A stretch of DNA of 64,000 nucleotides from Raillietiella orientalis. Taxonomy: Eukaryota. Made by a program: the position numbers and the translations under genes. Each line of letters opens with the position of its first letter. Within the stretch, counting starts at the first letter, position 1. Shown piece by piece: positions 1 to 64,000 of the stretch. A model generated the notes under the pieces. That model worked only from the letters and a program-made list of their open reading frames with translations. It made no database searches and was not told the origin of the DNA. The stretch is from the NCBI GenBank assembly GCA_036172245.1, contig JAYWIR010000008.1, positions 4,898,001 through 4,962,000 on the forward strand, in the 5' to 3' direction.

Positions 1-300
1 AAAACCAGCGGGTTTCAGTCCAAATGAAAGAGGTATGGGAAGAACGAATGGGAATGCCCGAAACTCGCGACAGTGTTCTGGAAGATTTTGCGTCCCTGAG
101 ACGCGAAGGAGCGCAAACTGCGTCGGATACCACGGCTTCCTCCTCTAGACAAGAGTCTCGGCAAGGTAACAGCACCGTCTGACCACGTGCGCAGGTCGAG
201 TTCATCCAGTCTTGATTGTTCGCCGTTGACAAAGAAAGTTCTCTCGCTCCCTCCGGAGTCCTCAAGGTCTCCTGCAACAGAGGTCACCCGCCTATGTTGT
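1..300 (-). mobile_element. Degenerate non-LTR (L1-like) reverse transcriptase remnant
   Basis: GC-rich; minus-strand translation has FFVNG followed by residues loosely resembling the RT segment before the QG motif; heavily decayed. Confidence 0.25.
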
Positions 301-1189
301 ACGATGGGATTTCACAACGATCCGTGTCTGGAGAGCAAATGACAACTCGCCATCTTTTGGCGATAGGAAGAATTTGTTATCGCTTTGTTTTTTGTTCTTC
401 AACCTCCTCTTCAGAGATTTTCCTCACAGCATCCTCGGGAAGGGATGCTCAAGATATTTGGTAGGAATGCGGCTGAAGGGCAAATGCGTGGAGAATCTTT
501 TAGTACACTGAAGGTTCGTGAAAGGATCCACTCCTTGTTCCCTCCCCCGAAGAGAACCTCTCGATGGTTTCGGACACCTCGCGGCGCACCCTGGAGCACA
601 GGCGAAATGTTGCGGCAGGAAAATTCTCCTCCCCAGGGACCCTCTTTCTCAACTTTGCCCGAAGAAAAAAGGAAACTTGAGCGCGAGAGAAACCAACCGT
701 AGGGTTGCTAGGGCGAATCCAGGGATCGGGCGGAAGGGCACGACCAGTGCGCGTGACCTCGTTCCAGGAGGCTGCTCTTGAAGCTTTATAAATCAAAGAC
801 CACTCCGAGAAAAAATTCTCGCGCTTTTTAATTTTTTTTTCATTTTCTGCTCTCGCTGTTGTTGTCACCTTACGTGCTCAACTTTCGTGTTGCTGCGAAG
901 ATCCCACGGCACCACTTGTTGCCAACGTCCATTACCACCTTTCACCGCGCCTCAGCCCATGGCTGAAGTTTTTGTCTCTGCTTTGCTTGCCCTCCCAGCA
1001 AGTCCGAATCGCAAGCGCCTTCCTCGAGAAAGGAAGAAAAATGCGAGTGTGCGAGACCTTCGTTCAGCCTTGCATGCCCAATTCCCTGAAGAGTAGTGCT
1101 CCCTCGTTCGGTTTAAAGGGGTCCGTCCTTCACTCGTGCCTCATTCCAGGAGAATCCTGATCCTCAATCCCCCTTTGTTCCAGTGATAA

Positions 1190-1700
1190 GGAACAGTGCG
1201 TCTTCCCTTCTTTACCACTGTCCACACCACCCGAGAGTGAGTGGAACTCTTCAAAGATAGGAAGTACCTCTGGAGGGGATCATTCCATGAATCCAGGAAG
1301 GGCTCTGGAGGAAAAAGTCCGTTCCTCTTACGCGTGGAGGGGAACTCCAAAGGGAACCTCTTCCTTATTCTCTCCAGAGAGACCCTCCGGTTTGTGGGGT
1401 CCGCTCCTTGTTTCTTCTCCAAAGGGAACCCGGAAAGGATCTGCTCCTGGAATTTCTTCTCCGTAGGGACTCCCCGAAAAGGATCTGCTCTGCCCTCTGA
1501 AGAGAACCTTGAAGAGACGCTTCCAATTTTCCCTGAAGGACACTCCCCGAAGGGAGCAGCTCCCTTTTTCACACTCTGGAGAGCCAATCCCTCGAGGGGG
1601 CGTCAACCCGCTCCATGGTACGTGATGGAGGGTCTTCCCCGAAAGAGGAGAAGGAGGCTCTATTTTCACAACCGGAGGGGAACCTCTAAGGGAACCGGTC
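1190..1700 (+). repeat. Dispersed repeat family built of ~35-45 nt degenerate tandem subunits (shorter copy near 500-560)
   Basis: Shares TCCAAAGGGAACCTCTTCCTTATTCTCT and GAGGAGAAGGAGGCTCYATTTTCACA with 53700-54200; related segments at 45950-46130 (+) and 49950-50540 (-). Confidence 0.75.
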
Positions 1701-1811
1701 CCTGGAAGGATTTCGGAGGGTCGACTTCCAATCCAGACCAGTCAATGGGAGCATCCGAAGGTTTCCGGCTTCCACCAGCGTCGCACCCGAAGCCAATCGA
1801 GGCCAACCAGC

Positions 1812-1946
1812 GCCACCCTGCGGGGAGGAATCGAACCCACGGCGCACCGCGCACTCTCGACGTCGTCCCTTACACGGGTGGGATTCGAACCCGCAACGCT
1901 TGGTGCCACGCACGAAGACCGCAGCCACGCTGCCGCCAGCGCGGGC
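1812..1946 (-). mobile_element. tRNA-derived SINE head or tRNA pseudogene with two tandem B boxes
   Basis: Minus strand: A-box-like TGGCGGCAGCGTGG (1925-1938), His-like anticodon loop GCGTGGC, B box GGTTCGAATCC (1881-1891), second B box GGTTCGATTCC (1827-1837); acceptor stem does not pair. Confidence 0.55.
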
Positions 1947-2049
1947 TTTGGCTATGGTCCGGACAGCTTCTTTCTCCATTTTACTGGACGTAACACGACG
2001 TCCATCTTTCGATAACTCCGGAGGATCTCGAAGACACACCACGGAGGAT

Positions 2050-2560
2050 TATACATGAGAAAAGATTCGGGCAAGATCTCCTGAGTCAGGACTCGCGAAA
2101 GAAAGGGCGGAAAGGAAATACACAAAGGAGGGAATAGAAGAAGGAGAACCCTTGGTGCATGTCTTCCTTCGGACTGAGCAGTGCTCTTTCGAAGGGAGAG
2201 GCAAAAGGTGAGCACTGGTTCGCCGGTTTCTTGCGCCTTGAAACCCCTTCAGAAATAGTTCTGCACGGCCCCCTGCTGCGCACCGGAACAGAAAGCTGCG
2301 CAAGCAGCAAAGGCCACATTCCTGGATTTCGAAAGGGCTCCCGCCTGGACTGCTCTTCGACACGGCTTCCCAAGGTCTTTCCGAGGAGGAGCTCCGGTTC
2401 TCGGGTTAGGAGTGCTTTGAGGAACTCGTCGCCTTCAACCCTGGCAGAAAGTGATGTCCAAGACCAACTCTTCCAGGTAGCGATATTTTCTGAACCTCAG
2501 ATTTCAGGAGACTGCTCGCACCATGTGCATCTTTTCCGGCTTCGTTTGTTTGTTCGTTTT
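2050..2560 (-). mobile_element. Degenerate L1-like ORF2 remnant (endonuclease-RT linker/RT start)
   Basis: GC-rich decayed coding-like sequence with faint traces of the PG.DG and N.RPI RT motifs; frameshifted. Confidence 0.25.
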
Positions 2561-5444
2561 CAGGGGGGATGGGGGTTTTGAATTTGATATGCTGCTTTAG
2601 GAGATACCTCTCTTTTCCTATCTGCTCCAGAAGATTCCCATGTGTAGAGCCCCAAAAGCAAGCTCGCTAGGAACCTCCATTCACCTGATGTACCGAGAGA
2701 GAAAACTCCAAAAAGCACAAAGAACCTTTGGAGTGAAGCGTTGCAATAGGAGGAGAATATCAACGTGACCTTTTGAGATCAAAGCATGTTAAGCAGTGCA
2801 ACTGCTTTGATCTCAAAGCAGTTGCTCTGCTCCCTCGAGGAAGATAAATTCACACACGTGCACACAAACACACATACCCCAAGACGAAGAAGCACATCAT
2901 CCGAGATCTGCCAAGTCGATCTCAATTAATTGCTCGTAGAAGCGAGCGAGCGCGCACACAGAGAACGAGAATTCGAGTTCCAAACATGGACGAATGAGGT
3001 CCAGATTCGAATGCAAATAGCAGGAACCTCCATACCTGTACACCACTATCCATCACTGTTATAAAGGAAATTCCTTCTTCTTCTCAGTTGTTCTCTCCTC
3101 GTACTTATAGTACTTATGGGACGCGCTCATACATAGAGACAGAGGGAGAAAAAGTTAACGTCCGTTGGCCACTTTCTGTAGCCATGTGATACTGGGCATC
3201 ACCATTCCCTGGGACGCGAATGTACAGCCACCTTTTTAACATCATCTTACATCATCGTTACTCTCTAAGTTTGTGTTTTATATTGCTAATTGCTTTGTTG
3301 CTGAATTTTCTGGAATTTCTCATCCGAAGTCAACAAAGACTGAGCATTCCCTCATCCTCCTCTGCACTCCTGATCCAGATTTGGTTTACTCTGAAGCATC
3401 ACAGGATTTGGCTCGGGAAACCAAACCCTCGCTCACAGAGATACTGGTATTTATCGCTAACCTCGATATACGTTATGTATTATGTGTATTGCGTTTGTCA
3501 CATTCCACTTTGTCGATGGTGAAACTGCACTGATTTCCAATAGCTGGATCACTTTCATGAGCAAACTTGAGCCCGATTACGGCATGATATTCTCTTGAAG
3601 AACAGTTCTTTCTCTTGTTGCTGTTCGTTTGTTTTATCCTCCCCATCCCTATTGTGAACACACACTGGGTTCCTGTAACCTGGTCTATTTTATTTCATTT
3701 CTGCTGATGGCATCTGGCTTCCTGTAACATTCCTTGTCGGAGTTAGCTAACACGATTTCTTATAAAGAAATACGAACGCCATCTTAGCTGTTTCGGATTT
3801 CAGTTACCGAATTGAAATCAATTTAGATAGCCTCTTTGGGGAAGGGAGAAGCATTTGGATCTATTGCTTTCTTGCACATATACCACACCACCTGACTGGC
3901 TGCATCCATATGCAGCTGTATTCTACAGTTTAGCATATTTAGAGAATCCCTAGAATCGATAGTGTCACTATTAACTGATTAATTGCTTAGGTGTCACTAC
4001 AAACTAAGAGAGAATCCTTGGAATTCATAAATTATAAACTTTCTGTTTTCAGAACTATTCTTTTATTTACTTTGTCACAAAAAAAGTTAAAGTGAGGTTG
4101 GGTGTTTAATCTTTAGTGCCGTCGGACTCCGCCATTCATAGCTACTTGAAAGGCACAGCTTTAGGGAATACTTGAAATTTGTAAATGGCACGTGCTGGTT
4201 CCAGCGGAACGAAAGTCTATCTCAAAGCATTTCGAAAATAAATGTTTGTTCTTGTACAGCGCTTCTTGCTTTCATGGAGGTTTCGATGTGTTTCTGAATA
4301 CTCGTTCTGCAAGTGGTCACTTTAGATGTTTGTGGTGAGATTTTCTGCACGTGCACTTTAAGTCAATAAAAGCGGTCACTAGGCAGAGAAGTAATGCAGT
4401 ATCTCCCGAATCAGATTTTGTGAATGTGAGTGTTACTAATTTGAATTTGCAAGGAATTATTTTGTCTCTGAAACGTTTAATTAATGGCAAACTCGAACAT
4501 CTTCTTAGCAGACATTTAAAAAAAAAAAAAATCACGATTGTATGGTTTCCTTACACGTGTCATAAAATTGTGCACGTATAACTGCACAGTTTGTGCTTCT
4601 ACTGATAAAAATTCAAATTACAAATGGACCATAATTTGTAACTTTATTATTACGATTCCCAGTGAATGCCATTCATTTTTTGGATTGTAGTAATCATAAC
4701 ATATTATTGCCATCTAATCTTAGAAACTTTTTTAGTATTACTGAATAAATGTACAATAAAGCATTTTGAAAGGCATGGGAAGTATAACATCACGCAGATC
4801 TCTCTCTACTGATATCATTGCCTCGAAGTACATTGCATTAAATTAACTTGCGAGCTTTTTCTTGAATGTATTTATTAAGTCGACATCTAGGGATCTGTCG
4901 AAGCTATTGAAAGGACCCTATGTTAACGTTTATATATAATTTTTGCATGTCCTTATCCCTTTGATTACCCAGTTTAGTACACTTAGTAATATATGCATTA
5001 TATTATTTTAAATAAATCTTGTAAGTATCTATGCAAGAATATTTGTGTATAACTCGATATGGAAAACGGTTGACTTAAATTGTAATACACTTACACACAT
5101 AATACCATAGACACAACTTGATATACGTTGCATTAGACAAATTACATAAGGAACTATGGAGTAAAATAATGTGAACAATGTTTTCAGCAAATGCACATAT
5201 TAGATAAAAGGTAATGTTTCGTTGTTCAAGTGTAGTGTTGAGGATAGAGTTTCCCCATCGCAATCTAAAACTGTGCTGTCTGCATTGCAGCACTATCACT
5301 ACAAATTGGAAAACAAAAAAATTGAATAAAAAAAAAAAAGAGAGAAAGAAAGAAAACGATCTAGATTTAAGGGGAAAAAAATGAATCTTTTTACAAGCAC
5401 AAGGAAAACACTTTCAGTGCTGGATTTTTAGATGCTTTTCACCC

Positions 5445-7485
5445 ATGAAATTTTACTGCACTTGCCACACTGTTGACTTGCCCAATTCAAAATCGTTTTT
5501 TCCTATGAATGATTTTATGATACAAAAAGTGTGTCCCTCCGTGGATGAATTATCAACAGTTCGAACGAACATAAAATGTAGAATTCCCAGCTGTTCAAAA
5601 ATTTTACCAAATGAAGGTGCTTTGAACATTCATCTTCAAAGGCATCATAAATTCGATGTGAACGAAAGAAAAGCAAGTTTTAACGAGTCACGTATCATAT
5701 ACAGGTATCATTGCCCAGACAAGGATTGTAAGTACAGTGCTAAGAGAGGTGTCAATGGATTTTCCAAGATGAACTCATTGAAACAGGTAACTTGTTTGTA
5801 TCCGGAACGAAATTTCTATTAAAATTACGTCAATCTAGGTTTGAAATTTGAATTAAATTTGTTCACCTTTTCCATTGCAAAAATGTTCAGCTCGCCATTT
5901 TGGGCGTCTTTTCGGTTTAAACAGCTAGACCGACAAAAAAATGAGTTTTGGAATAAAGTAGTATAAATTTTTGAAAGTCATCAGAACAGAGTCATTAATT
6001 GTGCATTTGATTCACACTGCCATATTGCTTTAAGGCAGTCAAGTGACAAATTGATTAAATTGCTGTATCAGATTGTTTTGCAAAAGCCGGTTTATATACC
6101 CTGCAAATGCATTTATACTTTTGGCTTTGTAATCAAATTTTTAATGTTTCTCTGATATGGGATTAAAGAATGTTATGGTCGCATTTTCAAATGCACATAA
6201 ATATGATTAGTTGGCTAGTGGATGTATTTCGTGTTTTCTTATTTAAAGAAATATGTAACAGCTTCTTTTTTAAAGCATTTTCTCAAAGTTCATGCGGTTA
6301 AAAAGTATATTTGTGCAAATTGCAAAAAAGGATTTGGCTGTGCAAGATTTTTAAGACAACATCATAGTAGTTGTGGAAATAATTTCATGTGTTCATGTGG
6401 AAATTCATATTTAAGCAAAGATTCTTTGCAAAAGCACATAAGAAAGCTTGGAAAATCTGGCTTAATTCACAGATCTATCATCAAAAGGTAGGAAAAAAAT
6501 AAATGCAAATGAGTCAACCTGAATTCTTTATTAAGTAAACTGATAGATGTTGTTGCAGCTGATCCTTCTGCAAATACCACTGACTCAGAAGTTCAAGTAT
6601 CTCTTATTTTGATACCTGCTCCAGGTTTGTATGCGTTTTTTTCTCTTTTTTCCAACTATAATGATATGTTAAATACTTAGCATGCCCTTCTGAAGTAAGC
6701 TTTGTACCAACTCAGCTGATGGCTGCAAATGCACTGGTAGAACTTGCATGCTCCAGAAACGTGCCTCCTATGGATGCAGCAGTGCAGACATTGTTCTTGG
6801 ACTCTTTGCACTCCCAGGAACTCACACTTGTAACTGACTTGGCATGCCAGAAAAGTATTAATGCATTTCTTGATTCAGTGGGATTAAGATATCTTATTTT
6901 TTAGACAAATGTCAATTTCAAGATGCATGGACACAAATATCTAGCATCCAAAGTGCTGATGCACAGAAGCATCAGTGCAAGTGCACCAAGTCAATAGAAA
7001 TGCATCCTAGCAGCACACAGACTGATGTTTTGTTGGACACAGATTTGGATGCAGGTGACTTGCTTGAGAAACATGCCACAGATTTGTTGCTATCTGGGCA
7101 GCGACTTCCTGAAGCCCTACAACCATTTGTGCTTAAAAAGGACTTGACTCCATTTAGTTACACAAATCAGGATGAATTGCTTGTTTCCAGTTCTTGTTCA
7201 GAATTATCCAGCACTCATACACAGACTGACTGTCCCTTGCAAAGTGCTCTAGAGTGCAATACCTATAAAAGCATTTTATCCAATACAGAGACACAAACAG
7301 CTGTAGATGATCTCCCAGTTTTGGAAGAATTGCTAAGCATTCATACACAAACTGGACAAGATTTATTCCCATCTTTATTTGGCCTGACGGATATTCAGAC
7401 CCAAACAACCTGGCCTGACACAACAGAACATTGGCCTTTAGTCTCTGGTTCTGAACTGTGGCCATCAGCCTGTCAAGATACTTAA
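5445..7485 (+). CDS. ATMIN: ATM interactor / ASCIZ zinc-finger transcription factor (multi-exon; start could be ATG 5445 or 5505)
   Basis: Four C2H2-type fingers (CRIPSC..HLQRHH; YHCPDKDC..Q|HFLKVH; CANCKKGF; FMCSCGNSYLSKDSLQKH) with GT-AG introns (donor after 5786); C-terminal exon with five TQT LC8/DYNLL1-binding motifs. Confidence 0.9.
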
Positions 7486-7687
7486 GTAAACAAGTCACTT
7501 TTTATGCTCCATGACAAGCAGCAAGGAACAAAAGTAACTCAGTTATGAAGACGATGTGAATTTTTTTTGTTTTTTTCCCCTCTTTTTTTTTTTTTCTTTT
7601 TTTTGGAAGGGGGGGGTCCTTTTCATTTTTTAATTTGAGTGTTCACGAGATAACTGAGATTGCAACAGCTTGTTTATATGCTGCACA

Positions 7688-9130
7688 TTAGATAAATGGA
7701 TATTTATAATCTGCAGTATTTGTCTGAAATTGTAGTCTAGTTCCTGCTAGCCTTACATGTTGTACTCACTGCAATAGATTCTCAAAAGATGAAGTTAAGT
7801 TGAGCACATCACATGCAGAAAGTTGTTGATTGGCACTGTTGATATCCTGAAAATGAGAACCTGAATACAAATACAGCTGTGAAACAATTGCATGATAATT
7901 GAACTGAAAGCAATTTTTCTTTAAAAAAAAGGAATTTAGCATTTATAACAAACTTAATGCTGAAAATGCTTGACAAATTGTGAATTTTTTCAGACATTAC
8001 ATAACTACCTTACTGAAATTGTGATTGTCCATGCTAGCCAGTTTTCCTTGTAACTCTTCAATTCTGCAGATGGGGAAGTAATTGCATAATTGAATAGATA
8101 ATTTGCATACCTGTGAGCCTGTTGAGTTGTTACAAGTAGTTGCTCTTGCAATTTTGTTTGCAAATGAAAGTTTTCCAATTTCAACTAGATAGATATACAA
8201 TGTAATGCTAATTTGTTTGTTATTAAAGTCTATTTATATTATAAATGTATCCATTTTATCAAAGAATTATTTGCACCGATAGGCACCTTTTATTTAGCAC
8301 ATGTATCCTACCTGCAAGAGTTTATTTGAAGTTTCATCTTCAGCAAAACCTTCAGTATCTTGAAAATTCACTGTTTCACTTGATGAATGATTCCTTATAC
8401 AAGCACTGCATGTGTTGTGCATAGGGCCATCTGATAAAAAGTCTGGTAATTTGTTTAAAGTTGAATTATCTTTGCTAATTAAACACTTCGATTCTTCAGC
8501 ATTTGGAATGGATTGAATATTTTGAGAGTTCAGTGCTGATGCATACTTAACTGATGATCCTGCATTACAAACATTAAATGGCTGATATGCTTTATTGTGC
8601 GCCAAAATAGTATCTATTGCACTCTCTGAAGCGTTTTCAGTGTACCCACTTACACTTCTGCAAGCAGTTTGCAACTCTAAATAATCTTGTACAAAATCAG
8701 GTAACTGTTGGTTTAAATGTAAAGAAGGCTTCTCGGCATGAGATACAGTTTTATCGGGTTTTGTCAAGTCAGCATTCTGAGCACTAGAAGAATGTTTTGT
8801 TCCTTGATTGAAATAATCTTCCTGGAGAAACTGTCGGAATGATAATGGACTATCTTCCTTTTTACCTATTAAAAAATATAATTAGAAGTTCCCAAATTTG
8901 AATATGAAAAGCCAACAGTACAATAGCTGCTATAAATATTATAATCAATCATACACGAGGAAATCACCTGTTTCGTGTACACGATGTGATTTAGTACTTG
9001 ATGTATGGGGAAAATTTCTGCTAATACCGATATTTTCTAACAATTCTGGGATTTTTTTTGCATTATCAGATTCACTGCTCGTAATGGGTTTGTCATCATG
9101 AAACCCATTATTAATTCCACCTTCTGCCAT
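7688..9130 (-). CDS. ENTR1: Endosome-associated trafficking regulator 1 (SDCCAG3)-like protein, multi-exon; 3' exons tentative
   Basis: Motifs EDSPLSFRQFL, LPDFVQDYL and LPDFLSDGP, then spliced coiled-coil exons (LKLENFHLQTKLQEQ..., RIEELQGKL); canonical splice sites. Confidence 0.65.
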
Positions 9131-12100
9131 TATAAACTTATTGTTTGATCTTTGTGTATACGTAGACGTACATCAACTCACGAAATCATCGTCTCAGTGG
9201 ACTGTGCAAGCTTACCAGCTGTAATATTACATAAGTTAAAATAATCGAAACATAAACAGATGGTATTCTGAATATAAAAATTACTGATAGAACTTGTCTT
9301 AGTCATCACTTAAAATAGCTAGAATCACCTTTATGAAGTAGCGAATAGTAAATTTCATGCAAATTGTTGTCTTTAAGTGTGCATAGACTTATTGCAAATA
9401 TCAAAAGTAGCATTTTCATGATTATTGGATTTTGTTGACCTCCTATACTTTGATAAGTTTATGGATATGGATTAAGAGTTCATGTCACTGAAATTAAAAT
9501 TCTGCACTCTTTTGGTTAGTGTTTGGAATGACATACAACAACTGAATCTAAATATTTGTATTGCTTTAGTCTGTTTTTCACGAACCTAATTTTAAAGCAA
9601 GTGCGAAAATATCTTCAGAAAGTTTTTATTTTATGATGCACATAAACTAACGGAAAGTTTCAAATCATTAAAATTTTTCAGCAAACTCACTCTAAACGTA
9701 AATAATTAAGGGCTCTTTGCTGCTAAAACATTGAATGTAAGAATCAGAAATGCTGAAACAAATGAAAAAAATATTCAATCAGCTTCAAACTTTGTTGCGT
9801 AGAATTTGGAAAGATATTTGATTTGATTTGATTTTTAAATAAGTATAAATAGAATAAATGAACAAAAGTTAAATGAATAATAATGATTGATGCATCAATC
9901 AAATAAAAGCATTCAAAGATAAAGCACATCATTGAATAACTATTGTTTGAGCCACGATAATCCTAAAGAACCAAAAAAAATTCCATTCTGCTACATGTGT
10001 AATTATGACAATAAACAGTGACATTGGGAAAATTTACAAAAAAATGATGATCTCAAGAAAGTATTATAAAAAGGTTGCAAATGATCCCTCCTTAAAAGTT
10101 TTCACGGTACCTGCGTTTACTTTAGAGTCATTGATTCCCTTTGAAGTATTCACTCTGATTTTCGTTTTTGCTATTCACTTTCCAGTTTATCAGTTTTCAA
10201 TGTATGCATTAGTAAACCTTCATTCTAAAGATTTTCTATTCATTTTCTATTCATTTTCTATCCATTCTTCTTATAAAAGTCTATGCTTCGAGAAATTAAT
10301 CTGTGGATGACTGGGATGCAGTTCTTTATCTTCATTTTGTAATACAATTGTTGTTTGCCTTCATTCCTTTTCTAGAAAGGAACTCAATTACAAGTTAAGC
10401 GATATATTCTTGTTATAGATCGTGTAATTTTTAAAGAAGCCTTACACTATGAAAAAAACATATTTTCAAATCCATTCAATTTCTCATCAATTTCGTTGCC
10501 CTAAAATGGCATCAAAAGTTGAATGCATGTCAGGACTGCTTCCTTTTCATTTCAGACGAATGAAGGTGAGTTTTTTTTAGTATTTTTAGTTATTCTGTTC
10601 ATTTTTGGATATTTTGAATGTCTGCCTCTGCTAATTACTATTCACGCATTAGTTTCCAACGAAAGATTCGTGTGACCAATAGTGACACTAATAAAGTTAT
10701 CACACGGAGTGTTTTCCCAAAATGTCATGAAGATCCAGTGTATCAATAATGAAGGATAACAAAATACTTTGTTTTAATCTTCATGTCGTAAAGAAATTTA
10801 AGATTAACTGAAGGATGTAAATCTCTTAAAAAGAATCGCTTCGTGTAAAAAGATTGTCGATGTTCTCGAGGTAGCAGTAAAGCGCGCCGTTTATTAATGT
10901 AACAATTTTCCATCAAAAGTAATACTGAAACTGAAAATATCCAAAACAATTTTCGAAAACGCTTTCCTTTATAGCATTCATGAACTGCTAAGCCATTTCC
11001 GAATATTTGACCATTAGATGTCGGAGACAGAATTATATAATTACATGAGAAAGTGAGTCCCGATTCCTTTTCTCGTCCTACGTTCAATGAATCCCAATTC
11101 ACTTCCGCATTCCATATTAAGTTGGCTGAATCGGTATATTATTTCAGATTAACCGAAAACATCAGTGCAAGAAAGCAGTTTATTAAACCATTCATGATCA
11201 AACTTTTTCATGCGTTTGTAATAAGAGAGGATATAATCAAAACTGATGCTTTTCGAGTAATGCTTTTCTAGCAACAAGTCTTCCAAAATTGTTTACCACG
11301 GTACAAACTGTCTAGGATTGTTTTCCAACTTGACAGTCCTTTGGAAGAATCATTGGCGTCTGAACGATCAGTACGATTCAGGTCTTATGGAGAAATTAGC
11401 AAACTTAAAATAATCAAGGGATTCATGTGAAATTATAGCTGACAAATGTTTTTTTATTACCAAAATTTGGAAATACAAGAAACGGAGGTGTAGGATTGTC
11501 AGATAATGCTCTCAAGTTGGAAAATAATATGATGTATTTGGAAAATATTACTACTTTATCCCGTAGCCTTGATATGATACTTTTTCCATAGTACCTCCTC
11601 TTTAACTGCAAAATGGTTTTGAGTGAATGTGAAGACAACGTTAATAGATTTCGTGTTAACCTTTACTCTCTGTTGGCCTGACATTGAGGTTGGCAGGGGA
11701 TAGTTTGCATTCATAAAAGAAGCACCCTTTTATGCTACGTAAAAAAAAAAAAAAAAACCATGATGGAAATGGATTGAGGGAATGGAATCGTTAGGTCCTG
11801 CACTATATTTCAACTTGACGCTTAGACGACGCCAGACACGCTTAGACGATTCCCTTCATTTTGGAAGCATTCCCATGAGTGAACGTGTTTTTTATACTTG
11901 CTACTTTGATGCAGACATCCTAGAAGGAAATGCAGGAGGATGTTTGTGCTTTTCCAAAACACTCTTGCAGACTACAGCAACACGAATGCAAATTCGTGTG
12001 GCTGGATTCGATTTCGTGCAACTGAAGTGTACATACCATTTGGTTTGGTTGCGTATCTTTCCTTATACATCCGCGTTCCTTGTTTCTAAAGGAACTCAAT

Positions 12101-13021
12101 CCACTTCCTTCTTGGGGAATAAGTGGCTCAGCAAACGATTGAGTAACTGGAAGAAATAATCAGGAATTTTGCGAGCAAAAAAAAAAAACCTGAAAATGCT
12201 GGCAAGCGTGCATCGTTATGTACACACTGTACAGAGAAATCCCTTGTTTCACCTAGAAGCTTGTTCCCTTGTACTAAATCTGCATGCCCAACTAATTCAG
12301 CATCGTAACACTCCCCCCTTCATCCCCTGCGTTCATCTTCACCGGTTAGGTGAACCCAACGTCTCTTCGGTGCCTGCGTGCATGTGACCTCCTGTGTGGT
12401 GTTTCGTGCTCACCTGGGAAGCGTGTGGCAGCACATCATGTTTGGTGAATGAAGAAACGGCCGAATGGTGTTGCTTGCGATGCTTTCGAAAAAAAGGTTA
12501 CGGTTTGATGTGGTTCCCCAGAATCCCTAATGTTCCAGTCAGATTGGACAACACCAAATGACTGCAGTCAAGAGTATATCATTCGCGGAAAACGCGAAGT
12601 TTGAAATCACGTCGAAATGGTAAACTTACAGCAGAGTTAATGTCGATCGTAGGATTAAGATCTGAAAGGTTCATCCTAGGTCCCTCTAATGTTTTTTTTG
12701 TTTATTATGCCAGTTTGATTCCCTTTAATTTGAAAACAGTTTGAGGCAAAATTTTCCATGGATAGTATTTTAAACCACGCTTATTTTAAAATAAAAAAAA
12801 AATCAATTCAATTTCTGCAATTCAGACTGAAGTTTGAATGATAGATGCCATGGATTTATTCTAGTTCAGTTGTTTTAAATTTTCAAGCAACATACAGTGC
12901 ATACATGATTTTACTTGTGTTTCAGTCCAAAATGATTGAAGATACTTAAAATCGATCCAACCAAAAGTACTGTGCCCCAAAGTAACATATTGCAAATCAA
13001 ATGTAACTTTACAAATCTATT

Positions 13022-16000
13022 ATGATTGAAATCCAGCATAAGAAAACTCAAGAATCCTCTTTGTCACCCAATACAGAAAATAAACAGTAAGTGAACAAAG
13101 TGAAATTATTGAAGTCTTTTGTTAATATTACCTTCTCAATATAATAATTGAATGATTAAATTGTTAGAAATAGAAATACTATTTCATGTACTCCACTTTT
13201 CAGAAAGAAAGTGTATGCTCAGAGAAAATTTGCTCAAGGCTGTCTTCCATGTTTCAATAATTCTCTTGTTAAGAAATACAAAGAGAAAAAGCAAAATAAT
13301 GACTACAGTGAAGCATTATACCCAGAATCGTTTGAACCAATTCAGTCACCTCCTAAAACAGAAGACTTTCTGACATTTTTATGTTTTAGAAGTAATACTC
13401 TGCATTTTAATTGTGTTTGTAATAATTGAATGATTAAATTATTAGAAATAGAAATACTATTTCATGTACTTCACTTTTCAGAAAGAAAGTGTATGCTCAG
13501 AGAAAATTCGCTTAATTTTAATCTAGTCGATATCATCCGTAGTTTCTGTTATATATGTAAACATGTCTATTAATTCATTATGATTTATTGTTTCTGCATG
13601 TTTTGACAAGGTACTTCATTGATGTCAAAGGCATGGAAAGTGTTTGATCCTCATTCACATGCAATCAATTTTTTTGAGAAGGAAAACAATGAATTTCATA
13701 TTCCAAATACATGTATATCAAACTCCAAAAAATTTTTTAATGAAAATGTACTTCATAATAAAAAAGTAGAAGAACATAATGGTGAAGTAAATAGACGAAT
13801 TTCTAAGAAAGTGCAGGTATTTTAATCATAAATTTTGGCCATTATCTGAAAGGAAATGAAAGTGAGTCAACATGATGTTTTATTTTTCACAGGATATCAA
13901 CTTTAAGAATGAACCGTCTCCCAAAATGCAACCTTTGAAACATGTAACAAAAGTTTGTAGGATCAGTACAAATAATCAGATGAGTCTTTCTGCAGAAGGT
14001 AGTTTTCTTTCTTTCATCACATTATGGTTACTAACAAATAATTGTAAATTTTAGAGCACTCAAAAAATGAGAATTCTGTATCAGAGAATTATGTGCCAGT
14101 TCCGAAAACAAATGTCTCTAAATCATCATCATCATCATCATCAGGTTTTGATTTCCAAAATGGTGGATCTATGGTGCTTCGTAAACAAAAAAAAGAAATT
14201 AAATTACAAGCTAGGAGTAGAGTTGTAAATTATGCTAGAATGTTAAAAAGGTATTTAAATCAGACTTAACAGTGTTCATGATATTGCATGATGTTTTCAG
14301 ATTGGGTGTATCTCCTTTGAAGATGCAGTGTAAAAGCAATTTAGCTAAAAATGTTAGAACACTTCGGGAAAGAGTTATTGTCATGGATGTAAAGCAAAAA
14401 CCACATGATAGTCCTGCAAAAAAATCAAGTCAAACCCTTGTCAGTAGTTGCCCTGTTTCAAGGAATGATATACGGAGAACTCGTTCCTGTAGTTTCAATA
14501 GCAATAATGAACTTAAAAAACAAAGTAATTTGTATCATCACATGCAAACAAGAAGGAGTTTAATGCAGCAGATGCAACAAACAAAAGCAGCAAAGTCACT
14601 ACAAAAAAACTCGCCAGAAACATGCGATTCTCCTTCAATTTCGGGTCCTCGAACACGGAGTTGTGTTGTTAGACTTGATGTTTGTGATGAGAAAATGGAC
14701 TTGAGTGCGAAAAGCAGTCCTAAGCCAGCATCAACAAATGTTACCAAAAAAATTCAAGAAACCAAGCAATCACCATCAAAAATTATGACAAGAGCAAGCA
14801 GTAGAATCACAAATTTATCAGGTTTGCCATTCACCTAACAGGATTAGTTTGTATAAACTATTTCATAGGCAAATCCGTTCATGATCACCCTACATTTTCT
14901 CCCAGGACCAGAATGCAGAACAAGGTCATGTTGCAATAGTAAGTGACTATGCACTGATTTGAATCTTAATTTGCTGTAGCAATTCTCAACGACCCTCTCG
15001 TAAGACCAAAGAGGTGGCTTCCATTGTTTTGGACTTGCTTAGAGAAAAACTTGTTGCTAGTGATGATGATGATCATGATGATGATGATGATTGCAGTGTT
15101 GCAGATATACAATCATCCAAACAAGATGTGCAAATCACAAACAGAGAATCTCCAGTAGATGAAGTACCAAAAAAGAAATTAAAAAAAGAAATGCCAAAGG
15201 AAGAACCCAATACATCAAAGTCACTTAGAGTTTTGAATGATAAAACCCAGTGCAAAGAAAAAACAATTTGCGTTTCAAAATCTCCAGATCCCAAAACTAA
15301 GAGATCTGAAAACCAACAGAAAACATTAGAAGATAATAAGAAACAGCACGAGATAGTTGTAGTTAGCCCTCAGGAAAAACGAATAATATCAGAAAGTAAA
15401 ACTGCAACTATTAAGCTGCATAAACTGGACAAAGTCCCCGAACCGGAATTTTGTAAGATGCAGGGTGGAAAACAGCAGCAGGGTGGTGGCTCCTATCAAG
15501 ATAAACTAAAAGAGGTGTTAAAGAAAGTTTCTGGTACTTTACCTGTGGAACTCTCGGTTGATCCTTATACGAATGCAGACGATAGTGACTTTGGGCCAGA
15601 ATTCCGGATTCCATCTCCGGAAGTGCATAATATTGTTCCAGAAATCACAACAATTCAAGTGAAGGCGCCCTCCCAAATTAGTTTTGAAGAGGATGAATTC
15701 CCGAATATCTTACAATCTGGTTGTACTAAGATTACATTAGATGCTAGAATAGAGCCAGATATCAGTTCTGTGACTACTGATACTCTGGTTGTCTGCATGT
15801 CTGATAGACATTCTGTGTCACCCAGAAAGTCTCAGATAAAGCAAAATATGTCAAATTCTAGTTCTATGAGAAAACTGACCACAGAAGATGTTTCTGGTCT
15901 TCTTTCTGCTCATGATGCATGGCCATCAGATGTGCAGGAAAGATCTGCTGTGGAATCAGTAACTTTGGGAAACAAGGATATGAAGAGTATCAGTGCAGGA

Positions 16001-18243
16001 CAAGAAAATCAAGAATCTAAAGGAGTCCAAGTAAACTTGGAAGAGTGGGATGTAACTTCTAGAACAGAGGAGCAGATCTCTTTTGAAAGGAGATCTGGAA
16101 CTACTTCTCCTCTTACTACAGTAGGCGATTCCATGGAAGGGTAACTGCAGAAACTTTTCACTGTAGTTAAGACATATTATTTAGCTTAGGTGCCAGTAAA
16201 CTGTTGGAAGCTCCTACTTATTATCCATCAGAAGCCGAATTTCAGGAGCCTATGGATTATTTAGCAAACATTCTGTTTACAGCACAACCATTTGGTCTCT
16301 GCCGCATTGTTCCTCCTGCATCATTCAAAGTAAGTCGATGAACTCAATCAGTCAATGTTTCCTTCTGATCTTTAGCCTGAATGCCACCTGGATGATGAGA
16401 TGCGCTTCACAGCATACAATCATTATATTCATAAAATGTTCCATCGCTGGGGTCCTACTACCCAGCAGATGGCAGCTATTCAACATGTATTGCATTCACA
16501 AAATATTCAATTGCATGAAAATCCTTGGGTGAGTGTCATATGTTTGGATGTTGTGGTATTGTTATTTTAGCTAGGGAGTGTGCAGATCGACTTGAGTAAG
16601 CTTTATGAGAGTGTACAAGTACTGGGCGGACTGCAGGTTGTCATCGACAAAAACAAATGGCAACGCGTGGCTGAACTTCTTCGCATGCCACGAAGCACAC
16701 AGGATGTTGCCACAAAATTGTACAACTTGTACTGCAAGTATCTGCTTCCATATGATACATTGTCAGATGGTAGGTACCATTGATATTGTATGTTACCTGC
16801 ATCTCTTATGAGGAGAGAGAGAGGAACTGTTTCGAACAGTTGAAGAGAACTATCAGAAGAAAAAAGATAAAAAAGACGTAAATGATGAAGACAGATATGA
16901 TTGGGATGAGTGTGTAACAAAGGTGAGATCCTGCGGACTTTCTTGGAAAATACAGGGTGCTTGTAGAGTCGTACCGTCTCATTAAGTCAGTTCTTTCGTA
17001 TGGCTCGTAACAATCAGCTCATGTGGTTTCCCAATACTCCTACTTGTGAAGAAGTTGAAAAACTCTATTGGGATGTTGTGGAGAAGAGAGATCAGTACAT
17101 TTGTGTGCAAGGAGGAAGCATTGATTCTGGTGTGTGGGGCTATGGCTTTCCAACAAATCGTAATCGACCCATATCGAAACATCCTTGGAATTTGAAAAGT
17201 CTTAGCAATAATGCTGCTTCCGTATTGCGAAGCATGGGTCCTCTTGTGGGTGAGTGAATCACTAGGTTTGCTTTTCACTAGGTGACAATCCTACATGATT
17301 CCCAGGTGTCACCATGCCCACTGTTCACATAAGCATGCTGTTTTCCACATTTTGCTGGTATCGAGATCCACATGGACTTCCATGGATTGAATATTTACAT
17401 ACAGGAGCCAACAAAGTGTGGTATGGTGTTCCTGAATCCAGTGCTGCTGCCTTCCGTGAAGCAATGAATCATCTGGTTCCGGAATATTGTCATCAGAGTC
17501 CAATATGGCTTTCTTCGGATACCACAGTTGTGCCCCCAGTGCTTCTTTTAAAGCATGGTGTTACATTAAGTCGAATAGAACAAGAACCGGGTCAATTTAT
17601 CGTTGTATTGCCACAAAGCTTTATCTGTTCCATTGCAACAGGGTACTTGATATCAGAAAGTGTTTACTTTGCAGGTTGCAGTTGGTTGCAAATTGCAGCA
17701 CAAGCTTTTCAAATCATGCAAAGAAGTAGTGAGCCCAGTGGTTTTTCTCTTGAACAAATGATTTTTTGTTTAGTGCAAGATCATCGAGTGCAGCTTTCCA
17801 TATTAAAACTTGCCCTCCCCCTGCTCAAAGATCTTGTTTATGAGGAACTAGACTTACGCCAACAGTTGAGAGAAGTTGGTTTGACATCTTTCAGAAAGCT
17901 TCTTAAAAAAGAAGAAACTAAAAAAAGTAATCAAAATTCTAAAAGCATTTCCACTGATGAGAAAGAATGTGATACATGTCGTAAAAATCTTTATGTATCA
18001 TTTGTAATCATTGCAGATGTTGAAGAAAAAGAAACTTCAAAGAAAAAAGAAACTGAAGAAAGTCTATTCTGTTTATATCATGCCTTACAGTATCTTAAGG
18101 CAAATCCCAGTGCTTTAAAATACTGTGTTTTAACTTTATATTTTCATGAAGTAGAAATAAATCAAATATTATCTAAAACAATGAATAGGATAAAGGATTT
18201 AGAAATCAAAAAAGGAGTTTCAAAAAGGCCAGCCAAAAAATAA
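13022..18243 (+). CDS. JARID2: Protein Jumonji / JARID2 (PRC2 cofactor), multi-exon; start codon tentative
   Basis: N-terminal YAQRKFAQ and PKTEDFLTFLCFR motifs; JmjN (APTYYPSEAEFQEPM), ARID (IDLSKLYESVQVLGG..YCKYLLPYD), inactive JmjC (CWYRDPHG), C-terminal Zn finger (CDTC..CLYH). Confidence 0.93.
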
Positions 18244-18315
18244 TTTTATATTTTCATAATCTAGTCTTTATATGCAAGAAATTTTATATTTTTATATGGT
18301 ATCTTGTAAAAAATG

Positions 18316-18321
18316 AATAAA
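18316..18321 (+). promoter_or_regulatory. Polyadenylation signal of JARID2
   Basis: AATAAA about 70 nt after the TAA stop in an AT-rich 3' UTR. Confidence 0.6.
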
Positions 18322-21300
18322 CGAAGCTAAGTGAAAGTTCATTCCAGACTTCATTAGTTTTTAATTGCAGTATGAGTCCGTCTGAAGAACTGTAAATTGA
18401 ACAACAAAGCCTAAAACAGAGTTCTGCATTATTTAAATGAATTTGATTTCAGTATTCAGAACTTGCGATGTTATTCATGATACTTCAAAGTTGCATCAAG
18501 GAATGTTTTGATACAATAACACGCGTTTGGTGCGATGTGTTGAAATTTTGTTGACCTCTAACGAATCCACTTTATGGTCTCACCCAGCCTCGAATCGAAA
18601 CAATTCCCAACCGTGCAGTGTTTTCTTATTCAGCTGGATGTTTGTGAAGAAGCTTTAAATCACCAGAACATTTCATGCTTTTTTGTTTTCGTGTTCGATA
18701 TGAAAACCAGCAACAGTAGACTAAGCTAATTGAAGACATCCACGGAATAACGCAGACAAGCAATAAAAGGCAATGCAAAAGTTATTCGGTTTAAAAGTTT
18801 ACGTAAACCAGAAAATGTCCACTGTTTTTTGGGGGAGGTTCTGTGGAACTCGTCAGCAAAATGCATGTTGAAAGGTAGTGATAGGTAAACGTCTACTTAC
18901 ATGATTATGAAGAATTGGCCAAGACTTACAGAAACAAGCACTGGATATACTAGTTGAGATCCAAAACGTTTTTAAAGTCTTCAAACAGTATCTACATTTT
19001 GATAAAGTCTTACTGTTTTATATGCAATTCCGATTTATCGAAAGTGACGTTTCCTATCAAACAACTACGTACAATATTCCTGCAACACATACACTACAGG
19101 AACAACAAAGCAGTTGCGTGTACATCATTTCCTTCGCACCGTTGGTTTCAAACGATTCTTGGAAAATATGCTTTCTCATCTTTCCTTTTCTATTATCTTC
19201 CTTGATGAAAGTACAGTATCTGTGACTACGTGGCTCATATGAAAACTGAAAAAAACAATCCTTCTCAAGCAATGACGTCCACCAACATATACCAGATTAC
19301 TGAAAGAAGAGTCGATATGCATGCCTCATTCTAGAGAGAGAGCGAATCCCTTCAGGGGAGCCAACTTCTTTCCGTTGGCCAAAGCCATGGATGCACAAAT
19401 GATTTTTATTCGACGTTTATGGCCAAGAACCTTCGAGCACTTCACCATACTTGCAGTGGAAACGATGAGGCAGCAAACGAAGCATGTATTTTGTGGATGA
19501 CATGAATATTTCGTGGAATATGCGGAAATCGTTAGTAACACCAGCAAAAATGTTGAAAATTTTAAACACTTTTTCCAATACTTCTTTCTGATCTCCGAAC
19601 CACGATTCTGTTTTGTCTCTCCGTATTCCTGCCAAAGTCCCCTTCAGACCTGATGATGACTTTATATGCAAAAATTGCCTGCACAGGTAACATTAGGTAT
19701 ATGAAGCAGTAGTGATAAATGATGTAGATGACAGCTAATAATCAGAAGAAAAGCGAATTGAGGAATGATTTAATGCAAAAGAATAAACTAACTTAAAGAA
19801 TGATTATAAAGGAGAAGCTATACCACAAGAATTTCGTGATAATCACACTCTATCAAAGATCCTCACCACAATGGAGCACAACTTGAATTATTATTACTTT
19901 TATTGTTAATTATTGTAATGGAGCCACACACAGCGATTTAAAGATGAATCGTTGAAGCATATTATGGAAAGCAAGTAAGAGTTGAGGTTAGTTTAGACAA
20001 AAGTGAAAGACTCGGACGAATTAAATATCCGTGTTGATGAATAGCAAATTGTTAGTAATTGAAAACTTCCTCAAAGATATTTCGACGTGCTTTTAGTCTA
20101 GGAATGAATTTTTATACTTGAATTACTTTATTCATCATGGTTGAGCATCTTCAAAATTAGATTTGGGAATTTCTGTGGAAAACGCCAAGATGATTCAATG
20201 AGACTAATAAATCTTGCAATCTTTTATCCTTAATTTTCAAGCAAAAATCTTATCTTTAATCAAGAGCATCAGAGATCGGGGTTGCAATGTATGTACTTTG
20301 TACTACTTTTGTGTGGGGGGGGGAGAAAAATGACGTCTATGCTATGATGGGCACAACACATTTCCTTATCATCTCGCCAGTTGCTTGTGGTTGCTGGAGC
20401 TGCTTCCTCTCTTCTACACTTCCCTTCAACTTCCAAACATTGATTTGCTTTTTCCTCTTGTTTAACTAAACTCTGCAATCGTAGTTTAATTTAGCAATCT
20501 CATATGTAGTCACATCAGGCTAGGTTGTAGCATAAGACTCCAAGAATAGTCTACAAACAAAAACATTTTGAAATATAAGTTCCATAAGCAACACCAGTAA
20601 ATGTACTATTTGTTACTGTCATTATATGAGTAATGCTGTTGCAGCTGCTCTTATTGATGAAACATCGCATGCAAATGAACTGGTAACCACTTGATATGCC
20701 TAATCAGATTAAGACTTTGCAACGAAGCTTTAATCAGAACCGTCACTAGCAAATCAAGTCTCATACCGAGAGCAAGTTTGTCCAGTCGAAGTTTTGAAGC
20801 GCTAAAGATGGCTGGCTCCAAATGTGATCGTTTTATGGATACTTGTGCATACCTTCATCATGGCAGTTTGTCGAAAATCAGAATCAAAACCACCCAGTTT
20901 CCCCCAGTCCGACTTGCGATGGGGTGAATTTATTTCCTCCTTTCACTTTCACAAGCCTTTGTCAGTGTCATTAATTTTCACTGTTTCTCACTATCTGAAT
21001 TACTCTTCGGGCAACTAGTCACTGAATTCGTCTGGGGATTCTACTCACTTGGCTAGGTTCCTGAATCCTTTGCAGGATATAACAGGAAGTCCAAGTAGAG
21101 ATACGTCCACAGCTCCTGATCCTTTTTCGATAGTCATTTCAGGATATCCATAGCCGGCGTACTGTTCCTTCCAGTCCGCATTTTCGTCCTTATCACGATG
21201 AAAGTTCCGTCGCCCTCTTTATCGCGATGGAGATGGAAGTGAGACCCATCGGGTTGTATCGGGAAAAGTTGCCGTTCCCTTCAAACATCCCTGCCAGGAT

Positions 21301-22265
21301 GTCCACCTTCTTCATCGTCTGTAGACCTGTCGCCTCCTTTAGCTTTCAAAACCACCCAGTCTATAGAAAACAAAATCCAAGACGACAGAATAATTAGGGT
21401 TTGGAAAATTTCAGTTGAAGATACGCTGAGTGCATTTGAAGGATGTGGCTCTGCGGTCTCAGTGCTTTAAAAGAAAAGTATTTGAACTTCCGTGAACATG
21501 AAGTGAGAATGCAATGTGCAGCCTGAAACGAACGAAAATGACGGAATCATTGGAAAGTGCGATTGTGTAGTCATTATTTTGGATGGAGACGCACATAGGG
21601 CAACAAGCAGTCGTAAAGAGTGACAAAATACTTAGCTCAGGCTGCAAGAACAAATATGATGAACACTCGTATCTCGGAGAGAACTATTAGGAAACATCTG
21701 AAATTGAAATCGTGGATCATGTTTTTGCTGAAAATGAAAGGCTTTGTGATTCTAGAACCTTAGTTCCAGAATCACACGGATGGGAAAATTGTAGCAATTC
21801 GATTTTCACATGAAGCCACTTCTTAGGTAGGATGTTCAGCTGTTCCGATTATACTTTCATTTTGAAGGCAAGTATGAATTATTTCCTGCTAGCAGTTGCG
21901 AAATAAAACACTGTCTTGTAAAATGCTTTTCCTTTAACTTGGTAGCTAAAGTTCACAAATTAAACTACTATTACTAATAAAATCATAAAATTCTTTACAG
22001 TTGTTAATCCACATGCATTCAGTTTCGTGCAATTCTGTAAGAATCAGAGATGAAAGTTTTCACCCGGTCACGCCGGGGCGTTTATTTATAAACACTTTAC
22101 ATTTGCGGTACTAGGCCCCGCTACGGCCAAAAGTTCATGGGACCTGCCAGGAAGCCGGTCCTGAGGCCAGCTTGTCCTCCTCGGCAGCGGAGGGGATAGG
22201 GGGTAAAACAAAAAGAAAAATAAATGAAATAACAAAAAGAAACTATTTGGAGGGCCGGGAAGGGA

Positions 22266-25200
22266 TCACAGCCCGCTGGAGGAGGGGACCATCCTTTCCA
22301 GGATGCCCTCGAGGTCCCTCGTCATAGCTCCCAGATGGGACCAGCCGATCGCGATTCGCAGGTAGCGACCCGCGTGTACGATGGGGTATCTGTCGCTGCT
22401 TCCTCTGTTGGCTGCGCTCCATGCAGCCACAATCCCTCGGAGGCAGCAGAGCGCTGCCAGGGTTGAGGCTGGTGGCAGGGCGTCTCGCAGGAAGAGGAGT
22501 CTCACAACGTCTCTGGGGGTACTGCCGACCGGCATAGGGAGGGTCGTAGCATAACGTTCCCACAAGGGCCGGAGGGCAGCACAGTCCACTAATAGATGGG
22601 GGAGGGATTCCTTCTTCCCGCACACTGCACAGTTCTGTCCCACGTTCCCCAACGTCCAGTGGTGGCGGCGCGCGTTGCAGGGAAGACCCCAGTGCAACAA
22701 CAACAGCGCCGTTTCCTGCCACTTGAGGGGGAGGGTGGAAAAGTCTTTGAACAACGGGGGCCACTCTAGGTCATCCGCCGGGATGCCAAGCAGCTCGCCC
22801 CATCTCCGTATTCCATGCGGGTGAACGCTTGGGGTTGCGGAGTCTGCCAGTTCCCTCATTGTCCACCCGCTTAGATCCTTCTCCTTGCCCGCTATCCGGC
22901 AGGAGACTTGCCATCTCGGCTTCCGGCTGTTTTGAAGCGCCCTTCGTAGGAAGGGCAGCGCCGTGGCCAGTGGGGTCGTCTCCGCCCAAGTGCTTCTGGC
23001 GGGACACACGATCATGTTCCGCAGCGTGCAGCAGGTGTAGATGCCGGTGCGCAGGCGGTTGCAGTATTCTCCACTGATGTCTTTTAACTTTGCCCACGTT
23101 CCAACTGTTTCTTCCAGCCATGCGCTGGAGTTGGCGGGGCTGCAGGCCATCCACCCGTTCTCCTTTGCCAGGGTGGCCATGCGTCCCAGGAGAAGTCCGC
23201 ATCTTCTTATTTTCCGGCCGGGGCACAGAAGAAAAGACGCGAGTCCTTCAGTCCCGGACACACGTCTGGCGAGAAGGCGGGCTGGAACGCACCAAGGGGT
23301 GTTCCACATTTTCGCTGCGATGGCTAGAGTGCGCCACCGCAGCTGTGTTTCCATTCGCTCCATCGTCAGGACGCTAAGACCTCCGTCCCGACGTGGAGCG
23401 CACAAATCCTTTAAAGGCACACGAGGCCTCCCGCCACCCCACAGGGCGATGCGTAGGAGGTCCTTTGTTCTTTTTTTCAGTTCACAGGGTACGGGGCAAA
23501 CAAAAAGCAGAGGGCGAAGGAGGGGGGCCGCGAACGCGTTCCACACTGCGGCCCGTTCCGGCAAGTGAAGCTTGCCTTCCAGGAACGGGCCGATCGCTGA
23601 CTCCACTTTTTGGAGACGACCTGATCAGGCTTCTGACTGGCAGAAGTCCCCCAACGGAACGCCGAGGTACTTCAAGTACCTCTCCGTGGGGATCCCCAAG
23701 CGGATCCAGTCAGGCCGTCCGACCCACGTCGCACCAACCGCTACCACCGATGACTTCGCCTTATTTACCCGTAGTCCAGTCCCGCGGCTTAGCAGATCGA
23801 AGAAATCCTCGACTGCGGCTGCCGAGGCGGACATGGGCAAAAGGAGCAGAAGATCATCGGCGTAAGCCGCTACGGCCGGCGTACCTGGACACGAGCTTGG
23901 CAGGGCAGCCAATGTCACCCTGTATGCTCTCAGCACCAGTTCGAAATAGGTGCTAAAGAGCAGGGGACTCAGGCTGTCGCCCTGCCGGATGCCGCGCCTC
24001 ACCGGCACGCCGAACACGTGCTGTCCTCTGAAAAACAAGTTGATGATCGCATTGCGCCAGCAGGCGCGCAGGTAGACCGTTAAGGTGTCCGGGAAGCCCA
24101 TGCGATCCAGGAGCTCCAGAAGGAGTTCCTGGTCCACGCAATCGAACGCTTTGTGCAGATCGACTGCGATCGCTAGAGCCCCCTTCCCTTCCCGGTCGTC
24201 CCTTACTTGCTGCGCTGGCGCTCCCAAATCAGTTTTGTCGACATTCCGTTGTTTTTCCAAATTTTTCTCACGTTGCACATGGAACCATGTGCTGGCGAAG
24301 AACAGGTTCGCTTCCATGCTTCGCCCGGGAACAGCGTACGTCTGTTCCGGGCTGACGAAGCTGTCAGCTACCTGCCCCAGTCGCGCAGCCCACAGTCCAG
24401 CCAGCAGCTTGGCGTCCGTGTTCACAATCGTGATCGGACGCCAGTTGCATAATTTTCTGAGGTCTCCTCCCTTAGGAAGGAGCCTCACCCTGGCTGACCG
24501 AAACGAGGCGGGAACATCGCCTTCGTTTCGGATCAGCCGTGTCAATTGGAGCACCAGGGGGGTCAGCTCTGCCGCGAAGCTCTGAAAGAACTCCGCCGGC
24601 AGGCCGTCCTCCCCTGGCGCCTTACGCCTCTTGAGCCTTTTAATAGCGGTGATGATTTCACCGGTCGTAAAAGGCTCGTCGAGGCTTTCTTTCTCCTCCT
24701 CCCCTATGGCCGGGGCTCCATCTGGGAGCGCAGCGAGACGTCCCACTCCGCAGGTACCCTGGCGTAAAGGGAGGAGTAAAATCCACGCACGAGGCGACGT
24801 ATCGATGCCGGGTCTGAGTATTCCTGGTCCAGGTCGTCCAGCACGCTGGGCGGCCCGGATTGCCAGGCTTGACGCTCGGCCCCGGCTTTGTACTCGGCCA
24901 AGCGACGGATGTCAGGGGTCCTCGAGAAACGACAGGCGTGCAAATACGCTCTTTCGTTGCGGGCCCCCTCACCAAATCCCCGGGGCAGGCGGTGCACAGG
25001 GAACTCCTCGCAGAACTCGCGGACCGAGGCCTTCATGCGGTCCCAGTCTTGGAGATTCCGGAGGATGACGCCTCCCAGTACTTGGCGGAGATGTTCCGCC
25101 GCACCTGAGATGCGCGTCCAGTCCCCGGGCAGACGCCACGCCCTGGATGGTGGTCCTTTGTCGCGAGGCATAACCTCGAATATCAACCGGAAATGGTCCG

Positions 25201-25903
25201 AGAGCGTCGACGGAAGTTTCCCTCGTCTGCCGACCCGTGGGCACAGGTCGGCGTCAAGGAAGACGTGGTCTACGCTTTGAACCATTTCCGGTAGGTCCCC
25301 CAACAAGTTGCGCGTGCGCATAGCAGCGCACAGCTCGTTGGCTGCGTCTTTTTGCCAGCAAGGCACACCTGAGAGCAGGCGGATGTTGAAATCCCCACCG
25401 ATCAGATGCACTTTGCGTACGTTTGTATCCGCCAGCCAGTCGCGCTTCAGGGTTTCGAGGAACCGGGAACGTTCCCCGTACCCGCATCCTCCGCTCGGAG
25501 CGTACACATTGGTCACGACAAGGTCGATCGAGTCGGACCACCTAAGGATGAGCTGGCCAACCCGACTGTCGTTGTCGAAGCGTACGTCCTTGACGAAGGC
25601 GGTGACTGCTGGCTTCATAAAAAAGGGAACGCCACAGGTGTTGCGAGCGCCGCATTGCCAAAACAGACGACCCCCTGCGATCCTCTCGATCTCCTGGGCG
25701 TTCTCCGCGGTGATCACGTGGATCTCCTGCAGGAGCGCCAGGTCGAAGTCGCGCAGGGTGTCGGCCGTATCCCGCCTGTTGCCGTCGTCGCGCAGCCCGT
25801 TGACGTTCCAGCAGGCTATGCGGATCCTACGGCGACAGGCGAGCCCAGGTGTTAATCCTGGGAAAGTGGCAATGGGGCTCCCGCCACCTTGTCGGGCGGG
25901 ACG
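22266..25903 (-). pseudogene. LINE ORF2 (APE endonuclease-RT-C-terminal Zn motif), disrupted by one frameshift (~24750) and one in-frame TGA (23625-23627)
   Basis: EN: IACWNVNGL, LLQEIH, VYAP, GGDFN, SDH; RT: KAPGEDG, NWRPIT, DLHKAFD, GIRQGDSLSP, YADD, KYLG; C-terminus CAVCGKKESLPHLLVDC. Confidence 0.92.
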
Positions 25904-27570
25904 CTAGGAGGAGGGGGTGCGTCGCGCACCGCTTCTCCCTCCTCCATGGGGGCCGAGTCTTCGTCAGGGCCGTGCAGAGGAAGGGGGGTTTCACCCACCT
26001 GTACTTCCTCCTCCATGGGGGTCGCCAGCTGCACGGTGTCGAGAAATGAGAGATTCCCACCCTCGCCTCCCACGCTGCCGGCTTCCCCCTCGGGTGCCAG
26101 TTCATCCTCCTCCTTCTTGATCCGTATGCGCCTCCTGGGATTCTGGGACTTGCGTCCCGTCTTCTTTGGTGGCGCCTCCGTTGAGGAGGACGCACTTCCG
26201 GCATCCGGTTCGGCCTCACCTGCATCCGGAGCCTTCCTCGCGGCCGGCCTTCGTAAGCCCTTCCGGGAGTTCTTCTCACGGCCTTGCAGTTCTGCCTCGA
26301 GTTTTTCCACCGCCTGCTGGAAGGCGGCCTCCTCGATCGCGTCGAGCGCGGCGCGCGGTTCCCCCTCTGTTTCCCCAGAGGGTTCGCCATCGACCGTCGC
26401 GGCTTCGGCGGACGCGAGGGGGGGGATTGCTCCCCCGGTGGCGGCATCGAGTGCCTCCACACGCTCTAATTTTACCGAACAAGCGCGAAGTTTTTCGCGG
26501 CACGGTTTTTCGCGCTGCGTTTTTGTTTTCCCCGCGCTTCGTTCGGGACTCCAGGGCTTTCTTCTGGGCTGTACCGTCTGCCAGCCTTCGCCGTCGCCAG
26601 CGTCGTCGGGAGTGCTCTCAACCGACGTTTGCTGGGATGGCTTAGGGACTGGCATCTGGCTCCTCACGGCCTGCTTCATGGTATTCGTCTCTCCCGCCCG
26701 TTTCCTCTTTGCCTTTTTGGCAGCGGGAGGGACCGGGATTTCTCGTCTTGGGCACACCTTGCGGATGTGGCCCTTGTTTCCACATAAGTGGCATTGAATG
26801 TTAGGGCACCGTTTTTTTAAGTGCCCTGTAGCATCGCAATGGCCACAATATTTGGGCTTTCCCACGTACCAAACATCGACTTTTTCTTCGCCGATATTTA
26901 GTTTGTGGAGAAACCCACCATTCTCCGGTAGTGTGACGCGGGCAGCGGCCATCCCACTGAATAGCCTTCCGTACGTTCGGAAGACATTGGGTTTGGCCCA
27001 ATACGCGTGCACTCTACTGTGTTTTGACAACTCCTCATGGACGCTGGTTTTGTCCATTCGGAGTGATACGCCCGTGAGGTGGACCACGACGGAGCGGTCC
27101 TCCGTCACAGGGAAGATCCTGCGGCCGTCCACCGTAATGGGGGTGTTTAGCAGGCGCTGCGCTAGACTTGCCTCTCTGCAAGTCAGCTCAACTCGCTGCC
27201 CCTCACTAAGGACGGAGAGGCCCTCGAGGTCTTCCTCCCTCACATTCAGTCTTTGCAGCTCCATTTCAAAGGAGCATGCAATTTTCTCATCGAACACACT
27301 GCCTACCTTGTAGATCAGCGACGGTTTGTAGCCGCTGTCCTTGTAGGCAGTCTGCTCCGCTACTGCAGCCGGGGATGGTGCAGCAACGACGGCACTCCAA
27401 CTCCTCGCCGTTGGCGAAGAGGGTCGCGAAGGGGCGGCTGCCCCCGATTCCGATGGGGCAAGTGCCCCGGATTCCGTGAGGGCGGACGCCCCCACTTTCA
27501 TGGGTGGTGGAGAGCAAGTCGCCTCTCCTCCCCCAATTTCCATCGCGGTGTCCTCAGGCATTTCTGCCAT
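25852..27570 (-). CDS. LINE ORF1 (Gag-like, 572 aa, intact)
   Basis: Two CCHC knuckles (CGHCDATGHLKKRC, CHLCGNKGHIRKVC) after an RRM-like region, as in Tx1-type ORF1. Confidence 0.88.
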   Translation of the reverse strand: MAEMPEDTAMEIGGGEATCSPPPMKVGASALTESGALAPSESGAAAPSRPSSPTARSWSAVVAAPSPAAVAEQTAYKDSGYKPSLIYKVGSVFDEKIACSFEMELQRLNVREEDLEGLSVLSEGQRVELTCREASLAQRLLNTPITVDGRRIFPVTEDRSVVVHLTGVSLRMDKTSVHEELSKHSRVHAYWAKPNVFRTYGRLFSGMAAARVTLPENGGFLHKLNIGEEKVDVWYVGKPKYCGHCDATGHLKKRCPNIQCHLCGNKGHIRKVCPRREIPVPPAAKKAKRKRAGETNTMKQAVRSQMPVPKPSQQTSVESTPDDAGDGEGWQTVQPRRKPWSPERSAGKTKTQREKPCREKLRACSVKLERVEALDAATGGAIPPLASAEAATVDGEPSGETEGEPRAALDAIEEAAFQQAVEKLEAELQGREKNSRKGLRRPAARKAPDAGEAEPDAGSASSSTEAPPKKTGRKSQNPRRRIRIKKEEDELAPEGEAGSVGGEGGNLSFLDTVQLATPMEEEVQVGETPLPLHGPDEDSAPMEEGEAVRDAPPPPSVPPDKVAGAPLPLSQD

Positions 27571-29083
27571 GGGACACCGGCGCTCCTACACACCAGACAA
27601 AACCACCGAAAACCTTCGCACTAACTAGACCGCTGAGCAATGCCAAACCACCTCCGCTCCCTAGAAGGACACGGGGAAGTGTTAATGAAAGATGAAAGTG
27701 TTAATCCTTAACACTCGAACTAAAAGAATTCGGAATTTTCAAAATCTGTCTCTTTCGATGGCAATGTATCTTCGTCATAACTTCCGTGATCAAAAATGTG
27801 AATTTTTATTTGTGTTTTTTTTTTAAAAAAAAACATGTGCAAACTACTGATTAAACAGGTTATCGATAACAGTAGTTTTTCTTTTATTGCCAATCGAAGT
27901 AGTCATATGAGGAATGGAAAGTCTTCGGTATTTGATTAATCACTTTCGTTTTCGGTTTTCATACAAGCTGTAGCAACGGACGAGAATGTTGGTAATTTTC
28001 GAACGCCCATCAAAAAAAATAGTAGAGAATAGAAGATAGTAACAGAGAATCATCACATGAGAAAACAACGAAAAATTAAACTATAACAAAACCAGAGACG
28101 AAAGTAGATTCACGCAAAAGCAATTGTACTTTGATTTCAAGTTTTAAAAAAACCAAAAACAAAAGCAATGAGAACTTGCAGATCAGTTACATTGCACTAG
28201 ACGAGTGTTCTCGATCGGACGACCAAAATTGGTCGTAATCTTAGCAAAAAAATAGGAAAAGTAGAAGGGTACCAAGAAACATGATCTCAGGTTGCCAGTC
28301 AATCACCCACTACTGGAAAATTCGGATTGTATTCTTATTTTTGTTTTTTGCAGCTGCACTTTCCAACTAGTGTATTTTTCATAAGCTTACAACATTTAAA
28401 AACAAGAATAATAAAATGCCACCACAAATAAAAAAGGATGAAAATGATGGATCCATTCCTGAGCAGTTTTCTTTGCTTTTTATACTAACCAAAATACAAT
28501 TTTAAATTTCAGCTAACTGCCATATTTTATGAATAAAAATGCTTATTACTAGGAATATCTTCAGCTATTATTAACGGGTACACTTTATACTGAATGTTTT
28601 GAAACGTCATGGCAATGTCAATACCTGATTTTACAAATCGATCCTGTTTATGAGGGCAACTATTAAGCCGCTCAAATGATTGAATATTCAAGAATTAGTG
28701 ACTTGACGAAGATTCATGCACAAAAATTTGGTGTGTAATTGTTTTTATCTGAATACGCAACACGTAATTAGCATTCTGATGTCAAAACTTACAAGCTCTT
28801 CTGACAAACTTTCAATAAATCAAAACAATTATGTATGCGGAATTTAAGCTTGGTCCAGTTAATTTATTAGATTCCTCGTTGCACATTATATTTATAGAAT
28901 AAATGGAAAGAGAATGTTTTCTGGCTTCAGAGAGTAAATAAAAATGAAATTGCAATGAGGGACAACCTATCAACAATGTTTCAATTTTTAAATGTGAGGG
29001 CTTTTTTTTCTCTTTAGAAACTTTGATAGTATACACTACAGCATCGTTGCGGTGTTGAAAGCTCATATGTTGTTTCTTATCTT

Positions 29084-30423
29084 TCAATTCAACCATGATT
29101 TTTGCGAAGCTGTTTCACTTAACCTCAACTCCTCTAGGAGGTTATCTATTGTCAACTCAGAAAACTTAGGGTCTTTCGTGGGATCTTCGTAAGCTAAATC
29201 TTCTGATTCGTCCTGTACCTAATAATTGAAATCTCTCTTTTGAAGTTCATTATTTACCTGGGGAAAGAATCTTTCAAATGTTTTCTGCCACAATGATACG
29301 GTATTCAGTGTCTCACTAATTGCTTCGGAAGAATCGCAACCGGCAATAACGAACACCGGTTTAGTGTAATCCAAGCACATTGGTATACTAAAACTTAGAG
29401 ATATTTGTGAAGATCTCAGGGGTCTTACTTAATTTCTTTGTCATTGATATATGCCTCTAGTAACTTTTTCATACGCTTGATTAATGAAGGTATCTGTGTA
29501 CTGAAAAATATTAAACTTGCATTCAGGGTATAAGCTGCAAAACGGCAACCTCTACAAGTTATTTTCTTGGTATCACTGCTCAGTTCCTGGCACAAACTAA
29601 TGAAATCTGGGGCACGTGCAACATATGCATACCTGGAATGCATCGTACTTTCCTCCGACGAGGATAATTCTCATACCCAAGGAGCTCAGAAACTTGAAAT
29701 CGTGTTTCGTCACGTACTCATTTGAATTTTCATTACATTCGCGCGAGTTTTTGATTTTTTCTTCAAATGCAAAATATAATGTTTGCAAGGTATTCCAAAA
29801 TATGCTTGGCTTTGTTAAATCAAACATTATCAAAAGTATCATCCGATCTGCAGGTACACTCTTTAAAGGTATGTCTATAAGCTGAGAATACTTAGTGCCA
29901 CCAGCTAGCTCCCAAATATGGGTGACTTGTTTTCCCTAAGAGGATAAAAATAAAATCTGCGAGAAGAAAGGCCATGACAATAACCAAATGTCTGCCTTTA
30001 ACTGTTTCTTCCCGTTGGAAATAATAATCCAAGGCAGTGCCTGGTTTAATTTTCGATTTGCTACAGTCTGCAAGCAAGTGTATGAGTGTTGTCTTGCCCT
30101 ACAATATATGTAACAAGTTTCCAATCAATACAAGTGCTGTTTAAACTGTTAGGTGTCAGTTACCAACACCATTCTTCACGTGCAGATGGATTGTTCAGTT
30201 GTATCATTTTAAATGATGCAGCTGAACAATAACATGGCTGTGGGTTAAAACATAAAAGTGCAGTGTTTAATGTTACTCAGCTATTCTGCTGCCACCTATT
30301 ACAAACAAGGCTTTCTCCTGATATGTCACTTCAGCATTTCTCTGTGCATCAAGGGCTACGCTTAAGAGGCTGCCAGCACACTGCTCACTAAGTGAGTACA
30401 CATAACTCCATTCATACCTCCAT
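29084..30423 (-). CDS. DYNC2LI1: Cytoplasmic dynein 2 light intermediate chain 1, multi-exon; last exon tentative
   Basis: EKALFVIGGSRI|GKTT P-loop, KPGTALDY, HIWELAGGT, FDLTKP, LVGGKYD, CRFAAYTLNASLIFFS, DPTKDPKF; ATG GAG|gtatga first exon. Confidence 0.87.
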
Positions 30424-30607
30424 TTAACTTTGTGCATACCTCCAATCCATGCAAGCAACTGAGTATTCTTTTAGACAAAAAACTCTGAAAAGTGGGCAAA
30501 TTAGAATCTAACGCGTTACTTCTTCGCCCCATTCCCATTTAAACATTAAACAATTCCAAAACATCATGTTTTAAACGATGATGTAGTAATAACAGCAAAT
30601 ACTGCTC

Positions 30608-33409
30608 CTAGGTAGCTTTGTTCCAAATACATCCCATATCACAGAAATTTGAAGATGAAGCACCCAGTAAGTTCTGGAGATGTTCTTCATAAAAAATCAG
30701 TTCTGCTGTTACCATACTAAAAGAAATCCAGTTTCACACAGTATTAACTCCTGATGCAACTCCTGATTTACCCATGCTGTGGCCCTCCATTATTGGTAAT
30801 ACCCATTTGTGATAAACATTTGCCTATAGCAGCACAGAATTTGATGTGAAACTGTTCGAGTAGAAAGCAAACTTGAAAAAGAGGCAAAATACTGGAAACA
30901 GCTTCATGGAATTTGGTTAAATACTGGAGGATTGTGCGAAGCTGTGGAGATGGGATTGGGGGTCGAACCACCCACTGGCTCAATTGGGTATCAATGTTCT
31001 CCAAAAGTATGGAAACAAGCTTCTCTTTAATTTGACTGCTATGAGCCTAAAAATACAACTCCAAAATAAGCATGCTCAAATGCAATTTGAAAAACTCACC
31101 TCCATATCCAATACTACTTGATCTAGCTGTTGCACAGCAGAATGCTGTTTGTTAGTGGTTATCTTTACAATGCCCTTCTTCACTTCTGGCAGCAATACTT
31201 GGATCAGCTGCAAACTGCGTAGGCCTATGGCTAAATTGGTGGAGGTTACTGTGCGAAGACCAGCTGTGCGCACAGCTTCTGCTCCTAAAAGCTGCCGGAA
31301 CATTTGTGAGTTGAACTGCATGAGCAGATCTTCAAGTCGAAAAATGACATCACTAACTAACACTGGAACCTGATTCATTAACTGCCAGTATTCACACAGC
31401 ATTTGAAGCAGCATCAGCACTACGCTGAAGCATCCTGTCATTTAAATGCCTGGCTTTCTTTCTCACCTGCACAACACGAATTCCTCTTTTTGGAACACCA
31501 ATTTAGAGATGGTTTGTCGTGCATCATCCGTCTGTGCATTCCATAGTGATACTGAATTCCAGCTTCCTAAACACATTCAAATTAAGATGTGTGACATATT
31601 ATATAAACCTGCTTGAATCCCATCTACAAGTTCTTGAAACTCAACAGGAATCTCTGTCTGCCGCCATAGTTCATTCTGCAGCAGTAGCAGCAATTTGGTC
31701 CTTCTATCTTCATGAAAGCGGCTTATAAATCGATTCCCCTATTTTCAAAGAAAAAATGGGCAACTGAAGGGCAACCACATCCATCCACTTTACCACATCA
31801 TGGAGGGCCAAGATGAGAATATTAGTGTTCTGGCCACAAGTGAGTTCTGCCCATTTTGAGCATTCTTCTACAGACTGACTCAGTGTGACTAACCAGGTCC
31901 CTGGTTGCCGCTCCAGATTCCCTTCTTTGAAACGAAGGCTTAACAATTTGGCTAACTTTTCATAGGCAAAATCCATTACAGTAACCAGCAGTTGGCTAGC
32001 ATCACATTTCACTGTTGCATAGTCACCAGGTAGAAGAATGCCATCTTCTAGACTAGCCAAGTCTATTGAAACCAAATAGGATGGGTAGCTCACATTAGAG
32101 TAGCATCTGGTTCTTCCTCAGGACACAAAGCAAAATCAGCCAAGTGAAAGAAAAGCATCTGTAGCTCCTGTACTCTTTGCAGCAATGTTGCAATTCGAGA
32201 AGTCATTTTCTGGAAGACTTGTAACCATGTGTCTGCATCCAGCTGCTGCATCATGTGGTGCAATTTGGTATTTACTTTTGCTTCACTGTATTGAGGTGCC
32301 ATTTCCTTGCAAAGCTGAAGAGACTAATATCACTTTATTATTTTTCTATTTTACTGACCTCCAAAAGAAGACTCTGAACAATACAGCAAGCTTCTTCCTG
32401 GCAACATGCAATTAGAGCAAATTTCTTTTGTTTGTACATTCCCAAAATGAGACACTTGATTTTTTCCTAAACACATGGGATCCATAGGGATTAAACGTGG
32501 AGCAATGAAATGACGAACCAGTTCTGTGAAGTCTTGTTTCCCTTGCTCTCTCAAAGCCAGATTTACATATTTCAGTAATTCAGCATCTAGCATCTTTTCA
32601 ATCATCTTCTTCATTTCATCTAACTGAGAGCCTAAGTGCCTTAAAACAGAGCATTCTATGAAGTTAAACACTGCATCCAACCTGAAGCTGGAAACGCCTG
32701 TTAATTCTTGCCCTAGAATATTCTGGGTTGTTCCAATGAGATCAAAAGCTCCAACAAAATCCCACTGAGAGAGTAGAAGTTGCAAAGTAGGTTGAGCTTT
32801 TCTCACAGTGCTCATCAGCTTTAACTGTTTGTACATGTTTTAAGTAGCTTCATTCTTTGATTATACCTTATTCAAGACTAAATTATAATGGCTTCTTAGC
32901 ATGTTGAGCTGTAGTACTTTAAATGGACGACATACTAATATATCATGGATTCCATGCACTTTGCTTCTGATAAATAAAAATTCATGCAAGGACCTAACAA
33001 AACCATCACAATAACCTGACACAATGCAGTCTATTAAGTGTTTCTGCCAGCTGTGACATCAGTGAATCATGTGAGGCCATGGCATTAAAAAAAGCATCAG
33101 CTTTGAAGGCAATTTGTTCAGCAATCTGCATTTCCACTCCATCCAAGGTGTGAGTTAACTGAATAGACAATAACAACACTGAACTTTGTAATGTTTTCCC
33201 AACATTTACCTGTTCATGAACAGATTTGGAATTATTTAGTGCTATCCTTGGGAACAAAACCAAAGAATCAGTGCTGAGAAAGGGGAACACACTCAAAAAA
33301 ATGTTCTCTGAATTCAGATCAAATTGAGCTGAAAGAAAAACTTCAGGAATAGAATTAGCAGTCTGCTTTCTATCTGAAATTTCACAAATCATTAATAAAA
33401 TACAAACCA

Positions 33410-33444
<35 letters not shown>

Positions 33445-34463
33445 AGAAGAAGCTGCAACCAAAGGAAACGAACCACTGAGTGAAGAGGGCACAGTGTCAT
33501 TTTTGATCAGAGCTTTATCCCTATACTATTCATTAACGGACAAGTACATCATATTTTCAAAATTTTATGAAATTACCTTGCGAAGTTTTCTCAAGTACGA
33601 AACAAAGTGTTCCAATTTGACTGGAGGGAGATGTGCAGCATTAGGCACATTATGGTTTTCCACAAAGTCATGGCCCCAAGTTTTAATAAAAAAATCTTTC
33701 TGTTGTAATGAAATTATTTTAAATGTCAAATTTTATTCTTAACATATGAGAACTTCCTCTAACATTTTAAATTCTTCTTCTGTATTAAATCGGAAAATAC
33801 AAAAGTTACCTGCTTGGGTTTTGTAGGATCATTGAGAACAGTTGCTAAATTCTGAGATGATGCCAATGACCTCCAATTTTTGTGAATCTCGTACCGATTA
33901 AGTTGCTTTCTGTTACTATAGTCCATGTTTCCTGGATATAATACATGTTGCTTCAAAATATGTTCGGCATAATCCACATCATTAACACCTTCAACCGGAA
34001 GAGATGCACAAATCCCATTTAAACCATAATGGCAAACAAAAGAACCTCCTTCCTGAGAACAGTGAAATTGCTTTAGATGTCTAAAATGTTGCACAAAAAA
34101 AAAAAAAAAAAAATTAGAAACGTGCCCCTTCTGAAAGATGAAACACATGTCCTTAATCAAACACTTTCAAAACTTTAAATACAAGCTACTGAAATGCGGC
34201 ATGATTTCTCTATCGCAAGGAACATATCAACTTAAAAGGTAGAAAAATGACTGCCATGACACAGTTTCAAAGAAAACATGTTGGCTACAAATGTTAGAAG
34301 CAACATAAGTATGGTAAATGCATTCTTACTTGATGAATTCACATTTTGCGTAATATATGGGGGGTTCGTGTTTACAGAATTCACAAGCATGTAACTCTGA
34401 TTCATTGCTACGTTTCTGTTTATCAGGAATGTTACAAGACACTTCAAAGGATAATCTACTCAT
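30608..34463 (-). CDS. VPS54: Vacuolar protein sorting 54 (GARP subunit), multi-exon
   Basis: N-terminal CEFC..HLKQFHCSQEGGSFVCHYG Zn region, QNLATVLNDP, FFNAMASHD, QPTLQLLLS, FRHLGSQL, FNSQMFRQLLGAEA, NNGGPQHG, MVTAELIFY. Confidence 0.93.
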
Positions 34464-34559
34464 TTCTCAAAGCAGTTTTTCTATTCAAACATGGCAAGGT
34501 CCGATGAGGGCACCGTGAAATGGTCCGGATATCTCTGAGGATCAACAGCATTTCGATGC

Positions 34560-35050
34560 AGTGGAAAATGCAGCTGAAATGATTTTAGGAAATCAGCTCT
34601 TCCTGGCACACGGGGACACATGCTCCGCTTGAGGGCAACTGCACGGCAAGCCGCCAGCAAAACAGTCACTGGCTCGGTTGCAGCTCGTACCACTCCGTTA
34701 CCGTAGTGTACGTTCAGGGTGGTCACGTTCTTGTTTCACTTGACCCATTTTCTTGCTGCTGTTGATGTGAGGCATGTCCGGTCTACGTATCTTGGCTTCC
34801 CGCACACGGATTCGGTCGGGAGCTGGGCATCTTTGTACTTGACGGGACGTGTACCACCACCAAACGGGTGGCTTCTGGACCGCGGGGATTATTATTTAGA
34901 TGCGCCCCGACTTGTGAGGCTCTTACGGGGGAAAATTCGAAAACGAAATGCTTTTCCCTTTCTGAGGCCACTAACGTACACAGTGAAGCTTTCTCGTATC
35001 TGCTGGAAATCGCTATGAATTCGTTTCGTCACCTCTGGCGGCTGCAAAGT
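34560..35050 (+). mobile_element. Possible decayed LTR-retrotransposon integrase remnant
   Basis: GC-rich patch; translations loosely follow the integrase H..H zinc region and core (YYLD..RL..KRNAFP); frameshifted. Confidence 0.3.
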
Positions 35051-38000
35051 ACGAATGCTCAACTTCAGAAAAAGCAAAATGGCACGTTAAAAAAAAAAAG
35101 AACCATTCCTCCTTTGAGTTTGAAAGTACGGTTTCAGAGTTCCGTACGGCTTGTACACACGCACACACAGTCAGCAATTTCAGATCCAGATGGAAACACC
35201 GTAATGGGGGGGGGGGGGGGAGGGATGATACTTTGGAAATCCTATCGGCTAAGAATATTTTGACTTTAACTGAAAGGAAGGGCTAATAAAATTTCTTTTA
35301 ATATGAAGCATAAATAAATTTCTTTTGATATAAAACATATAAATTTCCATTGATGTCTATTAATAGAATTTAAAAAAAACAGCAACAACAACGGAAATCA
35401 TAAACAACAGCTATAACAAAAATTAAAACAGTTAATCATTCTCCACCCATGGAAAAAGGCGCACCTATGAAAAATAATTGATTACACAATTCCTTTTCGA
35501 TTTAATTGATACAGATTTAGGAAAAATCATGCTTTTTCTTGTCGCCCACCATTCTTCTCATCCGTAAAATAATTGGCAGATTGCAAACAGTTCCATCATT
35601 CGGACGTTTTTTTTTTTTCTTTTTCTCTTCTATTTTTCATCACATTGATTTTTCCCTCGGTGTCTACGCAAATGCACATGTAATTAGCTTTTCTTCTTTT
35701 TATTGCTATGCTGTTCAAGTCATCAAACTGCCCATCCCAATTACTTTCGTTTCTCTCCAGGACCATAAAGAGAACACTGGAGGAGTGCATATTTATTTTT
35801 GAGGACGAGAAGGCTCGGCCTGAAAATTTCTCCCATGCTTCCACCACATTCCGTGTCAACTGCTCTGCATCCAACTGCATCATTTTGTCTGTCCGCAATT
35901 ATGTACCCACAGTAGGCATTAGTCATGTGAAAATTACTGTTCATGACTTACAGAGATGCTGCAAAAATTTCTTATGCTTCCCAAGATTCAACAGCTTCTC
36001 AATCCCTGAACAGAAGAGAGAGAGAGAAAGAAAACAGGCGAGGCGATCCATAGCTGGTGTTGCATCTTTATTACATTGATCCCGGTGATCGCATGTCAAA
36101 AACACCATGATTCATTCAGGAAAATTCGGAGGCGAGTAGATTTTTCCTCGGTTTTGCACTTGTGCATATCAAAAATACATCTGCACTGTTGCAATCACGC
36201 CTCTGTTTTTTAATTAGTGGAGGCCACCGAAGAAGAAGAAGAAAAAACGTCTTAAAGTGACTGGAGCCGAACTTTTGACAACGGTGTCCCAATCCTCTCT
36301 ACGGTTCTCAAAATTTGCTGTGTATTCACGAGAAAACAGGTAAGCTCCACACATTCGTTTTCCCAGCAGGATCGTATCCCACGTGCGGATCTAAGATACA
36401 AACATATTACGCTGTCAAAGTCTATTTCTCCTGTTATGAAAGCCTGTCGAAAGACATGTTGTTTACGGATTCCGAAAAATCATCCAACAGCCTGTTTCCA
36501 CTCTGGGCTTCCATCTTAACGTCAGTTTCGCCGCTATAAGGAACTTACTTACTCCACCAGGAACATTCCTTTTGACCTTTTCTGGCACACCATCCGAATT
36601 GCCTGACACTTCCAATAATGCCTTATTATTATTATTATTATTTTAATGCTTAGCGGTTCTATGTTTCAGGCTCAAGATGCATTCGATTCGTGCTTCAGTC
36701 TGACTTCAGACTATTCTGGCACAAGAGTTCTAGTTTTGGACAGGTTGCTTTAAAATTGAACTCTCTCCCTAATGATGCTCTCTATCAAATATTGAAGAAG
36801 AAATTTTTTTATCCTTCCAATGCCATTCTTGATCAGGGGAAGCGTACCATTCTGGGTGATTTGGCCAAGATGCTGTTTCCATCTGTTGATTGACTGCACC
36901 CGTAGTACATAGGAAAAATCATTGCATTCTTCGCCTGAAACGCGCTTTCACGATTCATACCGATGCCTTCTCGTTGCCTTTCCTACCTCTTCATCGGCAT
37001 TCTGGAACTTTCTAGTTATTGCTCATCAGCGATGTACCACTAATTGCTTCAGAACCACTGTTTTCTCGTATCTCTCTTTCCCTTCTGATAGCAGGCTTCT
37101 ATTTTCCTCGTTTTTACTTTTACAGCATGTTGCACTTTGTATGATGAGAAAGTGAAAATAAATAGGAAAAAAAAAAAAGACTGTGGGATGCTTTCTTGTG
37201 TTACTTCGTTTGAGATGATGTTCTCATTTGGGTTCCTTATTATTGCACTACCTTGATCCTACTCCGAAAATATGTTCCTTCATGAAACAAGTGTAAAAAA
37301 AAATGTGCAAAAATGCATAAGAATGAACGAGGAGAGTATGAAGCCATGCTAATAGAAATGTGCATTACACGAAAGCAAGCACGCAATCAATTTAAGTTAA
37401 TAATGCTGACATTCATCAAATGCGAAATGCTACAAACAGACAACATACGTTGGGTACTTTTTATATTTTAGGCAAATCCAACATATTTCAAGGATGCATA
37501 TTGTAAGAAGAGACTTTAAGCATTAGGGGAACGGAAAAAAAAAAAAAAAAAAAAAAGCTCTTCCCTAGCAGGAAAAGCAGGGTTACGACTGTCGAGATTT
37601 GGTTTGGTGAAACCTTGCTTAGATCGTATGGTTTTCGAGCTGGAGTTTCTGGGTGAGCTGGAGTTTCTGGGTCCCTGTGGTGCTCCAGCTGAGCCTTTTC
37701 GATGTAGAAAAGCTGCCTCGATTGCGTGTCTGCAGTCCCGGAAACGATCGTTTCAAGTTCACGAATTTGCTTCCGATCAGACTGAAGCACCGATTCCAGA
37801 ATACGCTCGCCGGCCCCGCCCCGGGTTCATTGGGGGCTCGAGAACCTCGTGCCTCATGGTTCTGCCTCAACTGTCGCTTTCAGCACGGATAGGTTTCGTG
37901 ATTCCGTCACCCGATTGTGGACACGTTTCCCCGTGACCATAGCCAACAGTTGAGTGTTTGTATTTGTTTACTTGCTTTCATCATAGGGGGGCGGTCACCT

Positions 38001-38550
38001 TATGACAAGTGGAGAGCTTATCTTCGAAACACCATGGTCTGGCGATGATTGACAAACGCTTGCTCTTTGTCCTGATGTTGGATACTACTTCAGAGCATTC
38101 GGCAGCGTGGCTGTTTTCCCTGGCCATTCTTTTCCCGGAATGAAGGGGGAGAGAGTGCATGAAGTGTTTTCTGCGGCCACTTGAGTCGCGCCGACCAATG
38201 GTCGGCATAACACAGGGATGCCACTCTGTGCTGCAGGCTCCCGAACGCTGGAGCATTTCGTGACGGTCCCCCCGCGCCTGGGATGCGAACCCGAGAGGAA
38301 AATTCCCGATTCCCGAGCACTGCGGCTTTTTTTTTACAAGGAGCGTCGACTCGGAGAGGAGCAGTTGGAAGAATTTCTTGCAGCGTTCACGCAGCGACCT
38401 CGTTCGAAACAACGGGGGAACCGTCGCACTCCACTCTATTTTCATTTTTTTTTTTGCATGTGAAACAAAGGATTTACTGTTTACATACATAATAATGCAT
38501 ATGTTCCTGCAGGATCTCAAGTTAATACGAATAAAGCAAGTGTTTCTTAA

Positions 38551-39807
38551 CCTTCTATAGGTCCATGTGACTTCGAGATCACATACTAATATGTCGATAT
38601 CTTATTGATGCATTTAATTTTCGTTACCGCGAGGTGGCATGTACATCTTGTTGTACAGCGTCTCCTTGATAACCAGCAACAGTCATGGCCAACGATATGG
38701 TCAGGTCACGGATATCAACTCCAACCCGAGATATCGAGGTCAATGCTTCTACAAGTTGTCAAGTACAGATAAAAAGTTGTACGAACCATCCTGTGCGGTT
38801 GTCATTCTTTTTCTGTTCTGTCGGTGTTTTGATAAACGAGAAAAAGCCTACGTAACAGCTCTTGGTCTGTATGTCAATAATCTCTTATTTTTTTGCATGT
38901 AGACAATCGTTTTGCTATTATTTTCACATGATATAACTTTGTGACTTTCAATAAGCTGTAATGGTGGGATTCGGCGTTTTTCTTTTTGGTTTTGTATATT
39001 AGAGGTCTAATGTGAATACCAAAGCACATAAAAATAAAAGAGTAGTAAGACTAAGAAGAAGCATTAGCGGCAATGGAACCGTGGATTCTGCATCAGAATC
39101 CGACTCGGACGAAGATCAGCCAACGGAGTTTACCCGACGACGTGCAAATACTATTGATGGCGACGATGAATTGAGTGGTGAATCATCATCAGATGATGAA
39201 AATTTAAAATCACAGAAAATCTCTTGGCAATCAGCATCCCATCCGAAAAATAGTCTTCATCATCCTTGGAAGGGAAACTGTCCTGAAGATCCTGAAGCAC
39301 CCCACTCTCCTATGACTTACTTCAGAAAATTATTTGATGACGAAATTACAAGTGATATAGTTGACTGTATATATTCCAATATTAAGCAATTCTCAACTTT
39401 ATTCCAATACGCATGGCAACGTGATCCAGCAAAACCCATGGGTTTTCACCTAATGAAATAGAGCAATTCTTTGGTTTTCCCCAAGTCCCACAAGGGGTGG
39501 GGTAAGTTTATTTTCTCTTTCATTCACACTACAATCTCATTCATAATGAGCAATTCTTTGGTTGTTGCTTTTCCATGTCGATTTGCAGGTTGTTTTATGG
39601 AATTCCACACTTAAAGCTTTTACACGCGCAAGCGCAAACGTTGGGCGGCGTTGTGACCCCAAAGTTACAAAGCACATTCGTTGTAATAAAGTCATTTACA
39701 CTGCTGAATTCATTATTAATTTGTATTTAGAGGTTGATATTCGTTGATTTCACGTTACATAATTTTTTTTTTTTCATAGCCATAAAAACAATTCCGACTA
39801 TAGAGTG
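38551..39807 (+). mobile_element. Internally deleted piggyBac-family DNA transposon
   Basis: TTAA at 38547-38550 and 39808-39811 with imperfect TIRs (CCTTCTATAG vs CACTCTATAG, 8/10); internal acidic N-terminus, SPMTYFRKLFDDEI..IV, YAWQ and EIEQFFG..MSI, typical of the PGBD transposase N-terminal part. Confidence 0.7.
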
Positions 39808-39879
39808 TTAAAAAAAAAAGGATTGACCACATCCTCTCTCTAATGTGTGAAAATTAATTCCAAGAGCGAGGGAGGAACC

Positions 39880-40600
39880 CTTGCTGCTGCCTGGCGAATG
39901 ATGGGGAACGATTTTAAAATCCAAGCACCGGAACACTCGATAGGCGATGGGCGTCCGCTGCTGCCAACTTCGCCCACTGACCTTCCTCAGGTTCACTCTC
40001 ACACCAACTGACTTCACCTCGAATGCTCTTCAAACGTGCAGGTGTGGGGCCATACAAAGTGAGCGGGATAAACTTTCTGCAACCCGAGCCACTTCATCTC
40101 CTTCAACGCGATCTCCATCGCACTCTGAAGCAAAACTTGACTCTCGTTCGACGGGCGGTGAGCGCTGACAAACATCCTGACTGCTGCCGAAGGAAAGAGG
40201 GAAACCGTTCAAGATTGGCTCGTGGCTACCCCTACCCGGTCCACGGTGCTTTCTTTTCGTGAGCGGGTTCCACTGCTTGGAAACCCTGTCGGATCGTACG
40301 GCTCCATTCCCATTTCGTCTGGGAGTCGATGCTGACGATCGAATGGAATGCAAGGCGATTATGCAGCATTTCCGGTAATGGAAACGCTTCCCAGAAAATT
40401 TCTGATCTGTCGAAAGTAATTGTATGAAACGATCCTGACAGAAACCCGGGACCCACATTTCTGTTGGTGGGTAGCGTAGAGACTCTTGAGCCCTTAGGCG
40501 TCCTTTAGGGAGTTCGGTTCGTTCACTCGACAAGCAGCAGTCGATGCATTGGTAGCTATAGTTGTGATAGCCTTCCGGCACGGGAAGTGACTGCTTACGG
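39880..40600 (-). mobile_element. Decayed Ty3/gypsy-like reverse transcriptase remnant
   Basis: Across frames: SIVSI..KWEWSR..GF (cf. SPivvV.K..wR..Df), FQSAMEIAL (cf. FQr.M..vL), KSVGVRVNLRK, VLGF. Confidence 0.45.
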
Positions 40601-42199
40601 ATGTGCGATTTCCGGAACAGGGCACTCAATTTGACGGAAGCCATGGACGAGGATGGAACCCTCTCGAGTTCAGTGGTCCTTACAAACTTGATGAAATCGT
40701 TTTGCTTTGTGAAACAGGTAAAAGGAAGTAGAAGAAGAAGAAAAGAGACGAGGGACAAATGGAAAGCCCACCTAACTTCATTTCGTCACTTCATCCATAG
40801 AGCACTTCGGTTGGCATGAAAGGCCAAGGGAAACCCAAGAGGGATTACTGGGAACGAGGGCCCGCAAGCAGAGGCAGTAAAGAACTGCTCTCCCATCATC
40901 CGGGTGGCATCGCTAGCTGAGCGCGCAGCCAAGTGGCGAAGCCTCCAAAACAGAGGAGGACGGCCAGACGAAGGCCTCAAGGGAAGGGAGGCCAGGAATT
41001 CGATCCCGACCTCCAGTCAGAGAACTAGGAAAAGGGAACCGAGAAAAGGAAAGCTCCCACTGCGAGGAGAGTAAGCAGGAGTTCGTCTCTTGAGCGCTCT
41101 TAAAGAGCGCCTCCTGATTTTATTTTTCCTTCCTGTTTCGCTGAGAAACTGAAGACTTACCAAGGTAGGTCTTGGGCTTGCTGCCAAGGTAGAGCTCCGC
41201 ATCCAGTCATGGCAAGAGACCGGCTGCTAGAGGCTAGGTCGCCTTGGGAGGAGGCATCAGTAGGCGGTTTGCAGATTCTGGTTCCGCGACGGACGCACCA
41301 AGTCAATTAGGGAAAGCAGGAGAAGCGCAATGGTACATTTTCCGGAAACTGCTCCTCGTTCCGTCTTTCGCTATAATGGCATGAAAACCTCTTTCCGCAC
41401 AACCAGGAGATAAATTGGTCTGCAGATATCCCAGTCTTTGGAGAAGCTGTGTGCTTGGACCGAAAGCGCACTGTGCTGGTTGCCTTCAGAAGAGTAGGGA
41501 GGACTCTAAAATTCTGGGACGGGATGTAAAAAAAAAGGAAAAAGAAGCAGGTCCTGGATAAAAGGATGTAGCGTCTGTGCATCTTCGATGGGAGATCGAG
41601 ATTCAGACTGTGGGAGATAAACAGCAGCAGCAGCAACAGGAGTAGGAATCTCCGAGAAAGAAGTGGCGTCACCTGGCGTTTCAGTCGAGCACGACAGACT
41701 CGTGAAAGAGGAGGAATGTTCTAGAAGAGATGCTTGTCCAAGAGATGCTGCATTTTACTTGGGAACGTCCTTTGCCGAAGAGAATCCTGCTTTCCGGGAA
41801 AGTTTAAAATGCGATCGTAGCGCTCTGTCCAAGGAGACAAAAAAAAGCACAGACGTGCTAGACAAGTCAAAGCTCCGGGAGATGGAGGGAAGTGGAAAGA
41901 AAGAGGCAGGGGAACGAAAGGGATTTCCAGGCGGCGGGGAATACTGCAACCGAAAGAAGGATGGCGGCAGGGCATCCAGGACAAGAGAATCCTGGAACTC
42001 CTCCGACAAAGTTGACCGGATGGTAACCGGAGTGATTCGCATGCACTCTCCCTCGAGGAGGGAAAAGAATGGGCAGTCTATTCTTCATGGAAGAACAAAA
42101 AGTTTCCTTGAAGCAAGAGAAGCCCTCTCTCTCCTCTCTCCCCCAGAACGAGAAGGCAGGAATGCAACTTGAGAACAGGACGTCCCTAACAAGGTCTTC

Positions 42200-43500
42200 T
42201 CGGAACTGCAAAGGCAAAGCGCTGCTCCGGTGACACGTCGCTTCACGTGCGCACCCCTGCAGGTCTCTTCCACTCTTCGGAACGTCCCTTCGCAGATCAT
42301 CCACCGCCGGGCATCTGAGAGAGCTCTGCCTCCTCGGATGCTGCAGAAACAGCAACGGTCTGCAGCGGCCGGGAGCGAACCCACTAGAAGGAGCTCCGCA
42401 AGGACAAAGCGAAGGACCTCGCGCATTTACTCCAGAAGGATAACGGGTTGCACATCCGGGGCGCTTCCCTCGGAGATGCGGATGCGCCGCAGGTTCCAGA
42501 TCTTCATGCCGGCATCATCACTTTCGTTTGCACTTCCGCTCGCGCGTTCCTCGACGCACGAGCCTTGTCGTCTCGAAAAGAGATATTGCTTGCGAAGATG
42601 GGATCCAAGAATCAGCATCCGAGAAACCACTGCAACAGAATCGGTGCCGACCGCTCTAAACGTAGCGATCCACGCAACGCTGTGGGACAGGCCGATTCGG
42701 CCTCGCGGCGACCGGTCTGGTGAGGAGCCGACCTCTCGCTGGGAAAGAACCCTAACGCGCAAAAGGGAATAGCGGCTTTGGTGTGTTCTCGAAATCTCGC
42801 CCAGACCGCCCAAGTCTTCCTCCATGGTATGTAAGCAGACATTCCCTCGTTGCCTCTGATCCCTATCTTTTTCTAGGTGGTCAGAAGCCCTAAGGGTACG
42901 TGCGCATTCGTTGGCCTGATTCATGACTAGAATCCCTCAGCTAGCCGGCCGCATCCCCGAAGAAACCAACCAACCAGATGGGACGGTTCGTTTTGCCCTA
43001 CTGATGAATGGTCGTTGCGATGGAAACGTCCTGCTCGAGACGCGAGAAACCTCAGGTTCAGACATTTGGCACGCGTTCTTGGGCGGACGGACGGCGGGGC
43101 GAAGGTGCCATTCGACGGGTTATGCCCGGACGCCTTTGAGACAGCACCCGTCTAGTCGGGAGCAACGAGTCGAGTCGCACCTCCGGCATCCTCCTCAGGG
43201 TAGGCAAAGGCAACCCAGAAGACTTTTCGATGGAGATCTGCTGCAGTCTCGCCTTGCCTTAGGTTGACAGAGTCAATCGTTCAGGCGTGCCGTGACGTTT
43301 CTTTCGTTCTCCAGAGAGGGATCCTGCCGCAGTCAAGCCCCGGCAAGCGAAAACCTGGTGTCTTTTGGAGCAGCGCGCACGGCGTCCGTGCGGAGCAACT
43401 CGGCCAGCGGACGCACGCGCTCTTTCGTCATCCTGATCGTATCCAGTATCCCATATGGCGAAGACGGGCTGTCAGATTGTCTACGGACAACCTGCGTACT
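42200..43500 (-). mobile_element. Decayed Ty3/gypsy-like pol remnant (RT tail-RNase H)
   Basis: HMGYWI..G RT tail and a DG/DAS-like RNase H start; shares GGAGATCTGCT and flanking similarity (43232-43242) with 52319-52329 and 58080-58090. Confidence 0.4.
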
Positions 43501-45949
43501 GAGAGGGGCGTTGTAATTAGTAGAGCAACCACCACACTGCTATCTACTGAGACCAAGCCTTTTCGGTCGAGGATTTTTTGCAAAAGGAAAAAGACAAACA
43601 AAAGGAGGAACCAACCAACAAATGCGAGTCAGAACGTGCATTGTCTCCAGGACTTCGAAGATTCGCTCCGAAAATTTTTAGTGTCCCCTATCGGGATAAC
43701 CTTCGGGACTCCATCGGTTGCTCCGCACTTGTGATCTCATCCTCTCCGTTCCCTTGACGATCACCTCAGCGAGCCCATCTCGTTCCTCCGAGCCGTCCTC
43801 CCGCATTGCAACTAGTGTCTCAGTCCATGAAACCTTCGCTTGTTCGCAAGGGGCCCCCCGGTTTGAGTGGAAGAAGGGAAATCCCTCCTCTGGATCCATC
43901 CTTTCGTAGGCGCCTGTCACAGCTTCCCATGTCGTGGAGCCTCTGTCGAGCGGTTGCCGTCGAGATGCTTCTTGTTGGCAGGGGAATCCGTTCTGGCGTT
44001 CGAAAGGAAAGCGGTGCAGACATGCCCCAAAGAACAGCGACGCCACAGAGGAGGGATTCAGAGGCAGCTGGGCACCAGAGGGCGCGCGTCCACTCGAAGG
44101 AAATTTCTCTCTCCACAAAAACCAAATCCGGAAGGAATAGAGGAGAGAGTCCCTCTGAAATGGGACGTGTCTCTCCGAAGTAGCTGGGACATCCGCTGGA
44201 TGCAGTCTTGCTAGATAACCTCCAAACGAGAAACCACGGACCTACTCGACTACGCTGTCAAGTACTCAGGAGGGGGCCATCGCCAGCCTGCTGACCTGCC
44301 CGAGAAGGCAAGTCAAGCAAGCAGGCGTGGCTAAAATCCACTGTGCCGCCCGCGTGGCTGCGGCAGTCCCCGCGCTCGGTAAAAGGCGTGGGTCTCGAGT
44401 TCCTCGCAAGATGGTGCGGAGATACGGTGCGGGCTCCCAGTGTTCGTCGGCAGGGCGCGCTCGCGTCCGCGGTCGGATGTCACGTTGACCAGGCGGGAAC
44501 ACAGTAGTAGTCCCCATCGCGGTTCCTTCCAAGGCTTCAGGAGAGTGGTCCCTTTGGAGTCATCTTCCTTGCCTGATGAGCGCTTCGAGTGCTTGACAGT
44601 GAAAGAGCCCCCATGTGGCGGTATTATGGAGCCGTTCATTCCTCCCCCCCTCCTTCTCCCCCCATAATGAATAAGTAAACACAGCTGTACCGAATGGGAG
44701 GATTAGGGTTGGAACCAAGGAAGCGAATCCTCTCCGTGAAGTCCTCAGATCTCTTGGACAGGTTCTTCGACGACGTCGACGAAGAGAACGCCCCCCGGAT
44801 GGCAGGAAGCTACGAGAAAGATACCGCTCAGACCCCCCTTCCTCCTTCTCCGCCATTTCCCGGAGAAGATAGACGTCTGCGTTCGGCGTTTTCCCAGCAT
44901 CGTGTATTATTCTCTTGTCCACCGGCCTGATTGGCGGCGTTCCCCGAGCCGTACCTGCGAGGAAACCCTGAGGAATGAGGACGTGCTACGTCTTTGTCTG
45001 CTTTGAACAAACGTCCCGGGGTTACCCGTCCCGGGTTTAAAACATCGACGGAATGGAACCGGTCTAAGGAACGGAGGAGGCTGTGGAAAGTCCCCTCCCG
45101 CGTCTTTCTTTGCGCATCCCTGAATCTTTCAAAGAAGACTAAAATGATCCCGGAGTCCAGTGCGAAGCGAAAAGCACGGGCGGGGAGTTGGAGGAGAGGA
45201 CTTCGGAGATCGCACGCGATTCGAGACGATGCAACCATCCTTGGTTTCCCGCATGGGGTCGGTGCCGCGCGTTCTTCCCTACCGCTCTCCGTGTGGAAAC
45301 AGGGACGGTCCCCCGGCTCCTTCTCCAAGTGGAAGAGCTCGAGGCGAGTTCAGTCTGATTGTCACATTGTCGAACTGCTTGGAAGAAAGGAAGGAACCCG
45401 CAGGTGTGTCCTGCTGCACGACGTCATACCGCGGCATTGACGAGGTGCTTTGAACCAGAAACCCACCGCCGATGACGGGGACTTCGGCATGCTCGCGTGT
45501 GACAAGACTGCAGGTTTTGACCTTTTTTCCCGCTTCCCAACCCTGGCTTATCGCTTTGGCGATTCACCAACGAAAGATTTCCATTGCCTTAATTGCTCAT
45601 GATCTTCTTAATGGTCTTATGGTGTGCTCTGAAGAACTGTTTCTTTCCCTCACGATTTACCTGCGCGGTTCCCGAAATTTTCCGTGCCCCTCATCGAGAA
45701 ATTTCCAGTGTCTCCCCAACGAGATAACCTCCTGAATGCTGTCGGTGGATACACACTTCGTAACCTCATCTTCTCCTACGCATCCTCTTGGAGTTCCTCA
45801 CGCAGCTACTGGGAATGCGAGTGAACATGTACTGAGCCTCCTCCTACGGGAGCGACCCGCTTTGTTTTCAGTGGGCACTACTCCCATGGGCAGTAGGTTT
45901 AGGCGTGTACGAAACAGTGACCAGGGATATTTCTCAGTGAACAAAAGAT

Positions 45950-46130
45950 GGCTCCAGATGCAGGAATCCAGGAATGTTCCTCTCACGCCTACAAGGGATC
46001 CTCGAAGGGGACCACTACATTTTTTCTTCTCTGGAGGTAACCCTCAAGGGACGCTTCTCATTTTTTCTGGAGAGAGCACCTCGAAGGGAGCACACTTCTC
46101 TGCACTCTGGAGAGGCATCCTGTATCGGCT
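45950..46130 (+). repeat. Copy of the ~40-nt-subunit dispersed repeat family
   Basis: GAATCCAGGAA..GTTCCTCT and CGAAGGGAGCA..CACTCTGGAGAG match 1289-1590. Confidence 0.6.
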
Positions 46131-46749
46131 CACCACCCGTTCGGTGGTGGACACCATCAGTGGATCTGCACGCCGTGGATCCATCCACGCGGCACGAACT
46201 CACCTTCCCCCACCTTTGCGGAAGGAGGCGCGAAGGACGTCAGCGCGCGTCTATTTAGGATTGCTGAAAGATGGGACGAACTCCTGGTCCCTGGTAGCGG
46301 TGTTGCTGGGCGTCCCTGGTGGCAGGCAACGTCCGACGGATCAAGGCCTCCACCAGGTCCACCAAGAAGCTTCGGGAGCCGGTGATCGCTCCGAGGATGG
46401 ACGTGGAGTGGAGTGCCGAGGACTGTTTCTCTGCTCCGCCTGCGACGGAGTGTCGGCAACTGGAAGAGAGCACTCGCCGTAGGATCCCATAGATCTTGGG
46501 CTCCAGGAGGAGGAGGAACGCTGAAGGAATCGCGGATTCCCAAGAAACCGGAGGGCCGACCGGAGAGAATGGGCCGCGACATTTACAGGAGGCATCGGGT
46601 GGATTGCCGCAGGCGCCCCCAAGAACAACGAGCTGAAGATACGGGCAGAGAAGATGTTAGGAAAACTTCATCTCTTCTAGCTTCTTGTATCCTACTCCAT
46701 CAACACGGATGTAATCAACGAAATGGGTAAAAACAGCAGCATCCCTACC

Positions 46750-48010
46750 CGACCTGAGCGGGGGTGCATTGCTCAGGTAGGGTAGGGATTCTGTGCTTGT
46801 CACCTGCACGCACGTTCCTTGCGTCTGCGCAGCACGGTCCAAGAAGAGGTCCCCACCGCGCGCCGAGGAATGGCGAGTCTCTCTCTTGGACATGCGTCTG
46901 TTTCTTGCAAGGTACTCTTCTGTACCAGCGAGGGCGCATCCGGGACGGTTCTGCGCATTCCGCTCCTCCGCCTGTGGGTCCGCACCAAATTTTCCCAAGT
47001 CCGTCAGCGGTGACGAGGTGGCGGCTCGAGCTTTTCCTCCCGTGAATCGAGCTAAATCTCTTGTTTTTCTCTGGAGCTGCCTTTTCCCCCGGACGGTGGT
47101 TAGGTGGAGAGAGGCGTTGAGACGCTGCTCAAGCAAGGAAATAGCTCTATCAGAAGACGTCGCTTCTCGCTCCCGCGGCGTAACTCTTGTCCGATGACTG
47201 TGACCGTGTTTTGTGGAGTGCACGCGAAGGTCACCGGATCGCTCTAGTTCACCAGAATCCCAAATGCAGTGAGCATTGGTGTGCATGTGGGTGCCTGGGG
47301 AGGGGGGTCGCGGTGCGCGACAGAGAGAGTTCTTGCGAGCCTTACCTCTCCCCCCCTTCGCTCCTCTCCTGTCTTCACTCCCATTTCCGAACGCCGGACG
47401 CCCCTCGGGGAGCGGAGGAGCCTCTTCAAATTCGCCCCTTGCACTATGGTGATCTCCTGCAAGATTTTTCGGAGAGGTTCTAGCACTGCAGCAAGGACGC
47501 ACAAACTTCCAGCATCACCAACGAACGAATCCCTTTCTCCTCCTTCTTCAGCCCAGGCATCCCCTTGAGCTGGTACAGCGGATGGTACTCAAAAGGGGAA
47601 GGACAGTGTCTCATTCAATTCATGCGAACAAGGGGGGAGGTCAGGGGAGTTCCCTGCCATCGCCACCTCTCCGCTGACTCCACAGTTTTCTTCCCATCCT
47701 CCAATTCAGCAGCCACTGGAGGCTGCAGTCCACGGGGGTGGCCGTGACATGGACGATGATCTGGCTGTTCTTCCGGTGGATGCAGCGAGAGAGACCGGGG
47801 AGCTGTTGCTGCATCTCTGCCGATTGGTTCCGCCTGGAGCTGCGGAATCCCCGGCTCCCTCAGCGGCGCATTTCTCGTTGCGTCCGGAAGGTCCCGCGAC
47901 GAGAGCCAGAAGCGACTTCCTACGAGGAGAGGAAGAACCAGCCCACGGCGCCAGCTTTCTTTTCATTGCCTCCCCTGATTCAAAGGTCTTTTGAAGAGCA
48001 CTCGAGCGGG
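46750..48010 (-). mobile_element. Decayed L1-like ORF2 C-terminal remnant
   Basis: KRKLAPWAGSSSPRRKSLL resembles the post-RT K.L..W....LS..GR..L motif. Confidence 0.35.
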
Positions 48011-48015
48011 TAGCC

Positions 48016-48426
48016 CTACTGGTCCCTCCTCGCCTTGAGGCGGGTAACTGCATTCTCGAGGGTGTCTTCGGCGCCGGAGGGGACCCATTCGACCCTTCTA
48101 GTGTACGTCCCGCGTGTATCGAACGGTCGCGCTGCCCCCCAAGCCTCGAGTACAGACTGGCTGCGGGCCACCAGCACGACCCGCTGCTTTCCGAGCACTG
48201 CCATCTTCCGGATCTGTGCTGCCATCTGGAATGCAGGAAGGTCGCGACCGGGATCGGGGATACGGCTGCTAGTGCGACGAGCAGGGATGTACGTGGGCGG
48301 TTGCCACGGCAGGGCGCAGTTCGGGATCTCTGCTAAGCAATCATTCCGGCTCCGATCCGCATCTTGATCCATCTTTGTGTTCGGCTCGAAGCGCGTGGTT
48401 ACTTCCCGCGGACCAAGTTCGTCCAC
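48016..48426 (-). mobile_element. Decayed Ty3/gypsy-type RNase H remnant
   Basis: RDLPAFQMAAQIRKMAVLGKQRVVLVARSQSVL...VEWVPSGAEDTLENAVTRL follows the ELLA..A...fr.yL.G..f.l.TDH..L / y.PG..N..ADALSRL pattern. Confidence 0.5.
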
Positions 48427-49949
48427 GCGAACCGTTTACATCAGTATGCTGCATCTTGGGAAGCAAGCTCATCAGATGGCCTTTTACTGTACGAAGAAGG
48501 GTTCAGGGGAAACACCAGATTAAATGGACTCTCCACAACAAGAGGGGGAGAGGGGGGAGAGATGACTTCTAGATGCAAGATAATCCCACACGAGCAAGCG
48601 GAAACGTGCAAGACGCTGGACCCATGTGCTCCCGTTGCTACGGCGTTTTTACGAGCTTCCCATCGGGCCAGACGCTATCAAACAATCCATAAAATTTTAA
48701 GAAAATGTTGAGGAGTTCTTGAGAGGAACCGTGTCGACAGCATGTCCGCATCCAGGAAATTGAGGACGGGATAAGACTGACAAACATAATGTGGCAACGG
48801 CCCATTCTGGCATCATAAATTTCCCTGCCGGCAACTTGCAGGCCATTCGGATAGATGAAAATGCACCCCCGTTCGGGATCTGTTGAAGAATCAGAGCCTT
48901 AATGCCGTGAGGGAAGGACGCGTCCCGTCCAGTCCATCCCCCCCCCCCTTCCCGGATTGAGAGCGCAGGAAAACGGAAACTGCGAGGGAGGCGCTGGCGT
49001 GGGCTCGGCTACCGGCGATGGCACAGCGGGTCACTCGGGTCAATCATCGCCAAGAACGCAAACTTGTGGGCTTCGCCATCTCGAGAGATTCTCCTTCCCG
49101 TCCCGATGGCACTCTTCGGGGAACTTCTTTGGTGCCCGCACTGGCTTTTAGATCGGAAGCAAGGACTTGGGAAAGGTAAAAGTTCATCATTTAGCGAGCG
49201 GTCGGAGCGGAAAGATCAGGAAATGACAGCGCAAAAAGGCAGATGCAGGGTTCTTCTTCTTCCTCTTTCCTCCGCGGCTGTTGATTCAATCTCTACGGTA
49301 AAAGGCGTTGCTCTTGAGAGATGGAAACGTGAATGACATCGTGAGTGCTCAAGGACGTTCATTCCAAATCGCTCCTGTTTCCGCCTTGATTGCCGATGCT
49401 CATGCGATTGCCAGTGGAGAAATACGCTGCGCGCTCTGGGAGTTCCTCTTCGTGCGCCCCGCTCCACGCCTGCAGCAAGCCCTCTGCACCGCAATTGGAA
49501 TTCCCCCCTCCCCTCCTCTCCTCTCTCCCTCCCTCTCTCCCCCTAATCTGGAGTGCCCGAAGGTTCTGTGAGCTCCAAAGTTGGAGGCTGCACTCTTTTC
49601 GAAAGTCAAACGCTCCTGAATCTGGCTGAGCGAAACGCAAGCACGCAAACATTCCCTGGACTTGCGTGCACCAGGGAAGCTGCAGGCTTCGTCTGCTTGA
49701 TACTTGTTAAGGGAAAGAGAATACATTTGTATCTACACTGTTCGTGCTGCATGCCAGAAACAGACTGCTCTCCCGTTCTTTCATCCGCTCCTTCCCTGTG
49801 CGTGTGATTCTTGCACTCTGGAAGCTCATTGTTGAGTTCCCGGAACGCATGGGAAGATGCGGCTGAGCCGATGCATTTCTTGTCAAAGGGCGAAAGCGAA
49901 GAGAAATCCGTTTTTTTTCTTTTTCTTCCAAAAAAGAAAAAGAATATAA

Positions 49950-50540
49950 CGGATGACCCTTTCAGAAATATTCGGAAGCGTTCCTTCGGGGTTCTCTTCA
50001 GAGGAGGCGGAAACAGGAAGCGGATCCTTTCCGGAGGGTACCTACAGAGAGAATCAGGATGAGGTGGTTCCCTTTGGAGACAACCTGGATGGGACGTGCG
50101 TTCCCTCCCCCCTTTCCTCTCCGGGAGGATCCTTCCCAAGAGTGAGAGGAACGGACTCTAAGCCCGTCCTGGATTCATAGGACGGGGCTCCATCCTGAGG
50201 CGCTACCTATCCTGAAGAATTACAGTGAAGAATTGCACGCCCCCCTGCGGGCTGCCACAGGTCGAGTGACGTGGAAACAAACAGTGTGTTCACAAAGGCA
50301 CGTGCGCCGCGAGGCACGCGACCGGCTCTTGAGGTACTTAGCAAACCAAAAAAAAAGACAACCAGGATGAGGGTTCCCTTCAGGGTTGCCTCCCAATCGT
50401 AAGAGGAGCGGACCCCTTCCTCCGGAGCTTTCCTGGATTCATAGGGTGGTCCCTCCGGGGTTATTCCCCCCTTAAATTAAAGAATCACACGCACCCTCGG
50501 ATGGTGCGGACAGTGCTGAAGAGCTTCGTCAGCCTCCCTT
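49950..50540 (-). repeat. Two adjacent inverted copies of the ~40-nt-subunit dispersed repeat family
   Basis: Reverse complement contains CTCCAAAGGGAACC, CCGGAAAGGATC, CTCTGAAGAGAACC and CCCGGAGGGACCACCCTATG, shared with the 1.2-1.7 kb and 53.8 kb copies. Confidence 0.7.
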
Positions 50541-50659
50541 AAGGAGAAGACGGTTCTTCAGTACTTTGCGAATCAAAAAACAAACTCGAAGAAAAATCTG
50601 GAATGAAAGCAGCAAAAACAGAAGAACCCGAAAGGATTTCCATCCTCCTTTCGGTCCCC

Positions 50660-51586
50660 TCTCCCTCAAATGGCCTCAAGTGGCAGTTGGCGCTGCTGGT
50701 GGTGCATGAGGGAGTCCTATGCAAAGTGCGCCTTCACCACTGGACACGGGGGTGGGTGGAATCTCAGTGCGGCAGATGCGGGAAGAAGGAGACCCTCCCG
50801 CACCTGCTGTTGGACTGTGCTGCCCTCCGACCCCTCTGGCATCGCCTCGCGACGATCCTAGGAATCCCGCCAGGCAGCCCCAGGGAAATTTGTAGCACTC
50901 TCTCTTGAGACAAATTCCTATCCCTAGAGAGATGAACCCTGTCAGTTTTCGCTGCCCATCTGCTTGTCTCCACCTGAGACATGCGAGTTGGTGATATTTT
51001 CAGCAGCCCTCTCCGTGGCAATGAAGATATACAAATCACGTGACAATTCTCATGGTCCACATGGGAATCTGGATGCCGAGTAGCATGTTTCCAGTCTACT
51101 TTTCAGACGCCTCTTCGTGCGTGGTGCCGCACTGCCGCCAGCTTGCAGCCGCGTCGCTTGCAGTTCTCTGCTGTCTTCGCGGGATCACAGAGGCGTCGTG
51201 CAACGCCCGAAGGAGAGGCCGAAGTGGCAGGGACGCCATCCACTGGCAGCGGATCTTCCTGATGAAGACCGCCTCGAGATGGCCCCACCTGGACGACATA
51301 CGGATGGAACTTGCCGGCACATCCTGAACAGGATGCAGAGGACTCCGGGCAGCGTTCCATGATCCCTTCCCCGTGTATAATTTCCTCTCCCCTGTTTTTG
51401 TGTCTTTTTATTTTATTCTATTTTTGTTTCGTTTTTGCTTTCCCTTCCCCGACGCTGCCGAAGCGGACCTCGCCGGTCTGCGCACCGCTCTTTGGCAGGT
51501 TCGCTGCAGGTGGTAGAACCAAGGGTTCGACCACACCAATGCATTTTTATTGCTTCACGTAATAAATGCCCCGGCATAACCGGGTG
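50660..51586 (+). mobile_element. 5'-truncated Tx1-like LINE 3' end, interrupted by a ~208-bp insertion
   Basis: LKWQLALLVVHEG..CGRCGKKETLPHLLLDCAALRPLW..LCCLRGI..WPHL; 3' UTR with family motifs. Confidence 0.85.
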
Positions 51587-51599
51587 AGAATTATCCTTT

Positions 51600-52620
51600 C
51601 GGTCGAGTTCAGGAGAACCGTTATCCACGCGTTTCTTGCCAGAAAATTCGCGTGCTGCCAGCGCACCCTGAGAGAACTGCCATAACTGACGCTTCGACAA
51701 GATGTAGCGAAGAGGCTCAGCAACACCAACTAAACTCAGAGGTTCACTTTGCAAGAACCAGATGGCATCCAACTTTGGCGATGAGCCTCCACAAGCCTGG
51801 CTGACCGAGGCGATTCCAGTTTCCGGGCAAGAGCACCTGCCAAAAATGGACGGAACCTATACCGCTGCCTTCCGATCTACTGTATCGTGACGGCGTGGCT
51901 GCTATGACCATTCCCAGGTAAGCAAACTCGTTGTGTTCTACGGATGTGGATCCTTTCTAGCATCCGCGAAACACTCTTGCTGGTGGTCGGTATGAAGATA
52001 CCTTTGATGGGCGGGTGCGCAGCGCAGGAGTTTTCGCCGTTGGGCCAAGCCTGGTCGCTATCTTGAATTTAGGCGTGGTACGGTCCTGAAGGTTGGTCAT
52101 GGTCCTCTCCAGCGACTGTGCAGGACCGCGCTCACTGGGAGGTGTTCCAGATGGCGAGTCACGTAAATTTCCGGGCTGTGTTCGATGGTGTCATCCACGA
52201 TCCAACACAGTCTGAGATGTCCGAGCACAGAAACAGTGACCAGCTCGAGAGCTTCGCAGGAAGCACCGAGGGCGCTCTTCAGGACGGAGGGAAGGGGAAG
52301 CCAGAAGACTTCAACCATGGAGATCTGCTTCAGCCTTTCCTTGCCTTAAGTTGACAAGTGGTTGCCTTGGCGCAGGACCACAACTGGATCTCCTTCTTGC
52401 CCACGAACTGTAGTGCCTGGAAACAGCTCAGACGTGGGCGAAGGTGAACACGGCGAGCTTGACGGAAGCGCAAAGTCCGCTGTGCTCCAGACACACTCGC
52501 TGCTCGTTACAGTAAAGAATGGGAAGCCCAAGGAAGGCCACTGCTTGGAAGAACACCGCTTGTTGCAGCGCTGCCGTTCCTCCGGGAGAACATCGACGGT
52601 AACCAGGCATCAAGTTGCAG
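51600..52620 (-). mobile_element. Decayed Ty3/gypsy-like pol remnant
   Basis: VFFQAVAFLGLPI (RT tail), KKEIQLW, RLKQISMVEVFWLP; nucleotide similarity to the 43.2 kb and 58.1 kb remnants. Confidence 0.45.
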
Positions 52621-52899
52621 ATGTCATGCAGCATCGCTAGGCGGAAACAACGGTTTGGTTGTCGGACGGGCTCGGTCGGCTGGCTGACTCTTCCACCCAC
52701 GCTATCCTCCCCAAAGGACTTTCTCTGTCGGGTGAATTCCCTCTGCATCCCGTTGGGGGAAGTGGAGGACCCCGCGGTTTTCTTGGACAGCTCTGTGCTT
52801 CCCCTGGAGTTGCAGGACTCTGCGCTGGGCCATCCCACGCAACACACGCCTCCATCACCGGACCAGGGGAAGTGGGGCTCCGGACTGTGCCGGGCGCGG

Positions 52900-53440
52900 T
52901 GCAAGGGAATCCTTCTCCGCGCTTGCTCTTCGAATGCATCGCCCTCCGGTGTGTGCGGGGAACGCTTGACCGCGTCCCTCAACTTCCCAGAAGACGCTAT
53001 TCAGAAGCCTCTTCACTGCGTCCGGTGGAATCGTGGAGTCCAAAAGCTCCGACTGCAGAGGCAAAAGGACCTCAGACGCCATTTTCCTCGTATTCCTTAT
53101 TCTGAGGATCGCGGTGAGACGGCTGCTCTTGAAGCACAGCCGGGAGGAGCTTGCCGGATCCTTGAGAGGACGCAAACGACGCCAGGGAGAACTTTGTGAT
53201 CCCTTCTCCCCCCCTCCCCAAGGATTTCGAAACTTTCTGTTTGACTTTTATTCATTCTTTTTGTTTGTTTCCCTTCCCTCGTTTCTCCCTGGGTGGTCCG
53301 TCGGCTGCTACGAGCAGCGATATCCTCCGTGACTTCCCGAATTAGCAGGATTCAGCTCCCGCGACGGAGGGGAAACTCCATTTGACCGCTTCACTGTGGA
53401 AATTCGTTTTTTACGATAAACGTCCCGGTGTGACCGGACG
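52900..53440 (+). mobile_element. Diverged Tx1-like LINE 3' end
   Basis: LHCVRW..LRIAVR..ILER, TGATCCCTTC at stop, U-rich tract, CTGCTA/TAGCAG stem, GATAAA + terminal hairpin. Confidence 0.65.
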
Positions 53441-53699
53441 AAAGCCTGGGTCGCGACCCCCGCTTCTGGATCCGCTTGTGGGCGGGAGCACATTACGACG
53501 GCCGCGGCCGATGCGCCACCACCAGACTGACGGTCCGGTTCGCGCACTCCCCTGGCGCTCCCGGCTTTCGGAGAACACCATCGCTCCTGGAGTTCCCTAC
53601 GAGATCCCGACGAGCAGAAGACAACCGCGCGCGAACAGGCGTCCCACCTGAGCGAGAAAGGGAGCACACGCGTCCTGAACGATCACGCGGTCCCCGAGT

Positions 53700-54200
53700 C
53701 TCGGGTCGAGGTCAGGTCCTCCAGCGGCGGCTCATCACTTTTGAGGGCTCGCAAAGTGCTGAAGAGGCGTCCGCCTGGCAGCTCACGAAGCTCTTGAACG
53801 CCTTATGCGCCACCCGATGCATGTGATTCTTCAAGTTAAAGGGGAGTAGCCCCGGAGGGACCACCCTATGGATCCGGGAAGGCTCCAAAGGAAGGAGTTC
53901 GTTCCTTTTATGCTTGGGAAGGGATTCCAAAGGGAACCTCTTCCTTATTCTCTTCGGAGGGATCCCCGACTTGGGGGGGCGCTTTTCATTTTCTCCTAGA
54001 AGGGAACCTACCTGGAAAGGACCCACTCCTTGTTTCCTCCTTCCATGAAGAGAACCCTGAAGGAAGCAGCACGCTTCTTCACACTCTAGAGAGGCACCTT
54101 TTAAGGGGTGTATCAACCAGATCGAGATGGAGGGTCGTCACCCGAGGGAGGAGAAGGAGGCTCCATTTTCACATCCGGAGGGGAACCCCGAAGGGAAGGG
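53700..54200 (+). repeat. Copy of the ~40-nt-subunit dispersed repeat family
   Basis: Long shared words with 1240-1700. Confidence 0.75.
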
Positions 54201-54699
54201 GGGGGGGAATAGATACAAGTGAAAAGCTTGATCGCTCCTTTCCTGCTGCCCAAGTCCCACCGTTTCCCCTGCCACATTCTCCTTCCTGCTACTTGAAAAG
54301 CATGTACGGACGGAATTGCTGCTGCCACCGGTTCGTCTCCATCCAGCAATTCTGGACTTCTCTTCCAGCTTCCGTTGTGTAGACTCTGCACTGAGTGGAG
54401 CATGCGAACTCCTACCCTCGTCTCGCCCGTGGGCAGCACCAACCTGCTCCATCTGTTCCCTTCGACCCAGAGCTGCTGTCTCATATCAGCATCCCTTAAG
54501 CAACGGTTCCGTGGCGAGAGAGAAAAGGGTGCTGCGAGATGCGCTCGCTTGCTATCCGTGACCCCTTCTTCCCAATCAGCTCTTCTTGTCCACCTGCCTT
54601 CATCTCCGAGATGTTCCCTACGGAGAAATCCCATGATATTGTTGTCGTGGGCTGCAAGCTGGCGTTGGGGAGATCATCGACCACGCTGAGATTGCCCAG

Positions 54700-56504
54700 A
54701 GGCGACGCCGGGACTGCTGCCAAGACCAAGAAGCAAAGAGATGCTTCTGGTGCGGAACCGTATCTCCCCAAGCAACACGCCGAAGCATAGAAGATTTCGG
54801 CTGAAAACTCCTGCCCGAAATCCAAGCAACACGCGCCTCTTGCGGCAGCGCAAAGAAGCTTCTGGCTTTATCGTCCGTGTCTTCGCTATCCGGTTAAGAA
54901 ATGCCCTTCGGCTCCAACCCTTACGAAACCTTTTTCGTGAGATGCCATTTGTCATCCTTGAAGACACCTCCAGTTCTTCTCAAGACAGATGGTACTCGGC
55001 GAATTGGGCCTCTGTTGCTGCAAATTCGTTTCCTGGATCGATTTCAGCCTGTCCCTCACCCCTCAACCTCTTTAAACAAAGCGTGTCAACGGATTTCTGC
55101 CTTTCCTTGGAGTCGCCGTTGTCGTCCATTTTTTACTTGGTTTCTTTATGGGCGCGACAAATGGGGTGCACACGACGCAGTGATGCATTCTTCCTTCCTT
55201 AATAAACACTCGCGCATGCGTGTTTCGTGGACATGATAGGCAGTCTTTTCTGGGGCAGTTTTCGCTCGTGTTTAGGTCACGCAAACCTTGAAGTGCACCA
55301 ACGGCACTGGTCCAACTGTGTTGCAGATCGTTCTTCATTTTTCTTTCCTCTTCGAAATTTTACCGGACGGCATGTCCTTCGTGGATCGCGTCGCAACAGA
55401 ATTCGACTTCGCGACGGGTACATCCCACAAGCCAGCACTCGCGAATTTATGCGCTCCGAGTTTTAACGCAGTGAGCATGCCCTCAGGTTCTGACCAACAA
55501 GGCCGTCGCCGCCAGAGAGCCGGTCTCTTTGTGGAAGACAGGATTTGGTTGTGCCTTGGGCTGAGAAATACGCTCAGATGAACTTCGTCTCCTCAGTTAT
55601 CCACGGGAAGATGTGCTGCAGGACAAGACGAAGTGGTCTCGCCTGGACGCCGCAGTCCTTGCTGCAGAGCTGCCTGCCCTACGAGCAAGTAACGGAGGGG
55701 TGGGATTTCTTCTGCACCACTGCAGGAAATTCCAAACTCCTGGGCGGCTTGAGGACGTGCGAGCTGGCCGATGCCACCAGTCCGCATTGTATGGCCAAAG
55801 GACTCCTTCGACGGGGAGAAGTGACGTCCCCGAAGAACTTGCGGTCACCCTTTTGTGCTTGAACACTTTGGTGTTCCCGCTGTTGTGCTGCTGTTTCTGC
55901 ACTGGGGTTTCCCATGCAACCGGAGTAGAGTAGGCATCCGATTTCCCGGAGAGTTGCGTCCCCAAACTGTTCAAGGTGCGCTGGTGGTGGAATCGATCCC
56001 GCATCTGCTTGTGGGTTGCTGTGCTCTCCGGGAACTGTGGCGGAGACACAGGAGTCAGCACTCCAGAGACAGGATGACACCCCCAAGAACCTGCTGCGAC
56101 GGTTCTTCGCGAGCAACGGACTCGGCTGGCGCAGCGATCACGACGACGTGCTGCGCCCGGTCTGCCGGGTGCCATGTGGAATCTCGGGCGCAGCGAAGAG
56201 AGGTCGCCCTCATGGTAGCCGCCTACATGAGCACGGCTGCGAGGTGGCCTCACCTGGAAGAAAAGTCGGCGATCGTCGGCATCCTGCGACGGTTCAAGGA
56301 CCAAGGAATGGCTGAAGCCAAAGACAGGGATCAGGGTCCACAACTCGTCTATATTTATTTATTTATCGTCCCTTCTCACCCTTTCGCCCTGCGTGTCGAC
56401 GAACCCTCCCTTTGAACTGCTTTTTTGCTCCCCCTTTGAAAACAGCGTTCCCGACTTGTTTGTTCACTTTCCTTCCGGAATAAACGCCCCGGAGTGGCCG
56501 GGTG
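54700..56504 (+). mobile_element. Decayed Tx1-like LINE (RT remnant to 3' end)
   Basis: QDRWYSANWASV (cf. KD....NWRPI), LLFLHWGFPCN..ESIPHLLVGCCALRELW, WPHL; AATAAACGCCCCGGAGTGGCCGGGTG terminus. Confidence 0.7.
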
Positions 56505-56519
56505 AAAAATTTCTTGGCG

Positions 56520-57624
56520 CGCGGCGTCACCACGCCCTCGTCCTCGCTGGGTACGCGGAAAACGCGCTGGGGGGCGGTCGGAGGCTCACGAAATGGCTGA
56601 CGGTGCCACCTGTGGGGCGGATGGAAGCTGTAACTTCACCTATTCCCTGGTGGAACAACCCTCATTCCCTCGGCCACCCGCAAATTTCCCCGATTCGGTC
56701 TCTAAACCCTCGTAGGGGCAAGCGACGTACGGCGTGATTGCTCTTCCATCTCCCTGGAGCATTGGATCTGGCCAAAGTTTGGAATCTGCTCCCGGGACTG
56801 GATGGCCAGGGAGGCTCCCAGTATTTCCGGGTAGGCTTCTTGATCCGAACTACCAGTTCGCGCTGTCTTGCAGCAGTCATGGTGGCACCGCCGATTACAG
56901 TTTAAACCGGTAGCAGGAAGACGTGCGAGATCGACTCTCGCACTGCTCCTCCACATCCCTTCCCTCATACCAATCCTCCCCCTAAAGTGGCAGGAGTCGG
57001 CGTTGTTGCTGTTGCATTGCGGTCTGACGCAGGGGAGGATAAATCCTGAGTGTGCCAGGTGCGGGGGACGGGAATCCCTCCCACACCTGATAGTCGACTG
57101 TGCTGCCCTCCGACCCCTCAGGGAACGTTTCGGGACGACCCTCGGGATCCCGGCTGGCAGCCACCCCAGAGACGTTTTTCGGCTTCTCTTCGTGCGGGAC
57201 GCCCTGCAGCCAATCGCAGCCGTAGCAGCACTTTGCTGCATCCGCGGAATCGTGGCTGTCTGGAGTGAAGCCGACGATGAAGATCAGAACGAGAGGGATA
57301 TCATCCCGTATGCTGTTCGCCTCCTGCTGAAAGCAACTGGATGGCCCCAACTAGGACGAATGAAGAAGGACCTCGAGGGCATCCTACAAAGGATGGACCC
57401 TCCTCCCAGTGGCCAGTGATCCCTTCCCGGCCCTCCAAACTCTTTTTTTTTTCTTTGTGTTCTATTTTTCTTTTTGTTTTTCCCCCATCCCCTTCCACTG
57501 CCGAGGAGAGCCACACCGGGCTGCGTCCCGGCGTCCCGGCAGGTCCGGTATTGCGTGGCCGTTAGTGGGGCCTTATATCACGTTTAATAGAGAATTTAAA
57601 TAAACGCCCAGGCGTACCCGGTGG
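56520..57624 (+). mobile_element. 5'-truncated Tx1-like LINE closely related to the 22-27 kb element
   Basis: LPLKWQESALLLLH..CARCGGRESLPHLIVDCAALRPL..DLEGILQRM; 3' UTR starts TGATCCCTTCCCGGCCCTCCAAA, identical to the full-length copy. Confidence 0.88.
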
Positions 57625-57949
57625 TAACCCCTATACCAATCAGATCGTACTGGACTGAAAAGTTGAAATCCTCTTCCTCTTTCGCGCTTGCCTGCGGCAG
57701 GGTCGCTATTTAAAGAGAGTCCAGTGCTGGTCTAGTGCTGTCGGACGTCTCAGAAGTCACCTACAAGTAAAAGCAAACCTCTATTCGATTTCCACTTCTA
57801 TTCCTGGAATAAGAAAAAAAAAGGACTCTTCTCTTAAGAGGGTTCAGGTAAGGACACGGAGATGAAAACGGAGAGGAAGCTGCAATGATTTCCTTCCGGC
57901 ACAGTTTGCAACAAGTGCTCTTCTTGCTTTTGGCAATCGCATCTGTTCA

Positions 57950-58260
57950 CAGCGCCTCCAGGAGGACAGTGGCGGGACCTGAGAAGAGACCCTCACTATC
58001 TCGGTGGCCAGAGTAAGAATCTCTCAGGAAGCACCGAGGGTGTTCTTCCGGAGCAGGGGATCCAGAAAGGCTTCTCGACGGAGATCTGCTGAAAGCTTCC
58101 CTCACCTGAGTCACCATCTTCGCTCCTGGATCTGGGCTCCATCCGGTCACAGATCACGACCGCCGCGGCCAATCCTTCCTTCTTCCCTGCCTGCCCGGAT
58201 CTCAGTGGTCACTCCTCGTTTTGGTACGAAGTATCCGAAGAGAGCAGACTTCCCTCGGAG
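57950..58260 (-). mobile_element. Short remnant of the same gypsy-like family as 43.2 and 52.3 kb
   Basis: Shared GGAGATCTGCT and CAGGAAGCACCGAGGG words. Confidence 0.4.
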
Positions 58261-58499
58261 GTGAGCATCGTCCCTACGTCCTATTCAGCTTTCTGCAACC
58301 AGTCCTTCCCTTCCCCGTCCTCCCAGAAATTCTTCTTCATCTTGAGCATGTCTCCGTTACGCCCCACCGAGCCTGGGTCCAACTCTTCTCGAGCGCAGAA
58401 GAGTGTTCCTCTCCTGAGAGCTACCAAACAGCATCCCATAAGGCTTCCGTCTTCACTGCTGGAAGCTCACCCGAGGATCTCCCGTCACCCCAGAACTGG

Positions 58500-59643
58500 G
58501 TTGCCTGGCAACGGCACCATTGGAAGCCGCTCTGGAAGTGGGCCCAAAAGAATTGCGTACGCTGCAGGAATTCCTAAGCGAACTGCTAGGAGACCTTCTG
58601 CAGGACTCCTGCGGAGCAAGGACTGCCAGATCCTCCCGGAGAAGAAATGGTCCTTCCCCGGATCCAGCGCGTGGCAGCTCGTGAAAGGGACTCAGAGAAA
58701 ACAATGGCAGCAGCCAGTGGGCGGGGTGCAAGGCCTCCTGCAAAACTGCAGAAGTCCAGAAGCTCCTCGACGGCTGCGAACCGAGCGCATCGGTGGACGG
58801 CGCCACTTCTCGTTCCCGGGCGAAGGGACTCCTTCGGTGGAGCGACCTGCTAGGTGTGCCTCCCCTCGGAGAATTGCGCTCTCTCTCCCCTTCCTGTGTG
58901 CGGACACCTTCGTGTTCCCGCTCCGCTGGAAACGGCCAGGATGCTCTGCTGTCTCTGCAGCGAGCGGATTCTGGTACACCCGGCGCAGGCACCTGCTTCA
59001 CCGAGACAGTCGCCTCCCCGAACCGTTCCAGCTGAGGGAGCGATCCCGCATCGCCCGCTGGACTGCGGAGCCTTGGAGCAACACGTGGCGGAGACTCGCC
59101 TCGGCGGTCCGCCAGCCTCAGGGCACCGCTGTGGACTTGCCGCGAGGCTTCTTCATGCAAGGTGGGCAGGCGATGGTACCGCTGCATCCGCGACATCGCC
59201 GCAGCCCGCTCCGTGGCGGGGTCTCGTTCGCGACGGAGGGAGGAGGCTAATCCGGCCTGGCGTCCGCCTCGACGAAGACGGCTACCAGGTGGACTCGCCT
59301 GCGAGGAGAAAGAGTCAGCAAGGAGACCGCTACCACAGAGAGTCGGTTTTAGGAGCCAAGGAACGTGTTGCACCAAAGATCTCAGACATTCCACTTCCCC
59401 CTCTCTCCCTCCCTTGTTTTTCCTTCATTTATTGTCTCCTCTCCTCCCGTTCCGGCCTTCCACACAAGCCGGCCTGCGTGACAGTGCTCATCCTCAAAGA
59501 ACGTTTTTTTTTTGGCGTATTGTCATATTTAGGGGGAGCCGTCCCTTCTAACTTGGGGTTTCTTTATTTTTCAAATAAACGTCCCGGCGTGACCGAGCAC
59601 AAACCCAAGAACACTCGGTCGGCTGCGTTGAGTCCCGGGTGAG
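58500..59643 (+). mobile_element. Diverged Tx1-like LINE 3' portion
   Basis: Decayed HL..DC.AL..W motif, pyrimidine tract, AATAAACGTCCCGGCGTGACCG terminus. Confidence 0.6.
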
Positions 59644-61831
59644 TTGCTGCTCCGCTGAGGTGAGCAGCTCCACCAAACAACGTGGACTCACCGCTCTTCT
59701 CGGACTCCGGGGATATGGCGGCAGGCTTCCACCACCACGGAAGCGCATTCCTGTTCCTGGCTGAGGTCTACCCGGAAACCCGCCTCCCAGAGATTCTTCG
59801 GTCTTATCTGCAGAGGGTGAATGAAGTCCCCGGGGTCATGAGGAGTCGGGAGGCCCGATCACAGCTGCAGTTGGGAGATGCAAAGTGCTCCAGCGGCGTT
59901 CGTGGAGAGAAGGCGTGCTTGAAGGAAGGCAGAGAGCCTTTTGGTGCAAATGTTGCGTGCTTCTCGGATGGAGGTCTTTTGCAGGGATGCCTTTTTTTCC
60001 CCTTTTTTCCTTGCTTCAAGGGCGTCCGTAAGCGGAGGAGAGGAAGGGGATCTGAGAAAGAACAAGAGACCAATAGAAATCCCCTGCAGCAGAGATGCTG
60101 AAGGAGAAGAAATCATGGATAGCAGAAACCATTTGTGAACAACGTTAGGGAGAAGCAAGGAGACAGGGAGCGGAGAGGGACAAGCCTTAAACCGGAGTGA
60201 AGGTTCATCCCTGCGCACACTCAGGTGGAGCGTCCATTCGCGGTCCATTCGAATCCTCTCCTCCGTCAGTGAGCGGTCGGCGCTTTGCAATACGCCACTG
60301 TCCAAGCTTCGGGGACTGAAAGGTCAAGTGAGGGGGAGGGATGAGGAACCGGTTGGAGCAAAGCAGCATCGGGATCACCCAAACGACCCGGATTTCCATG
60401 GAGATATCCAAAGGGGAACGCAAGTGCGTACACGCAAGAAAAGCCGGTCCTCCTCCATGGTCGCCCTCTGCATCATGGTCTGTCGAGAAGGAGTCCCGGA
60501 GAATACGGAAGCCCAACTGCCCCACTTCGAGTTGAAATGGCACGAAGAGCCTCGCGACATTTCCGGGAGCGGTGAAGTTAGCGGTTCCTCTGGGAACCGA
60601 CGCTCGAGAGAGTGACGACAAGGGATGCCCACCTGGCGAAAGGGAACTCCCCAAAGCTACTTTCGTGGGCAGTTGCATCCATCCCGTCCAGCTGCTGGAG
60701 CTCGTCCCCACCATCGATCTCGGGTAAAGGCGGGCGCTGTGCCGAGTTTCGTGACAACAGAAAGTCAAAACACGAACCAGGGGAGGAAGGAGAAGACGTG
60801 GCACCCACCTTTCCTTCTCTCTGGAAAGGAGAGGGAGGTGAAGGGCCTGACCCGCCTCTTCCTTCCCGCTGAAAGGCCGAGAGCAGAAGACAGACGGAGC
60901 AAAACTCAAGTTCCCAAGGCCTCGAAGAGAGGGCGTGGCATCCGAGAAAGGGACAGAGCTCCAAGCACCCGGGGCCGGCGTCTAGCCGATTCCATCCACT
61001 TTTCAAAAATCCCCTACCCACAGGAAGCGAATTTTCTGTATTCTCTTTGCTTTCCGGAATTTGACTGGAGGTGCTCCTCAAAGTCCACTGCTGTTTTCCC
61101 ATCCTGGTCACTCATTTCAAATCACATGTGTACAGTTACAGAGGAACGGCATGCGCCGGTCGGGAATGCGAGGGACTACTTCCTCTGGAGATGGGGCTAG
61201 GGTGGGCCGGAGTGAGGGTAAATAAATACATAGGGAGGGACGGCCGTCATCACAGTGATGGACATGATTCCCAAGTCTGCGTCGGCAGAGAAGGGACGGG
61301 TGAGCTCGCCAGTGTGGGGTTAATCCGCCCCAAACCGGTCGAAGATTCCCCCGCACCTCGTATCCCGGATTGGACTATTTCGTTGCCCTTCTCCCAGAGG
61401 AGACGACGATCGCAAACAGCTTCCTGGAGCTGGGGCAACGCCCTTCCCCCCCGTCTTGCCACCCCCTCGCACGCGGTGGAGAATCGCCGGCGGAAAGGCA
61501 CCCAGCAAGCTCGGAGATGCCTACGTTCCTCTAGGCGGGGCCCTCGACGTAGCATCGGGGGGGGGGGAGGGGGAGAACCCGAGTCTCTCAGCTACGCGCT
61601 TCCATCCCTGAAACCGTGGCCTCCCTCATCCGAGGAGCGTGTGCGACAGGGTTTTCGCACATCCCGCGGTAGGTGCGCTCCTTGGTAACTTGCTCTCTGG
61701 TGAGACGAGGCGCCGGTACTCACCTCGAGGGAGTGCCCGGTGTCCCAGCAGACTGCACGTAGCGTGGACGGGAAGGGGGACCGAGGGTTTGACCAGGAAG
61801 TCTGGGAACTCCGAGTCCACCGCGGTCTTCT

Positions 61832-62760
61832 CATCCCGGATTTCCGGGCCATTTATTTAAAATAAACAAATGAAATTACAAGGTCAGGAACAGAGAAGGG
61901 CCGTCAGCCCGAGCCCAAAGGGAACACCCTTGAAGGGGACGCAACTGGGAACGAACGGAGGGAGAGGACGGGGGGACAAGAAACAAACAAATAAATAGGG
62001 AATGGGATGCACCAATCTCACCGTATTTCGCTTGATATCCGCTTCGGGAAGGGGAAGGAGGGAACGGGAAGGCAAGACTGGCAAGACTGGAGACGAGGGC
62101 ATCTCTCTAAAGAGGCCTTCTGAGGTGGCACCGTGGAAACGAGGCGCTTCGGCAATGTACTCCCATCCCTGACGCAGCTCCACGCATTCCCGCAGTACGT
62201 GCAGGGTATTCCTGTTGCCCCCAAGAGTTCCTTGGGTCCACTTCCCGCTGGGGTGTGGAGGCGTTCTTCCTTTCGAGGGACTGCCCAGAGCACCAGCAAG
62301 ATGGCGGTCTGTTGGTACCGAAGAAGAAGAACGGAGGCGTCGACCACGCTACCTCGAAGTTCCAGCGAGCGAATCCACAGAGACGCCACTCCGACCACTG
62401 CGACCGCGAGGTCTTCGTGTGAACAGAAGGGATCAGCGGCGGCACAACCGCAAGAGGTTCGAAGGAACGGAAGAAGCTCTTGCAGCGTGGAGGCTCCGCG
62501 AGGGGGACACGGGTGCTGGGCAGCCGCCGGTATCGCGGGAGCGGCAGTCGCTCCCGGAACCGCCAAACGGACAAAACACGTGTTCCGGCAGGCGACGCGA
62601 GCGATTCGCCCGCCTGCTCCTTTCCCAGCGAACGGAGTCGGCTTCCGCCAACGCGCAGGAGGCAAATCACCGCGCGATTCGGAAGCAGAGACGACCACCT
62701 CCCTCCTCGGGGAAAGAAATTCGAACGAGAAGCTGCGCGCAGATTCCGGTGACCCCGGAT
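61832..62760 (-). mobile_element. Diverged Tx1-like LINE 3' portion
   Basis: Minus strand: CGQSLERKNASTP..LLG zinc-motif remnant, U-rich tract, AATAAATGGCCCGGAAATCCGGG terminus. Confidence 0.55.
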
Positions 62761-63602
62761 GCCATTTGAAGCGAGCAGCGATGCGTCCCCGCGCACGATG
62801 AGGACCGGAGCGGCGGAAACCAGAGACTCCCCAAAGACTTTCTTGGAGAAGCAGACTTCGCGGAGTCTGCGTGCGTCGTTACCATAACCACTGTTGTTTT
62901 GTTTTACCCCTGCATAGTGTGCGCGTTTTCTTGAACCTGCGCTCTGACCCATTTCGTCTGCACTCTTCGTTCGCTCTTGGTACATTCAGAAAAATGTAAC
63001 AAACGTCTTTCGGTCAGCAGAAGCCTCTATTCTCCACTCGCCCACCATCGACCCTGACGACAGCGCAGCGCAGAACGCTCGGAAGTGCACACGAAACCTT
63101 CCTCCTCGCCATCCGGTACTGGAACGCATCATGAGCATCGGGAAATCGACCGACCTTCGTATTTATGCCTCAAAGGGCGCGACCCCGACCGCTGGTTGCA
63201 GAGGTGGACGATTAGCCGGCTGCAAGGGATGCGGATCTGCCCGAAGGGTGCCGATACAAACGAGGACGGGTCCTCAATCCGAGGAACGTGAAGGAGAGGA
63301 ACACTCAGCACTTCCATTCTCGTTTCGTCGGCTTCTGAGCTGCCTGCAGCCAACCCCAGGAAGCGTCCGCCGACGTGTGTCAAAACATGCATCCGGACTC
63401 AGGGAAATTCGCTTCCATCTTCTCCCAGCAAAACCGCCACGTCCTGCCACACGAACTGTAGCTGCTTTTCATTCTCCCGTCCCGCATCGATGACAGTCGT
63501 TTTCCGACCACCTTGGTGTTCCCTTTTTCCTTTTTTTTTTTATAGCAGTAGCAGACGTTTCCAAGCAGCCTCATTTCTGTCTCATTCAACGATGGCACCT
63601 CG

Positions 63603-64000
63603 GCAGGCCCCAGGGACATTTTCAGACGCCTCTTCGTGCGTGGTGCCGCACTGCCGCCAGCTTGCAGCCGCGTCGCTTGCAGTTCTCTGCTGTCTTCGCG
63701 GGATCACAGAGGCGGCGTGCAACGCCCGAAGGAGAGGCCGAAGTGGCAGGGACGCCATCCACTGGCAGCGGATCTTCCTGATGAAGACCGCCTCGAGATG
63801 GCCCCACCTGGACGACATACGGATGGAACTTGCCGGCACATCCTGAACAGGATGCAGAGGACTCCGGGCAGCGTTCCATGATCCCTTCCCCGTGTATAAT
63901 TTCCTCTCCCCTGTTTTTGTGTCTTTTTATTTTATTCTATTTTTGTTTCGTTTTTGCTTTCCCTTCCCCGACGCTGCCGAAGCGGACCTCGCCGGTCTGC
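63603..64000 (+). mobile_element. Tx1-like LINE 3' end, near-identical to 51100-51481 (runs off window)
   Basis: About 380 nt match with one visible substitution (GCGTCG vs GCGGCG). Confidence 0.9.

What the first reader, a model, noticed from the sequence alone, without database searches (positions are those of the whole stretch)
22144..22268. Covarying fixed-span RNA stem (possible pseudoknot) conserved in the 3' UTRs of diverged Tx1-like LINEs
Seen: four diverged copies share one 3' UTR layout. The stop lies in TGATCCCTTC (22259-22268 minus, 51360, 53197, 57417; also 63879), followed by a U-rich tract, a C-rich run and a 6-bp stem spanning 44-45 nt. The stems are CTGCCG/TGGCAG (22144-22187), CTGCCG/TGGCAG (51455-51498), CTGCCG/CGGCAG (57498-57542) and CTGCTA/TAGCAG (53305-53348), so the changes are compensatory. 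The interiors diverge, but three copies keep an inner stem (AAGCTGG/CCGGCTT, CCGGG/CCCGG, CGGT/ACCG). In two copies the 5' bulge can pair just downstream (GGAC/GTCC; GCGGAC/GTTCGC). Known: 'stringent' LINEs (L2, CR1, R2 types) use 3' UTR structures for RT template recognition, whereas mammalian L1 relies on poly(A). Inference: a cis-acting RNA motif for RT recognition or processing in an L1/Tx1-clade family that I do not recognise as described.
Basis: partly seen in the sequence, partly recalled or inferred. Interest (0 to 1): 0.72.

Follow-up and report, generated by a model that had tools for sequence, protein, structure and literature searches.

The report
Conserved tail hairpin of LINE retrotransposons

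Summary
The window comes from an animal, arthropod-like by its Jumonji gene. It holds one near-full-length LINE (endonuclease, reverse transcriptase, zinc finger) of the L1 superfamily, with target-site duplications, and at least six 5'-truncated relatives.

The stop boxes and 6-bp stems sit exactly at the stated coordinates in copies A, B, C and D, and in B' as far as the window reaches. The shared CTGC...GCAG core at a 43-46 nt span is not chance: 23 of 20000 shuffles show it.
- "Covarying" rests on one double change in P1 and one in the inner stem. 50 of 500 shuffles do as well.
- Copy C has a stronger competing local hairpin.
- P1 has pair probability of 0.10 or less in every folding context larger than the isolated 44 nt.
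- The proposed pseudoknot pairings are no better than chance.
- P1 is absent from three or four other family members.

All seven sure copies, plus one candidate, end in AAUAAA, 3 nt, a CCCGG-loop-CCGGG hairpin, 2 nt and 3-5 A. In copy A the target-site duplication places this at the exact element end, so there is no long poly(A).

**Best reading.** This is a stringent-type L1-superfamily tail. No Rfam family matches. I found no outside copies, so a real covariation test remains open.

The parts
22058..27689 (-). Element A: near-full-length LINE with ORF1 (25852-27570) and ORF2. ORF2 is split over three frames: EN 24704-25717, RT 23625-24746, zf 22266-23606.
   Evidence: ORFs. Pfam RVT_1 8.6e-23, Exo_endo_phos 4e-4, zf-RVT 3e-4. 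RT nearest human L1 ORF2p. Bounded by the target-site duplications.
27690..27699 (-). 5' target-site duplication ACTTTCATCT of element A.
   Evidence: Read. It is the only 10-nt match between the 3' flank and the 7 kb upstream.
22048..22057 (-). 3' target-site duplication ACTTTCATCT of element A. It fixes the element end at hairpin + UG + AAA(A).
22259..22268 (-). Stop box UGAUCCCUUC of A. The same box is at 51360, 53197, 57417 and 63879 on the plus strand.
   Evidence: invariant in alignment A1.
22190..22256 (-). Pyrimidine tract of A, U-rich then C-rich. It ends in a conserved UCUUUUUGUU followed by a C run.
22144..22187 (-). The inner stem P2 is 22173-22167 and 22158-22152.
   Evidence: The isolated segment folds with P1 (z -2.3), but P1 pair probability is 0.03 or less in context.
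22057..22086 (-). Terminal module of A: AAUAAA 22086-22081, spacer CGC, hairpin CCCGG 22077-22073, loop CGUGA, CCGGG 22067-22063, UG, then A3-4.
   Evidence: model hit of 58.2 bits; hairpin pair probability 0.37-0.39.
51360..51591 (+). 3' UTR of copy B: P1 51455-51498; terminal module AAUAAA 51561-66, hairpin 51570-51584.
63879..64000 (+). Copy B', cut by the window end inside the P1 interior. It is 99.7% identical to B over 382 nt (51100-51481 against 63619-64000).
53197..53444 (+). 3' UTR of copy C: P1 53305-53348, with a competing local hairpin GCUGCU-ACG-AGCAGC at 53304-53318. The terminal module has GAUAAA at 53415-20 and the hairpin at 53424-53438, with one mismatch.
57417..57628 (+). 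3' UTR of copy D: P1 57498-57542; terminal module AAUAAA 57599-604, hairpin 57608-57622 with two mismatches.
   Evidence: D is 75.6% identical to A over 242 nt.
56479..56509 (+). Terminal module of copy E: AAUAAA, CCCGG-AGUGG-CCGGG at 56488-56502, UG, A5. Its UTR has no P1.
   Evidence: ORF2 C-terminus upstream is 31% identical to A.
59574..59603 (+). Terminal module of copy F: AAUAAA, CCCGG-CGUGA-CCGAG, one mismatch. No P1.
   Evidence: Weak ORF2 homology upstream at 58697-58861, E 0.001.
61826..61857 (-). Terminal module of copy G: AAUAAA 61857-52, UGG, CCCGG-AAAU-CCGGG 61848-61835, then AUGAGAAG. The loop is 4 nt. No P1.
   Evidence: Model hit of 15.3 bits, E 0.44. ORF2 homology at 62341-62186, E 7e-4.
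45006..45044 (+). Candidate copy H: AACAAA, CGU, CCCGGG-9 nt-CCCGGG (45015-45035), then UUUAAAAC. No LINE coding homology was shown upstream.
   Evidence: Model hit of 22.2 bits, E 0.013; sequence; no Pfam LINE domain upstream.

Best explanation
The four stems lie in the 3' untranslated tails of a family of L1-superfamily LINEs (APE endonuclease, RT, C-terminal zinc finger). The family has diversified in an arthropod-like animal genome.

**Modules of the tail, 5' to 3'**
1. A conserved stop box.
2. A long pyrimidine tract.
3. A GC-rich middle domain.
4. An A/U-rich stretch.
5. A terminal module found in every copy: AAUAAA, 3 nt, a 5-bp CCCGG/CCGGG hairpin with a variable loop, 2 nt, and only 3-5 A.

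**Shown**
- The anatomy above.
- The exact 3' boundary in copy A.
- Conservation of the terminal module across copies whose remaining UTR cannot be aligned.

**Inferred**
- The terminal module defines the RNA 3' end: a poly(A) signal with the cleavage site about 20 nt downstream.
- Its hairpin is the element that ORF2 protein recognises to start reverse transcription at, or within a few A of, that end. This is 'stringent-type' recognition, and it would explain why copies carry almost no poly(A).
- P1/P2 is a sub-lineage-specific conserved element whose two arms are under constraint. It may be an auxiliary stem-loop, but its pairing is unproven.
For: **Family and host**
- Pfam RT, EN and zf hits.
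- L1 ORF2p is the nearest solved RT.

**Terminal module**
- The degenerate 25-nt motif gives 6 matches, against 0.01 expected.
- A seventh copy (G) has a 4-nt loop. A candidate eighth (H) has a 9-nt loop.
- CCCGG-N3-8-CCGGG occurs perfectly 5 times, against 0.18 expected. Four of those 5 are LINE tails.
- Mean pairwise identity is 0.71 for the module and 0.50 for the 100 nt before it, over 28 pairs.
- ORF2 C-termini of the same copies are only 29-58% identical.
- Stem positions differ from consensus at 4 of 70 cells; loop positions differ at 7 of 30. Fisher p is 0.016, and the copies are not independent.
- Loop length varies (4, 5, 9 nt) while both arms stay. This fits a hairpin better than a linear site.

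**Exact end and short tail**
- The 10-bp target-site duplication puts the end of A at hairpin + UG + AAA(A).
- In all 7 sure copies the run after the hairpin has at most 5 A.
- This includes B, which is 99.7% identical to B' and therefore young.

**P1 arms**
- The arms are conserved: 0-1 of 12 differences among A, B and D, against 9-11 of 23 in the interior.
- The core is not chance: 23 of 20000 shuffles.
- In contigs of run X1, the shown variants within 22144-22187 are 4 in the P2 loop, 1 in the internal loop and 1 that turns U.G into C-G in P2. None is in the P1 arms. This covers 40 rows shown; 75 were not shown.

**Precedent**
- Stringent L1-clade tails with a 3' hairpin (PMC3472496, main text read).
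- ORF2p binding of a 3' stem-loop in zebrafish L2 (PMC4176376, abstract and section 20 read).
Against: **Terminal hairpin**
- No compensatory change: 0 of 5 pairs covary, and every departure breaks a pair (26 of 30 cells paired). Structure is therefore not separated from sequence or from a DNA palindrome.
- In whole-UTR ensembles its pair probability is moderate in A (0.37-0.39), G (0.38-0.50) and C (four of five pairs 0.49-0.88, outer pair 0.00). In B, D, E, F and H it is about 0-0.07.
- AAUAAA plus about 20 nt is simply normal poly(A)-site geometry. The module could serve RNA processing only.

**Boundary and sampling**
- Only one copy has a proven boundary. Target-site-duplication candidates for B, C, D and F are at chance level or conflict with homology, and none was found for E or G.
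- No SINE sharing the tail was seen in the window.
- No RNA data, and no copies from outside the window.

**P1**
- Pair probability is 0.01 or less in full UTRs and 0.10 or less in 87-nt contexts.
- Enforcing P1 costs 2.6-5.2 kcal/mol.
- None of the 4 whole-UTR MFE folds contains it.
- One X1 contig shows insertions at 22181-22185, in or next to the 5' arm.
Confidence: 0.55

Rival explanations
1. The 44-45 nt P1/P2 stem, possibly a pseudoknot, is itself the cis-acting RNA structure that the RT recognises or that processes the RNA.
For: - Both arms are conserved, and the span is fixed at 44-45 nt in 4 distinct copies.
- The core is non-random: 23 of 20000 shuffles.
- All 24 P1 cells pair. There is one C-G to U-A double change and two one-sided changes that keep pairing.
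- RNAalifold keeps P1.
- The isolated segments fold with P1 closed, z -2.3, -2.3, -1.5 and -1.0.
- Slid-partner controls drop to 49% paired or less.
Against: - Covariation is not significant: 50 of 500 shuffles reach it. Given the core, the extra pairs arise in 4 of 23 shuffles.
- The only double change is in copy C. There the 5' arm forms a stronger local hairpin, and the inner stem is absent.
- P1 probability is 0.10 or less in every context beyond the bare segment.
- The pseudoknot is at chance level.
- The element is absent from E, F, G and H, which still have the family tail.
- It lies 60-110 nt from the 3' end. Known stringent tails sit at the end.
Confidence: 0.2
2. The terminal module is only a self-contained polyadenylation signal: AAUAAA, a structured spacer and the cleavage site. 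Reverse transcription is poly(A)-primed as in mammalian L1, and the short A runs result from priming near the poly(A) start or from tail loss.
For: - AAUAAA is kept in 6 of the 7 sure copies. Copy C has GAUAAA, and candidate H has AACAAA.
- The end lies about 20 nt after the hexamer in A.
- UGUA- and U-rich sequence lies upstream of the hexamer in A.
Against: - Tails are at most 5 A even in copy A, which has a perfect target-site duplication, and in the young copy B. This is unlike poly(A)-dependent L1.
- Both hairpin arms are conserved better than the loop. A mere spacer would not need that.
Confidence: 0.2
3. No RNA function. The shared pieces are slowly decaying remnants of common ancestry, or act as DNA, for example as a palindromic protein site.
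For: - No covariation in the terminal stem.
- CCCGG..CCGGG is a DNA palindrome.
- The sample is small and the copies are related.
Against: - The rest of the UTR has diverged to the noise level (0.50 identity) while the module stays at 0.71.
- The coding C-termini are 29-58% identical.
- The module always has the same place and orientation at the element tip.
Confidence: 0.05

Closest known systems
Monocot L1-clade LINEs of the LINE1-1_ZM group with ZmSINE2/3 (Ohshima 2012, PMC3472496)
   Same: An L1-clade LINE whose last 45 nt or so are far better conserved than the rest (0.144 against 0.570 divergence in the paper) and can form a hairpin. The paper reads this as stringent 3' recognition.
   Different: - The plant tails show compensatory stem changes, conserved loop and flank nucleotides, partner SINEs and poly(A) repeats.
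- Here the stem sequence is fixed and the loop varies. No SINE partner was seen, the A run is 3-5 nt, and the hairpin sits between AAUAAA and the end.
- The host is an animal.
- The paper's hairpin figures are supplements (S7, S10) that I could not see, so the sequences were not compared.
Chlamydomonas L1-1_CR / SINEX-3_CR pair (same paper)
   Same: An L1-clade element with a specific shared 3' tail.
   Different: That case is defined by SINE sharing of about 80 nt and ends in poly(A). No such partner or tail was found here.
Eel UnaL2 and zebrafish ZfL2-1/2 3' tail stem-loops (L2 clade; PMC4176376, abstract and section 20 read)
   Same: A short terminal stem-loop next to the 3' end. In the zebrafish elements, ORF2p recognises the stem generally and the loop specifically. 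This is the mechanistic model adopted here.
   Different: A different clade, L2. Those elements end in short repeats rather than after a poly(A) signal. Binding and retrotransposition were tested there; nothing was tested here.
Silkworm SART1 (R1 clade), as described in PMC3472496
   Same: Stringent 3' UTR recognition in an element that also uses A residues at its end.
   Different: SART1 is telomere-specific and ends in poly(A) repeats. The insertion flanks here differ from copy to copy.
[quoted passage not shown]
   Same: A position-specific 3' UTR stem-loop in an L1 element, proposed as an RT recognition site.
   Different: The human stem is 8-10 bp with a bulge and sits ahead of a long poly(A). 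Here the stem is 5 bp, all G-C, and there is almost no A tail.

Membership tests
L1 superfamily (L1/Tx1 group) non-LTR retrotransposon | APE-type endonuclease, RT and a C-terminal zinc-binding domain in ORF2; RT closest to L1 | tested here: met
   Pfam RVT_1 scores 81.6 bits, above its cutoff. Exo_endo_phos (20.6 bits) and zf-RVT (21.8 bits) hit below their curated cutoffs. PDB search: human L1 ORF2p E 9e-41, R2 proteins 4e-16 or weaker.
Tx1 clade | Phylogenetic placement of the RT with Tx1 elements | not tested
   No labelled Tx1 reference sequences were available. The named homologues are plant L1-like or chytrid, at about 25-30% identity.
Tx1 clade | Target-sequence-specific insertion. This is typical of many members but not of all (PMC4494074, passage read). 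| tested here: not met
   The 3' flanks of the 7 sure copies share no sequence.
Stringent-type LINE 3' tail | 3'-terminal sequence conserved among diverged family members far above the rest of the element | tested here: met
   Identity is 0.71 against 0.50 upstream. ORF2 C-termini are 29-58% identical.
Stringent-type LINE 3' tail | The conserved tail forms a stem-loop, supported by compensatory changes | tested here: inconclusive
   The inverted repeat is perfect in 4 of the 7 sure copies (A, B, E, G), and loops vary in sequence and length. However, 0 of 5 pairs covary, and ensemble support is mixed.
Stringent-type LINE 3' tail | Partner SINE sharing the tail | tested here: inconclusive
   In 64 kb, every strong model hit follows LINE coding remnants. 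Candidate H has none, but it scores only 22.2 bits. No genome is held for a wider search.
Stringent-type LINE 3' tail | Tail required for retrotransposition and bound by the cognate ORF2 protein | not testable with these tools
   Needs bench assays.
Relaxed, poly(A)-dependent L1 | Copies end in a long poly(A) tract | tested here: not met
   A runs of at most 5 after the hairpin in 7 of 7 sure copies. The exact end of A is set by its target-site duplication.
Any Rfam 15 family, including ribozymes and ENE-type elements | Covariance-model hit at the gathering score | tested here: not met
   0 hits in the whole window. The best sub-threshold hits in UTRs A and B score 15 bits, against cutoffs of 48 or more.
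H-type pseudoknot | Loop-to-downstream helix beyond chance and conserved among copies | tested here: not met
   Shuffles reach the observed helix length in 1987, 665, 642 and 1879 of 2000 for A, B, D and C. The partners and their spacing differ between copies.

The most novel reading that the evidence does not exclude
An animal lineage of the L1 superfamily that has kept, or regained, stringent template recognition by a bipartite tail. A GC hairpin built into its own polyadenylation site makes ORF2 protein start cDNA synthesis at the cleavage site, so the copies are almost tail-less. An internal P1/P2 stem-loop gives sub-lineage specificity. This would extend Ohshima's 'ancestral L1 was stringent' model from green plants to animals.
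Probability: 0.25. Interest if true: 0.5.

Novelty: new member of a known kind. Interest (0 to 1): 0.3.

Why it matters
How LINE reverse transcriptases choose their template is well worked out for L2 and R1/R2-type elements. It is unsettled for the L1 superfamily, where mammalian L1 uses poly(A) and only two plant or algal lineages were reported as sequence-specific (PMC3472496).

A clear animal L1-type family with a conserved terminal hairpin and almost no A tail would be a convenient natural case. It could be used to test whether stringent recognition is ancestral in this superfamily, and how 3'-end formation and priming are coupled.

As it stands, this is an ordinary-looking LINE tail with an unproven internal stem.

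Tried and rejected
**Searches for outside copies**
- No genome is held for this window.
- Metagenome scan with the 26-nt terminal pattern: 12 loci. Genome-contig scan: 10 loci. Viral scan: 1 locus.
- All 23 loci match only the pattern itself. None has UTR or LINE protein similarity, so they are chance bacterial hits.
- Protein-based viral scan: no relative.
- Protein database: one close relative, P0001 (73% over the RT, 57% over part of the C-terminus). The rest are about 30% or lower. Its DNA could not be fetched.

**Sequencing runs**
- One DNA run, X1, holds 0.29 of the words. No RNA holder is listed.
- Laying X1 gave 67 related contigs, but only summary variant tables: 40 rows shown, 75 not shown.
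- X1 had no cover on the host flank 21800-22045. This cannot be used for a per-copy covariation test.

**Earlier scan notes**
- Nothing on this genome.
- The by-sequence and by-word look-ups returned unrelated Naegleria items or nothing.

**Ideas considered and dropped**
- tRNA-like structure: ARAGORN found 0.
- Tandem repeats in 40-64 kb: 0.
- Known ribozyme or ENE: no Rfam hit.
- A splice-acceptor reading of the pyrimidine tract plus CAG|G. There is no matching donor, and the AGs next to the tract are poor acceptors. This rests on reading only.
- Pairing of the stop box with the purine-rich internal loop. It is weak and inconsistent by eye.
- Target-site duplications for B, C, D and F. The candidates are 9-12 nt, at chance level or in conflict with coding homology. 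None was found for E or G.
- H as a non-autonomous partner. No LINE domains lie upstream, but the motif score is too weak to conclude anything.
Full report
**What the window is.** Base composition splits the window. There is AT-rich DNA (31-42% GC), a 59-61% GC block at 22-26 kb, and a 51-59% GC region from 40 to 64 kb. The AT-rich part carries a JmjC exon (17314-18243; Pfam 1e-20). Its best relatives are arthropod Jumonji/JARID2 proteins at 44-49% identity: wasp, mayflies, scorpion. The host is therefore an animal, arthropod-like and poorly sampled. No whole genome is held.

The GC-rich block at 22-27.7 kb on the minus strand is a LINE.
- ORF1 runs 25852-27570. ORF2 is split over three frames.
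- Pfam hits: RVT_1 (8.6e-23), Exo_endo_phos (4e-4, below cutoff), zf-RVT (3e-4, below cutoff).
- Its RT is nearest human L1 ORF2p among solved structures (E 9e-41; R2 proteins 4e-16 or weaker).
- ORF1 shows only a weak CCHC-knuckle-like match.
- A 10-bp target-site duplication, ACTTTCATCT, at 27699-27690 and 22057-22048 bounds the element.

tblastn with its proteins finds 5'-truncated relatives on the plus strand, ending near 51.3, 53.2, 56.3, 57.4 and 63.8 kb. They are 29-58% identical in the ORF2 C-terminus. Weaker ones lie at 58.7 kb (plus) and 62.3 kb (minus). I call the copies A (22 kb), B (51 kb), B' (63.9 kb), C (53 kb), D (57 kb), E (56 kb), F (59 kb) and G (61.8 kb, minus).

**Checking the observation.**
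- The stop codon sits in TGATCCCTTC in A, B, B', C and D.
- A U-rich tract and then a C-rich tract follow.
- The arms CTGCCG/TGGCAG (A, B), CTGCCG/CGGCAG (D) and CTGCTA/TAGCAG (C) span 44-45 nt.
- A and D are close, 75.6% over 242 nt. B and C align to the others by BLAST only over the last 30 nt or so.
- B' is 99.7% identical to B over 382 nt and is cut by the window end.

Is the stem more than chance?
- A 6-bp stem of any sequence at span 43-46 occurs in 91% of shuffles of UTR C.
- The specific CTGC...GCAG core occurs in only 23 of 20000 shuffles, and the full 6 bp in 4 of 20000.
- So copy C carries the same conserved element. Given the core, however, two further complementary pairs arise in 4 of 23 shuffles, which is weak.
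- The arms are clearly better conserved than what lies between them: 0-1 of 12 differences among A, B and D, against 9-11 of 23.

**Is it a covarying stem?** On the four-sequence alignment, all 24 P1 cells pair. Four of the six pairs never vary, one varies on one side (G.U, G-C, A-U), and one shows a double change (C-G to U-A, in C only). The inner stem P2 pairs in 72% of cells, has one double change (in B), and is absent from C. Two pairs with double changes are reached by 50 of 500 column shuffles, and the percentage paired by 82 of 500. Slid controls fall to 49% or less, but the structure was derived from these same sequences. RNAalifold keeps P1, with a covariation term of only -0.38 kcal/mol.

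Thermodynamics does not help.
- The isolated 44-45 nt segments fold with P1 closed (z -2.3, -2.3, -1.5, -1.0).
- None of the four whole-UTR MFE folds contains P1. Their z-scores are 0.14, -3.07, -0.73 and 0.44.
- P1 pair probability is 0.01 or less in whole UTRs and 0.10 or less in 87-nt contexts.
- Enforcing P1 costs 2.6-5.2 kcal/mol.
- In C, the 5' arm pairs with AGCAGC three nucleotides downstream. C is the copy that supplies the compensatory change.

The pseudoknot pairings are not beyond chance. Shuffles reach the observed helix length in 1987, 665, 642 and 1879 of 2000 for A, B, D and C. A covariance model of P1/P2 finds only its four training copies in the window; the next hit scores 12.7 bits, E 0.41. 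So E, F and G lack the element.

Contigs of one public DNA run (X1) carry related copies. Among the variant rows shown for 22144-22187:
- four fall in the P2 loop;
- one falls in the internal loop;
- one turns a U.G pair of P2 into C-G;
- none falls in the P1 arms;
- one contig has insertions at 22181-22185, in or beside the 5' arm.

75 rows were not shown.

All copies end in the same module. A degenerate 25-nt pattern gives 6 matches against 0.01 expected. The module reads AAUAAA, 3 nt (YGN: CGC, UGC, CGU, UGG), CCCGG, a loop, CCGGG, 2 nt, then a short A-rich run.
- G has the same arms with a 4-nt loop.
- A model built from six copies also picks a candidate H at 44996-45046: AACAAA, CCCGGG, 9 nt, CCCGGG; 22.2 bits, E 0.013. 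No LINE domains were detected upstream of H.
- Perfect CCCGG-N3-8-CCGGG occurs 5 times in 64 kb against 0.18 expected. Four of the five are these tails.
- The module is 0.71 identical on average. The 100 nt before it are at 0.50, the level of unrelated sequence under the same aligner (28 pairs).
- Arms depart from consensus in 4 of 70 cells and loops in 7 of 30. Fisher p is 0.016, and the copies are not independent.
- There is no compensatory change: 0 of 5 pairs covary, and the four departing cells (in C, D and F) simply break pairs.
- Ensemble support is mixed: A 0.37-0.39; G 0.38-0.50; C 0.49-0.88 for four of five pairs, with the mismatched outer pair at 0.00; the others about 0-0.07.

The target-site duplication of A shows that the element ends two nucleotides and three or four A after the hairpin. 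In all 7 sure copies the A run is at most 5, including the young B. There is no long poly(A).

**Best explanation.** These are tails of a stringent-type L1-superfamily LINE family. I infer that the terminal module both sets the RNA 3' end and presents a hairpin that ORF2 protein recognises. The first role follows from a poly(A) signal with the end about 20 nt downstream. The second would make cDNA synthesis start at or within a few A of that end, which accounts for the near absence of A tails. P1/P2 is a sub-lineage element with constrained arms and may be an auxiliary stem-loop.

The anatomy, the boundary of A and the conservation pattern are shown. Binding, priming and RNA ends are inferred.

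Rivals are:
- a processing-only poly(A) module with L1-like priming;
- no RNA function.

**Comparison with what is known.** Ohshima (PMC3472496, main text read) describes a monocot L1 lineage with these features:
- its last 45 nt are conserved (0.144 against 0.570 divergence);
- they form a hairpin with compensatory changes;
- partner SINEs share the tail.

He also describes a Chlamydomonas L1/SINE pair, and proposes that the ancestral L1-clade element was stringent. His hairpin figures are supplements I could not see. [quoted passage not shown] Hayashi et al. (PMC4176376, abstract and section 20) show ORF2p binding of the 3' stem-loop in zebrafish L2 elements. Grechishnikova and Poptsova (PMC5135761, abstract) propose a 3' UTR stem-loop in human L1.

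Tx1-clade elements are animal LINEs, many of them target-specific (PMC4494074, passages). The flanks here differ between copies, and Tx1 membership was not tested. Three full-text searches turned up no description of a terminal hairpin tail in an animal L1/Tx1 element. That is a limited search, not proof of absence. Rfam 15 has no matching family.

**Verdict.**
- It is a new member of a known kind.
- No outside copies could be obtained, so the decisive covariation test remains to be done on the full genome.

Noticed in passing
22290-22305 (-), 51320-51335 (+), 57380-57395 (+); partial at about 53148-53162 (+): A second conserved inverted repeat, CAUCCU-N4-AGGAUG, with variable loops GGAA, GAAC and ACAA. 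It lies inside the end of ORF2, about 20-25 nt before the stop. It overlaps the conserved peptide IL-x-RM. Copy E keeps the peptide (GILRRF) without the repeat, so this may be a by-product of codon choice.
   Followed up: partly
22-27.7 kb and 40-64 kb against the rest: The LINEs are 54-61% GC and sit in host DNA of 31-42% GC. The 40-64 kb region is a pile-up of truncated LINE tails on both strands.
   Followed up: partly
51100-51481 and 63619-64000: Two copies of the B subfamily are 99.7% identical over 382 nt. This points to recent activity or a local duplication.
   Followed up: no
22266-25717 (-): Element A has a perfect 10-bp target-site duplication, yet its ORF2 is split into three reading frames: EN, RT and zf.
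   Followed up: no
17314-18243 (+): A host exon encodes the JmjC domain of a Jumonji/JARID2 protein. It is only 44-49% identical to the best arthropod proteins, so the host lineage is poorly represented in databases.
   Followed up: partly
22200-22225 (-), 57465-57485 (+), 53250-53270 (+): The U-rich tract ends in a shared UCUUUUUGUU just before the C-rich run in A, C and D. B has a variant. No role is known for it.
   Followed up: no
13142-13237 and 13420-13515: A 96-bp direct repeat, 95.8% identical, in the AT-rich host part.
   Followed up: no
56156-56169 (+): A fifth perfect CCCGG-N4-CCGGG palindrome lies inside the coding remnant of copy E, not at a tail.
   Followed up: no
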